Shown here piece by piece: positions 1 to 64,000 of a stretch of 64,000 bases of DNA. A model generated the notes under the pieces. That model did no database searches, was not told where the DNA came from, and saw only the letters and a list, made by a program, of their open reading frames with translations. The DNA comes from Selaginella moellendorffii. Its lineage: Eukaryota; Plantae; Lycopodiophyta. The DNA lies in assembly GCF_000143415.4 (NCBI RefSeq), contig NW_003314264.1, positions 1,113,650 to 1,177,649 on the forward strand. The letters run 5' to 3'. Made by a program: the position numbers and the translations under genes. Numbering within the stretch: the first letter of the stretch is position 1; the number at the start of each line of letters is the position of its first letter.

Positions 1-12
1 CTACTGAATTGC

Positions 13-38
13 TAAACCCTAAACCCTAAACCCTAAAC
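13..38 (+). repeat. Short interstitial plant telomere-type repeat (CCCTAAA)n
   Basis: taaaccctaaaccctaaaccctaaac, about 3.5 units. Confidence 0.8.
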
Positions 39-825
39 ATGTGGCAAATGCTGCGTGAAGAAAGATGCCCTTTCTGGGCAAATGCTGTAAGAGGCAGATG
101 CCGAGCAGATGTATCTCAGGCTAGCGAAGGGGACAAATGAAAGCTAGCTATAAACATGATGGGATGCAAATAAATTACTAGGCTGATCCTGCGAAAATCA
201 AAAACCATAATTGAAAACATTGAAATGAAAAAAGAAAGGTTTATAATATTTTTGAATTTTAAGCAACCAAAGGAATGTAAGTAGGGCATGTGTTTGTAAA
301 TTTAAAAATGCCTCAACCACTTAAATTCCCAAATAAATAAAGCTGTTTCTATTTTTGGTACAGGTAAACTTTATAGCGTGTGGGCTCATGCAATTTTGAA
401 CCCAAAAATGCACCAAAAAATGCTCAACTAGCATTATTCTTTGAATGGCATGTGGCCTATATTGCCATAAATGGACGTACACACACAGCATAATTATTCC
501 TTTACACGGCGAATAATCTTGGCGCGGATCGCTGACATGGCATGGCAAAGTTCGAATCACTGACATGGCACAGCTGGATCGAAGCAAGGACATGATGTGA
601 CAAAGTTCAACCTCCGACAGCAAAGTCTAGAAGCTACTCAGTTTGAAATTTGTCAGAGGAATCATAAGATCTGGTTTGTCAGAGGATTTGATGTGACGTT
701 CAAGCGTGTGTTATTTTTGAATTCTCGAACTCATTCCTAGGTCTATCATTTTTGTGCGCCGTGTTCTTAGTTCCGCTGAGCGCAGTGAGCGCTGCTTGTG
801 TAAGCGGCGTTGTGAGCTGTGGTTT

Positions 826-966
826 ATGCGTCTACAAGCGGTTGCGGCATTGCGAGCGCCATTGCGAGCGGCAGTTTATGCGAGTGGCAGTTTGTGCGAG
901 TGGCGCTACAAGCAGTTGCAGTGTTGCGAGCGGCGCTACGAGTAGTTGCGGTGTTGCGAGCGGCAC
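826..966. repeat. GC-rich degenerate minisatellite (gttgcggtgttgcgagcggcgctac-type units)
   Basis: Repeated tgcgagcggc/tgcgagtggc units. Confidence 0.75.
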
Positions 967-1156
967 TGTCTTTGGTGTGGCTACTGCTTCCTCTTGATAT
1001 TCGGCACTTGTGCTTCCTGGTATGTTCACCATGGAATGGCTTAGGACCACATTTAGAAATGGCATGAGGCCACATGCCATCTTGGGCCCTTGCAATTTCA
1101 TGGCTAACGTATTGTCATGTATGTTTTTACTTGCCTGCAGCTGTGTGTATATCAAG

Positions 1157-1347
1157 ATGGCATGAGGCCTCATGCCATCTTTGCCCCTGCTAGCCTATTG
1201 CCATATTCCTTTTGCCTTGCTGCAACAGTATATATTTTTGTATGGGTGACTAGTCACGCACATAAAAATATATACAGTTGCAGCAAGGCAAAAGGAATAT
1301 AGCAACAGGCTAGCAGGGGCCAAAGATAGTGTGAGGCCTCATGCCAT
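1157..1347. repeat. ~190-bp near-perfect spacer-less inverted repeat
   Basis: Arms reverse-complementary around gtgactagtcac (1246-1257). Confidence 0.9.
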
Positions 1348-1535
1348 TAGTGGTACCACTAATGGCATGAGGGCTCATGCCAATTTTGTGAATGTGAAAT
1401 TTCACGTGGGTGTCAATAGCATGTTTGAATAATGGCATGTGGCCTCATGCTATTGAGGTTGTTTGGTATGTTATGATTTAGGCCATTCTCCAATCATTTT
1501 TTGTATGGTCTTAACTTCTTTTCTGCACTTTCAGA

Positions 1536-4361
1536 ATGGCCTCCACAAGTGCGACGCATGTTCCCTTCATGGATCTTAAGAACCGTGCTACATGGATTCA
1601 GGCAAAGGTGTTTCTAAACAACCCCGAGGGGGAGGTGGTAGTTGAGGGCTTAGCCACAGTTGTCGATCCAAGAGATGCGGTTGCTAATCAAGAATTGGGT
1701 TGGGATGATATTGGAGTTGCGATTTTAGAGGTTGTTGACACAGAAGAAAACAGTCTGACTATTGGAAGCATTGTGCGGTGGAAATTGAAGCACTTAGTGT
1801 TTGAGAATGTAAAGGATTCACAATCAAACACCACTACAACTGATGACAGAACATCTCTTCATGGGAAAAGAAAGTACACCTTCCTAAAGCGCAGCCAAAG
1901 GGATCTGAGCAACGAACCGAAAAGGCAGAAAATGGTGATGGAGGTTCGAATGGTCTCGACAGTTGCTTGTTGCAAGAGGAGGTGCTGTCAACATGTTGAT
2001 TGGGATGCTATTGAAGAGGAGAGAGCAAGATACAAGACATGGTCCTGGAAGGCAGCTCGCAATTTTGTGTATGAGGCATTACGGTCATCTGTTGATGCTT
2101 CAGAACATCAGGTGGGGGGCATGGTCTTCCAGAGCGGTTTGGTTTGCATGAAGGCATGGAGAATCATTTATGGAGTCCCTTGAACCACATTCTACAGAAT
2201 CAAAACTGAGTTCGAGGAACAAAGGGTTCAACAGGCAGTCCATGGGAACGACGGTACTCACAAAACCAGGGGTCATGTTGTATATGAAGAGGCAATCTTC
2301 AAGAGGTTTGTCGAGACATGTAGCGAGCAGCAACCACATAAAACCCGCCTCTTGGAAGATGGAACTCGAGACACCCAACGAGTTCTCCCTTCCATGTATA
2401 CCAAGGGGGCCATATTGGAAGATGTGAATCGGGAACTCTAGAGTAATGGCTACAGGAAGCTGAGCCAATCTAGATTTAGTAGATTGTGGAGCAACAGGTT
2501 CAGGGATGTGAGTATAGGAAAGTACTCCAGCTTTTCAAAGTGTGACGAGTGCACTGCTATCAAAATGGCTTTGTCGAAGAATTCTTGCAGCGCTCAAGAG
2601 CGAGAGACATTGGTTAGAAGGCGGCTCGACCACAACATCGAGCAGAGAAGCTACAGGACTGCATATTATCATAATAGGATTCTCTCCATGGAGAGACCTG
2701 ACTCTTACCTCTGCATCATCCACAACAAAATGGACTAGAAAAAGATGTGCTTACCTCGACTCAATCCTGCCCCCAAGGCAATCTCTTCATCCATGCAACT
2801 GCCTGTGTCTCTGTTTGGCATAATCACTCATGGGCATGGTGCCCAGAACTATGGGAACTTCTTTGTACCTCTATGGGGTGGCGGGGGTGCAAACATGATG
2901 ATTGCGTCCCTAGCAAAACACTTAAAGTCTCTGCAAAGTGCGCAGACTGAGCTGAACGGCCAACCCTTGCATAAGGCCCTTGTCGATCGAACCCCATACA
3001 GGGTTCAGCTGGAGGAGGAGCAAAGGCTTGCAGTATCGCGTGGGGCCCCATGCCATCCCAGTGAATATGTTGGCCATCAGATTGTAGGGTTATCACGTGA
3101 GGCCTCATGCCATTCCAATGAGGCTGGTCACCCGGTGAATGCACAGCCTCATCCAAACGAAGTAGAATCTCAAGGAAGTTCTTGCGGCCGATGTGGCCTT
3201 CCACCCCATCTTCTGCTCCAAACAGACAATACTGGTAGTGAGAACAAAAACATGTACGTCTTTGCGTACTTGGCGATACTTGTTGCCAAAGGCATATTTG
3301 AAACGGTTACACTTGGCTTTCTCATGGTTGGGCACACTCATGAAGACATCGATGCCATGTTCAGTCACCTGGCAGAGTCCCTCTGGCGATCCAATGTCCT
3401 CACCCTCCCACAACGCTACGATGAATTCCAAAATTGCATTAAAGGCACTGTTGAAGCTGCACTTGTGACAGAGGTTCCAGACTTTAAGGGGTTTGTAAGA
3501 GGCTAAATCAGGGACAGATCCGAAACGCTGATTGGCCACTCCAAGCCTCTTCAGTTTCATTTCAACATGCGTGACAGTGCTCCAGTGATGAGGTACAAGA
3601 TGAGAGAATGGGACACAGTGTGGCTGCCAGTGGACGGCATTGAACTCTTCAAGAGAGATCCCATAACTGGGGAACCTATGATTCCTCAGGGTTCCCCACG
3701 GCCGATGCACCCGGATGGACTCAAAGACCAGGAAAGTATAGTGGCCGGGATTAGACAACATATTGCCTTTTGGAAGAGGGGGTTGGTGTTTGGTGGAGAA
3801 TCCTATTTTCAGAGGTGCAAGCCTTTTCTCGAATACTGGGAGAAGATTATATCTGCTATCCAAAATGGGCCGGTTGTATATGAAGAATTGGAAGAGTCCT
3901 TTTGGCCAGAACCCAGAACACCAAATAGTAGCGGAACAATGTCCTCTGGAAATGCAGTGACAGATAACGATGTTGAGGATCACTATTGTGGGCCGAGGAA
4001 CAAGAAGCTGGATTCAGCATTCAATCCAGTACAGGTCTGCAAAGGAATGGTCGTGCTTGTCAGACCCAGTAATAAAAAACAAATGATATGGGTAAGGCGC
4101 TGCATCACTGATGCAGAGGAGGATGCGGAAACTAACTCCTTCAATGTAACTGTGGAGTGGTTCAAGCCAAGTTCCGGATATACAAAGGATTGCCTAGAAA
4201 AGAGATGGGTGCTGAATCCAAGGGATCCCAGCATGAGCATATCGGTGCATGATGTTGTGCATGGTTGGATGCGGAAGCAGAGTGCCACCATCACCTTGCC
4301 AGACCATGCAAGAGATGTAGCAAGAGCATTCATAACCCGGGTTCAAGGTGAAATTCATTAA
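1536..4361 (+). pseudogene. Transposase pseudogene (Sola-like)
   Basis: ORFs at 1536, 2484, 2745 and 3567 are in one frame, separated by single in-frame stops; motifs FSKCDEC (CxxC), IIH[N]KMD, LQTDN..ENKN, FLMVGHTHEDIDAMFS. Confidence 0.8.
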
Positions 4362-5948
4362 TATTCCTTTACTAAGTTTCTAATGTATTTTATTTCAAGG
4401 TGAACAATCCGAATCTGAATCAGAGGAGGTGTGATGGCATGTGGCCTTACGCCATTCCTAGGTGAGATGATACAAATAACAAGTATAAATTCTTAGTTGT
4501 TCTAGCAAATCTTACTTAAAGTTCAAGGTGAATAAGCCGAATATGAATTCATCGGATTGTTATAACAAATTGCGAGGTGATGGCATGAGGCGATACGCCA
4601 TTTGAGAGTGGTAGCCATTCCTATATGAGGTGAGTGAAATATTTATTAGAAATACCTCATTCAATTATGCACTTCTAAATCTTGGTCCACTCAATACTAT
4701 TTGCATGTTTTTATTTTAATTCTTTCTCTAAAATGTTATTTAGCATGTGGCTTCATGCCATTGCTCTCCACAATCATGCATTGAATTTTTCTATCCTTGC
4801 ATAATACTTCTCCATATATATAGCATGTGCGCACATGTGATATGGTTCATTAAGCCTGATATAGTGTGTGAGGTAAAACAAAGATGATGTGACATATGCA
4901 TTTACCAATCACATGTGCATAAATCTAATAATATGGCGTGTGGCCCATATTAATGGCACATAAACCCATATTGTGGGCTTACATGCTTTATGTACCATCA
5001 TTCCCTTGTAGCGTGTGTGTTGGTTTCCTTTTATAACACAACAAACTCCATATTTTAGGGTGAAGAGCGTTCTCATGGCAAGCACAAAATCTGTAAGTGA
5101 GGCAGAAAAGGAGACGGAGAAGGAGATAGGTGAAGATGTAGAATATATAAGTCTTCCAAACTCCCCGTACTATACTCCAGGTGATCATTTTTCTGAACAA
5201 ACGGCAACATTAACAACTATCGAGAACGCCCCAGTAACGTCAGAGACAACAATCCAAAGCAAAACAACTGACCCGGAGAAGGATGATAGTACCGCTGAGA
5301 GTACCAAAAAGGAGGTGTCCACTAGCGCTTAGGCTTATAATGGCGTGTGCCCTCATGCCATTTACTTGATCACCAAATACCTTTTTCCCTTTGCACTAGT
5401 ATATCTTAATACCGGCCTGAGAAATAGAATGGCATGTGCCCTCAGGCCTTTTACTAAATCACCTTTGAAAGAAATGCAAGCCTTTATGTCGTAAAAAAAA
5501 GGTACTAGAGAAATTCCTTAATAATATGAATGTTATTTAGTTTTATGAAAATACACTAAGGGTCAAATGAGTTAAATGACTTCTCCAGACTAGCAATGCC
5601 TCTTGCTACACCTTCACAATTAGATTCGTTAGAAAAAGATAACATTGAATAATATCTAAATGTTCTCACCATTTAGTTATATGTCTGGCTAATAGGAATG
5701 ACGTTCATCTTGGAAAGCTCACCACACGCTCAATGAACAAACAAATAGTGTGTGCGCCCATGCCATCGCTCTTCTTTAGCTTCAGATTCGGCTTGTTCAC
5801 CTTGACAATGAGATTTATTATACAACCAGATGGACTCAATCTGGACACAAAGTCACCGCGCTAGTCACCATGCCCTAGATATGTCTAGCCCCTGGACAAA
5901 AAACATATAATTTCACGTCATTTTCAAATACTTGAAAATTTGTACCTA

Positions 5949-5992
5949 GTCCCATTTTACTGAATAAATCCCACTTTAACGAAATAGAGCAT
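5949..5992. repeat. Right terminal inverted repeat plus subterminal of the DNA transposon
   Basis: gtcccattttactgaataaatcccactttaacgaaatagagcat matches 58323-58366. Confidence 0.85.
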
Positions 5993-7187
5993 ACAAGCAA
6001 TGAGTCACACCTCATTGCAAATCATCTCTCCAAGAGAAAATGATTTACATATTTGATCCTTCGTCCCTGACGACTCTCTTTTATCCTATGGTTATTTACC
6101 ATAGGATAAACACCACAAAGTGGAACCTAAACCCTCTATGTGCCATGTGTCAGATGCCATGTGTCTATAGGATAGTGGTGTAGAACCCAAGTTTCAGAGC
6201 TTTGGGCCACTTAACGAAGGAACAGTGCCAAACTCCCAAGTATGGAGCTAAGGAGTGTCGGAATCGAACCATGGAGCAACTCTCGAGCATACAGCCCAAA
6301 GAACAAAGGGACAGGAGCCCAGAGTAACTTGGAATAGTCCTAGAGCAACCAGCATCCCAATGCCAATACCAGCATGCAAAACAGAGCCAAATAGAGTCTA
6401 GTGCTATTTCGGCATACCGGTGACCTAACGCAAAGATATAGGTACTCCACCAGCTAGTATGGAATGGAACTTGGGCTTAGACCCAAGCCAAACACAGAAC
6501 AAGGACAAGCACGCAAGTGGGAGCCAAACTATGCCTCAGGTTGGTCGGCCATGTTCGACCTACCCACTATCCCTACTATACATTTGGAACCCCCCACAAC
6601 CCCCCTGCCCTTGAGGAACATACGCTTTAGGCTTTCACCCCAAGCCTCCCTTAGTATCAAGAGTTAGTCTCTGGAACAAGCTCGAAACTTACTAATTATG
6701 GAATGGTGCTCGATTGCGAATTTACTGCCACAATGGCAGGGGGTTGATATTGCTGGTTCCCTTTATCAGCCCCTCTTGTTCAAGTGTTAGTTTACTAAGT
6801 TTAGCATCTGTACTTAACCAGATGGATATAAGGTAGGAACTCCTATGTGTTTCTAGCTGAGCATACTCGACCTAGCTCTTAGTTCTCTTTTGCTCTGTCT
6901 TGCACTGGCTTGACAAGAACCCTTGCATATTGAGATTAGTCCCTCAATATTGCTAAATGATAGCTTATTATGTCTGCCAAACACCCTCGCTATCATGCCT
7001 TTTGTGTTAGTTTCATTCTAGTCCCAAATGCTATTTATGAAATGTGTCTAAATTTGCTCATTTGGCATATCTATGGAATGTAGAGATCGGCCTGAACACA
7101 ATGGTGTTCGTCCCGTGTCCAAGGAAAGAGTGTCCATAAGAACTGACCGACAAATAACTTTCAATACCCAAAGTCACATTCGCGACA
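5993..7187 (-). mobile_element. LTR family A copy (terminus tgtcgcgaatgtgac on minus) with an internal inversion
   Basis: Homologous to 48150-49166, 17990-18561 and 58373-59013. Confidence 0.75.
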
Positions 7188-7189
7188 GT

Positions 7190-7950
7190 TATTCTAACAT
7201 CTGTGGATGATCGCAAAGTATATGAACTTTCAGCATTCCGATTAGGATGATTATTTGCCATCTCTTCGGTATGCATATGTTACAAGGATGCAGAGTTTTG
7301 TTGGTGCTTCACCATATAAACTCCTATATGGTCATAATCCAATATTACCAACTGAGTTGGGTTTAAATTCGCAATTGCCATGAGCTACCGATGCTAAGTT
7401 GTGGGATTAATATTTGATGAGCATTCTTCCACTTGTCCGAGCGGAGTCTACCGAACATTTAGGCCGTGTACAAATGGGACAACAACGGTGCTACAATTCC
7501 CATCATCGTCCATCTGCGGAGTACAAAGTGGATGATTTAGTGTTAGTCTGTTCTCCGCATCTTATAGTACGTGGTTTATGTAAGGGGCTCTTGCTCAGTG
7601 GAAAGGATCATATCAGGTGTTACGGCAAGTTGGACCACAAGTTTATGAGGTTCGGCATGACGTCCAGCAAGCCGATCCTCTAGAAAATCTTGATCCTCTA
7701 GATCAAGATTTTATGTTTCTGGGCTAATTAATATATATATTTTTTGTATTCCTTTTCCATATTCCATGCCTTCACTCTTATGATGTTCTTCCAAATCCCG
7801 GCCCATTTCCATTTCAATCTTGATGGTCTTCCATTATTCCAAGAGGAAGGGATGATATGAGGTCCAAATGTATAGCTATGATACCATACACTAATATTAG
7901 CGTATGGGATTTTAGTAGTTGTTGAATTGGTTTCAATCTGTACCACTCAC
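7190..7950 (+). mobile_element. 3' end of a degenerate Ty3/Gypsy element (integrase C-terminus, PPT, short LTR)
   Basis: SPYKLLYGHNPILPTELG remnant paralogous to 16770-17140; purine tract aagaggaaggg before an LTR matching 12982-13100. Confidence 0.7.
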
Positions 7951-8030
7951 TCTTGTATATAAGCTAGGGTTTTTGGGCTAATTAATATATATATTTTTTA
8001 TATTCTTTTTCCATATTCCATGCCCTCACT

Positions 8031-8154
8031 CCCTCTCTCTCTCTCTCCTTCTATATATATATATATATATATGTATATGTATATGTATATGTATATATAT
8101 GTATATGTATATATGTATATATATGTATATATATATATATGTATATATATATAT
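8031..8154. repeat. Compound microsatellite (CT)n/(AT)n/(ATGTAT)n
   Basis: Directly visible. Confidence 0.95.
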
Positions 8155-8199
8155 TGATATAAGTAATCAAAAGCTTTTATTATGGAAAATGCTTTAATA

Positions 8200-9120
8200 C
8201 TTTATTGTCATTTGAGCCAATTATATATACAAATCCATCATCTTCCATAGATAGGATTGTTGATTTACAACTTCGACAATTAATATCTATAAACCATATA
8301 TTGACATCTTTATAATCTTTTATTACTAATTTTTTTGTCTCTAAAAGTAACCAACAATCAATATCTTTGTTAGTGGTGGGACTATCCTATAAAACATGCA
8401 TTCTCTTCCATGTTAACACTAAATTACAATTTTTCTGAAGAGCTAATTTATAATATCCATTTGGAGAAACTAGTGGATTCAACTTGAGTAAATAGGATCC
8501 TATCTCAAATTTTTCACCACTCATAAGTGTAGACCTGTAAATCCAACAATTATTAACAGCTGTATGTATATAAGTTTTATTATAATTCACAGCAATACTT
8601 ATAGGGATTTATTTTCTAACATTTAGTAGTTTGTAATTTATGCCAACATAATCCAAAGTAGCAGCTATAAGACCATAATTTCCTACTTGAGCTTCTTTTA
8701 AGATATCAAACAAAAGCTGATTAAGTTTTCCAATAATTTCTTCTCCTGATGTGCCTGTCCTTGTTCATCTCCATGCCATACTACACATCTAATTAGAACT
8801 TTTACTGTATATCCATATGGTAATTTCAATAACTTTATTTGATAAAAAAAGAGTTTCAGTCCAAGTAAATGCATTATAGTATTTATATGTTTCTTCAATT
8901 TTAGTATCCGTAATATTCATTAAAAGCTTTCCAATTTTATTAATATCACTTCTAGTACTAAGACCATAAAGTGTAAGAGCTCCCAATTTACATCTGCTTG
9001 AACAGTCAGATCTGCTAATCTGAGAATCACTATTAGAACAATAGCTAGCTTCATGGAAAATACATAGAAGTGTCCAAATGAAACAATTACCAGCTATTTT
9101 GTATCCATCAGAAATAATAT
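8200..9120 (-). pseudogene. AT-rich pseudogene with bulb-type (B) lectin-like domain
   Basis: LVSPNGYYKLALQKNCNLVL resembles the B-lectin N-terminal motif; stops and frameshifts; paralog at 49200-50140. Confidence 0.55.
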
Positions 9121-9209
9121 TATAAATTTATTAAAATCATTATTACAAGACTGAACCATTAGCTTCATATAGTGTATCACGTGTCTCGCAGCTAATAAAA
9201 CAATTTTCA

Positions 9210-9576
9210 TTGCTGATGCCCAACGAAGGATTGCAGCTCAGCATTGCATCTTCACTGGTGCTAGAATAATAGCTTGCGTTGCAGTTGTTCCTGGGACCGA
9301 AACGTTCCTTAAGACCATGTTCATGGGTCGAGGAGGCGGCATGAGCACCCTTGCAGCTGACTCTCGTCTCTGGAGAAAACCAAAGACAACCAAAAGCAAA
9401 AGAGAATGTTGTGGGTTTTTCACTGAAAAGATTACCTCCCTATGCTGTGGAGCAACATCTGTGTCTCTTGAGGATTCATCCCTGTCATCTCCTGGCCTAA
9501 AAGAATGAAACGAAGTGCTACTATAAACTTGAAAGCATGGAAAAAATACCTCGGACTTCTGTCTGTCCACTCATCA
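9210..9576 (-). pseudogene. Duplicated 3' fragment of the EFG1 gene
   Basis: Near-identical to 50350-50720 including introns; 5' exons absent. Confidence 0.85.
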
Positions 9577-9753
9577 TGTATGTATGCTTGTATAAAAGCT
9601 TTTGAATTTGCACATGCCCACCACAGATCATAGGAGAAACTGATCCCTTGAGAGGGTCACTGCGAAATCATGTTGAAGAGAGAGTCTCTACTTATAAGTG
9701 GGGATTATCAATGTAAGGCAGTGTGTCATGTAACCCAGCAGCAAAGCACATGG

Positions 9754-10158
9754 CTACAATGCCTTGGGATTCTTAATTCCTCTTGGAGTCACTTTCACAA
9801 CAGCACAGAATGCTACTACTTGAGGAGGAGAAAAGGGAAAAAAGAAGAAAAAACTATGAGAAGGAATGAATTTCAACGAGTGAGATGGCGATGGTGATCC
9901 AAAATATTTCGGTGCTCGAGCTCCGCGATTACCAAGAGGAGGAGGATTATCATCGGGATTAGCGCCACCACTAGCGCCCCCTACGCCGCCTTCGCCACCG
10001 CCATCGCGATCGCCCCAGCTGAGCCACGCCGTCAAGAATGCCGCATTGGCGGCCCAGGGCATGGACAAGCGCCTGGATCGCTGCTGGTGCTCGAGAGGAA
10101 CGACGATGCCGCCAGGATGAGCACAGCAAAGGACACTGCTACTGCGATGGATCCCCAT
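9754..10158 (-). CDS. Possible gene start or fragment of unknown function (transit-peptide-like, Gly-rich)
   Basis: GC-rich ORF downstream of a G-box/telo-box cluster; no recognisable domain. Confidence 0.3.
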   Translation of the reverse strand: MGIHRSSSVLCCAHPGGIVVPLEHQQRSRRLSMPWAANAAFLTAWLSWGDRDGGGEGGVGGASGGANPDDNPPPLGNRGARAPKYFGSPSPSHSLKFIPSHSFFFFFPFSPPQVVAFCAVVKVTPRGIKNPKAL

Positions 10159-10270
10159 AGAGAGAATTTCATAGGAGAGCTACGCGATCGATATCGATCG
10201 ATGGAGTGGGCTCGCTAGAAATATTTTGCCTCTCGGCAAAACCTCTCGTGACACCTGTCCAGGCGTCATA

Positions 10271-10317
10271 TGACGTGGAAAACGTCTGTTCACCACGTGG
10301 CAAAGCATAAACCCTAA
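10271..10317. promoter_or_regulatory. ACGT-core G-box-like sites plus telo-box
   Basis: tgacgtgg, ccacgtggc and aaaccctaa between divergent ATGs (10158 minus, 10317 plus). Confidence 0.45.
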
Positions 10318-13300
10318 TGGCGCTGCAAATGCGCATGGCGGGTTACACTCGTCTCGATTCGAGGTTGTTCTTCCGGGGATCGATTGCCAGGTCTAGATTT
10401 AGCTGCATTGCCACTGCGACTGCAAGCGGCTCTGGCTGGTGGAATCATGGAGTGAGACGCCATACTTGGAGCTCATTCTTCCTCCGCCCCAAGGGGAGGA
10501 CACCATATGACCTCCGCAGCTCTTATTTTATAATAATTACTAACACTTGCCCAGCATAAACTGCCTGGTTAACAAAGTTTTTGATCCACAGATTGATGAA
10601 TCCAGGCCAACATTGAAATCCATGCAACTGTTCTAGCACCAATGGTGATGTTCACTATTTGTGCATAGCAAATATTAAGCCTGATCCAAAACAATTCACA
10701 ATATCCTCATAGCCCAAATCCTCATCGTTCCCAACACCTTGCCATTCACCATTGCCCATACCAAGCAGCTTGTCCAACATGTTTCTAGATCAAAGCTGTA
10801 AGGTGATTATGAAAAATTGCTCTAGCTGTGTTGCATATTTTCTTCCACAATGAATGCTTCACTCCTAACAGACTCTTACAATCGATTGTATGTTATAAAT
10901 CAGATGCTGAGTCTAAGACTTCAGAGAAGAAACAACACCCAGCATTTGCATTCACATCAGCACTCCCTCCTCCTTATTATAGGAGGAATCCACGTCCTGC
11001 CACATTCTCTATGATCCCAGCTCGCCTGCTTGCGCTGAGAGCCCGAGGGTGGCGGGACTCTACCAAAAGGAAGGCAAAAAAGTCACCTTGCGTAAAAAAC
11101 TTTCAATGTCTAGACCTCTGTTTGCACGATGGTGAGCAAAGCATTGGCAGTGCTCCTGTACTGATAAACAAAACGATTTCGACCATTGTTGGCTGGAGTT
11201 CAATGCAAAGAAACGCTGCTTGCAAAGGAGAGAAAAGAAACTACAGCCTGGTTTTGTTTTTCCATGTCGATCGAGCCCTTGTAACAATCAACCTGACAAG
11301 ACCGAGTGCTAGGTAAGTCTCTAGATTTTGTGTAAGTTATTTGGAATCTAGAGGGGATTTTAGGGCTTCTTTGTGTATTGGCAGAGAATGGAAGTGGGAG
11401 GAGGCCAGCTGTTGCCAAGGTTGCCACCATCATGTTGACACCAGTTTCTTCAATGCTCGAGTCACCCAAGGATACCGTGGAAGCTGAAGATGCAGGAGCA
11501 CCGAAGTCTGTTCACTTTGCTCGAAGAAGTCCGAGACACTTCAATGCACCCAGGAGAGAGAGGAACCGGATCTGAGAGGAGGCGGAGAAAGAGGCTGTGG
11601 AGAGAGCCCGGAGGAGTGTACAATCAGTCCCTTTTGTAAGCATGCAATGTTGGCTGTGCATGAAGGATTTGCAATGCCTCCAATCTAGAGGAAAAAAAAA
11701 AAGCACTCGTCTTTCTCGAAGGGCAAAAGAGAAGAATAAAATTATTGGCATTCTGAGATTTGAGCATCATGGTCTCGTTGCCAATATTTCTCCTGCAGAA
11801 AGAAAAACCAGGGTTCTAAGGAGCAAAGACACCACAAAGTATTGCAAAAACCAAATCAAGAAAAGAATGAAAACAGCAAGAAAAGACGCTAAGAGTTGAA
11901 GCGTTTGAGAAGAAAAAAAGTAAAATGGAAGACATTAGAAGAAAGTGCAGATAAATTGATTAGATCTTGACATAAATAGTACCAAGACATGGCTCGTTCT
12001 AATGACATTGACATAGCACCTTAGATTTGGATCACAAATCAGCAGTAGTGGCAGGGGCTGTCTTGCCATTTCATAAACCCTAGAAAAACATTACAAAACA
12101 AAACTAAATCGCTCAACAAGTGAAAATTGCAGTCATGGTCAACACATTGCATGTGACACATGTTATACTGCTTGCTTCTCTCACCCCACACAAGTTAGCC
12201 TCCCATTGGCTGAGAGCAAACATTAGCACAATTATTTACTAAGACGTGGTTAAAGAAATAACCCCTTTATCCCTCCTTATTATGATAGATTTGGTGTATA
12301 ATGGGAATCAAGCTTGAATATTTCTTTAGTTAAGCCTAATTAATTATCCAAGTACATGTGTTTTAGTTAAATAATTAATAAAAATTAAGAAAATGATTAA
12401 TATACCAAGTGAGACCTCCAAATGGTCCCACTTTAATGAAAATGGGCTTTTTTGTATGCCGAACAGAAACAAAAACTAACATGAAGTGTAAGGAGGAGAA
12501 ATTTGTCAGTACCGGCTGAGAATATGGCTTATCTTGAAGTTTTTTCAAATTTTGTCTTGCAATTGTAATTTATAATAGTCACTAAATTTTTTTTATTTAA
12601 TAATAATTATATTTTGATAGTGTTACAGTTAAAATACAATATTACATAAAGTAAATCCATAATATATTACTAATAACAACTCTAATTGGATGCAATGATA
12701 AACTTGATGATACTTTAGTGGCAACCACATCATCACACATAGCTCATCACTCATCTATAAAACAGTTATTTGTATTAATATTAACTTTAATATCCTTTCC
12801 TTTATAACTTTTATTACTATCAATGTCAAAACTCAATTTTCTTTAAGAATGTTAGTATACTATTTTACATCTAAGTGTTGGAATGATATTCTATACTTTC
12901 AACCAAAGCTTTGCCTAAAACTTTTGATACACATTTTAAAATATAATTAATGTTTTATAAATAAATTATAAAAGTTTTAATTGTGAGGTCCAAGTGTATG
13001 ACTACAATGCCATATATTAATATTAACATAGTGGGATTTTGATAGCTGTCAAATTGGTTTTAATTCAGTTCCCATTCCATATTCCATGTATGCACTCACA
13101 TTGGTGGAGATGAAGGGCACCTTTGATTGTCCCTGAGGAGTGCTTAAATTTGGGATTTTGGATTAAATCTAGCTTTTATATTGTCTAGATCTAATTTTTT
13201 TCATGTCCTATCTTTTATTCTTTCTTTTCAGGATTTTGGTTTAAATTTAGCTTTTGCATTATCTAAATATCTCTTTCCTTCTAGCTTTTTTTTTTTACTT

Positions 13301-14719
13301 TTTTCTTTTCATTCATCTTCATGGTAAGTCTCCTCCTCCTTTGGCTTTAGAGCAGCATTTGGTGCAATTGCTTGATGCTATGTGGTTATAGTTAAACAAC
13401 CAAACTCAATTGATGGTGGCATTTATGGCACATGGTACAATTCCCCTTGCTCTTGGTGCCAATCCTAGTGTTTAGCTAAAGTTTTTTTATAGAAATCATA
13501 GGGATGATGTGTACTATTGGTTTGATCACTTCATAGTGATTGCTATATATAATTCTTGGGATGATGCTTGACATTTGCATGAGTTTCCCACATGTTTCCA
13601 AATGACGGTGCTGTAGTGGTATAATAAAGAATGAAAATTAGCTCTGCCTCATGACACAAATGAAAATGGTAATGTGTGGCAATAGGTCAAGCAATAAAAG
13701 ATAAACTTGAACATGTATCAACCAATACAGAGAGAATAATATGAGACCAAAAATGAGCTTAGAAAGTAAATATTGAATGAACTGGTGCAAAGTGAACCCC
13801 TTGATAATACTCCCAAAAGAAATATAGAAGGGTCACTAACTTATTGCTTTCTTCACGCAAGGTCCCTCCATTACTTGTGCGACTCCTCATTTCCTAGATA
13901 TATTTGAGTGTCCAGACATTCCACTACAATAGCACTAACAGAACATTATTGATGCCAAGGTTTCCACCTAGGAAATAAAGGTTGTCAATCTAGAAATGCT
14001 AATAAGTATGACCAACTTCATCACACACCCAATAGCAAACATCACAGCCACAACCACATCCTCACCCTTGTCTTTGAACTCGAGTAGTAGCAACATCAAC
14101 CTCCATTGGAACAAACCCACAAAAAGTGGAGCTGAAAGATTTGCAGCGAGAAGTGGAAGAGGCAACATCTCATAATGTTATACTAAGAAAAAGTCATTGT
14201 CAAGGGTGGCTAAAGCAAGTGCATGCACAAGTCTTACAAGATCTTGATAAAGTGCTAGCCATAACATTTCCAGCTTAATCTGGTTTAACATATTTGGCTT
14301 CGCACGAAGCAAGAAGCTTAAAAAATGAATGCAAATTTGTATCACTGACTTAGATGGCCTTTGATGAAGATGATGCAATTGTTGGAAGGAATCATCACAA
14401 TCATCAACATGTCCGAATGCATGTTTGAAGACATCTAGGAGAATACTCCAATCTTCACGAGTGGTTGTGCTCATACATGTGCAAGGGATGAGGAAGACCT
14501 AGTTGTGTATATGGGTAATCTCAAACTTGGGTTGTAGTCATTGCCGGTGGTGCTAAATCAAGCTTTTAACCTCATCCTTGGTATGGATTAATTGCAACTT
14601 AATCATGCCCTCTTTGTCTCATACTTCTTTATATTTCATCCATTCCTCTCATTTCCGTACCTCTTCATCCCTTTACTTCTACTTCTGTTTTCATTACTTT
14701 TGTCTCCCTATTACTTCCT

Positions 14720-17170
14720 CCTATGTTTTTATTTTGTTTCACTCTTCCCTTTTCTGATCCCTCTAATGGTCTTTATGTTACAGTAATTGACCAGCTCATG
14801 AAGGAGTATGCCAATCTCTTTGAATTTAATCTATCGTCTAGAGCTAAGATTGCCATATGTTATCCGATTCCAACTGGGGATGTTTATCCAATCAAGGTTC
14901 CCATTCATCGTTGGTCACCCAAAGAAATCAAGATTTTACATGTAAACGTCAAGAAGATGTTGGAAAAAGGTGTTTTTCGAAAGTCACGGAGTCCTTACGT
15001 ATGTGAACCTCATCTTGTGACGAAGCCTAATGGGAGTATTTGTTTATACATTAACTATCATTTATTAAATGAAGTGATGATCTCAGATGTATACCTTCTT
15101 CCTCACACTACTAATCTTTTGGATTGACTAGGGAGAAGTTGTTGGTTCACTAAACTAGATCTTGTTTTTGGGTACTAGTAAGTACCGATGGCCGAAGAAG
15201 ATATTTTTAAAACTGCTTTTCATACATCATTTGGTTTGTATGAGTTCTTGGTAATGCTGTTTAGTTTGAATGATGCTTTAGTGACTTTCTAGCAGATGAT
15301 AGATGAGGTTCTTTGCAATATATTGGAAGTGACTACTGACTTCATTGATGATATCTTGATCCACTCGGAGGGGATGTGGGAGGAACACATTTGTGATGTT
15401 CGTAAAGTGTTAGATTAGCTACAGAAAGTTGGTTTAAAGCTGAAGCGGTTGAAATGCATGTTTAGATGGGTACTGTATTTCTTATGAAGGTTTGCAAGTT
15501 GATCCTAATAAACTTGTGGCTATTTTAAAGTTCCCTACTCCGAAATGTGTCAATAATGTGTAACACTTTCTGGGCAAGGTGCAATATCCCAGTTGTTTTG
15601 TGGATCATCTTTCTAATTGCACTGCACTATTATAAGCATTGCTAAAGTCATCTACATCATTTTTTATTTGGTTTGTGGACTGTGAGTGGGTGTTCATGGA
15701 TCTCAAAGAGCTATTGACGACTTCTCTAATTTTGGTATATCCTGACTACAATTGACCTTTTATTTTACGTGTGGATGTTTTTAATATTAGTCTTAGAAGT
15801 GTGTTGATGCAAGAGAGCTCGAGTGTTCTTGATCAGCACTATCCTATTGCATATATAAGCCATATATTACAACTAGTGGAAGCGAACTACTCCATAACAA
15901 AAAAGGAGTGTTTAGTAGCAATTTGTGGTTTTGAAAAACTTCATACATATCTACATGGTTCTCGGAAGTTATTGGAAGGTGATCATGCTACTATTATTTC
16001 AATAATAAAGCAAAAGAACTTAGCATTTACATTCTCAATATCACCTTAAAAGTGGCTTTCTTTATTTTGTAAGGACGGAACCTGATGATCATTTATAGCT
16101 GGTGGTGCCTTCAATTTTTATTCCATAGTTTTTCCATGCTTACCATGATTCTTCTATTTTAGGAGGGTATATGGGATATTGTCGTGTGACTGAGAAGCTG
16201 CATAGGTCTTTCTATTGGCCAAAGATGCAACATGATGTTATCCAATATATGCATAACTGCATTTAGTGCCAAACTCATAATACTCCCCCTTGTACTACAG
16301 AAGGACAGTTAGAGTTAATTATAATTTCCTATCCATTTGAGTTTGTGGCATTTAATCTTATGGGACTTTTTCCATGATTGACTATTGGCAATAAGTATGT
16401 TATTATTGCTTCCAAATACTTGACTCATTGAGTGAAAGTTGGTGTTCTTGTTAGTGCCTCTGCAACTGTTATTAAATACTTCCTCCTCAATCGAGTGGTG
16501 TTCTAGCATTCTTATCCAGAGTGGATTCTTTTAGATAAAAGTCCCACATTTATGGCTTATGCATTTCATATTTTGACGTCTTGGTTGGGGATACGCCACA
16601 CTTTCACTAGTGTTTATCATCCATAGTCAAACAGTTTGGTGGAACAGTTCATTTGGACATTCAAAAGGATGATCATAAAGTACATAAACTTTAAGTATTT
16701 GGATTGGGACGGTTATTTGCCGTCTCTTTGGTATGTATATGTCATAGGAGTGCAAAGTTTTATTCGTGCTTCACCATATAAATTTCTATATGGTCATGAT
16801 CCAATATTACTAACAGAGTTGGGTTTACCTTCCTAATTGCCATGAGTTGCGGATGCTAAGTCATAGGATTAATATTTGACTAGCATTCTTCCACTTGTTT
16901 GAGTAGAGGTTACCAAACACCTAAGCCACATACAAATGGAATAATAACAGTGCTACTTATCCACCTATGGAGTACAAAGTGGATGACTTGGTGTTAATCT
17001 ATTTTCCCTATCTTATGGTACGTGGTTTATGTAAGGGGCTCCTTGCTTAGTGGAAAGGACCGTATCAAGTGTTGCGGCAAACTGGACTACAAGTTTATGA
17101 GGTTTAGCATGAAGTCTAGTAGGCCGATCCTTCAGAAATTATATACGTGTAGTGGTTAAAATACTTTGTA
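14720..17170 (+). pseudogene. Degenerate Gypsy pol (RT-RNaseH-integrase)
   Basis: KKMLEKGVFRKSRSPY, YPIAYISH..EANYSITKKECL, SPYKFLYGHDP remnants; many stops. Confidence 0.9.
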
Positions 17171-17183
17171 CAAAGGGATCATA

Positions 17184-17955
17184 TGTAAGAAACTAAATTT
17201 TCCATTCTACTTTAGTCATTTGACCACACCTTCACCCACTTTGAGGAGTCTCACTCACAATGTCCATAAGTCTTATTTCAGACTTGGGGACTCATTAGCC
17301 CTAGGATTGGCATTTATGTGACCTAGCCTTTGCACTTGGTCCAAGTGCTCCATGTGTCCGATCCCATAACCAACACCCAAAGGTACCAAAGACATATCAG
17401 CTTGTTACACTAAGGCCATACCCATTCACCATTGTCACACCCATGGTCAACACCACCTACATCATAGTCCCGTCTCTCAAAGATTGAGCCATCCGTTTAT
17501 GAGTGCTCATCCCAGATCCACTCCTTAGCATCCTTAGGATGCCTACAGATATAGGGAATAACCTTCCCTAATATCCCTTTTTCGATCCCCACCAAATCCC
17601 TTTCCATCCACAACCGTGTTTACTAACATTGCCACTGGGTCAAGACTTAAAAGTCCGACCACTAAGTCCCACCGACCTTGGGCACTTCCTCACTATGTGA
17701 AGGTGGGGAGAGTACCCATAAAGCTCACATAGGTCCACAGTGTTTCAAAATGTCGTCTTTAAATCCCAACCTGTGGAAAGGAAGAGGAGTAATCCTCTTG
17801 TATAGTGACTAAGGATATGGTCACTACCTTTGAATGCCCTAGCCATGTGGTTAGAGCAAGGTTCTGATGAGCCACGCTAGGTATCCAAGTAGGTAGTACA
17901 TGGATTGGGAGCATCAATCATTCAATCTTCAATCTCCCAGGGGAGCTACAGCCAG

Positions 17956-17986
<31 letters not shown>

Positions 17987-18561
17987 ATGAGGAACACATG
18001 CTTTGGGCTTTCACCCCAAGCCTCATTTAGTACCAGGAGTTACTCTCTAGGACAAGCTCAAAACTTACTAAATATGAATGTCCCTAAATTGCAAATTTGG
18101 ACACGGGAAAAACACCATTGTGTTTAGGACAGTCTCTACATTCTATAGATATGCCAAATGAGCAAATCTAGACACTTTCCATAAATAGCATTTGGACCGG
18201 AATGAGATTAACAAAAAGGGCATGATAGTGAGGGTGTTTGGCAAACACGGTAAGTTATCATTTAGCAAATATTGAGGGACCAATCTCAATATTGCAGCGG
18301 TTCTTGATACTAGTAAGTGCAAACGAATGACACAAGTTTCTCAAACCAGATCGAGTATGCTCAGCAAGAAACACATAGGGTTCCTACCTTATGTTTATCC
18401 AATTTAAGTGCATGGTCATTGACTAATTTCCCAATTAGCTCAAGTGGGAACTGATAATAGTCTAGCAATACCGACCTCCTGCCGTCGTGGCACTAAGGAA
18501 AGAATATCCAAAAGGACTAGCCGATAAGTAACTTTTGATACCCAAAGTCACATTCGCAACA
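17184..18561 (-). mobile_element. Complete chimeric 3' LTR (family A 5' half plus family B 3' half), TG...CA
   Basis: Minus strand tgttgcgaatg...cttaca; PPT aaggggggagag abuts at 18562-18573. Confidence 0.75.
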
Positions 18562-21500
18562 CTCTCCCCCCTTAGGGAAGATCGACGTCCTCGCCGATGC
18601 ATACTCGAGTCTAAACCACTGCCAAGGAAATAACTCCAGAAAAATTTCACAGTGATCACACTATATAAGAAATGCACCAACTTAAATGAGTTAGGAAGCA
18701 ACTTCTTTGTTTAACGTGGATGCACTACCAATTTAAACACCTTCTGGCCGTTGCTGACAAGGAAATGACTAATAGAGTTAGCCAAATTTGCTGCTCTAGG
18801 TGTCACCCAATTTACAAAAGTGTGATATACCCTTGCTTGCAAGGATATAGAGAGAGAAGCCAAAGGCCCTAACCCTCATGAGCAAATAAACAAAACCCGT
18901 TAGTAGTAAAATTTAGATAGACTATTGTAAATAGGTAGTTAGAGTTGTTTACATAGTCACATCCTTTTTAATGGAATAAGGAACATCAATAGAGAGGCAA
19001 GTGATATGACTAGCTAACAAATGGACCATAAGCATAAAAACTCAAAGAATCAAAGCTAGAAGAAGCCTATAGCAATGATCATGAGTCTTGCATGAACTAA
19101 CTTCAATGTTAAAAAAGAAATCATGGTACAACCCACAATATCATCCTCAATACATCCATAAGCTAAACTTCATAATACCAAAGCTAATAAAAAGTATATC
19201 TGCATCAATTCAAAAGTTAAATATAAGCTATGCGAAGTAATCACCAACAAACCTAACGAAGTGATCACCAAATGATCCTCCATGAATCCATCTATAGCAA
19301 GACGTAACTCACTTCATAACAAACACAAGAAGAACTATCAATGATCAATATATTCCAACTCAAATTCAATAAGGATTCAAACATTTTCAATATCGATCAT
19401 TAACTTTTCCTCTCGTAAAGCTATCATAGTCTACAACTGAATCACTTTTCAAGGAAAAGCTCAAAACTCAACCTCTACTAACAATTTTATTTAGAACACA
19501 ACTAACTCAACTTGTTACTCAATTCGTTTGAACATTAATATATTTGCTAACTAGCAAATGCACAAGTGCTAATAACACAAAGCTATAATCAAATCATCAA
19601 CATTATCTTTATCAAGACTAATGAAACTCAATATCAATCATACGGAGAGACATCTCATCTCACTTGAATCTCAATACCAACAATGTCAATGATAAAGCAT
19701 CACTTTAATGCCATCAACACCAGAACAAAGCTAAAAGAAAGCAAGAGTAAATCATAACTCAAAGCTCTTTAGCAACTAAGTTAACCAAAATTAAAGATAC
19801 TTTACTCAATATTTGAGACTAATCCTTCAACAATACTTAGCTACAAATAACATATCATCAAAGAGTGATTCACCATATCTATAACTCAATGAAATCCAAC
19901 ACTATGGACTAAACGTAACCAAATGATATTAACAAAGGTGGAATCAATATGTCAACATGGAAAAACCATGCAAGCCTATGACACGATCCTCCGCAACACC
20001 ATCCGATAAAACAAGCCCATCACTAATAAATCTTCATCAAGCAAGGCAAGTGTCAATAGTCCTCAATAAACTTTACAAGTAATCACTAATTACAAAGCAA
20101 CTAACAATCACTCTTCAACTTGCCCCAAACACTAAACTCACATTATCAAGTCATATACTTGTTCAACATGAATATAATACCCCATATACAAGATAAAGGT
20201 TCATAGATAGGTATGAATTAAATGACTACTCGAATCTAACTCAACTGCAATAAGCTCATCAACTTGTCTAGCCAATAACTCTAAGCATGTCTTGAAGAGG
20301 CTAACTATGCATAATCAACACTTAGTCAAAACTAAAGTGAAAATTATGAGATGGACTCATCATAGTACAGGTACTAACATCTTAACCTCAAACAACTAAG
20401 TTGGACATCACTATATTCAGCCAAGGTGCAAAGCCACCAAGACCAAATAAAGATCAATGAGAGTTCACTACTCTCATAGAGTTTAATGAAATGCAAGGTG
20501 CAACCTACTACCTAATATAACACTACAAAAGAAAGGCACAAGAGTCAAGACCTCTGACAAGATCAAGACTGGAAAATGCAAAAAGACAAAGAGAAAAGCT
20601 AGTGGAAACAAAGAAGAAGCCTTAGACTGGCGTTGATTCAGATTGTGGAGAAATGGAACAAGGCTAACATATATATAATATAGGTTGATGAAGCTCCACC
20701 ACTCTTGGATCGAGGACGGCCTAAATATAGCTGAGGTCGAGGAGGCACCACATCATCATCAGGAATGTGGCTCGAGACTCAGGAATCGGGAAGTGTCTCG
20801 AGAGTCAGGAATAGGGAAGTGTCTCGAAAGTCAGGAATAGGAAGTGTCTCGAGAGTCAGGAATGTGGTTTGCAGGTCAGGAATCCGGCGAGAGTCAAGAA
20901 TGTGGCAAGAATTAGGGGATTCCTGACACCTTTCTAGAAAAGCGCAACAACCACTTTTCTACACTAACTCCAGATTCTATCCAACTCAATTGCCTTAGCC
21001 CCAAAAGTTAGTATCCTTTTCGGGCGCACAAACTATCTACTAAGGTTTAAGCTAACCAAAGTCAACTCCAACCTCTTCACAAGTTTGTACTAGCTTACTA
21101 AAATGAAATGGCTTTTGGACAAAGTAATCAATAGATCAATCATTAGAAAAGTCTATAAAAATTTGTCCAAATTTTCCATCCTAGAGAAAGAACAACTCTT
21201 AGTTTAGGAATACAAACTTTGAAGATTCAACCAACTTCCTCCCACCAACAATTTCATATAGGTTCACGTCAACATAAATTCTCATGACCCAATAGCATGC
21301 TTAACTAGCAAGCATTTTGCCCATATATCCAACATCCAACACCAACATCTGTAAAAATGCAGAATGAACATCCAAGGCTTAATCGCAAAGATTATATCTT
21401 CAGATATCCATATTGCATTAACACTCTTCTTCAACCACCTTCAAGATCCAATATGAATTCAAAACACTAACAAGGAAAATAACATAGAAAATCAAGGTTT

Positions 21501-22980
21501 AAGGAAAAACATTTATCACTCGAAATAACGATACTACTTCCACTAACACAAGTGCTAGCAATGTTAATGCCTTAACTACACACCTTCTCTATCCAACAAT
21601 CTATTCCAAGTGCTAACAGATCAACTAACATGCTATAGCAAATGAATGTTACAACCCTTTTCCAATAGGTAAACTCAAAGAATTAATTTAAGTTTAGCAT
21701 AATAAATCACTATTGAGAACCAAGTCAAAACTACTTCAATGCTACTACTTGCAAGTAGACTAACTTCACTATCAACCACTTTGGGGTTGATCATCATTTA
21801 ACCAAACAACTTCATAAACACATTGCTCATTATCAATTGGATATGATATAAAATCATAATGACTTGATCATTAATCAAGCAACATAATGAGTAAGCCCAC
21901 ATTACTACTTCAAAAGTTTATGCAAGTATCAAGTGCTAACTCAATTTGATCAAAAATAATATAAATGCCACACCCTACCAATAGAGATTTACAACACTGA
22001 ACACCACCAACTTTTGTTCACAATATAAACAAGTTTACCATTCTCTTTTTGACCAAACTCAAAACTATTTCAACACCAAGCTACTTCATGAGCAATAGCA
22101 AGGTTCTCCAAAAAAGAATTGAATATTGAATCTCAAGCCTTCAATAGCAAACCTAGACAAAATGGTTTAACACTTTACCGCTATCCATCCCATAACACAC
22201 CACTTGTAAGACCACTATAACTAATATATATCGAGGTAGGGACACTTGATTGCATAATATGAATACAAACAATGAGTTGACACCTCGTTGCAAATCATCT
22301 CTTCAAGAAAAGAAAATGATTTACGTGTTTGATCCTTCGTCTTTGATAACTCTTTTTTCTGTCTTATCTTTGACTAAACCTCAAACTTGCGTTTGCACTA
22401 CCTTCAGTTCAATCCAAAAAAAGTTTATAAGAGAGCACAATAATGATTACTTGAACCAATAAACTAATCCCTACAGTCTTTATGGATCCACTTATAATCA
22501 TGCCTAGGAAGGATTTACTAATGCTATGCTAAACAATTACGGACCAGCCTATTTGCCACTCATAGCAAACCTAGAGAAGGTTTACTTTTACCCACGGTAC
22601 ATGAAATAACTCATGAAACCACTAATATGCTAACATTAATTTTGCCAACTCAAAGTGTAACCTTGAGTTGCTAATGTGCCTCACTCACAAGCCCAAGCGT
22701 AAACTCGTGTAAATAGAAATTCTCAATCCATCTTATGAGCCCAAACACAAGCTCACACAATATCATATAAAAGGTAGCCAAAATCTATATCCAAGGAATA
22801 AATGCAAAGTTATAGCACCCAAACGTGTATCCATTTGGATCATTGTTTTCATCTCTATATATGCAATGAGATTAGTTGCCCAGTCTCATTAGATAGTACT
22901 TATGATGATTTACCATAAGATAACCACAAAGAAAAACCTAAACCTTTCATCTGCCATATGTTACATGCCACATATGTCCA
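18562..22980 (-). mobile_element. Non-coding A/C-rich internal region of a LARD-like element
   Basis: Collinear homology of ~19020-22870 with ~44520-48090; no long ORFs. Confidence 0.65.
20543..20928 (-). mobile_element. Solo LTR of the gag-only mini-element family
   Basis: Reverse complement of LTRs 34299-34668 and 43181-43550. Confidence 0.9.
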
Positions 22981-23413
22981 AGGAAGAACTCCACCTCAAA
23001 CTCCTCAAATCTATCTCAGCACTTCCATGTGTCATGTATTAGTCTTTTTATGTCTTTTTTCTAGAGACTCACTTACTACTTGCTTTGTACTCGTTTCTCG
23101 AACACTTTATTGGGAGTTTCACTCTTATTCTCAACTATCCAAGTTGGAGCTTTTAGTTCAAATGTGTTATACTCATTTAAGTTTTGCTTTGGCCATTACC
23201 ATATGGCACCTTTTCAGCTCCACTTTGGAACTTAAGTATTTGTGTCTCACATCAAGAACAATCAATACCACCTATAAATCCAATTATGCCTCCTCCTGAT
23301 GTTTTTCCAAATCCCAACTTATTTATGAGAAAATCTTGATAGCATTCCATTATTTTAAAAAGGAAGGGATGATGAAGTCCAAGTGTATGATTATGATGCC
23401 ATATACTAAGTCT

Positions 23414-26400
23414 TTAAATCTCACCACCTATCTGCACCTCTGCAATGGAGAAAAAAATTCAGATTATCTCTCAAAAAAATTCTCCGTTTTACTTACTCTT
23501 TTTCACACTGAGCTTTGGCTCCAAACACTTGCGCATTGCCGTGTTCTTAACCCATCCGAACATTCTATGTGCATATGTCTTCTGAACTTGTTCTAGCTTC
23601 CTCATGTCTGCAGTAGAATCCAGAGAGATGTCGACCAGGTCTTTCACTTTGTCCTTGGATGAGAATGCATCCAAACCTGGAGTGCAAAAGATAACATCAA
23701 GTGATTAAAAATGAAACAGCACAAACGTACCTTCAATGACCACAATGTGTTGGAGACGATCATCTGAAGCAAAATACCGTTCCCATGACTTGAATACCGG
23801 GCGTGATCTATCCCCATCATAGCCTTTTGTCCATTCCTGAAGGCCTTTGCATTCCGGATGAGCATCATGGAGAGCCATTGCCATGGAATGATTTGCAGGC
23901 GTCTTCTTCAGCAATGCTTCTGTGACAAGTTTCCTAGTTCTGTAACGAACACTGCTGGAAGGCACATGGGCCACATTCAAAACCAGACTGGCGTATGGCA
24001 CCTTCAACCCAGTCCAACCTTGAGGCCCTGCACTGCTACTGAACATCTGAGAAAGCTCCGGAGAGCATTTAGCACATGCTAAATCAACATCATGTTTCTC
24101 TGTGTGTTTCACCTGCACCAAAATGAGTGTCATCGTCTCCAGGCTAAACGTGTCACCAAAGAACCCAACGATGACAATGTCTATGCCCCATTCATTTTCA
24201 CGGCAAATGATTCCTACGCCAGCCTTTCCAAATTCAAGCAAATCTTTGGCGGTGAGCTCCTGCAGTCGGAAGTCGGTTTTCCTGAATAGCAAGCAAAAAA
24301 ACTTGGCTTCACCCATGTTTCTGTGGATTTCTTCTTTACCACTTCCATCTATAGAGCCACCTGCTTGTTTTGTTTCCCCATCACCTTCAGCATTGTGCGT
24401 ACTTCCACCTGGAGCTTTCGAGGCCATCAGCGTTGGAGATGGCAACTTCACCTCAGGTGGCGGCGTCTTTACTTTGACCTGCGCTTTTTCTCCTGGAGAC
24501 AGGGACGCTGAAGCCACCTGCGGCTGACCTGAAAATTTTTTGTTTACTTTAACGCTTCTTCCCCTTGTGATACGCTTCAAAGCCGAGGCCGGAGGTGGTG
24601 GCATGTTCACTTCGACCTGCGCTTCTTCTCCACCACCTGGAGCCTTGGGGGTCGGAGATGCTGAATTCTGCTCATCTTCTCTAATAAGATCGGACAGCGA
24701 CTTCCCACTTAAGCCACGGCAAAGCTCGTCAAAAGTAAAGCACTTCCATGAATCTCTGTCTAGACTGTCCACTGCAAGAAGTAGTAGCACCCGTGCAACC
24801 AACTCGCCCCTGTAACCTCGATCAACCCATCCACACTTCATCCCAGTTACAAGTGCCTCCAAGCACTGCTTCCACCCTGTCCCAACCTTCCCTTGTGCAC
24901 GCAAAACCTGTGCTGCAGCCGCTGCAACCAGTGGCTCCGTAGCCCAATGCGTCCAAACAAGAGTCCGGTCATCAGAAATGGACATCACGCTAAGTAGGTG
25001 ACTTGCAACCATATCAGTGATAATTGTGGCATGCGGATTGATGTCGATGCATACTCTGCAGCCCAGTGTAGCCAGACAAGCCTCATGTGATAGACCTCTT
25101 TGAAGCAAAAACTTGTTGAACGAACCAGTGCCACCAAGGAGCTTATCTACAGCCAAAAGCAGCATGTCACCTGCACTTGCGGAAGCCTTCACCAATGCTT
25201 GCCACAGTGGCCGACCATAGCCGCAAAGACGACCCAGATCTTCAACTTGAGCAAGCAGAAGGCCACCTGTTTGTTCGTCCGATGGCAAGTCTGCCAAGAA
25301 AAAGCAGTACGCTGGATGTGCAACTAGCTTTCCCGCCGCAGCCACTCGATCGCTACTAAACCCTAAACCGGATGCCTTATTGGGCGGCGCAAAATTGTTT
25401 AGCCTCCCGTCTGTGTCGGTGAACATCACCGACACACTTCCATTTTCAGGCAACACCCTGGAAGCTCTCCTTGCAGGAACAAATGCAGCAACAGTTGTCG
25501 GATCAGCATGCCAAGTAAACCATCGGGCTTCGTCCATGACAAACAGGACCTTCAGTTTTCCTTTGGCAGGAGCTGGAACACTCGACAGTAGACCTTCAAG
25601 CGTGTTGTACTTCTTAAACACCTTACTCTCCCAGATGCCCCACATATTGGTTTTCTCGCCAGGCTTCTCTTTCAGGTCGACGTCAAGGCAATTAGCAAAC
25701 TCCTCCCGGGCTTTGTTTCCTATCTCCATCTTCGCCTGTACCACGTCCCAAAAGTTCTTCCCAACCATGAGATCGTTCAAGAACTTCTTGGCATCCATGG
25801 GGTCCTCCCCGGAAGTCAGATGCAGAAGAGCCTCGATGCATGACACAAAGTAGTCAATGCAGAAGAGCATGAACCTGCTCTGCGACAAAAGCGTAGGACC
25901 CGAGCTGAGCAATCTGACGGCGTTTGTGTAGAAGAAGTCCGCAAAGGCAGACCTTGGAGGGTACGCGGTGCCAGATGAGGCAAATGAGCAGTAGATGACG
26001 AACACACCTAAATTCGCAAGCTCGCAGGTAGTCCTCGACTTTCCCCAGCCACTCGACTGAACTAACGTGACAACAGGTGCTATCATGGTTTTCTTCGTCT
26101 TCCACATGTCTCCTGTTTCTTCCAGCTTCTCACGCAACGACTCCACGTTGTCTAATCCCCCAACTCTTTGGTACTTCTGCGCAAATGCCGATTCGGCAAT
26201 ACCCTCCACTCTTTTCCAGTATGCAGGTGGCGGCTGGAGGATTTCAGAGAGCTCGCGTTCCAGTTTCCACATATCCTCCTGGAGTTGACTCGCCCGCACT
26301 TTCTCTGAGGCTATCTGCTCCTGTAGTTCGGGATCCTCCCCGGCTTCCCACAATTCGTATTCAAGGTCTGCAATTCCCGTAAGTGCCCCCAGCAGACGAC

Positions 26401-26503
26401 GTTTCACATCAGCAATCGCACCTGTTTTAAGTCGCTTTATCTTCCCCTGCTCTCCCTCTTCATCCGGCTCTCGCCCACGCTTTCTAGATGAAGAGGCAGC
26501 CAT
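23414..26503 (-). CDS. Crinkler-type P-loop NTPase plus PD-(D/E)xK restriction-endonuclease-fold protein (probable exons 26503-23731, 23676-23497, 23439-23414)
   Basis: Walker A LVQSSGWGKSR, Walker B LFVMDEAR, RGYRGELVARVLLL, GIDIVI..LILVQVKH; canonical short GT-AG introns; telo-boxes upstream. Confidence 0.7.
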
Positions 26504-28424
26504 AGCTTGAGCTTAACCCTACAAAGACCTCTCCCGTAAAAACCCTAACATTAAGTACACCAGCGGCTGCCCTAACCCTAACCCTAATTTAACTTTCATC
26601 ACCCCAAACATCATCCTGTTTCAGTCTATCGCAAGGCCAGAAACATGGCAAAGGCGATGCAGATCGTCAAGGGGTGGTGACTTGGCAATGATGGCACGAT
26701 TACATGGCATTTCTCTCTTTCCACTCCCGTCCGACTCTGCTTGTACTTATAAATATTATGGAGTTAAAGTTCCATCCAAATATGTATATGTATAGAAGCT
26801 TAAAATAATGAATGAAAAAAAAAATAAAAAAAAAAATTACATAAATGTTGTGGCTATATAGATAGAATAAAATTTTGCATATTTTTTATTATTGTGGAAG
26901 TCCAAAGTATCATGGAAGCTAATTTATTTAGATACATTAATATGTCTAAAAGAACTGAATTTTATTTTTTATTAAGTTAGTATATCTTCTATTGCATTTA
27001 TCTTTTTTTACATATATATATATATATATAATCATTATGTAATAGTATTAGGTAATTTCTAAAGATATTGTTGATTATTAGCTTCATTATTTTAAAAAAA
27101 AATTCATATCCATCAACAAAACTATAGATTATATAACCTCCTACTAATTTTTTCAATGACAAAAAAACTACACTACATTAACTAAATCCATTACACACCA
27201 AAATTTAGACTAGTTCTAAAATTGATAGCAAACTAAAATTTTAAAAATAATAAATTCTAGCTATTATGTTATAAAAGATTTTTAGAACCAAGATAAACAT
27301 ATCTACCATAACTCTGATATTTTGAAACTTAAATAGAAGTTTCCATTAAATAAGATTAATTTGTAAAAACAACAAATATAGTGTTTTAAGATAGTTACTG
27401 CATAAACTCTATATATACTGTATTCTTATCTCTGTTATATACTATAGACATTCTATACATATTTATAAAGTTATCACCAAAAACCAAGAAATATATTATC
27501 TTTAGTTCTAAATAATATGAAAATTCAAAATTTAAAGAAAGCAGAAGATTCAAGTATAAAAAGCATATCCAAATATCTTGAGACAAAAAAAACAAATTAT
27601 TTGCTTGCAATAGCATTAAAAATGCATGATGACATGCAGGCTAGTTGATAGCATTCACAAGAGCTATTGATAAACTTTGACGGGATTTCCAACCAGAGAA
27701 ATGGCTATTTGTTCCAAACCCTGATCTAAGCTCTCATTATCAAAAACTATCCCCATGATTTGTAAGTGAAAATAAAGCCACTTGACTAAGTACCTGCTGG
27801 AAGCCCTCACAAGTATCATTTGGCTGGAAGTTGCACTTTGCATCCTTTCAACAACAATATCGAAGCAGACTTAACCGTTTAGGGTTTAGGGTTAGCTAAA
27901 CCCTAAACTGGTTCTCACAGCTCTTCCATAAGGTAATGGTCGTCTCCACAAGAATACAGCACAACAAACAACACCACAAATCTGCCAACATCAATATATT
28001 TCCAGCTAGCGGCAAGTCTCTGTGTGTTCCTTTTTAAACATTGCAAGTTGCATCCATTTCCTGAGTAGAAGTTCCACAATGTTTCAGAGCTGCTTTTCAA
28101 GTATTTATCTCATGCACAAGCAACTCTTCTTCTTCCTTCTTCAATGAACAATTGCAAGCAGTGCTACAGAACGGAGCTGCTCCATCATAACAATGATAGC
28201 ATGGTCTGCCTAGCTGCTTCTTTGAAATGTTTGACTCTGATTGCTACACAAGTGTGCTTTACTATGTTCTGATATCTTATAGTGTTATTACTTTTTAAAT
28301 GCTTGTTCAGATTTCTTTATATTTGCAGTTGAGTACTGGCTGTGTATTGATACCTCCCACTTTGAACAGCACGTCCTGTAAACTCTGTATTATTATATAA
28401 TATAAACTATTTAGGTGTTACATA

Positions 28425-29198
28425 TCACTCACATGAACACTTACCATTCTGGAAAAAGTGACAACTGTTGACTTCTCTAATTGTGATTATGCCTTTCCTT
28501 TGCTGAGAAAGATCTCTAGTTGCATCATGGCAATTGATACACATTTTAATGAATTTTAAGATAAGAATTACTTTCTCAGGTTTAGTATGCCCAAAAGCAT
28601 ACTTTAGACATTTTAATTTGCTGTGCATACAACCTCCATACTCTGTCAACTTATTTTCCTTATTTCCACATCTCAAATCTGGCCAAAGTTCATGTACTTT
28701 GCCATTATCATCACTCCAGAAACTTAGTCCTTGTTTTTTCAATGCCTTTTTTTCTTTCCTTTCACGTTCTGTCCCTTGCTTTTCTTTAAACATACTTAAT
28801 TTTTCATAAATATCTTGCATCATAACAGCAGATGCATCAGTTTTATCAGCTTTTACAATAACTTTAAATGCTAACTGAGCCACTTTAAAATTCTCAGAAT
28901 TTGTTACAGCCTGATAATAGTGCCCTCCAAGCCGAAAACATTTTTTCAATATTTTTGAATGACATGCTATAAATAAATCATTTTGCTTCTTCCATGTGTT
29001 ATTTTGAGCTAACATATTTACCATACAAATATAGTCTTTATCATTGGGAATTATGTTATATTTAGACATGCATTTAAAATATATTTTACACTTCTCAACT
29101 ATATAGCAGCAAGCAGTAAGTAAATTAATAAATGTTAGGCATGCACAAGATTGTGTGCCTTGCCTAAAGGGCAGTATATTCATCAGAAAATTTCTCAA
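28425..29198 (-). pseudogene. Degenerate PPR E/DYW-like deaminase C-terminus
   Basis: KMCINCHDAT..IITIRE..CHFFQNGKCSCE; HSK in place of HSE; no terminal DYW. Confidence 0.7.
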
Positions 29199-29573
29199 AT
29201 GGCATTGGGACTAGCCCTATAAATCTTTATGGAAAATGTGGTAAAATCAATGTAGCATTGGAGTTATTTAATAATTTACATTTTCCTAGTACAGTTGAAT
29301 GGACTGCCTTAATTGCAGGGTATAGTTGCTCTGGAAATGTATCTCAAACATTTAGATTATTTTGGGAGATGTTAAGAACTGATAAAAACTTGTGAATGTA
29401 ACTTTTATCCAGGTACGTAGTCATGCAGGGATGATAAACAAAGCAATAATGTATTTTAAATTAATTTTTCAATATGGGACAATATTAGGCATGTCGAAAA
29501 TGGCTAAAGTTTTGGTAAAAAAGCGTTTGCTGCTTTAATTAAGCGGCTGAATCCAGGATAGTACGGCAGGCTC

Positions 29574-30772
29574 ATGAGAATGCGGCTCGAGAATGCTTCG
29601 TCCATGGGGCCGCGCGAGGCGATCTTGGACAAGAAGAGCTCCGTGAGAGATTTCGAGAGCTTCTGGATTCCTATGCTGGGCGATCTCATGGGAGGGGATT
29701 ATCACCACTACAGTTTAGAGGTACGCAAGAATCTTAGATTTTTTCTCTTATTTTCTAGTTTCTTTTGATTTGCTATGTTCTTCGTGGCTGTTCTTCCAGC
29801 TTTGCTTATGAGTTTCTTGCTTTTCTTGCCATCAAACTTTGGTGTTGCTGGTCGGGATTTCTTTTGGTTTTCTCGTTGTTTCCGTGCTCGTATCTTTCAT
29901 GCCTGATCGAGTCTGATCTTGTCGGTGACATTCTTTATTGTTTCGTCCTCTCCATCCATCGCGTTCTTATATCACGATCGTGCCAGGTTTTTACATGGCT
30001 CACGAACAATCCAATGGTCCTACTATCGGCCAAGAGACCGCAGCTCGAGCAGCTGTACGCGACGATGATCTCTTACGCCGGAGTCGTTGGGAGCCTGAGG
30101 CTAGCACGAATCTGGTTCGACGATCTCAAAGGCAAGGGGCTCAAGCAATCGACGAGGTGCTGCAATGCTCTCATCCTCGCCTACGCCAAGAAAGGTGACG
30201 CTCAAACCGCGGTCTCCATCCTCGAACAGACGAAAGCCTTCCGCAAGGGGTGCTCGCCAAACGCAGTCACGTACTACATCCTCATCGCCATGTTTGCGAG
30301 TCTGGGTGACTCGCCAGGCCTCGCAAATCTCCTGCGCGACAGCGAGTGCTCGAGCTTTCGTTCCGACGCCATGACTTACAACACTCTCCTCTGCGGCTAC
30401 TCGAAGATGGGAATGCCGGAGGATTTCGACAAGACACACGGGGAAATGGTGGAGGAACTTAGCGAGGAGAGCTACAAGGCGTTGCTCGTTGGATACTCGC
30501 GGCGGGATCGTCTCGACGAGCTCCAGTGCTGTGTGGGGGAGATGCTAGCCAGGGAGATGAGTCTGGCATCACCGGTGGTGGCAGAAGAGATCGCCAAGGC
30601 TTACAGAAGAAATCGATGGGTGGAAGGATTGGACATGGTGATCCAGCTCGAGGAAAAGAGTCCTGGGATTTCTCCAACGTTCCAAAGCTTTATAAATGCT
30701 TGCGATGACGATTTAGAAAAAAAAGGAGGAGATAAGTTTTTACTTTTTTTTCACTACAATCCATGTGATTAA
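29574..30772 (+). CDS. P-class pentatricopeptide repeat protein (intron ~29721-29986; 3' end uncertain)
   Basis: CNALILAYAKKGD, PNAVTYYILI and DAMTYNTLLCGYSK PPR motifs. Confidence 0.7.
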
Positions 30773-31021
30773 CTTTGAATACTATTTTGTGCGGTCTCTT
30801 CCAGCTTTTTCCAGAATATGGACTCACTGGCTGGAAGGATTTCTTGAAAACCATGCTGCTGGAATTCATGGTACGTGGCAAACAAAAGCTGCAATAAAAG
30901 AAAAATCCCAACAAGAATCCAACAAGGGCTGCAAATTGTAGAAAATTGACTGATACCACTAGCATTCTCTAGTCAATAAGAACGCTGACCAGATAATTCT
31001 GGAAATAGATAAACCCTAAAC

Positions 31022-33384
31022 CTAAACCCCGACCTTTAAATTTAAGCTCGACGTGCCGCCTAGACAGCAGCACCGTTGACCCCGCAAAACCCACCGTGTT
31101 CCGCCCACGGCCCCCCGCCGCGCGTCCCCGTGCACCTTGCAGCACCCCAGCAGCGTGTTCCACGCCACCACATCCGGCTGGAACGGCATATTCCTCACCA
31201 CGTCCTCCGCCCGCCCGGCCCGCCCCAGCACGTCCACCATGCACTTCCAGTGGTCGGGCCATGCCGCCAGGCAGTGGTCCTCGACCATGGACACGAAAAA
31301 ATGCCGCGCCTGGGCGAGCAGGCCGGCATGGCTGCACGAGTTGAGGATGCTGACGTAGGTGACGCTGTCGGGCTGGACGCCCTCGAGGTGCATGTCGCGA
31401 TAAAGGAGGATGGCATATTCGGCGTGGCCGTGGTGGGCGTATCCCGCCACCAGGGAACTCCACGTCACCGTGTCGCGGGCTCTCATGCGGTGGAAGGTGC
31501 GGCGGCGTCTCCCATGCTGCTGCAGCGCGCGTACATGCTAACCAGCGCGTTGCCCAAGGTGACGTTGGTCGTGGATCCTGCGAGAATCTCCGGATTCGCG
31601 GCGCATAGCTCGGCGTGGATGCGCTGCCCCTCGGTGAGCTTACCCAGGCCGGCATGAGCGCACAGGAGAATGACGGCCATGATGCAATCGGGCTTTAGAA
31701 TGGAGTCCGAGATGGTGGAGGCCGAGGTGTTACTGGAGTCCGAGCTCTTCACACTTTTTGTGTGCAAACTAGAGTCCGAGCTCGCAGAAACCGAGCTCCT
31801 CAAGCCCGACTCCATGGTCCTCGAGTTCCCAGCCTTCATCTCCGAGAACAATGCGATCGCTTCCTCGTCGTATCCGTGCTGCACATAAGATCCCATCATC
31901 GTGTTCCATGACACCAAGTTCTTCCTCTCGATCCTATCAAACACCCGCCTTGCCTCCTCCAGGCTGCCGCACCGCGCGTACATGTTGATGAGCGCATTCT
32001 GGATCTGGATCTTGAGCATGAAGCTGGAGGATGCAACGCGAGCGTGGAGCTTTCTCGGGAGGCCGACATCCCCGACCAGTGATCCGGCGTGGATTACGTT
32101 GAGCAGCACCACGCTGTCCGGCTGGATCGACTGCCCGACCATCTTGTCGTAGAGCTCGAGAGCTTTGGATCCATTGCCGTGAAAGGTGTAAGCAGTGAGC
32201 ATGGCCGTCCAGGACACGACGTTCTTGCCTGGGATTCTCTGAAAAATCCTCTCGGCGGCCTCTAGATCTCCACACTTGGCGTAGGCAGTGACAAGCGAGT
32301 TCTCCACGCTCAAATCCGGAGGAGAGTGCACCGCGGCGAGCTCCAGCTGCGAGTGGATCCGCTTGCACGATCGCAAGCACCCAGTGCTCGAGCAGGCACT
32401 TAGAACTCCCAGAAAGCTCACGTCGTCGGGCTTGATCCCTTCCAAGTTCATGCCGTGGAAGAGGCCCATCGCCGCGCAGGACTGTGCGCTCACGGCAAAG
32501 GCCGCGATCATGCTGTTCCACGAGACCCTGTTGCGATCTTCCATCCTCTGGAACACCGCAAGAGCTTCCTCCGTGCTGTCACCCTTCGCGTACATCGAGA
32601 CGAGCGCATTCTGGATCGTGATGCTGCTGTGGAGGCCCAGGTCAATCACGGCGGCGTGGATCTTCCTGCCCATATCAAGAAATTCCCTGCTGGAGGACGC
32701 AGTGATCGCCGCAACGAAGGTCACCGGATTGGGCTGGACGCGAGCTTGGATCATCCCCTCGAGCGTCTCGAGCGCCTGGCGGCAATCCCCAATCTGGGCA
32801 AATGTGGTGATCATCGCAGTCCAGGACACTACATCCTTGGGCGGCATCCGATCGAACACCGCCCTGGCCTGCTCGATCGCTCCACACTTGGCATACATGT
32901 CCCAACGAACACGCTCTTGCGGAGATCCGGGGAGAGAATTCTCGCGTGGATGGCCCTACCCAGCGCGAGATCCTTGGCGCCGGAGCACGCAGCCAGTGTG
33001 CTCACGATCACCATTTCGTTAGGTTCCACATCCATGCGCTGGAAGAGTTGATCGCCTCGCGGCAATGCCCCGACTGCGTAGGCCGCGATGATGCAGCTCC
33101 AAGACACCACATCTTTCTTGGGCATCTGATCGAAGACTGCGCGCGCGGCCGCGAGGCTGCTGGTGCCACCACATTTCCTGTACATCTGGATGAGGAGATT
33201 ACACGCTCCGGAGGAAGTGGCCTGTGACGAGGATGTGATCGTGGACACGGCGGCCGTCGGCGAGCGAGCGGGAGATGCCGCAGCGGCGGAGGATGGATGC
33301 GTAGAGGGCCGCCGATGGCGATCGCAGCTGCGAGAGCGCATCTTGGATAGATGGGAGCACTCGCTTGCCACATTCTTTGCTCAT
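31022..33384 (-). pseudogene. PLS-class PPR pseudogene (several frameshifts)
   Basis: MYAKCG/DVVSWT motifs spread over ORFs in different frames; E domain truncated. Confidence 0.85.
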
Positions 33385-34768
33385 AAGCCCTAGAAGAATC
33401 CTCAATATAGAAAAACATATCTTTTTAGGGTTCTTCTTGGAAGAGTAGGGTGGCGAAATCGAATGGTGGAGGATCTGCAGATCCCCGACCAGCAAAGAAG
33501 CTTCCGCTTGGTTTTTGAGTAGGTACATTTTGCCCTTGTCTTTGTGAAACTTGTTTCTAATATCAACTTTCTTTGCATGCAGCACCGGCTTGCACATTTG
33601 TGTTTATAATTTATAAACGTTCCTAAACACTTTTTAGTATATTCTTGTTTATTCTACCACCTAATGTAATAAAAGGCATGCAGCAAATTTTGGTTTGAGA
33701 AAGAGCGATGGCTATATATTTAGAACCCCCCGAACCTTAAGGAACACATGCTTTGGGCATTCACCCTTAGTACCAAGAGTTAGTCTCTAGGACAAACTTG
33801 AAACTTACTAAATATGGAATGTCTTTATATTGCGAATTTAGACATAGGACGAACACCATTGTGTTCAGAACAATCTTTACATTCCGTAGATATGCCAAAT
33901 GAGCGAATCTAGACACTTTCCATAAATAGCATTTGGGACCGAAATAAAACTAACACAAAGGGCATGATAGAAAGGGTGTTTAGTAGACATGGTAAGCTAT
34001 CATCTAGGGATATTGAGGGACCAAACTCAATATCGTAAAGGTTCTTGATACTAGTAAGTGCAAGCCAATGACACAAGTTTCTCAAACTAAGCCGAGTATG
34101 CTCAACAAGAAACACATAGGGTTCCTACCTTATGTTTATCCAATTTAAGTGCATTGTTATTGACCAATTTCTTGCTATCCCATGACTAAAGATTTTACCA
34201 CACACAAAGTGTTCAAGTCAATTTACCTATACTGGCTCAAACTCAAAAATCAATAAATGGACAAATCAAAGTCAAAGACAATGATAATATCTTAGAGGTG
34301 TCAGGAATCCCCCAATTCTTGCCACATTCCTGACTTGCAGACCACATTCCTAACTCTCAAGACACTTCCCTATTCCTGACTCTCGAGATACTTCCCTATT
34401 TCTGACTCTCGAGACACTTTCAGATTCCTGAGTCTCGAGCCATATTCCTGATGATGATGTGGCGCCTCCTCGACCTCAGCTATATTTAGGCCGTCCTCGA
34501 TCCAAGAGTGGTGGAGCTTCATCAACCTATAGTATATATAGGTTAGCCTTGTTCCATTTCTCCACAATCTGAATCAACGCCAGTCTAAGGCCTCTTCTTT
34601 GTTTCCACTAGTTTTTTCTCTTTGTCTTTTTGCATTTTCCAGTCTTGATTTTGTCAGGGGTCTTGACAGTTTGATTCAGATTGTGTTTTTTCATTTTTTG
34701 ATTTAGCTCATTTTGATTGTTTGATTACCTTTGCCTTTTTTTTCCCCCTTTTTTCTTTCTTCTTGCCA

Positions 34769-37700
34769 ATGGAGTCTCCAAGCCATCCTGATTTCTTTGC
34801 TGAAGTCCTTGCAAAAATCCAGTCTGAGAATACTGAGTTGAAGGCGACCCTTCTTCGCATGCAGCAGGAGCTTGCTTCACTTTCGGCTCAAGGATCCAAC
34901 GAAGTTCCTGAACCGAAGGTGAGCTTCCCGGCGAAATTTTCAGGCAAGCGTTCGGAGCTTCGCGGATTCCTGAACCAGATGGAGTTGATCTTCGCACTTC
35001 AACATCGGCGGTACCCTACTCCCGAGTCTCAAATCGGCGCGATTGGGACGTTGCTCGAAGGTGCAGCTTTGTGTAAGGAACCGACTCCCCGAGATGTCGT
35101 AGGCTAAAGGATCCCCAAAAGCTTGACCGAAGTGACAAAGAGTTCATCGGATGGGACCAAGTCGAGGATCGAGTCCAAGACCGACTCTAGGACCGAGTTC
35201 GAGATAGAGTCCGGAATCGAGTCCGAGACCGACTCGGGGACCGAGTTCGAGTCCGAGTTCGAGACCGAGTTCGAGACGGAGTCCGAGATCCGAAATCGGG
35301 TCCAAGACCGAGTCCGAGGTCGAGTCCGAGGTCGGGTCCGAGATCGGGTCTGAGATCGAGTCCGTGATCGAGTCCGAACCCGAATCCGAAGTCGGATCCG
35401 AAATCGGGTCCGAGATCGAGCCAGAGACTAAGTCCAAATACTAATACGGGTCAAGGGGTGAAAGCCCAAAGCGTGCGTCTCCCAGGGGGGGGGGGGCTGT
35501 AGGGGGTTCCAAAAGTATAGTAGGGATAGTGAGGTCCAGGAACCAGTTTTGAAGGGACTCTCCAGTTGGGCTTCCAAACCGACTTGAGGTTGGGATTGGG
35601 ACCGAGGGGCCTTGGGTGGGAGTGAGCATGGACTTGGCTGGTGCCGGAGGGGCCATCCAAGGAAGTGCTCAAGAGCAGCTCCCACTCCCGAAAGGGAAAC
35701 CGATTGCGATGCTCCCGGCTCATGTGGAGTGGTGCCCCACTTGAGTACCATGCGGCTCATTGGTCCTCGCCCTTCCTAGGGGCTTGGGCCTTCCTTCGGG
35801 ATGGAAGTGGGGGGCGAGAGGTACCCATACCGGGCCGCTAGGCCACGGTGTTTCGCCCCGGCGTCCCGAAGCAAGTGTTGCACTCAAGACTTGGGATTTA
35901 GAGGGTCCCATGATCAAGTCTTGTGGTACCAAGGGATGTTAGGAACCTGGAAGCTTGGTGTGCTTGGCTGCTTGTGCTTGCGGGGAGTGTAGCCGAACCT
36001 TAAGTCCAGTCTAACCCGGGGAGGGGGATTGGGAGTGATTTGGGAATCCATGGAAGGATGGCTAACACTCCGTTGCTCGTGCAGTGAGTAGCTAAAACCA
36101 AGTAGGAGCTGGTACCATAGGCGAGAACCTTGGCGAGGGAACTTAGCAAAAGCCAAGGCAGTGTTGGACGGATAGGCGAGGTAAGCTGGCAAAGTGGAAA
36201 GGAAAAATTTGTGGCTTACAATTTGGTATCGGAGCCTTCTCCTCAGTTCTAGCGAAGGATAGAGGCGGATTGCTGGGAGATGGCAAGGGCAGGGCGTAAG
36301 TGAACCCAGGCGGAGACAGAACCTCCGCCAGAGCTGGAGCCTCCGGTCGAACAAGAGGCTATGGATGAGGAATCCTTGCATGAGGAGGACTCTAGTGAGG
36401 AAACTTCCAAACAGGAGTCCGGTGGCGAGGTTCGGTCGTCCAAGGCTCGATTGGACGTTCTAGAAGGTCAATTGGCGCAGACCAATGCCCTGCTGGAGAC
36501 TCTCGTACGCAAGCTAAAGCGTGACGAGAAGCGAAAGAAAAGGCGAAAGACTGCAGATGCTGGCAGCGCAGAAGGTGCGGACCCTTCGGCAGGGACTGAG
36601 GCAAAACCAGACAAGGTCGAACAGACCGAAGTGGAATCAGTCCCTCAGGCAGTTCCCAAGTACAAACCAAAGCCCCCACCGGTGTTCAAGGGAGTGAACG
36701 ACTATAAGGTTGTGGAGGATTGGTTTTACGATATGGAGGACTACTTCCGAGCGTTACGGTTACCGAGCTCGGAGAAGGTCCCATGTGCAAAACCATACTT
36801 GGCAGATAATGCCAAGTCTTGGTGGAGAACAACGGAGGCCAACGAAGGACCGGTGGCCACCTGGGACATGATGAAGGCGAGGATCCGCGCGACATACGTT
36901 CCTCCGAATGCCACTCTGCATCTGAGAGATGAGCTGAGTAGGCTGAAGCAGAGTGGAACCATCCAGGAATATGTGAATGGGTTCATGGCAAAGAGGATAC
37001 TTGTCACGGACATGGGGGATATGGATGCGTTCCATGCCTTTATATCAGGTTTGCAAACCTGGGCTCGCGGTGAGGTGATGCGCTGGAACCCGACCAACTA
37101 CAAGGAAGCGTTGGATGCGGCCATCAAGGTGCATTTCAACGATAACCTGCGAAAGGGGAACACGACGGGGTCGGGATCCACGTTTCACAAAGGGGCCAAA
37201 CCGAGGGGAACATATAGCAGGGGGAAATTCAAGAAGAGTTTCTCTAAGAATGAGTCCTTGGGATTTCGGAAAGGCAAATCCGGTGGCCAGCGAGCAAGTA
37301 CGTGGGGGAGTCAAGCGAAAAGAGACAAACCCACGGATAAGAAGGTCAAGTCATATAGCAGCGTGGGAAACAATGTATGCTATAACTGCGGTGAAGCGGG
37401 ACACTTTTCGAGGGAATGTCCCTACCCGAAGAAGGCCAGAGCCAATATGGCCATCAAGTTGGGTGAAGTCCAAAATGAGGTATGTGATCCAGTCCCTAAC
37501 TCAAAGTTACTCATTACACGAGCAACTTTGGTAGAGAGTCATTCGCGACATCTACTAGCCCTCCGAGGGAAGCTCGGAGGTAGCTTTGTTAAGATCCTTA
37601 TTGACACGGGTGCTTCGGATAATTTTGTGGCTGCAGACATAGTCCGGCAAGCCGGACTAACGGTGCAGCGGCTAGGCGAACCAAGGACTATAGAGTTTGT

Positions 37701-40700
37701 TCAAGGTAGCCAAAGCACCGATGAGGTACTTCGACAAGCGAAAGTCGAAGTAGGGACATGGAAGGTAGACATGGATTTCACCGTGTTGGACATGGCGGGA
37801 TTTGACGTGATCTTCGGAATGGATTAGTTCAATCGGTTTGTGGTAGCCCTACATGGACAAGGTAGGAACCTTGTGGTACTGGCGAATGCCCAAGGAAGAA
37901 GATCTAGGGTGGAAGCCCAGGATCTAAAGGTAGGGCAAAGCAAGGCCAAAGAATCCTGCTTAAACCTGGTGTCCACGAGAGGACAACTCACTAAAGGAAC
38001 TAAGGCAGCCTTTTTGTGCTTACTCTCGGTGAAGAGTGACAAAAAGACAAGAACGGAAGAAGTGCCTTTAGTGATCCAGCGGGTGTTGGACCAATTCCAG
38101 GATACCATGCCGGAGGAGCTACCGGCGGGGCTGCCCCCAGCACGACCGATAGAACATAAGATTGAGCTGGTCGAGGGTGCTGAGGCAGTGGTTCGTCCCC
38201 CTTATCGTTTGAACGAAAAAGAACTCAAGGAGCTCAAGTGCCAACTAGAGGAGTTGGTGGACAAAGGGTATGTTAGGTTGAGCAAGTCGCCGTATGGGGC
38301 GCCGGTGTTATTTGTGAAAAAGAAAGATGGATCTATGCGCATGTGCATAGACTACCGCTTGCTCAACAAGTATACAAAGAAGAACAAGTACCCTTTGCCA
38401 AGGATTGAGGACCTGTTCGATAGGTTGGGAAAGGCAAAATACTTCTCGAGGATTGACCTAAGGTCAGGATACTACCAGATCAGGGTAGCCGAGGAAGATG
38501 TCGAGAAGACAACCTGTCGAATGAGGTATGGGAGCTTTGAGTTTCTGGTGATGCCCTTCGGGCTATGTAATGCGCCGGCAACGTTTTCGGCGCTAATGAA
38601 CCACGTCTTTGTACCCTATCTGGATCACTTCGTAGTCGTCTATATCGACGACATCCTGATCTATAGCGAGACGCTAGAAGAGCACGCCGAACACTTGGCG
38701 AAGGTGTTTGAGAAACTAAGGGAACACAAGCTGTATGCTAAAGAGAGCAAATGTGACTTTGCTCAACAAGAGGTAAAGTTTCTCGGGCATGTGGTGGGCC
38801 AGGACGGGCTCAAGGTGGACCCGGAGAAGGTCCAAGCGATCCAGGAATGGGAGCGACCATCGAATGTACATGAGTTGAGGGCGTTCCTGGGGCTATACAA
38901 CTACTATCGAAAGTTTATCAGACACTATTCGAGAGTAGCCCTGCCCTTAACGGACCAAACAGGAAAAGGGAAGATGGTATGGACAGCAGAATGCGAGGCG
39001 GCATTCGTCCACCTCAAAGGGAAGTTGAGGAAGGCTCCCGTATTGGCATTGCCAAACTTTGGTAAGGACTTTGAGGTAGAAACGGATGCTTCGGACTTTG
39101 CGTTGGGCACAGTTCTGAAGCAAGACAACCATCCGGTAGCGTTCTTCTCGAAGAAGCTGGACAAGGCTCAACGGAAGTGGCCTGCCCATGAGAAGGAATT
39201 GTTTGCGGTGGTCAAGGCACTCAAGGAGTGGCGACACTACCTTGGGAGACACTTCAAGGTTTACACGGACAATGTGGCAACGAAACACTTCTTGTCACAG
39301 CCCGACCTAAGAGGGAAACAAGGTCGGTGGGCTAATGCCTTGGCCGAGTTTGATTGCGAAATTCTGTACAAGCCTGGGAAGAGCAACATCGTGGCGGATG
39401 CGCTAAGTCGAAAAGCGAGCTTGAAGTTGGCAATATCCAGCGCAACAGCAACCTTCTGGGACGATGTGCGGACAGCATATGAGAACGATGGTCTAGCACA
39501 AGAAGTGTTGCTGAGGAATCTAGAGGCGCGGGAAGCTCACCAGAGAGGTGAGCTGCCAACGGAAGAGAAAACGGGCTATGCGGAACGCAACGGACTCATT
39601 TATTACAAGCAAACGAGGGTGTATGTTCCAGAAGGGGAACTAAGGAAGGTGGCCTTAGAAGAGTGTCATGACGGACCTCTTGCGGGACACGGCAGAGTGC
39701 CCAAGACGATGGGCTTACTCAAGAGGAAGTACCATTGGCCAGATATGGCTAAGGACGTCCAAGACTATGTAAAGACATGTCCAACATGTCAGCAGGTCAA
39801 AGCCGTGACTAAGGCTAGTGGGGGCTTGTTGCAAAGCATCCCAATTCCAGATCGCCCGTGGAAATGTCTTACGATGGACTTCATCACGGGACTACCCCCA
39901 AGCGAGGGGTTCGATGCGATATTCGTGGTGGTGGACCGATTTTCAAAGATGGCACATTTCATACCCACCACAACGGACGTGGATGCGGAAGGTGTGGCGA
40001 AGCTATTCTTCGAACAAGTGGTTCGAGTGCGGGGAAGGCCGGAAGAGATTATCTCAGATCGAGATAAGATCTTCACTAGTAGGTTCTGGAGGACACTCCT
40101 AGAACAGTATCGCACCAAATTGAAATTCAGCACAGCCTATCACCCACAGACAGGTAATGGGTATTAAGTCAAGATTGATGGCACTAACACTTCTTGACAG
40201 ATGGACAAACGGAAAGGGTGAATATGCAGCTGGAGGATTATTTGTGATGCTATGTCTCGGGAGACCAGACCGACTGGGTAAGTCATTTGGGACTTGCGGA
40301 AATGTGTTATAACAACTCACCACACTCAAGCATCGGGGTGAGTCCATGGGAAGTCATCAATGGGCGAGCTATTGAAGGTCCTGTGGAACTCGGCGTGGCC
40401 GAGTATCATGGAGAGTTACCCGCAGTGGAGGCATTCACGGCGGAAAGACTCAACATTTGGAATCTAGTGAGGGATTCCTTGGAACGGGCTCAACAAAGGC
40501 AAACTAAGTACGCGAACCAAAAGCGTCGGGATGTGGAGTTCCAAGCTGGGGAGAAGGTGTGGCTGAACACCAAGAACCTCAGACTACCAAGCTGGATCAG
40601 CCGAAAGTTGACCCAAAGGTAAAGACGCATGTATTCCTGTAAATGAATTGATCTTGAGTTCCTTAAGCAGGTTCGCGGGGCCTTATGAAATTGAGGCACG

Positions 40701-43235
40701 AATCGGTAAAGTGGCTTACCGACTCCGACTTCCTCGAGAGATGGGGAAGATGCACCCAGTGTTCCACGTGAACTTACTCAAGCCGTACTTTGAGGATCCG
40801 CTTCGCAAGGACCAAGTGAGACCTTTACCTGAGGTTATCCAAGGGGAAGAGGAATACGAAGTCGAGGCCATCCTCAATGAGCGCAAGAGTAAGCGACAAG
40901 GACGCGAGGTGAGAGAGTTCCATGTGAAGTGGAAAGGATTTCCACACTACGAAGCAACATGGGAACCGGAGGAGAACCTAGCGAACGCTCAAGATCTAGT
41001 GGAGGAATTTCTGCAAGGCAGAACTTTATATACTTATGCAAAATTCAATTAAAAATATCAATTTGCAAAGTTGAGCAAGTGGCATATGTTGGGACCCGAA
41101 GGCGCGCCAAAGGTAAGCTAATTAGCATGGGTTGGATAGGTCGACCAGGCGTAGGGCACTACGCCCGACTCCCTGCGGGGATGTCGAATCCGTAGACGTA
41201 TTCTACGGAGGTTGGGTTCGAGTCCCAACCCCCTAGTAAAGCAAGGCTGGGTTCAAGTCCCGACCCTATACTAGGGCGTGGTGAGGTGAGGAGTATAGGG
41301 ACACCTATATTCCGTTGTCATGGGCTCTTGGCCGGGGAGGCTAACTTAGGCACACCGCTAAGTGGGGGGATGCCCCCGGAGACATGGACAACAAGTCGTA
41401 GGATAAAACGAGACGTTCGATGTGGGCATCGAACTTCTTCTATGGGTGGTGGAGTTGTAAGGAACCGACTCCCCGAGATGTCGTAGGCTAAAGGATCCCC
41501 AAAAGCTTGACCGAAGTGACAAAGAGTTCATCGGATGGGACCAAGTCGAGGATCGAGTCCAAGACCGACTCTAGGACCGAGTTCGAGATAGAGTCCGGAA
41601 TCGAGTCCGAGACCGACTCGGGGACCGAGTTCGAGTCCGAGTTCGAGACCGAGTTCGAGACGGAGTCCGAGATCCGAAATCGGGTCCGAGACCGGGTCCG
41701 AGATCGAGTCCGTGATCGAGTCCGAACCCGAATCCGAAGTCGGATCCGAAATCGGGTCCGAGATCGAGCCAGAGACTAAGTCCAAATACTAATACGGGTC
41801 AAGGGGTGAAAGCCCAAAGCGTGCGTCTCCCAGGGGGGGGGGGGGGCTGCAGGGGGTTCCAAAAGTATAGTAGGGATAGTGAGGTCCAGGAACCAGTTTT
41901 GAAGGGACTCTCCAGTTGGGCTTCCAAACCGACTTGAGGTTGGGATTGGGACCGAGGGGCCTTGGGTGGGAGTGAGCATGGACTTGGCTGGTGCCGGAGG
42001 GGCCATCCAAGGAAGTGCTCAAGAGCAGCTCCCACTCCCGAAAGGGAAACCGATTGCGATGCTCCCGGCTCATGTGGAGTGGTGCCCCACTTGAGTACCA
42101 TGCGGCTCATTGGTCCTCGCCCTTCCTAGGGGCTTGGGCCTTCCTTCGGGATGGAAGTGGGGGGCGAGAGGTACCCATACCGGGCCGCTAAGCCACGGTG
42201 TTTCGCCCCGGCGTCCCGAAGCAAGTGTTGCACTCAAGACTTGGGATTTAGAGGGTCCCATGATCAAGTCTTGTGGTACCAAGGGATGTTAGGAACCTGG
42301 AAGCTTGGTGTGCTTGGCTGCTTGTGCTTGCGGGGAGTGTAGCCGAACCTTAAGTCCAGTCTAACCCGGGGAGGGGGATTGGGAGTGATTTGGGAATCCA
42401 TGGAAGGATGGCTAACACTCCGTTGCTCGTGCAATGAGTAGCTGAAACCAAGTAGGAGCTGGTACCATAGGCGAGAACCTTGGCGAGGGAACTTAGCAAA
42501 AGCCAAGGCAGTGTTGGACGGATAGGCGAGGTAAGTTGGCAAAGTGGAAAGGAAAAATTTGTGGCTTACACTTTGTCATGGTTTTCTCCTCTTCTGGAGA
42601 AGAGCATGAAAGGGGTCGTGGTTCCAGAGCTGATGGATCTTCAATTGTTCAAAGAGAAGCTCGAAGCATGTTTTGGCGAGACGGATCGGGTTCGGGCTGC
42701 TACCACAAAGATGAGACGTCTCTCTCAGGGGTCTCGTCCTGCCTCGATCTATGCTGCAGAGTTCCAACTCCTTGCTTTGGACACTCAGTGGGATGAGCGG
42801 GCCCTGATTGACCAATTTCGTTTCGGCCTCAACAACGGTGTCAAGGATTTGTTGCTCACTATGGAGGATCCCAAGGACCTGTCGGATGCCATCAACAAAG
42901 CTGTTCGATGTGACAATCGTCTCTTTGAACGTCGTCAGGAAAGTCACCGCACCGCTGTTTTTCCGTCCCAGACTCAGGAATCCCAGCTTGAGTCTTCGGG
43001 GCATACTCCTGAACCTACTGCTCCGGTTCCGATGGATATTTCTGGTACTCCCCGACTCATTAGAGGGAAGTTGAGTCCTGCTGAGAAGCAACGTCGAATA
43101 TCTCATAATCTTTGCCTCTATTGTGCTGATCCTAATCACAAAGCAGCTGTATGTCCCAAGATTCCTGACAGAGGGGGTGCTGTCAGGAATCCCCCAATTC
43201 TTGCCACATTCCTGACCTGCAGACCACATTCCTGA
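34769..43235 (+). CDS. gag: Gag (PEG10/Tf1-sushi-like capsid plus CCHC knuckle), split by the chromovirus: 34769-35071 + 42576-43235, ~320 aa
   Basis: Removing the insertion and one TSD rejoins LEGAAL|SWFSP in frame; [14 protein letters not shown] knuckle. Confidence 0.9.
40154..40200 (+). other. 47-nt GT-AG intron in the integrase core
   Basis: gtaatg...cactaac...ttgacag; removal restores [12 protein letters not shown]. Confidence 0.88.
40619..40670 (+). other. 52-nt GT-AG intron before the GPY motif
   Basis: gtaaag...aagcag; removal restores [12 protein letters not shown]. Confidence 0.88.
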
Positions 43236-46200
43236 CTCTCGAGACACTTCCCTATTCCTGACTCTCGAGACACTTCCCTATTCCTGACTCTCGAGACACT
43301 TTCCAATTCCTGAGTCTTGAGCCATATTCCTAATGATGATGTGGCGCCTCCTCGACCTCAGCTATATTTAGGCCGTCCTCGATCCAAGAGTGGTGGAGCT
43401 TCATCAACCTATAGTATATATAGGTTAGCCTTGTTCCATTTCTCCACAATCTGAATCAACGCCAGTCTAAGGCCTCTTCTTTGTTTCCACTAGTTTTTTC
43501 TCTTTGTCTTTTTGCATTTTCCAGTCTTGATCTTGTCAGGGGTCTTGACAAGAGGCTTAATTATCAATGAATAAAGCTTAAATGAAAACACAAAAGTGAT
43601 CTAAGTAAGTTATCATCCGATAAACTAGGATGAGCGTATAGGAACCACCAAGATCACCATAGTTGGAAAATATAGAATTTATTATCCAACAAAATTCAAT
43701 AGCCAATATACCATCAATAACACTTGATAATAAAACTTAGAGGGAAAGGGCCCATGAACAAGAATGCACCCCCTTTTCCAATCGGTTAAGGGTCTTGGGA
43801 TAGTTGGGGTTAAGTGTCCTTGGGTTTGAATAGTACTGGGCTAGGTGACCTCTCAGGAAGTCCAAACTCAGGAGCTTATATTAACTATCAAAGATTTCAG
43901 ATAGCATACTAAACAACTTACATAAGAGAACTCAAAAAACACAAAGTATCATTGACTAGCAAGCAAATACTCGCGAATGTATCATCCAAAGGAAGTAACA
44001 TCAAATCTATCAAAACCAACTATAACAACAATCAACAAAACAGAATAAATGTGGTAAAACTAACAAACATGCATTCATGGCAACTATTGCACTAGCCAAT
44101 CTAAATAGATTCTAATCAATAATACCAAGGAACTAGAGTTGCTCAAGCAAGCGGGAACTAGAGTTGCTCAAGCAAGCGTCAGCAACATCCTAATGATGTC
44201 TCAAACCCAAGAGACTAATCCAAAACAAATCATAAAGAACATGTGGTAATGCGAAAAGCTATAAGCCATCAAAGAGAATAACTAACTATCATTAATTATC
44301 CCATCAATAAAGAGATGCATAATCATTGTCGAAGAAAGAATCCACCATCCGAAGAATGGTAAATTATTCTAGATCAACAATAATCAAGCAGAACTTTTTG
44401 ACAAAAATAATCAACTATTCTAGATGATAGTTAATCATTACCAATGATTGCTAAATGCAAATACTAACTTTAATATCAAAGCTAATAAGCTAAAAATGCC
44501 TTCCCCACCAATTTTTAATAAATGGAACAATGAGCATAAAACTCAAAGAACCAAAAGCTTGAAGAAGCCTATAACCAAGTCTTGCCTAACAATGATCACA
44601 AGTTTGCATGAACTAACTCAATGCTAAAGAAGATATCATGGTACAATCCACAATATCTTCCTCAACACATCCATAAGTTAAATTTCATAATGTTAAAGCT
44701 AATGAAGAGCATATCTACATCAATCCAAAAGCCAAATATATTGAAGCTATGTTTAACAAGTGATCACCAAATGATCCTCCATGAATCCATCTATAGCAAG
44801 ACGTAACTCACTTCATAACAAGCGTGAAAAAAATCATTAATGATCAATATATTCCAACTCAAATCTAACAAGGACTCAAATATTCCAATATCGATCACTA
44901 ATTTTTCCTCTCATAAAGCTAACATAATCCATGACTAAATCACTTTTCAAGGAAAAGCTAAAGCTCAACGCCTACTAAACAATCATGTCGAGAACATAAC
45001 TAACTCCACTTGCCACTTAGTTCATTTGAACATCAATACAGTTGTTAACTAACAAATGCATGAATGTTAATAACACAAAGCTACAACTAAATCATCAACA
45101 TTATCTTCATCAAGACTAATGAAACTCAATATCAATCTTATGGAGAGACATCTTATTTCACTTAAATCCCAACATCAATAATATTAACAATAAGGCATCA
45201 CTTCAATGCCATCAACACTAAAATAAAGCTAGAAGAAAGTGAGAGTGAATAACCATTCAAAGTTATTTAACAACCAAGTTAACCAAAATCGAAGATACTA
45301 TAGTTAGTATCCAAGACTAATTCTTCAACAATACTCAGTTATAGATAACATATCATCAAGGAATGATTCACCACATCCAAGACTCAATGAAATTTAACAC
45401 CACAGATTAAACGTAACCAAATGATATCGACAAAGGTGGAATTGATATGCGTACATGGAAAAACCATGGAAGTCTAATGACACAATCCTCCATAACACCA
45501 CTCAGTAAAGCAAGCCCATTACTGCTAAATCGTCATCGAGCGAAGCAAGTGTCAATAATTCATGACGAAGTCTACAAGTAATCATTAGTCACAAAACAAC
45601 CAACAATTACTCTTTAACTTGCCTTCATAAGACCTAAACACTAAACTCATACTATCAAATCATATACTTGTTCAACATGAATGTAATACCCCAAACACAA
45701 GATAAAAGTTCATGAATAAGCACAAACTAAATGACCACTCGAATTCAACTCAATCGCAATAAGCTCACTAATGTGTTTAGCCAATACCTTTGAGCATACT
45801 TTAAAAAGGCTAGCTATGCATGATCAACACTTAGTTGAAACTAAAGTGTAAACCATGAGATGGACTCCTATCAGTACACAACTTCCTCGTAGACAAAGCT
45901 ATAGTATAGGTACTAACATCTTAAACTCAAACAACTACGTTGGACATCACCATCCTTAGCCAAGGTGTAGGGCTACCAAGACTAAGTCAAAATCTGAGAG
46001 CTCACTACTCTCATAGAGTTTAACAAAATGCAAGGTGCAACTTGCCACTAAGCACAACGCTACAAAAGAAAGGCACAAGAGTCATCTTTTTAAAAAAGTG
46101 TAACAGCCACTTTTCTACACCAACTCTAAACTTTAACCAACTCAATTGCTTTAGCCTCAAAAGTCGGCATCTCTTTTAGATCGTATCATACAAACTACTT

Positions 46201-49199
46201 ACTAAGGTTTAAGCTAATTAAAGTCAACTCCAACCCCTTCACTTGTTTGTATTGGCTTACGAAAATTGAGAGGTTTTCAAACAAAATGATCAACAGATCA
46301 GCCATTGGAGAAGTTTGAGAAAATTTGTGAAAAATTTTCCATCTTAGATAAAGAATGACTCTCAGTCTAGGAACACAAATTTTCAAGACTCAACCAACTT
46401 CCTCTTACTAGCAACTTCATATAGGTTCACTTCAACACTAATTTTTATGACCCAACAGCATGCTTAAGCATTAAATATCTTTGCCCATATATTCGACATT
46501 TAACACTAACATCCGTAAAATGCAAGATGAACATCTAAAGCTTGATTACGAAAACCATATCTTTGGATATCCACATTATATTTAAGACTTTTCTTCAATC
46601 ACCTTTAAGATCCAATATGAAGCCAAAACATTAACAAAAAAAAATAATGACATAGAAAATCAAGGTCCAAGGAAAATTTCTCATCACTCAAAATAACAAA
46701 TGCCACTTCTACTAACAGAAGTGTTAGTGATGTCAATGCCCCAACTACACATTTTCTTCATCCAACAATTTACTCTAAGTGCTAACGGATCAACTAACAA
46801 GCCATAGCAAGTGAATATTATAACCCTTTTCAACACCTTATAGGCAAACCCTCAAGGAAACAAAGTACCAACTTAAGCTTAGCATAATAAATCACTATTG
46901 AGAATCTAGTTAAAGCTACTACAATACTACTATGTGCAAGTAGACTAACTTCACTATCAATCACTTTGGGGTTAATCATCATTTAACCAAGCAACTTAGT
47001 AACCACATTACTCATTAACACATAAATATGATATAAAAATCATAATGACTTGATCATCAATTGAGCAACACCACGAGCAATGCTCATATCACTACTTCAA
47101 AGGTTTATATGAGTATCAAGTGCTAACTCAATTCGACAAAATGCAACGTAAATGTTACACTCCATCGATCGAGATTTACAACACTCAATACCATTAACTC
47201 TTGTTCATAACACAGATAAGCTTATGCCACTCTCTTTCCAACCAAACTCAAAACTAATCCAACACTAAGCTACTTAAGGAGCAATAGCAAGGTTCCCCGA
47301 AAAAGAATTGAGCATTATAACCCAAGTCTTCCAATAGTGAGACTAGACAAAATGGTTTAGCGCTTCACCGCTATCCATCCCATAATTCACCACTTATAAA
47401 ACTATCATTTCCAATATGCATCAAGGTAGGGACTTTTGATTGCATAATGTGAACACGAACAATAAGTCATATCTCGTTGCAAATCATTTCTTTAAGAAGA
47501 GAAAATGATTTACATGTTTGATCCTTCGTCCCCAATGACTCTCTTTTCAATCTCATCTTTTGGTTAAACCTCAAGCTTGCTTTTGCACTGCCTTCAATCC
47601 AATCCAAGAAAAGTTTATGAGAGAGCACGGCAATAACTACTTGAACTAATAGACTAATCCTTACAATCTTGATTGATTTACTTATAATTATGCCTAGGAA
47701 GGATCCACTAGTGCCATGCTAAACAACTACAGACGAGCTTATTTACCACTGATAGCAAACCTAGGGAAGGTTTACTTTCACCCATGGTACATGGAACAGC
47801 TTATGGAACTACTGGAAGTACTCATGGAACCACCGATAAGTTAACATTAATCTTGCTAACTCAAAGTGTAAGCTTGAGTTGCTAATGTGTCTCATTCACA
47901 AGCCCAAGCGCAAACTCGTGCAAACAAAACATCTCACATCCATCCTATGAGCCTAAGCACAAGCTTGTATAATCTACTACAAAAGGTAACCAAAGTCCAT
48001 ACCCAAGGAACAAATGTGAAGTCTTAGCACCCAAATGTGTACTCACTCGGATCATCATTTTCATCTCTGCGTATGTAGCTTAATCTCATTGAATAGTGAG
48101 ACATATTTTCTAATACCAAATATAGCGCACATGGTTTTTACCCTTTATCATATGGTAATTTACCATAGGATAACCACAAAGTAGAACCTAAACCCTTTAT
48201 ATGCCACATGTCACCTGCCACATGTCATATGCCACGTGTCCAAAAGATAGTGGTGCAAAACCGGAGTTTTATGGCCTTAGGCCACTAAACGAAGGAACAG
48301 TGCCAAACTCCTAAACATGAAGCCAAGGAGTGATGGCACTGGAGCACAAAACAACTTTCGAGCGTACAGCCCAAGGAGCGAAGGGACAAGAAGGTGGAGT
48401 GACTTGAAATAGTCCTAAAGTATCCAGCATCTCAATGCCAAGACCAACATGCAAAATGGAGCCAACGGAGTGTGGCATTATTTTAGCATACCAGTGGCCT
48501 AATGCGAGGATATAGGTACTCCACTAGCTAGGGCAAGCACGCAAGCGGGAGTTAGACTATGCCTTAAGTTTGCCCAACCTACCCCACTATCCTTAATATA
48601 CATTTGGAATCCCCCACCCCCCTAAGGAACACACGTTTTGGGCTTTCACCCTTAGTACTAAGAGTTAGTCTTTGGGACAAGCTTGAAACTTATTAAATAT
48701 GGAATGTTCTTAGATTGTGAATTTGGACACAAGACAAACCAGGATGATCTTTACATTCCGTAGATATGCCGAATAAGTGAATCTAGACACTTTTCATAAA
48801 TAGCATTTGGGACCAAAATGAGACTAAACACTATCGCTATCATGCCTTTTGTGTTAGTAGACATAGTAAGCTATCATTTAGCAATATTGAAGGACCAAGC
48901 TCAATATTGTGGGGGTTCTTGATACTAGCAAGTGCAAGCTAATGACACAAGTTTCTCAAACTAGACCGAGTATGCTCAGCAAGAAACACATAGGATATTT
49001 ATCCAATTTAAATGCATTATCATTGACCAGTTTCTCAACTAGCTCAAATGGGAATTGATAATGGGTTCAATAGTACCAACCTTTTATCGTCGTGGCAACA
49101 AGAAAAGAATATCCGAAAGGACTAGCTGATTGGTAATTTTTGATACCTAAAGTCACATTCGCAACAATGCCATTCCATATTTCAATATAAGCATTCAAA

Positions 49200-50140
49200 A
49201 GCTTTTATTATGGTAAATGCTTTAGTACTTTATTGATATTTGAGCCAATTATATATACAAATCCATCATCCTCCACAGATAGCATTGTTGATTTACAACT
49301 TCAACAATTAATATCTACAAAACCATATATCTACATCTTTAAAATCTTTTATTACTAATTTTCTTGTTTTTTAAAGTAACCAGCAATCAATACCTTTGTT
49401 AGTGGTCAGACTTTCCCATAAAACATGCATTCTCTTCCATGTTAACACTAAATTATAATTGTCCTCAAGAGTTAATTCAAAATATCCATTTGGAGAAACT
49501 AGTGGATTCAACTTGAGTAAATAGGATCTTATCTCATATTTTTCACCACTCATAAGTGTAGACCTGTAAATCCAACAATTATTAACAGCTGCATTTATAA
49601 AGGTTTTATTATTATTCATAGTGATACTCTTAAAGTTATATCTTCTAGCATTTAGTAGTTTGTATTTAATACCAACATAATCTGCTATAAGACCATAATT
49701 TCCCACTCGAGCTTCTTTTAAGATATCAAACAAAAGCTGATTAAGTTTTCCAATAATTTCTTCTCCTGATGCCCCTGTCCCTGTTTGTCTCCATGCCATA
49801 CTACACATCCCATTAGGATTTCTACTGTATATCCATATGGTAATTTCAATGACTTTATTTGGTAAAGAAAGAGTTTTAGTCCAAGGAAATGCATTATACT
49901 ATTTATATGTTTCTTCTATTTTACTATCCATCATATCCACTAAAATTTTTCCAATTTCATTAATATCACTTCTAGTAATAAATCTATAAAGTGTAAGAGC
50001 GTCCCAATTTACATCTGCTTCAATAGTCAGATTTGCTAATCTGAGAGTCACTATTAGAAGAATAGCTAGCTTCATGGAAAATACACAGAAATGTGAAATG
50101 CCAAATTAAACAATTACCAGCTATTTTGTATCCATCAGAA
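49200..50140 (-). pseudogene. B-lectin-like domain pseudogene (paralog of 8200-9120)
   Basis: LVSPNGYFELTLEDNYNLVL..VLWES. Confidence 0.55.
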
Positions 50141-50221
50141 ATAATATTATAAATTTACTAAATTGAAAATCACTAGTTATAGTGTATCGTGCCTAATAAA
50201 ACAGTTTTCATAGGGGAAGCT

Positions 50222-51641
50222 TTAGTTTCTTCTTCCTTCGCTCTCGTTATAGCTGTCATTGGAGTGATCGGAGAAGGATGACGAGCTCTCGCCCGCACTC
50301 ACGAATTCGACAAATGGCTCGCGATCAGTGACCTTGATCACCTCAGAGCTGATGCCCGACGAAGAATTGCAGCTCAGCATCGCATCTTCACTGGTGCTAG
50401 AAGAATAGCTTGCGTTGCAGTTGTTCCTGGCGACCGAAACGTTCCTTACGACCATGCTGTTCGTGTTCATGGCTCGAGGCGGCGGCATGAGCACCCTTGC
50501 GGCTGACTCTCGTCTCTGGAGAAAACCAAAGACAACCAAAAGCAAAAGAGAATGTTGTGGATTTTTCACTGAAAAGATTACCTCCCTATGCTGTGGAGCA
50601 ACATCTGTGTCTCTTGAGGTATCATCCCTGTCATCTCCTGGCCTAAAAGAATGAAACAAAGTGCTACTATAAACTTGAAAGCATGGAAAAAATACCTCGG
50701 ACTTCTGTCTGTCCACTCATCATCGGCATCGGCATCGTCACTGGAGCTTCCTTCGATAAATATATCATCCTCGCTCAAGTCCATGGGCTCCTCGTCTTCG
50801 CTCCCCGTCTCTAAGTTGTAAAAGAGAGTTAGAGGACCATTCAGAACTTTGCTTCTTTTCTTTTCTACCTTCGAGCTCAGTTCCCGCGGCCACGGCAGCA
50901 CTTCGTCGGGATTTAATCTTCTCGCGGATTTCCAGCCTCCGGGATCTCGTGAGCTCGTCGTCGCTCCCGATAAACAGTGATACATACCTTTCAGACTTTG
51001 GAAAAAACTGCACGACAGTGAACCTGGTTTTTCAGTGACGAGCCTCGATATGAGATAAAGACGAGAAAGAAGAGAAGACTTTGTCTTCGCTACATACCCG
51101 CACGTATTCAAGGTCTTCTTTCAGCCTTGCAAGTTGATCCGCGATGCCGGCTATTTGTCTTGAGGCATTTGCCTGATGTGGATGATGATCCAAGTTCCAG
51201 CGATGCTGCTTCTCCAGACGTCGAATTCTTCTCTCAAGCTTCCTACGTTCTAAGCATCCAAAGAGATCCAAACGAATAAAAAGAAAGTAAAGCGACTCCA
51301 CTCACCAAAGAACTTTAGCTTTCTATCCCGCAGAGCCAATTTCCGATGCGCGTGGAGCTCCGCCTGCCGCCTGAGATCTTCCAGCCGCTTCTCATGCGCG
51401 GTCTTGATCTCGAGAGGGAGAGTCTGCAAATGCGATCCAGCACTTTCCATGAATTTCCCGAAGAATTCGAGCTTACCTTCTTGAGCAGGCGCTCGATGGA
51501 GCGAATCTGGTTGCGAATTGCCTTGCGATCCCCTTCCTTGCCGCGCACAGCCAGCCCGCGGGACGATCGCGCGGCATACCCGCCCCCCAGCGACGGAGAT
51601 CTTCCGGCGACACGCCTCTTGGCGTAAGGACCATGCGCCAT
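50222..51641 (-). CDS. EFG1: rRNA-processing protein Efg1 (multi-exon, short introns)
   Basis: MAHGPYAKRR, IRNQIRSIERLLKK, KLKFF|ERRKLERRIRRL, LKEDLEYVR|FFPKSERYVSLF; e.g. intron 51424-51476. Confidence 0.88.
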
Positions 51642-51754
51642 TCCTCTACCTAGGGTTGGCGCTCACCAGGAAGATGCGCCAACACTTGGCCGCCATACTC
51701 ACTGTGAATAGAAAGGAGCGAAAATGTGGATAAGGTCATCCAACGGCCAAATCA

Positions 51755-51801
51755 AATGCCACGTGTACGCTGAACATTAAATTGAATGCCACGTGTACGC
51801 T
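51755..51801. promoter_or_regulatory. Tandem duplicated G-box (aatgccacgtgtacgct x2) upstream of EFG1
   Basis: Exact 17-bp direct repeat containing CACGTG. Confidence 0.5.
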
Positions 51802-51806
51802 AGGCA

Positions 51807-54353
51807 TTAGCAAGCTATAACATTGGAGAGCATCGAGTAGGCCGAGATCTTCCATGGTTCCAGTGCTATGGCGTGCTGGGCAGCTCGCACACCGTGTTCT
51901 AGCGATCCCTGGGCTCTACACGCGCTCAACAGGCACCCCCAAGCCACTGTCGAGCTCACCGTTTTGTCCACCACTCTGGTAACCTCTTCCGCGTCGCCCA
52001 ATTCCCCCAGCCGCGCGAGGAGATCGACCACGCAACAGTAGTGCTCTCGCGAAGGATTCACGCCAAAGTCGCTCCAGATCCCCACGAAGAACTGGTAGCA
52101 GTCTTGCGCCTGGCCCAAGTGGCTCAGTGCCGCGAGAGCCCCGGTCACTGAGACCTCGTCGGGATTGACGCCGTCGAGCAGCATCTCGCGAAACATTGCG
52201 AGGGCTTCGCTCGGACGCGAGCTGGCAAATGCCGTGACGATAGTGTTCCAGGTGATCACGTCCTTCTCGGGAGTGGCGTCTAGGATCTCTTTCACTTTTT
52301 GGTCGTGGCCAGTGACTAGGTATACAGACATTATCGAATTCCACGATACCAAGTTCCACGAAGACATTCGCGTGTAGGTGGATACCGCAAGCTCAAGATC
52401 CCCGCTTTGGGCATTTGTTGCAACAAACGTGTTCCAAGACACCACATCCCTTTCCGGCATTTCATCAAAGACTTTCTTCGCGGAAGCATAGAGATTTTTT
52501 CGGGAAAGCACCGCCAGCATAACGTTGCAAGCCACAATGCTGAAGTGCGGCATCTTTTCAAAGACGTTACAGCTTCCGCCGGCATCTGCAGCCACTATTG
52601 CGTTCCAGGAAACAAAATCTCTCTCGGGCGCCTCGTCAAAGACGGACTTGGCTTGTTTCAGCTGGTTGCTCTTGCAGAACGCACTTATCATCGAGTTGAA
52701 AGAGACGAGGTCCCGGCACGGCATCTTTGCAAAGACTTCTTGAGAAGCAGCAGCCAAATCTTCCTGCTGAACAAATGTCGCCATCAGCGTGTTCCACGAC
52801 ATCACTTCTCTCACGGGCATATCATCGAAAACCAGTTTTGCCTGGAGGATTTCACCGGCGTTGGAAAGCACGGCCATCATGTTGTTCCACGAAGATATGC
52901 TCCGGCAAGGGATTTTGGCAAACAGATCGTCAGCTTCAGCAATGTGTCCACTGTGACCACACGCAGAAATCATCGCGTTCCAGCAGATTACGTCCCGCTG
53001 GCTCATGTTTCTAAAGAGATTGCTGGCCTCTCCAAACTTTTCGTTGCTGACGAGAATGGTGAAGAGCTCAGTCCACAATATTGGGGTGAGAACATCGCCA
53101 GGAATCCTGTCGATAAGCTCCAACACCTCCGATGCAAGACTAGAATCGATGCAAGCTTGAACGACAACCATCCAAGAAACAACGTTGTGAGTCGGCATCT
53201 TGTTGAAGGCATGGATCGCTTTCAAAGAATGACCAACTTGAGCATAGGCAGTCACCATTATGTTCCATGATACAATGGTTTTTGCAACCATTGTATCAAA
53301 CATGACTCTGGCATCGTCAACATACCCAAGTTGGGCATACCCCTGGATTAAAGAGTTCCAGGAAACCGAATCTTTACACGGCATCTCGTCAAAGATAAGC
53401 CACGCTTGCCAAAGATTCCCGGCCTCGGCATTTGCCGCGATTACGAGGTTGTACGATACTGTGTTTCGTACGGGCATCCGATTGAATATCTGGAAAGCTT
53501 CTTGATAATCCCCGGTCTGGGCATGTACCGATATGAGGGTGTTCCACGAGAAAACATCACGCGCAGGATTCTCGTCGAAGAGAGATTTGCACAATTCAGC
53601 ACTTGACAATCCAGTATTCATTAAAGCATTCCAAGATTCAGTGCTGTGAATCGGCATTTGATCGAACAGGTATTTGGCTTCATCGATTTGCCCCGCTTGA
53701 GCATTCGCCGAAACCATCGCGGTTGATACAACTACGTCGTGAGCAGGCATCTTTTCAAGCATCGAAGACGCCCATTCAAGATTCCCGTTGACCAGGTAGG
53801 CGCAGATCAGCGTCGTCCAGGAAACCTCATCGCGAATGCGCATTTGGTCAAACAAATTCCTTGCGTTATGCAAATGCCGGTTTTGGGCAAATGTCTGCAG
53901 CATCACATTCCACGTGACGGCGTTCCATGACGACATCCGACCATAGATATCTTGCGCTTGGTGGACGTTTTTCTGGTGTCCATAGCCAGTGATCATCACA
54001 TTGTAAGTAACAAGGGTTTTAATCGGAGCCTTGTCAAAGTACTCCTTCGCGCTATATAGCTGCCCATTTTGGGCAAATGCTGAGACAATTATTGTCCAGG
54101 AGAATTCATTGGGCTCCGGGATGGATTCAAACACCAAGCGTGCGTCGTTGAGGCTCCCACACTTGCCATACATTCGTACGAGAAGATTGAGGAGGAAAGT
54201 GTTGTGGGAGTGTGGAGTCTGGGTGATGAGATTGTGGATGCGCTTGAGCTCCCCAAGATCTTTGGAGTTCCCGCAGAGATTCACAGCGTGCGCGAGCGTG
54301 TCTTGGGCGCTGGCTCTCAGTGCTTGTGCTTGCTTGGCAGCAACTTTATGCAT
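51807..54353 (-). CDS. PLS-class PPR protein with a long array of short (S/SS) motifs and an E domain, no DYW
   Basis: Intact intronless ORF with repeated FDEMP.RDVVSWN motifs; first ATG at 54353. Confidence 0.92.
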   Translation of the reverse strand: MHKVAAKQAQALRASAQDTLAHAVNLCGNSKDLGELKRIHNLITQTPHSHNTFLLNLLVRMYGKCGSLNDARLVFESIPEPNEFSWTIIVSAFAQNGQLYSAKEYFDKAPIKTLVTYNVMITGYGHQKNVHQAQDIYGRMSSWNAVTWNVMLQTFAQNRHLHNARNLFDQMRIRDEVSWTTLICAYLVNGNLEWASSMLEKMPAHDVVVSTAMVSANAQAGQIDEAKYLFDQMPIHSTESWNALMNTGLSSAELCKSLFDENPARDVFSWNTLISVHAQTGDYQEAFQIFNRMPVRNTVSYNLVIAANAEAGNLWQAWLIFDEMPCKDSVSWNSLIQGYAQLGYVDDARVMFDTMVAKTIVSWNIMVTAYAQVGHSLKAIHAFNKMPTHNVVSWMVVVQACIDSSLASEVLELIDRIPGDVLTPILWTELFTILVSNEKFGEASNLFRNMSQRDVICWNAMISACGHSGHIAEADDLFAKIPCRSISSWNNMMAVLSNAGEILQAKLVFDDMPVREVMSWNTLMATFVQQEDLAAASQEVFAKMPCRDLVSFNSMISAFCKSNQLKQAKSVFDEAPERDFVSWNAIVAADAGGSCNVFEKMPHFSIVACNVMLAVLSRKNLYASAKKVFDEMPERDVVSWNTFVATNAQSGDLELAVSTYTRMSSWNLVSWNSIMSVYLVTGHDQKVKEILDATPEKDVITWNTIVTAFASSRPSEALAMFREMLLDGVNPDEVSVTGALAALSHLGQAQDCYQFFVGIWSDFGVNPSREHYCCVVDLLARLGELGDAEEVTRVVDKTVSSTVAWGCLLSACRAQGSLEHGVRAAQHAIALEPWKISAYSMLSNVIAC

Positions 54354-54829
54354 GCCAACCAAACATAATTTTTTCGATGACAGAATATACTTCGAGATTA
54401 TAGCATATTCTATTATTTAAATTAATGTTTGGATTTTAAAACATCAAATTTTGTCTAATAAACATTAATTTCTTTTCACTACTATAAAAATTCATTATTT
54501 TTATAAATTAAATATCATTGATCCACAATTTCTAGACCCTGTGGAACTTTTTGAAGTTTTTGTACATTGCACAATTGATTTTACCTATATGGTGGTCTAG
54601 ATTGGTCCAAAATTGCATATTATTACTATCAGACTTATATCAATCAATTATAGTTTGGATGTCAATGCGTGTTTGATTTCAAGTGAAGGTGAAAAAAAAC
54701 TCAAAAAAGTATGAAGAGGCAACAAGTATATAACAAATATGATGTCACAAGTGATATAATTTCAGTAAAAAGGTAGCTATTATGTAATATCTAAAGAAAA
54801 CAACTATACAAATATCTTCTCTAATTATT

Positions 54830-55210
54830 ACTAGAGAGATAATTTGGAAACTTGGAAAATTAATATCAATAAATCATATGCTTGTATTTTAAAAGAATTT
54901 ATGTCAATTCCCTGTAAAGCATATATCCATATCCAAATTAACACCAAATTACAATTTTCCTTGTGAGTTAATTCATCTCTTAGAGAAACTAGAAGGTTAG
55001 ATTTAGTAAATATCCTATTTTTCACCACTCAATAATAGTAGATATTTATATCTAATAATTAGTAATAGTTGGATTTGTATAAATTTTATTTTTGATATTT
55101 GACCCTAAACAATAATTTGCTAAAATTTTATTAAAAGCTCAATAAGGATTAGTCATTTGTCCCCATTAGGCTTTTTACTGTAGATCCATATGTTAATCTC
55201 AAAACATTTA
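54830..55210 (-). pseudogene. Third, more decayed B-lectin-like remnant
   Basis: Matches ENCNLVL and ITIWIYSK segments of the other two copies. Confidence 0.45.
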
Positions 55211-57539
55211 TTTTGATAGACTAAGATTATCAATGCTAGGGCCAATCCATAAATTTTAAAAATACTTAATAAAATTTTGCCATGTTAAGAAGCTGTAAAA
55301 TCTACATGTACAAATTTTAATGTACAGTTTAGCATGGGCCCAAGTACAAGAATGCTTTGCAAACCACTTATGAGTGACTCTGTGGTGGGTAATGGCATTG
55401 CTAAAACCTGGCCAGAGGTTCTTTAGTCCTGGCCACAGTCACATACCTCTAGAACTGTGGGCTTAAGGTGTTGAAGGTATTCTTGCTTGTCAGGTTTGGG
55501 TGGACCTCTTGGCTTGTGGTGCATGACATGACATGTACAAACTCAGCTAGTGGATTTTCCATAAACAATTAGGAGAAGATTCTAGGTTAACAGGAATATT
55601 TTCATCCTAAATACCCAGCCACAATTAGGGTTCCCACTCTTTACCTCTTTGTCGTGTTCTAGCAAGAGAGATGTGAGCTAGAGAGGCATATGGTGTTGAG
55701 GGCTGGCCACCCTCAACAAATGGCGACCACAGCAGGATCCAGATGAGAGCATCACAATCCTTCTCTTTCTCTCATTTCTCATATAGATGTATAGTTTCTA
55801 GTGTCTTCTTGCACTCCTTGCAGGCAGGTGCCATGGAGTAGAGATTTCTTTCTTTCTAGTCATTCTTGGAGAGTTTGAGAGATTTACAATGACATTCTCA
55901 TGTTCTAGAGTGCCAATTCTCTTGTTATTTTCTTTGTGTGATAGATCTGGGTCTCTTCTCCCCTCACATGCTTGGATCGCTTAGAGATGTCACTGTTTTC
56001 ATTGCATGAAAGTATATTTTAAAGCTCAGTGTGCTCTCAAATCTTCATCATTTGGCATGCCATTTGGTCTTGAGTGAGATCTCTTCGTTCTCTGTTGTTG
56101 AGGTAGGATTCAGAGCATTTCCTAACCATATTTTATCATTGTGTTCTTTGTTGTTGAGGTAAGCCATGTATATGTTTACAGCTTGACTATGCGCTAGAAA
56201 GCATCACATGATTGGGGAGAAAATCGGAGCAGGCCGAGGTATTCTAGTGTCTAGGCTGTGATGGCAGAGGCCAGGAGGTGGGCATTTGCCCATTCCTCTT
56301 CAAGGGCAAGGATTTTGCCCTATAAAAGAGATCAATTGACCCATATGGATGGATCTGATCAAGAGCTGAAAAGGATTAATAATGGAATTGAGGCCCAAAA
56401 GATGATCAGAGGAAGCTCAAAAACCAGTGAGCTATAGGATGCATTTGCTCCTTTTTGGCTATGGGGTCTTGGTCAAGGCTGAGATGAGCAATGCCATAAA
56501 GCTTTGGAAGTGGCTCGATGATGAATATAACAAACACTCAGACATAGAGGTGATGAGGATTCATTCTCAGATTGCATATGTTTGAGGATGGTGGGGATAT
56601 GCAGGTGCACACACAAACATTTAGCAAACTCTTTTTAGATCTTGCTGCCCAAGGAAAGGAACATGAGGTTCCGGATTCAATGCAAAAGATCCTACTCTAC
56701 AAGTCATTGCTAAGAGAGTAGGATGGCTGTGTGGAGATGACGAGAGAAGGGAACTATGTTTGCTGGAGCTGTGGCAAAGTTCATCAATACTGCATTGCTG
56801 TGAGCAAAGAAAGCTCAAACCTACAAAGTCCACCATGCTATGTATGCTAAACAAGAGCTAGTTGGGGCTCCCAGCTGAAGAAAATAGATGGCAAGGACGC
56901 TGAGAATGGGAGCTCAATGCAATGTCTGGAACCAAGCTGGTTGAGGAAGCCAAGGAGATGGAGGCAGCATTTGCAATTGGTTTCATAAGGGAGATGGTTG
57001 AGATAGCACAAGGTGCACCCATTGTGCCAATACAAGATGTGTTGGGAGATTGGACACTGAGCCCAAGATTGTCCTACCAATGTTGTTGCAAACCTGAGAA
57101 AGCCACAAGAGTGATGAAGAGAATCATAATGCAGAGGTTGAGCAGAATGGACAAGCATGGGTGTTAGATTCATGATGTACTAACCTCATGAGTGAATGAA
57201 TGGATGTTTAAGATGTATACACTAGCATAAAGGTCCAAAGGAGTTGTCCTAGGCAATTACACTCGCCTTGGGATCCAAGAGAGTGGAAATCTCCACTTCA
57301 TGCTTGAGGATGGAAATGAGATAGTTTTTTTGTAGAGATCCAAACAGATCCCATGAGCTGTACTAGATTGAATCATGAGAAATACAAGGAAAGAGAGAAG
57401 AAAGAAGAAGAGAAAAAATTGTGATAAAAACCCTAGCTTTTGCATACACTTCCACCTTGCCATACATACTCACTTCATTGTATATGCCAATTTCAAACTT
57501 TACCTCTGCTTTATCTCTATAGATCACCTTCTAACATTA

Positions 57540-58060
57540 CATCCCCTACTCTGAATCCAGTAACCTGAGTTCAAACCTTGGCGAAACCTTGTGATTTATA
57601 ACACGTAAGTTCAGCTAGTCCCTCAACTTCTATTGGTAAAAATTAGAGTCCACTAGAAGGTCTCACATAGGAACTCAAGTTGATCCTTAGTGATCCATGT
57701 ATCTGTGGTAGAGTCAATTCCAACCTAACAAACTTCTTGTTGATGCAAGTTGTGATAAGCCACCTTAATCACATGATATAGCTAAAGTAGAGTTTGATCC
57801 TCACAAACTTGTTGAGGAAGAGGAACATTGAATGAAGTAGTAGCTGCTAGAGGCCCCACATGGAGTTTCAGTTCCAAAATATGGAAGACATCATGAACTC
57901 AGGATGAACTGCAACTTGTAGGCCACCTCATTCACACACTCCATAATCTCAAAATGCCCAAAGAACTTTGGATGGAGCTTGGAATGAGCAGTAGCACAAT
58001 AATCTAGGGTGTGTTTTTCCAAGCGGAACTTAACATGTAAACCCAATCCTCAACCTAGAA
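57540..58060 (-). pseudogene. Gypsy integrase C-terminal remnant
   Basis: KLHPKFFGHFEIMECVNEVAYKLQ on the minus strand. Confidence 0.65.
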
Positions 58061-58078
58061 TTCTTGAAAAGAACGAGA

Positions 58079-58366
58079 ATGCTTTATTTCGTTAAAGTGG
58101 GACTTTTCATTATCCCACTTATGGTGTGTGGCCACATGCCATTTTTATAACAACAATAAAAAATTAAAGTTTTAACTTTATAATTTATAAATTAAAAACT
58201 TTTCATATGATTTTGTGTTATAATATTGTGAAATATAAAAAAATAAATTAAAAAACTGATAGAAATATTAATAAATATTAATTAAGTACTAGGAAATGGC
58301 ATGTGGACACATGCTAATTAATGTCCCACTTTACTAAATAAGTCCCACTTTAACGAAATAAAGCAT
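58079..58366. mobile_element. 288-bp MITE, non-autonomous derivative of the transposon ending at 5992
   Basis: 27-bp perfect TIR atgctttatttcgttaaagtgggactt; 4-bp TSD GAGA; two internal 22-bp palindromes. Confidence 0.93.
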
Positions 58367-58372
58367 GAGATT

Positions 58373-59013
58373 TGTTGTCATAAATGTGACTTTGGGTATC
58401 AAAAGTTACTTATTGGCTATCCTTTTGGATATTCTTTCCTTATTACCACGATGGCATGAGGTTGGTATTACTAAATCCTTTATTAGTCTCCATCTAAGTT
58501 AGTTGAGAAATTGGTCTTCGCATGTACACTTGACTAAATGGGTATAAGGACGGAATTCCTAAATGCTATTAGTCAAGCATACTTGACTTGGTTAAAGAAA
58601 CTCATTCGTTAACTTGCACTTCCTAGTGTTGGGAACCCCTGCAATATTGAGCTCTTAATATTTGCAAAATGATAATTTACTGTATTTACCAAACACTCGC
58701 TATCATGCCTTTTGTGTTAGTCTCATTCCGGTCCTAAATGCTATTTATGGAAGGTGTCTAGATTTGTTCATTTGGCATATTTACAGAATGTAGAGATTGT
58801 CTTGAACACAATGATGTTCGTCCCGTACCCAAATTCACAATCTAAGGATATTCCATATTTAATAAGTTTTAAATTTGTCCCAAAGACTAACTCTTGGTAC
58901 TAAAGGAGGCTTGGGGTGAAAACCTAAAGCGTGTGTTTCTCAAGGGAGGATATGAATGGCTTCAAATGTATAGTAGGGATAGTGGGTAGGTCGGGCATGG
59001 CCGACTAACCTGA
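58373..59013 (+). mobile_element. Family A LTR, 5' part, interrupted at 59014
   Basis: Reverse complement of 17990-18561 and of the flank at 6535-6720. Confidence 0.8.
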
Positions 59014-59489
59014 TGTGAGACACAAAATCCCTAGGCCCCAAAGTGGAGCCGGAAGGGCGCCACATGGTAGTGGCCGAAGCGAGAGCCAAACGAGCGTAAC
59101 ACGTTTGGACCAAAAGCTCCGACTTGAAAAGTCAAGAGCGGGAGTGGAACTCCCAACAAAGTGCTCGAGGAACGAGCACGAGGCGAGCAAAAGGCGAGGC
59201 TCCAAAAAGGGACCCAAAAGGACCAACACATGACACGTGGGAGTGTCCGAGATGGAGTTCGAAGTGGAGTCCGAGGTGGACCCGAGTTGGAGTCCGAAGT
59301 GGAGTCGGAGATGGACCCGAGATGGACCCAAAATGGAGTCCGAGATGGAGTCCGAGATGGACCCGAGATGGACCCGAAATGGAGTCCGAGATGGAGTCCG
59401 AGATGGACCCGAAATGGAGTCCGAGATGGAGTCCGAGATGGACCCGAGATGGAGTCCAAGATGGAGTCCGAAGTCGAGACCGAGACCGG

Positions 59490-59521
<32 letters not shown>

Positions 59522-60365
59522 TCGGGACCGAGACCGAGACCGAGGCCGAGGCCGAGACCGAGCCCGAGCCCGAGTCCGAGTCCGAATCCGAATCCGAGTC
59601 CGAGTCCGAGTCCGAGTCCGGAGCCTGAGAGGGTGAAAGCCCAAAGCGTTCGTCTCCCAGACCCTGGGGGGTTTGGTGAGCTCCAAAAGTATAGTAGGGG
59701 GGAGGACTGCAGTGGAGCCAGTTTGGCCAGGAATGGCCAGTTTGGCCCAGGAAGGCCAGACCCAGTGTTGGGTGATGAACTGACCACTAGGAAGTCCAAG
59801 ACTAGAGTGAATACGGACCGACAAGCGGGGTAGCTTGGTGAAGTGTTCAAGAGCCGGCTCTAGTTCCCCCGGGAGATCGACTGGCCGATGCTCCCAGTCC
59901 AAGTGTGGGTGGCACTACCTACTTGGATACCAAGCGTGGCTCAACGGAACCTCGCTCTAAGCCCATGGCTAGAGCACCTAAAGGCGATAGGTGGGGAGAG
60001 TACCTAGGTGGCTCGCGTAAGGCCACGGTGCTCCGAAATGTCGTCCCAAAGGCCCAGACTGTGGAAAGGAAGAGGAGCAGTCCTCTGGGGTAGTGACCAA
60101 GGACACAGTCGTGTGGTGAGGAAGTCCCAGAGGACCGTGGGACCTAGTGGTCGGGCCTGTGGGCCTCGATCCAGTGGCAGTGTTGGCAAACACGGCAGGG
60201 GCAGAAAGGGACTTGGTAGGAACTGACAAAGGGACTTTGGGGAAGTCGATTCCCCAGGTTTGTGGGCATCCTAAGGATGCTAAGGAGTGGATCTAGGATG
60301 ACCCCTCGTAGACAGATGGCCCAGTCTTGGAGAGACGGGATGGTGATGCAAGTGGTATTGAACCA
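59014..60365 (+). mobile_element. Family B LTR, truncated by insertion of a second family B LTR
   Basis: Starts tgtgagacacaaaatccc; collinear with 60366-61889. Confidence 0.85.
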
Positions 60366-62148
60366 TGTGAGACACAAAATCCCTAGGCCCCAAAGTGGAG
60401 CCGGAAGGGTGCCATGTGGTAGTGGCCGAAGCAAAAGCCAAACGAGTGTAACACATTTGGACTAAAAGCTCCGACTGGGAAGGTTGAGAGCGGGAGTGGA
60501 ACTCCCAACAAAGTGCTCGAGGAACAAGCATGAAGTGAGCAATAAGCAAGGCTCCAAAAAGGGACCCAAAAAGGACCAACACATGACACGTGGAAGTGTC
60601 CGAGATGGAGTCTGAGGCAGACCCTAGTTGGAGTCCGATATGGAGTCCGAAGTGGAGTCTGAGATGGAGTCCGATATGGAGTCCGAGATGGACCCGAAGT
60701 GGAGTCTGAGATGGAGTCCGATATGGAGTCCGAGATGGACCCGAAGTGGAGTCCGAGGTGGACCGAGACGAAGTCCGAGATGGACCCGAGATGGAGTCCG
60801 AGATGGAGTCCGAGATGGACCCAAGATGGAGTCCGAGATGGAGTCCGAGGTGGACCGAGACAGAGTCCGAGATGGACCCGAGATGGAGTCCGAGATGGAC
60901 CGAGACAGAGTCTGAGATGGAGTCCGAGATGGAGTCCGAGATGGACCGAGACGGAGTCCGAGATGGAGTCCGAGATGGAGTCCGAGAAGGACCCGAGATG
61001 GAGTCCGAGGTCGAGATCGAGACCGAGACCGAGACCGAGATCGGGGCCGAGACCGAGACCGGGACCCGGACCGAGACCAAGACCGAGGCCAAGGCTGAGA
61101 CCGAGCCCGAGCCCGAGTCCGAGTCCGAGTCCGAGTCCGAGTCCGAGTCCGAGTCCGAGTTCGAGTCTGAGAGGGTGAAAGCCCAAAGCGTTCGTCTCCC
61201 AGACCCTGGGGGGTTTGGTGAGCTCCAAAAGTATAGTAGGGGGGAGGACTGCAGTGGAGCCAGTTTGGCCCAGGAAGGCCAGACCCAGTGTTGGGTGATG
61301 AACTGACCACTGGGAAGTCCAAGACTAGAGTGAATACGGACCGACAAGCGAGGTAGCTTGGTGAAGTGTTTAAGAGCCGGCTCTAGTTCCCCCGGGAGAT
61401 CGACTGGCCGATGCTCCCAGTCCAAGTGTGGGTGGCACTACCTACTTGGATACCAGGCGTGGCTCAACGGAACCTCGCTCTAAGCCCATGGCTAGAGCAC
61501 CTAAAGGCGATAGGTGGGGAGAGTACCCAGGTGGCTCGCGTAAGGCCACGGTGTTCTGAAATGTCGTCCCAAAGGCCCAGACTATGGAAAGGAAGAGGAG
61601 CAGTCCTCTGGGGTAGTGACCAAGGACACAGTCGTGTGGTGAGGAAGTCCCAGAGGACCGTGGGACCTAGTGGTCGGGCCTGTGGGCCTCGATCCAGTGG
61701 CAGTGTTGGCAAACACGGCCAGGGGCAGAAAGGGACTTGGTAGGAACTGACAAAGGGACTTTGGGGAAGTCGATTCCCCAGGTTTGTGGGCATCCTAAGG
61801 ATGCTAAGGAGTGGATCTAGGATGACCCCTCGTAGACAGATGGCCCAGTCTTGGAGAGACGGGATGGTGATGTAAGTGGTATTGGACCATATGCGCAGCA
61901 AAGGTGAATGGGCATGGCCTTAGCGTAACGGGCCGAGATGTCAGTGGTACCTTTGGGTGTCGGTCATGGGATCGGACACATGGAGCACTTGGACCAAGTG
62001 CAAAGGTTGAGTGGCATGGATGCCATTCTCGGGGCTAGCAAGCCCCAAGTCCTGAATGGGACTTATAGAGGTTGTGAATGAGACTCCTCCAAGTGGTCGG
62101 AGGTGTGGTTAAGTGACTAAAGTAGAATGGAAAAATTAGTCGCTTACA
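60366..62148 (+). mobile_element. Complete family B 5' LTR with a CCGAGATGGAGT/CCGAGA satellite, followed by PBS tggtatc
   Basis: TG..CTTACA termini; atttggtatc immediately downstream. Confidence 0.85.
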
Positions 62149-64000
62149 ATTTGGTATCCGACTTTTATTGGTGCTCAAGTATATCACCACTAGTGTTGGC
62201 ATCGGAAGGTCCGAGGAGTGGGCCTATCCTTGAGGAGTAGCAAGTCGGGAAGACATGGCTCTCCATTACAGTTCATGTGTGAACTTGTAGACGGGGTGGT
62301 GGATAGAAAAGGGCCAATAATGGAACGACTTTGGGATCTTGGGAACAGTATATGGTTTTCCTCAAAAAAAAAAAAAAGTTGAGGATGTGATCCAGATGAG
62401 CGTTTGACTTAGCAAACTGGCTAATGTAGTTGTGGTAAACAACTACAGTTGGGATCACGGGAAAGATAAAGACTCCAAAGCAATAAAGGAGTCATAAGAT
62501 TTTCCTCATATAGTTGAGGTTGGTGCTCATGAATGTGAGACCAAAAGTATTGACCGTGGAAGGTCAAATACAAAAGAGGACACAAGTCCTCGAAATGGTA
62601 GCCGAGGCTACCTCTAATAAATGCTGGAACAACCCAAGGAGTGGGGGTGTACTCAGAGGATGAGCTAGTATTTTCATCACATGGACAAGTGGTCCTAAGG
62701 GGCAAAAGGTTGCCCCAAGAGAACAAATTAAGTGTCAGAGTAACACTTGCAAAGATGATCCTTGGGAGTAGGACCTGAATACAAGAAGTTGTATTCCAGT
62801 GAGCTGGCACCTCAAAGGTAGGGCCTCATGGGTCGTTAGATGACAAAGTCCAAAACGCTGGATGACTCCAATAGAGTCAAGGAATAATCCTAAAGGATTG
62901 ATGGAAGCATTTGGACTGAGGTGTGTTTTACCCCACGAAGGATGGGGGGGGATCATAGGATCCAAGGATGAGAACAGAGGGTATCTCATCGATGGCAAAA
63001 TGTGTCGTGCTAAAGTCGTGGGAAAGGTGTTCCCAAATAGAAAACAACTTTGACACAAAGTTGTGTGTGACCTCTGTGGTGCCGTGCTAACAAATGGTTG
63101 GCATGAGAAAGAGCGGTATTGGTCTTGGCAAAGACTTAGACACAAAGAAAAAGTGTCATAGAGGTAGGTTCGTGGAGCCGATGGTGTAGAGACACCAAAT
63201 GTGCCAAGGTGTGATACCTTGAGGCTATGTTGGTGGGTTCATAAGAACCCCTTGCCAAAGGAATCCCAATGGAAATGGGAATGGCATAGCCTAATCTGCA
63301 GAGTATGCAGTTGGAGTGTGGTGACCCAGATAATGATGGAGGTGTGGAAGCACCAGCAATGAGTTGTAGGACTTGACGACTATGAGGCAACTAAGCGAGA
63401 GGTGCAAAATAATTGGTTAAACGGGTAGAAGGTAGCTACCCAAGCCTTCTTAATGGCATAGGGAAGTTGGATATACCCTTACGGGGGATAAGTTGCTTAT
63501 GTTGTGATATAGTAAGTCAATGTCATAAAAGGAAATACTCATTGTCAAGAAAGCCATCATTGGGACACCCGAACACTCGAGAACACTAGGAGGTGGTGCT
63601 TGATGTCGCGAGGGCAATAGATAAAGCCCAAGGGACTAAGTCTCTAGCGAATGATGGATAGAAGGTGCTATCCAAATGTCCAAATGGCGGAGACAGGAGA
63701 AGACTGTCTACTCGAATTGGACAAAACCAAAATTGGAATTTTGGCAAGGCTAGTGATGGGCATGTAAAGGCCCGTAAGCAACAATGTAATCCCGGTGTGC
63801 GGGATTATAGGGTGAGCATACTTGGATTGAAGAACCACTCCCTAGGCTATTGGGTAGGTTCATCCCTAAGAATACTTGCTAAGGCATGATAGAAAGTGCA
63901 AAGCTATCCTCCTAGTCGGGAGGAGAATGGCTAAAGGAAAGGTGTGAAGCCAAAAGCAAGTAGTAAGGGGATAGAACCAAACCATAGGAATCGAAGGGCA
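62149..64000 (+). mobile_element. Degenerate internal region of the family B element (runs off window)
   Basis: Follows the PBS; no intact ORF. Confidence 0.5.

Follow-up and report, generated by a model that had tools for sequence, protein, structure and literature searches.

That introns are lost when an element passes through RNA is the textbook demonstration of retrotransposition. In the Drosophila P element, a DNA transposon, splicing of the third intron decides whether an active recombinase is made, and retention of this intron yields a truncated repressor. In foamy viruses, Pol is made from a spliced pol mRNA, a subgenomic message whose intron takes out gag rather than splitting a catalytic domain. 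For plants, a recent review names, in its available text, Ogre and EVADE as notable exceptions to intron loss (PMC12786077). Ogre, a Ty3/gypsy element of the Tat lineage, is described as keeping an intron in its genomic copies, which is removed from a subset of transcripts so that the downstream Pol is translated (PMC6317226, PMC12786077). In the Ty1/copia elements EVD and BARE1, as described in the parts available, a spliced short-Gag RNA goes to polysomes and the unspliced RNA serves as genome, with splicing setting the ratio of Gag to enzymes (PMC5580714, PMC12786077), and the same parts of the former source report that no conserved splicing was found for Arabidopsis Ty3/gypsy elements (PMC5580714). 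Spliceosomal introns are also described as surviving retrotransposition in Penelope-like elements (PMC8557442).

The chromoviruses of Selaginella moellendorffii include, according to the available text of PMC3350952, SM1-Galahad, with hundreds of copies and none of them intact, and SM2-Galahad, with hundreds of copies and an intact single ORF. SM1-Galahad is given there as 7.5 kb long, with LTRs of 1076/1146 nt, poly-G tracts of 11-25 nt and a 13 bp tRNA-Met primer-binding site, and as encoding a 3885-nt ORF of 1295 aa without a chromodomain, plus ORFs of 316 and 309 nt, the latter being a separate ORF for the chromodomain (PMC3350952). Here, we describe a chromovirus in a stretch of 64,000 nt of S. 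moellendorffii DNA (the window) whose integrase coding sequence is interrupted by two short inserts, and we discuss what these inserts are, how old they are and what they may do.

Structure and identity of the element

The whole element occupies positions 35072-42570 of the window (7499 nt). It shows the Gag-PR-RT-RH-IN order of a Ty3/gypsy chromovirus, together with LTRs ending in TG..CA, a 5-nt target-site duplication (TSD), a primer-binding site (PBS), typed against the tRNA-Met consensus, and a polypurine tract (PPT). Its features are as follows:

35067-35071, no strand: left TSD, sequence CTTTG
35072-36220, plus strand: 5' LTR, 1149 nt, TG..CA, with a tandem tract and a 12-nt poly-G
36224-36236, plus strand: PBS, 13 nt, tRNA-Met type
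36280-40153, plus strand: exon 1, encoding Gag, zinc knuckle, protease, RT, RNase H, integrase HHCC and two catalytic Asp
40154-40200, plus strand: predicted intron 1, 47 nt, phase 1, GT..AG, GC 0.38, with CTAAC; a stop at 40165 closes the 3885-nt unspliced ORF
40201-40618, plus strand: exon 2, encoding the catalytic Glu and the remainder of the integrase core
40619-40670, plus strand: predicted intron 2, 52 nt, phase 2, GT..AG, GC 0.37; stop at 40620 when retained
40671-41052, plus strand: exon 3, encoding a Tf2-type SH3/GPY region and the chromodomain, up to the stop
41053-41455, plus strand: non-coding hairpin stretch, z -4.5, with the PPT at its end
41456-42570, plus strand: 3' LTR, 1115 nt, TG..CA, with a 14-nt poly-G
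42571-42575, no strand: right TSD, sequence CTTTG

Gag through the first part of integrase lies in one frame, and the SH3/GPY region and chromodomain (PF00385, E 4.5e-18, exon 3) lie in a later frame, the chromodomain being joined to integrase solely via splicing. Three in-frame stops are present outside the inserts, at 36301 and 37825 in exon 1 and at 40245 in exon 2, so that the window copy, although young, is dead and not itself functional. In sequencing-run records (see below), the stop at 36301 is absent from a contig of run X11, and that at 40245 is absent from the records of runs X1, X3 and X20. Downstream of the coding region, 41053-41455 folds as a row of short hairpins that no shuffled sequence equalled in stability (z -4.5, 0/100 shuffles), and is a candidate export or packaging element; Rfam gave no matches in the element, and no tRNA was found in the window.

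The published lengths agree closely with those found here. The window element equals SM1-Galahad, as far as it is described, in size (7499 nt, LTRs of 1149 and 1115 nt, 12 and 14 G), and it gives both a 3885-nt ORF, which starts with the ATG at 36280 and is closed by the intron 1 stop, and a 309-nt chromodomain ORF. Since ORFs of 3885 and 309 nt occur in the window as well as in the publication, the published consensus, which was built from many copies, has the same breaks. The middle ORF measures 318 nt in the window (ATG 40302) versus 316 nt in the description, and the 309-nt ORF is listed there as 113 aa versus 103 aa in the window. The window element is thus likely SM1-Galahad, a match by published lengths and features and not by comparison with the exemplar sequence, for which the supplement text of PMC3350952 yielded no match. 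In the available description, the tail of SM1-Galahad is treated as two extra short ORFs, whereas here it is read as spliced exons of the integrase gene (PMC3350952). The family is already described, and its intron-split gene structure is previously unrecognised; 'intron' and 'splic' have 0 occurrences in the main text of PMC3350952. Protein searches, a weak negative, returned no close family member, close named relative or spliced gene model, the best match having ~55% identity, with 71% on one short chromodomain stretch.

The chromovirus lies within another, small LTR element (34299-43550) that has gag only, and interrupts its gag ORF; the 370-nt LTRs of this outer element are 97% alike. A third copy of the outer element's LTR, on the minus strand at 20544-20931, splits a stretch that is repeated at 44516-48068. 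Tandem LTR-like units at 59013-61900 are ~70% alike to the chromovirus LTR and carry the same kind of 11-12-nt tandem tract, possibly as a related family. A second Ty3/gypsy pol, at 14960-16623, is decayed and shows 39% identity in part of its RT. Several genes or gene fragments of the PPR class, including one that encodes a DYW domain, occur at 28428-33380 and 51810-54416. On the minus strand, an open frame of 935 codons at 23708-26512 gave no match in Pfam.

Two inserts with the features of introns

A preliminary description, made from the sequence, had proposed two frame-breaking GT..AG inserts at these places, a branch site in the first of them, and restoration of the integrase by their exact removal. 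Lengths, ends and phases all proved to be as claimed, and CTAAC is found at 40184-40188, 12 nt upstream of the 3' end of intron 1; intron 2 has branch-like words that are weaker than this CTAAC. Both inserts break the frame and bring in a stop on read-through. The GC content of the coding DNA beside them is 0.49-0.51, versus 0.37-0.38 inside, and with GT..AG ends and GC below that of the exons both have the features of U2-type introns. GT..AG ends occur in only 0.26% of 47-nt blocks and 0.47% of 52-nt blocks of the upstream coding DNA.

Comparison with homologs agrees with the proposed restoration. In an alignment of 120 homologous proteins, the spacing at site 1 is exactly one residue in 115, the remaining 5 being not scorable; at site 2, the alignment gives one residue in 24 proteins and other values in 9, with 87 not scorable, and a motif count gives one residue in 61 of the 62 proteins having the motif. 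The D-35-E spacing, present in 92/93 scorable homologs, is regained in the window only after removal of the 47 nt, and removal of both inserts restores the homolog spacing at the two sites. The part before insert 1 aligns with Ty3 and foamy-virus integrase structures and stops short of the catalytic Glu.

Direct repeats of 5 nt and 4 nt at the intron joints could be traces of insertions that duplicated a few bases, a weak lead only because they are near normal splice-site context. Compared with the rest of the window, the inserts gave no informative match (longest 13-14 nt), and no stable fold of a kind suggesting a cis signal was found in either intron. A match in size with host introns had been claimed as well. 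The Efg1 gene named there is present (50222-51640, minus strand) and has six short introns of 53, 56, ~89, 58, 53 and 66 nt, lengths (53-89 nt) that were read by eye; the NTPase gene that was also named could not be located. The 3' part of the Efg1 gene is repeated near 8149-9577.

Splicing in sequencing-run records

Sequencing-run records were compared with 39990-40829. X1 and X3 are RNA by guess (X3 may be DNA), and X20 is a recorded RNA-Seq run from a different study from X1. Among the runs that a run search listed as containing the sequence, none is recorded as RNA. When spliced records were sought across 40153/40201 and 40618/40671, removal of intron 1 was seen in X1 and X20 and removal of intron 2 in X1 only. 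In X1, one 2500-nt contig of depth 11.2 leaves out 47 and 52 nt, each stretch bounded by GT..AG, exactly at the predicted places; depth is zero within both introns, and the run contains no unspliced contig. The X1 sequence differs from the window at 6/741 nt, and none of these differences lies in the 161 nt compared in exon 3. The 47-nt joint occurs in one of five X20 reads, with its first mate on the minus strand, so that the read is sense provided that the library follows the usual stranded kind. A low-likeness X20 read entering intron 2 was set aside, its continuation being unlike the stretch. X3 contigs retain intron 1 and run into intron 2 from both sides, and X8, from organism B, has 0 matching contigs over 39990-40829. 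Across the whole internal region, 9 reads were found in X20, 0 in X21 and 0 in X22 (about 12% of each run read). RNA support for splicing is exact yet thin, consisting of a single read and a single contig, the latter from a run that is RNA by guess.

The differences in exon 2 among the X1, X3 and X20 records comprise five non-synonymous changes and one synonymous change (in the split codon), plus the stop; as they are few and mixed with decay of the window copy, they show no selection on exon 2.

Retention in the family and age of the introns

Other copies are seen in X11, a run of unknown kind that looks like low-coverage DNA, with 2.84 Mb of contigs that cover the whole element and drop rare variants. 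X11 contig 7 (depth 53, 40102-40757) keeps both introns with 0 gaps and differs from the window at 21 letters in 656. At least 6 of these 21 differences fall in intron 1 (6/47 versus at most 15/609, Fisher p 0.002), where they spare GT, AG and CTAAC. No exon-exon joint was found among the 317 records of X11, a run of unknown kind whose contigs drop rare variants. In ORF1, the X11 differences are synonymous at 20 sites and not at 10 (30 sites classed of 128 found). The claim that the inserts are common to the family is supported by this contig and by the ORF breaks of the published SM1-Galahad consensus. Intron 1 exists in two versions, the X3 contig being identical to the window and the X11 contig differing at six listed places. 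Within the window, no second copy of the chromovirus integrase was found.

More distant relatives look different. Among 80 metagenome loci of ~50% identity, scored by anchored distances, a method suited to decayed copies, site 1 was scorable in 71, all within 1 nt of no insert, and site 2 in 12, all insert-free. Since these distant relatives are insert-free where scorable, the comparison points to gain of the introns in the chromovirus lineage of the window.

The two LTRs of the window copy differ by 7 substitutions in ~1112 columns, two of them in the tandem tract, and by gaps of 36 and 2 nt; an eighth listed difference is a flanking base and was left out of the count. This agrees with the ~5 substitutions outside repeat tracts reported in the preliminary description, and the CTTTG TSD, reported as intact, is found on both sides. 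The insertion would be ~0.24-0.48 Myr old, at angiosperm rates that are uncalibrated for this genome. As the intron-bearing sibling contig has diverged further from the window (21/656) than the LTRs from each other (7/~1112), the introns predate the insertion, were part of the RNA from which the window copy arose and thus passed through reverse transcription, as had been proposed. None of the outcomes that would speak against this picture, namely inserts private to this copy, no spliced reads or most family members being without the inserts, appeared. We consider it very likely that both inserts are genuine introns, spliced and shared across the family.

Proposed mechanism

Because the introns are missing from spliced RNA records while the genomic copies that were examined retain them, active integrase is likely made only from doubly spliced RNA. 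The family probably depends on spliced RNA for its active integrase and copies its unspliced RNA. From the frames, splicing and genomic retention, three products follow, their lengths being read from the frames and ignoring the window copy's own stops. Unspliced RNA would serve both as the genome for reverse transcription and as message for 1295 aa, comprising Gag-PR-RT-RH and an integrase stub that contains HHCC and the two Asp but lacks the catalytic Glu. Removal of intron 1 alone would give 1431 aa, with DDE complete and neither GPY/SH3 nor chromodomain, and removal of both introns 1557 aa, an active chromo-integrase. In this single-ORF element, the spliced fraction may thereby control how much active integrase is made for a given amount of Gag and RT.

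Spliced RNA still has the PBS, the PPT and both LTR ends and is only 99 nt shorter than unspliced RNA. As it has all known replication signals, something must prevent it from founding intron-less lineages. Unspliced RNA may enter particles preferentially by routing, with spliced RNA going to polysomes, or through poor splicing in transposing cells; lower fitness of intron-less copies is a further candidate. A more specific version, in which two host-type introns were gained after the split from intron-less relatives and regulated, stage-specific splicing now acts as a transposition switch with RNA sorting, making the family a retroelement counterpart of the P element, is tentative, and we lean against it. 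Here, the particles made from unspliced RNA would contain an integrase stub that is inactive and possibly inhibitory, double splicing would supply the chromatin-targeting enzyme, and RNA sorting, perhaps via the hairpin array before the PPT, would exclude spliced RNA from particles.

Alternative explanations

Splicing could be real and yet incidental, with integrase provided in trans (e.g. by SM2-Galahad) or by leaky splicing, and with introns that hitch-hiked on a successful master copy. The available text gives SM2-Galahad an intact single ORF and copies in the hundreds, and reports no SM1 copy as intact (PMC3350952), the exon 2 differences are mostly non-synonymous, and the element is barely transcribed in X20-X22, all of which would fit. 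Against it, intron 1 varies without change to its splice signals, frame and motif are recovered exactly on each removal, and the X1 contig that skips both introns is free of the exon 2 stop and matches the window throughout the 161 nt compared in exon 3; moreover, at X1-like splicing efficiency, we infer that neutral introns should vanish within a few rounds. On balance, this explanation appears unlikely.

Less probable still, and in our view improbable, is an origin of the skipped forms in rare genomic copies that have no introns and are expressed and autonomous, with the intron-bearing copies as passengers. No joint occurs among the 317 X11 records, although rare DNA variants are invisible in that run, and the published genome search, in the text available, found no intact single-ORF SM1 copy (PMC3350952). 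X1 is RNA by guess only and has no unspliced contig, as such copies would predict, but at 6/741 nt it is nearer to the window than is the intron-bearing X11 contig (21/656), and so does not represent an ancestor from before the intron gain; a copy of its age without introns would itself derive from spliced RNA. Hardly credible is the reading of the inserts as inactivating insertions and of the skips as template-switch artefacts at short direct repeats: it could draw on the 5-nt and 4-nt repeats at the joints, but these are near normal splice-site context, the two separate skips both have GT..AG ends and both restore the homolog spacing, and the first is found in two studies. Dependence of the family on spliced RNA for integrase remains our preferred reading.

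Comparison with known systems

Retention of introns within integrase is very unusual among elements that transpose via RNA. A full-text literature search, going by titles, the openings of abstracts and selected text, found no report of introns inside the integrase of an LTR element, with Repbase, subscription journals and the REXdb element table outside its reach; among the papers listed, Galahad is mentioned together with Selaginella in just two; the available parts of PMC2864245, PMC6839031, PMC12477816, PMC7175516, PMC7730604 and PMC9097378 mention no integrase intron, and Selaginella gave no match in five text supplements of the REXdb paper, the element table lying outside these. With the catalytic Glu behind an intron in a family of hundreds of copies, the long-standing question of how RNA is chosen for packaging becomes directly testable, the forms being only 99 internal bases apart; the family also allows the gain of introns within a core gene of a retroelement to be dated. 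Families classed as lacking intact copies, on account of ORFs that look broken, may be intact after splicing.

The closest parallel in plants is Ogre, in which, as here, genomic copies keep the intron and splicing opens downstream enzyme coding (PMC6317226, PMC12786077). As far as the Ogre intron is described, it lies between ORFs, whereas the window introns interrupt integrase itself, with gag to integrase in one frame, and an intron of the Ogre type was accordingly rejected. In the Ty1/copia elements, per the available text, the spliced RNA is the short-Gag message and the enzymes come from unspliced RNA (PMC5580714, PMC12786077); the window element is the reverse, its ORF growing from 1295 to 1557 aa on splicing, and short-Gag splicing was likewise rejected. 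Penelope-like elements are not LTR elements and have no LTR-integrase cycle, and in the functionally studied cases described their intron is in the 5' leader (PMC8557442). The LTR retrotransposon Cer1 CERV has, as proposed here, a genome that stays unspliced and an mRNA that is spliced, but its spliced product, in the available description, is an accessory export protein (PMC10309623), whereas that of the Selaginella element would be the integrase.
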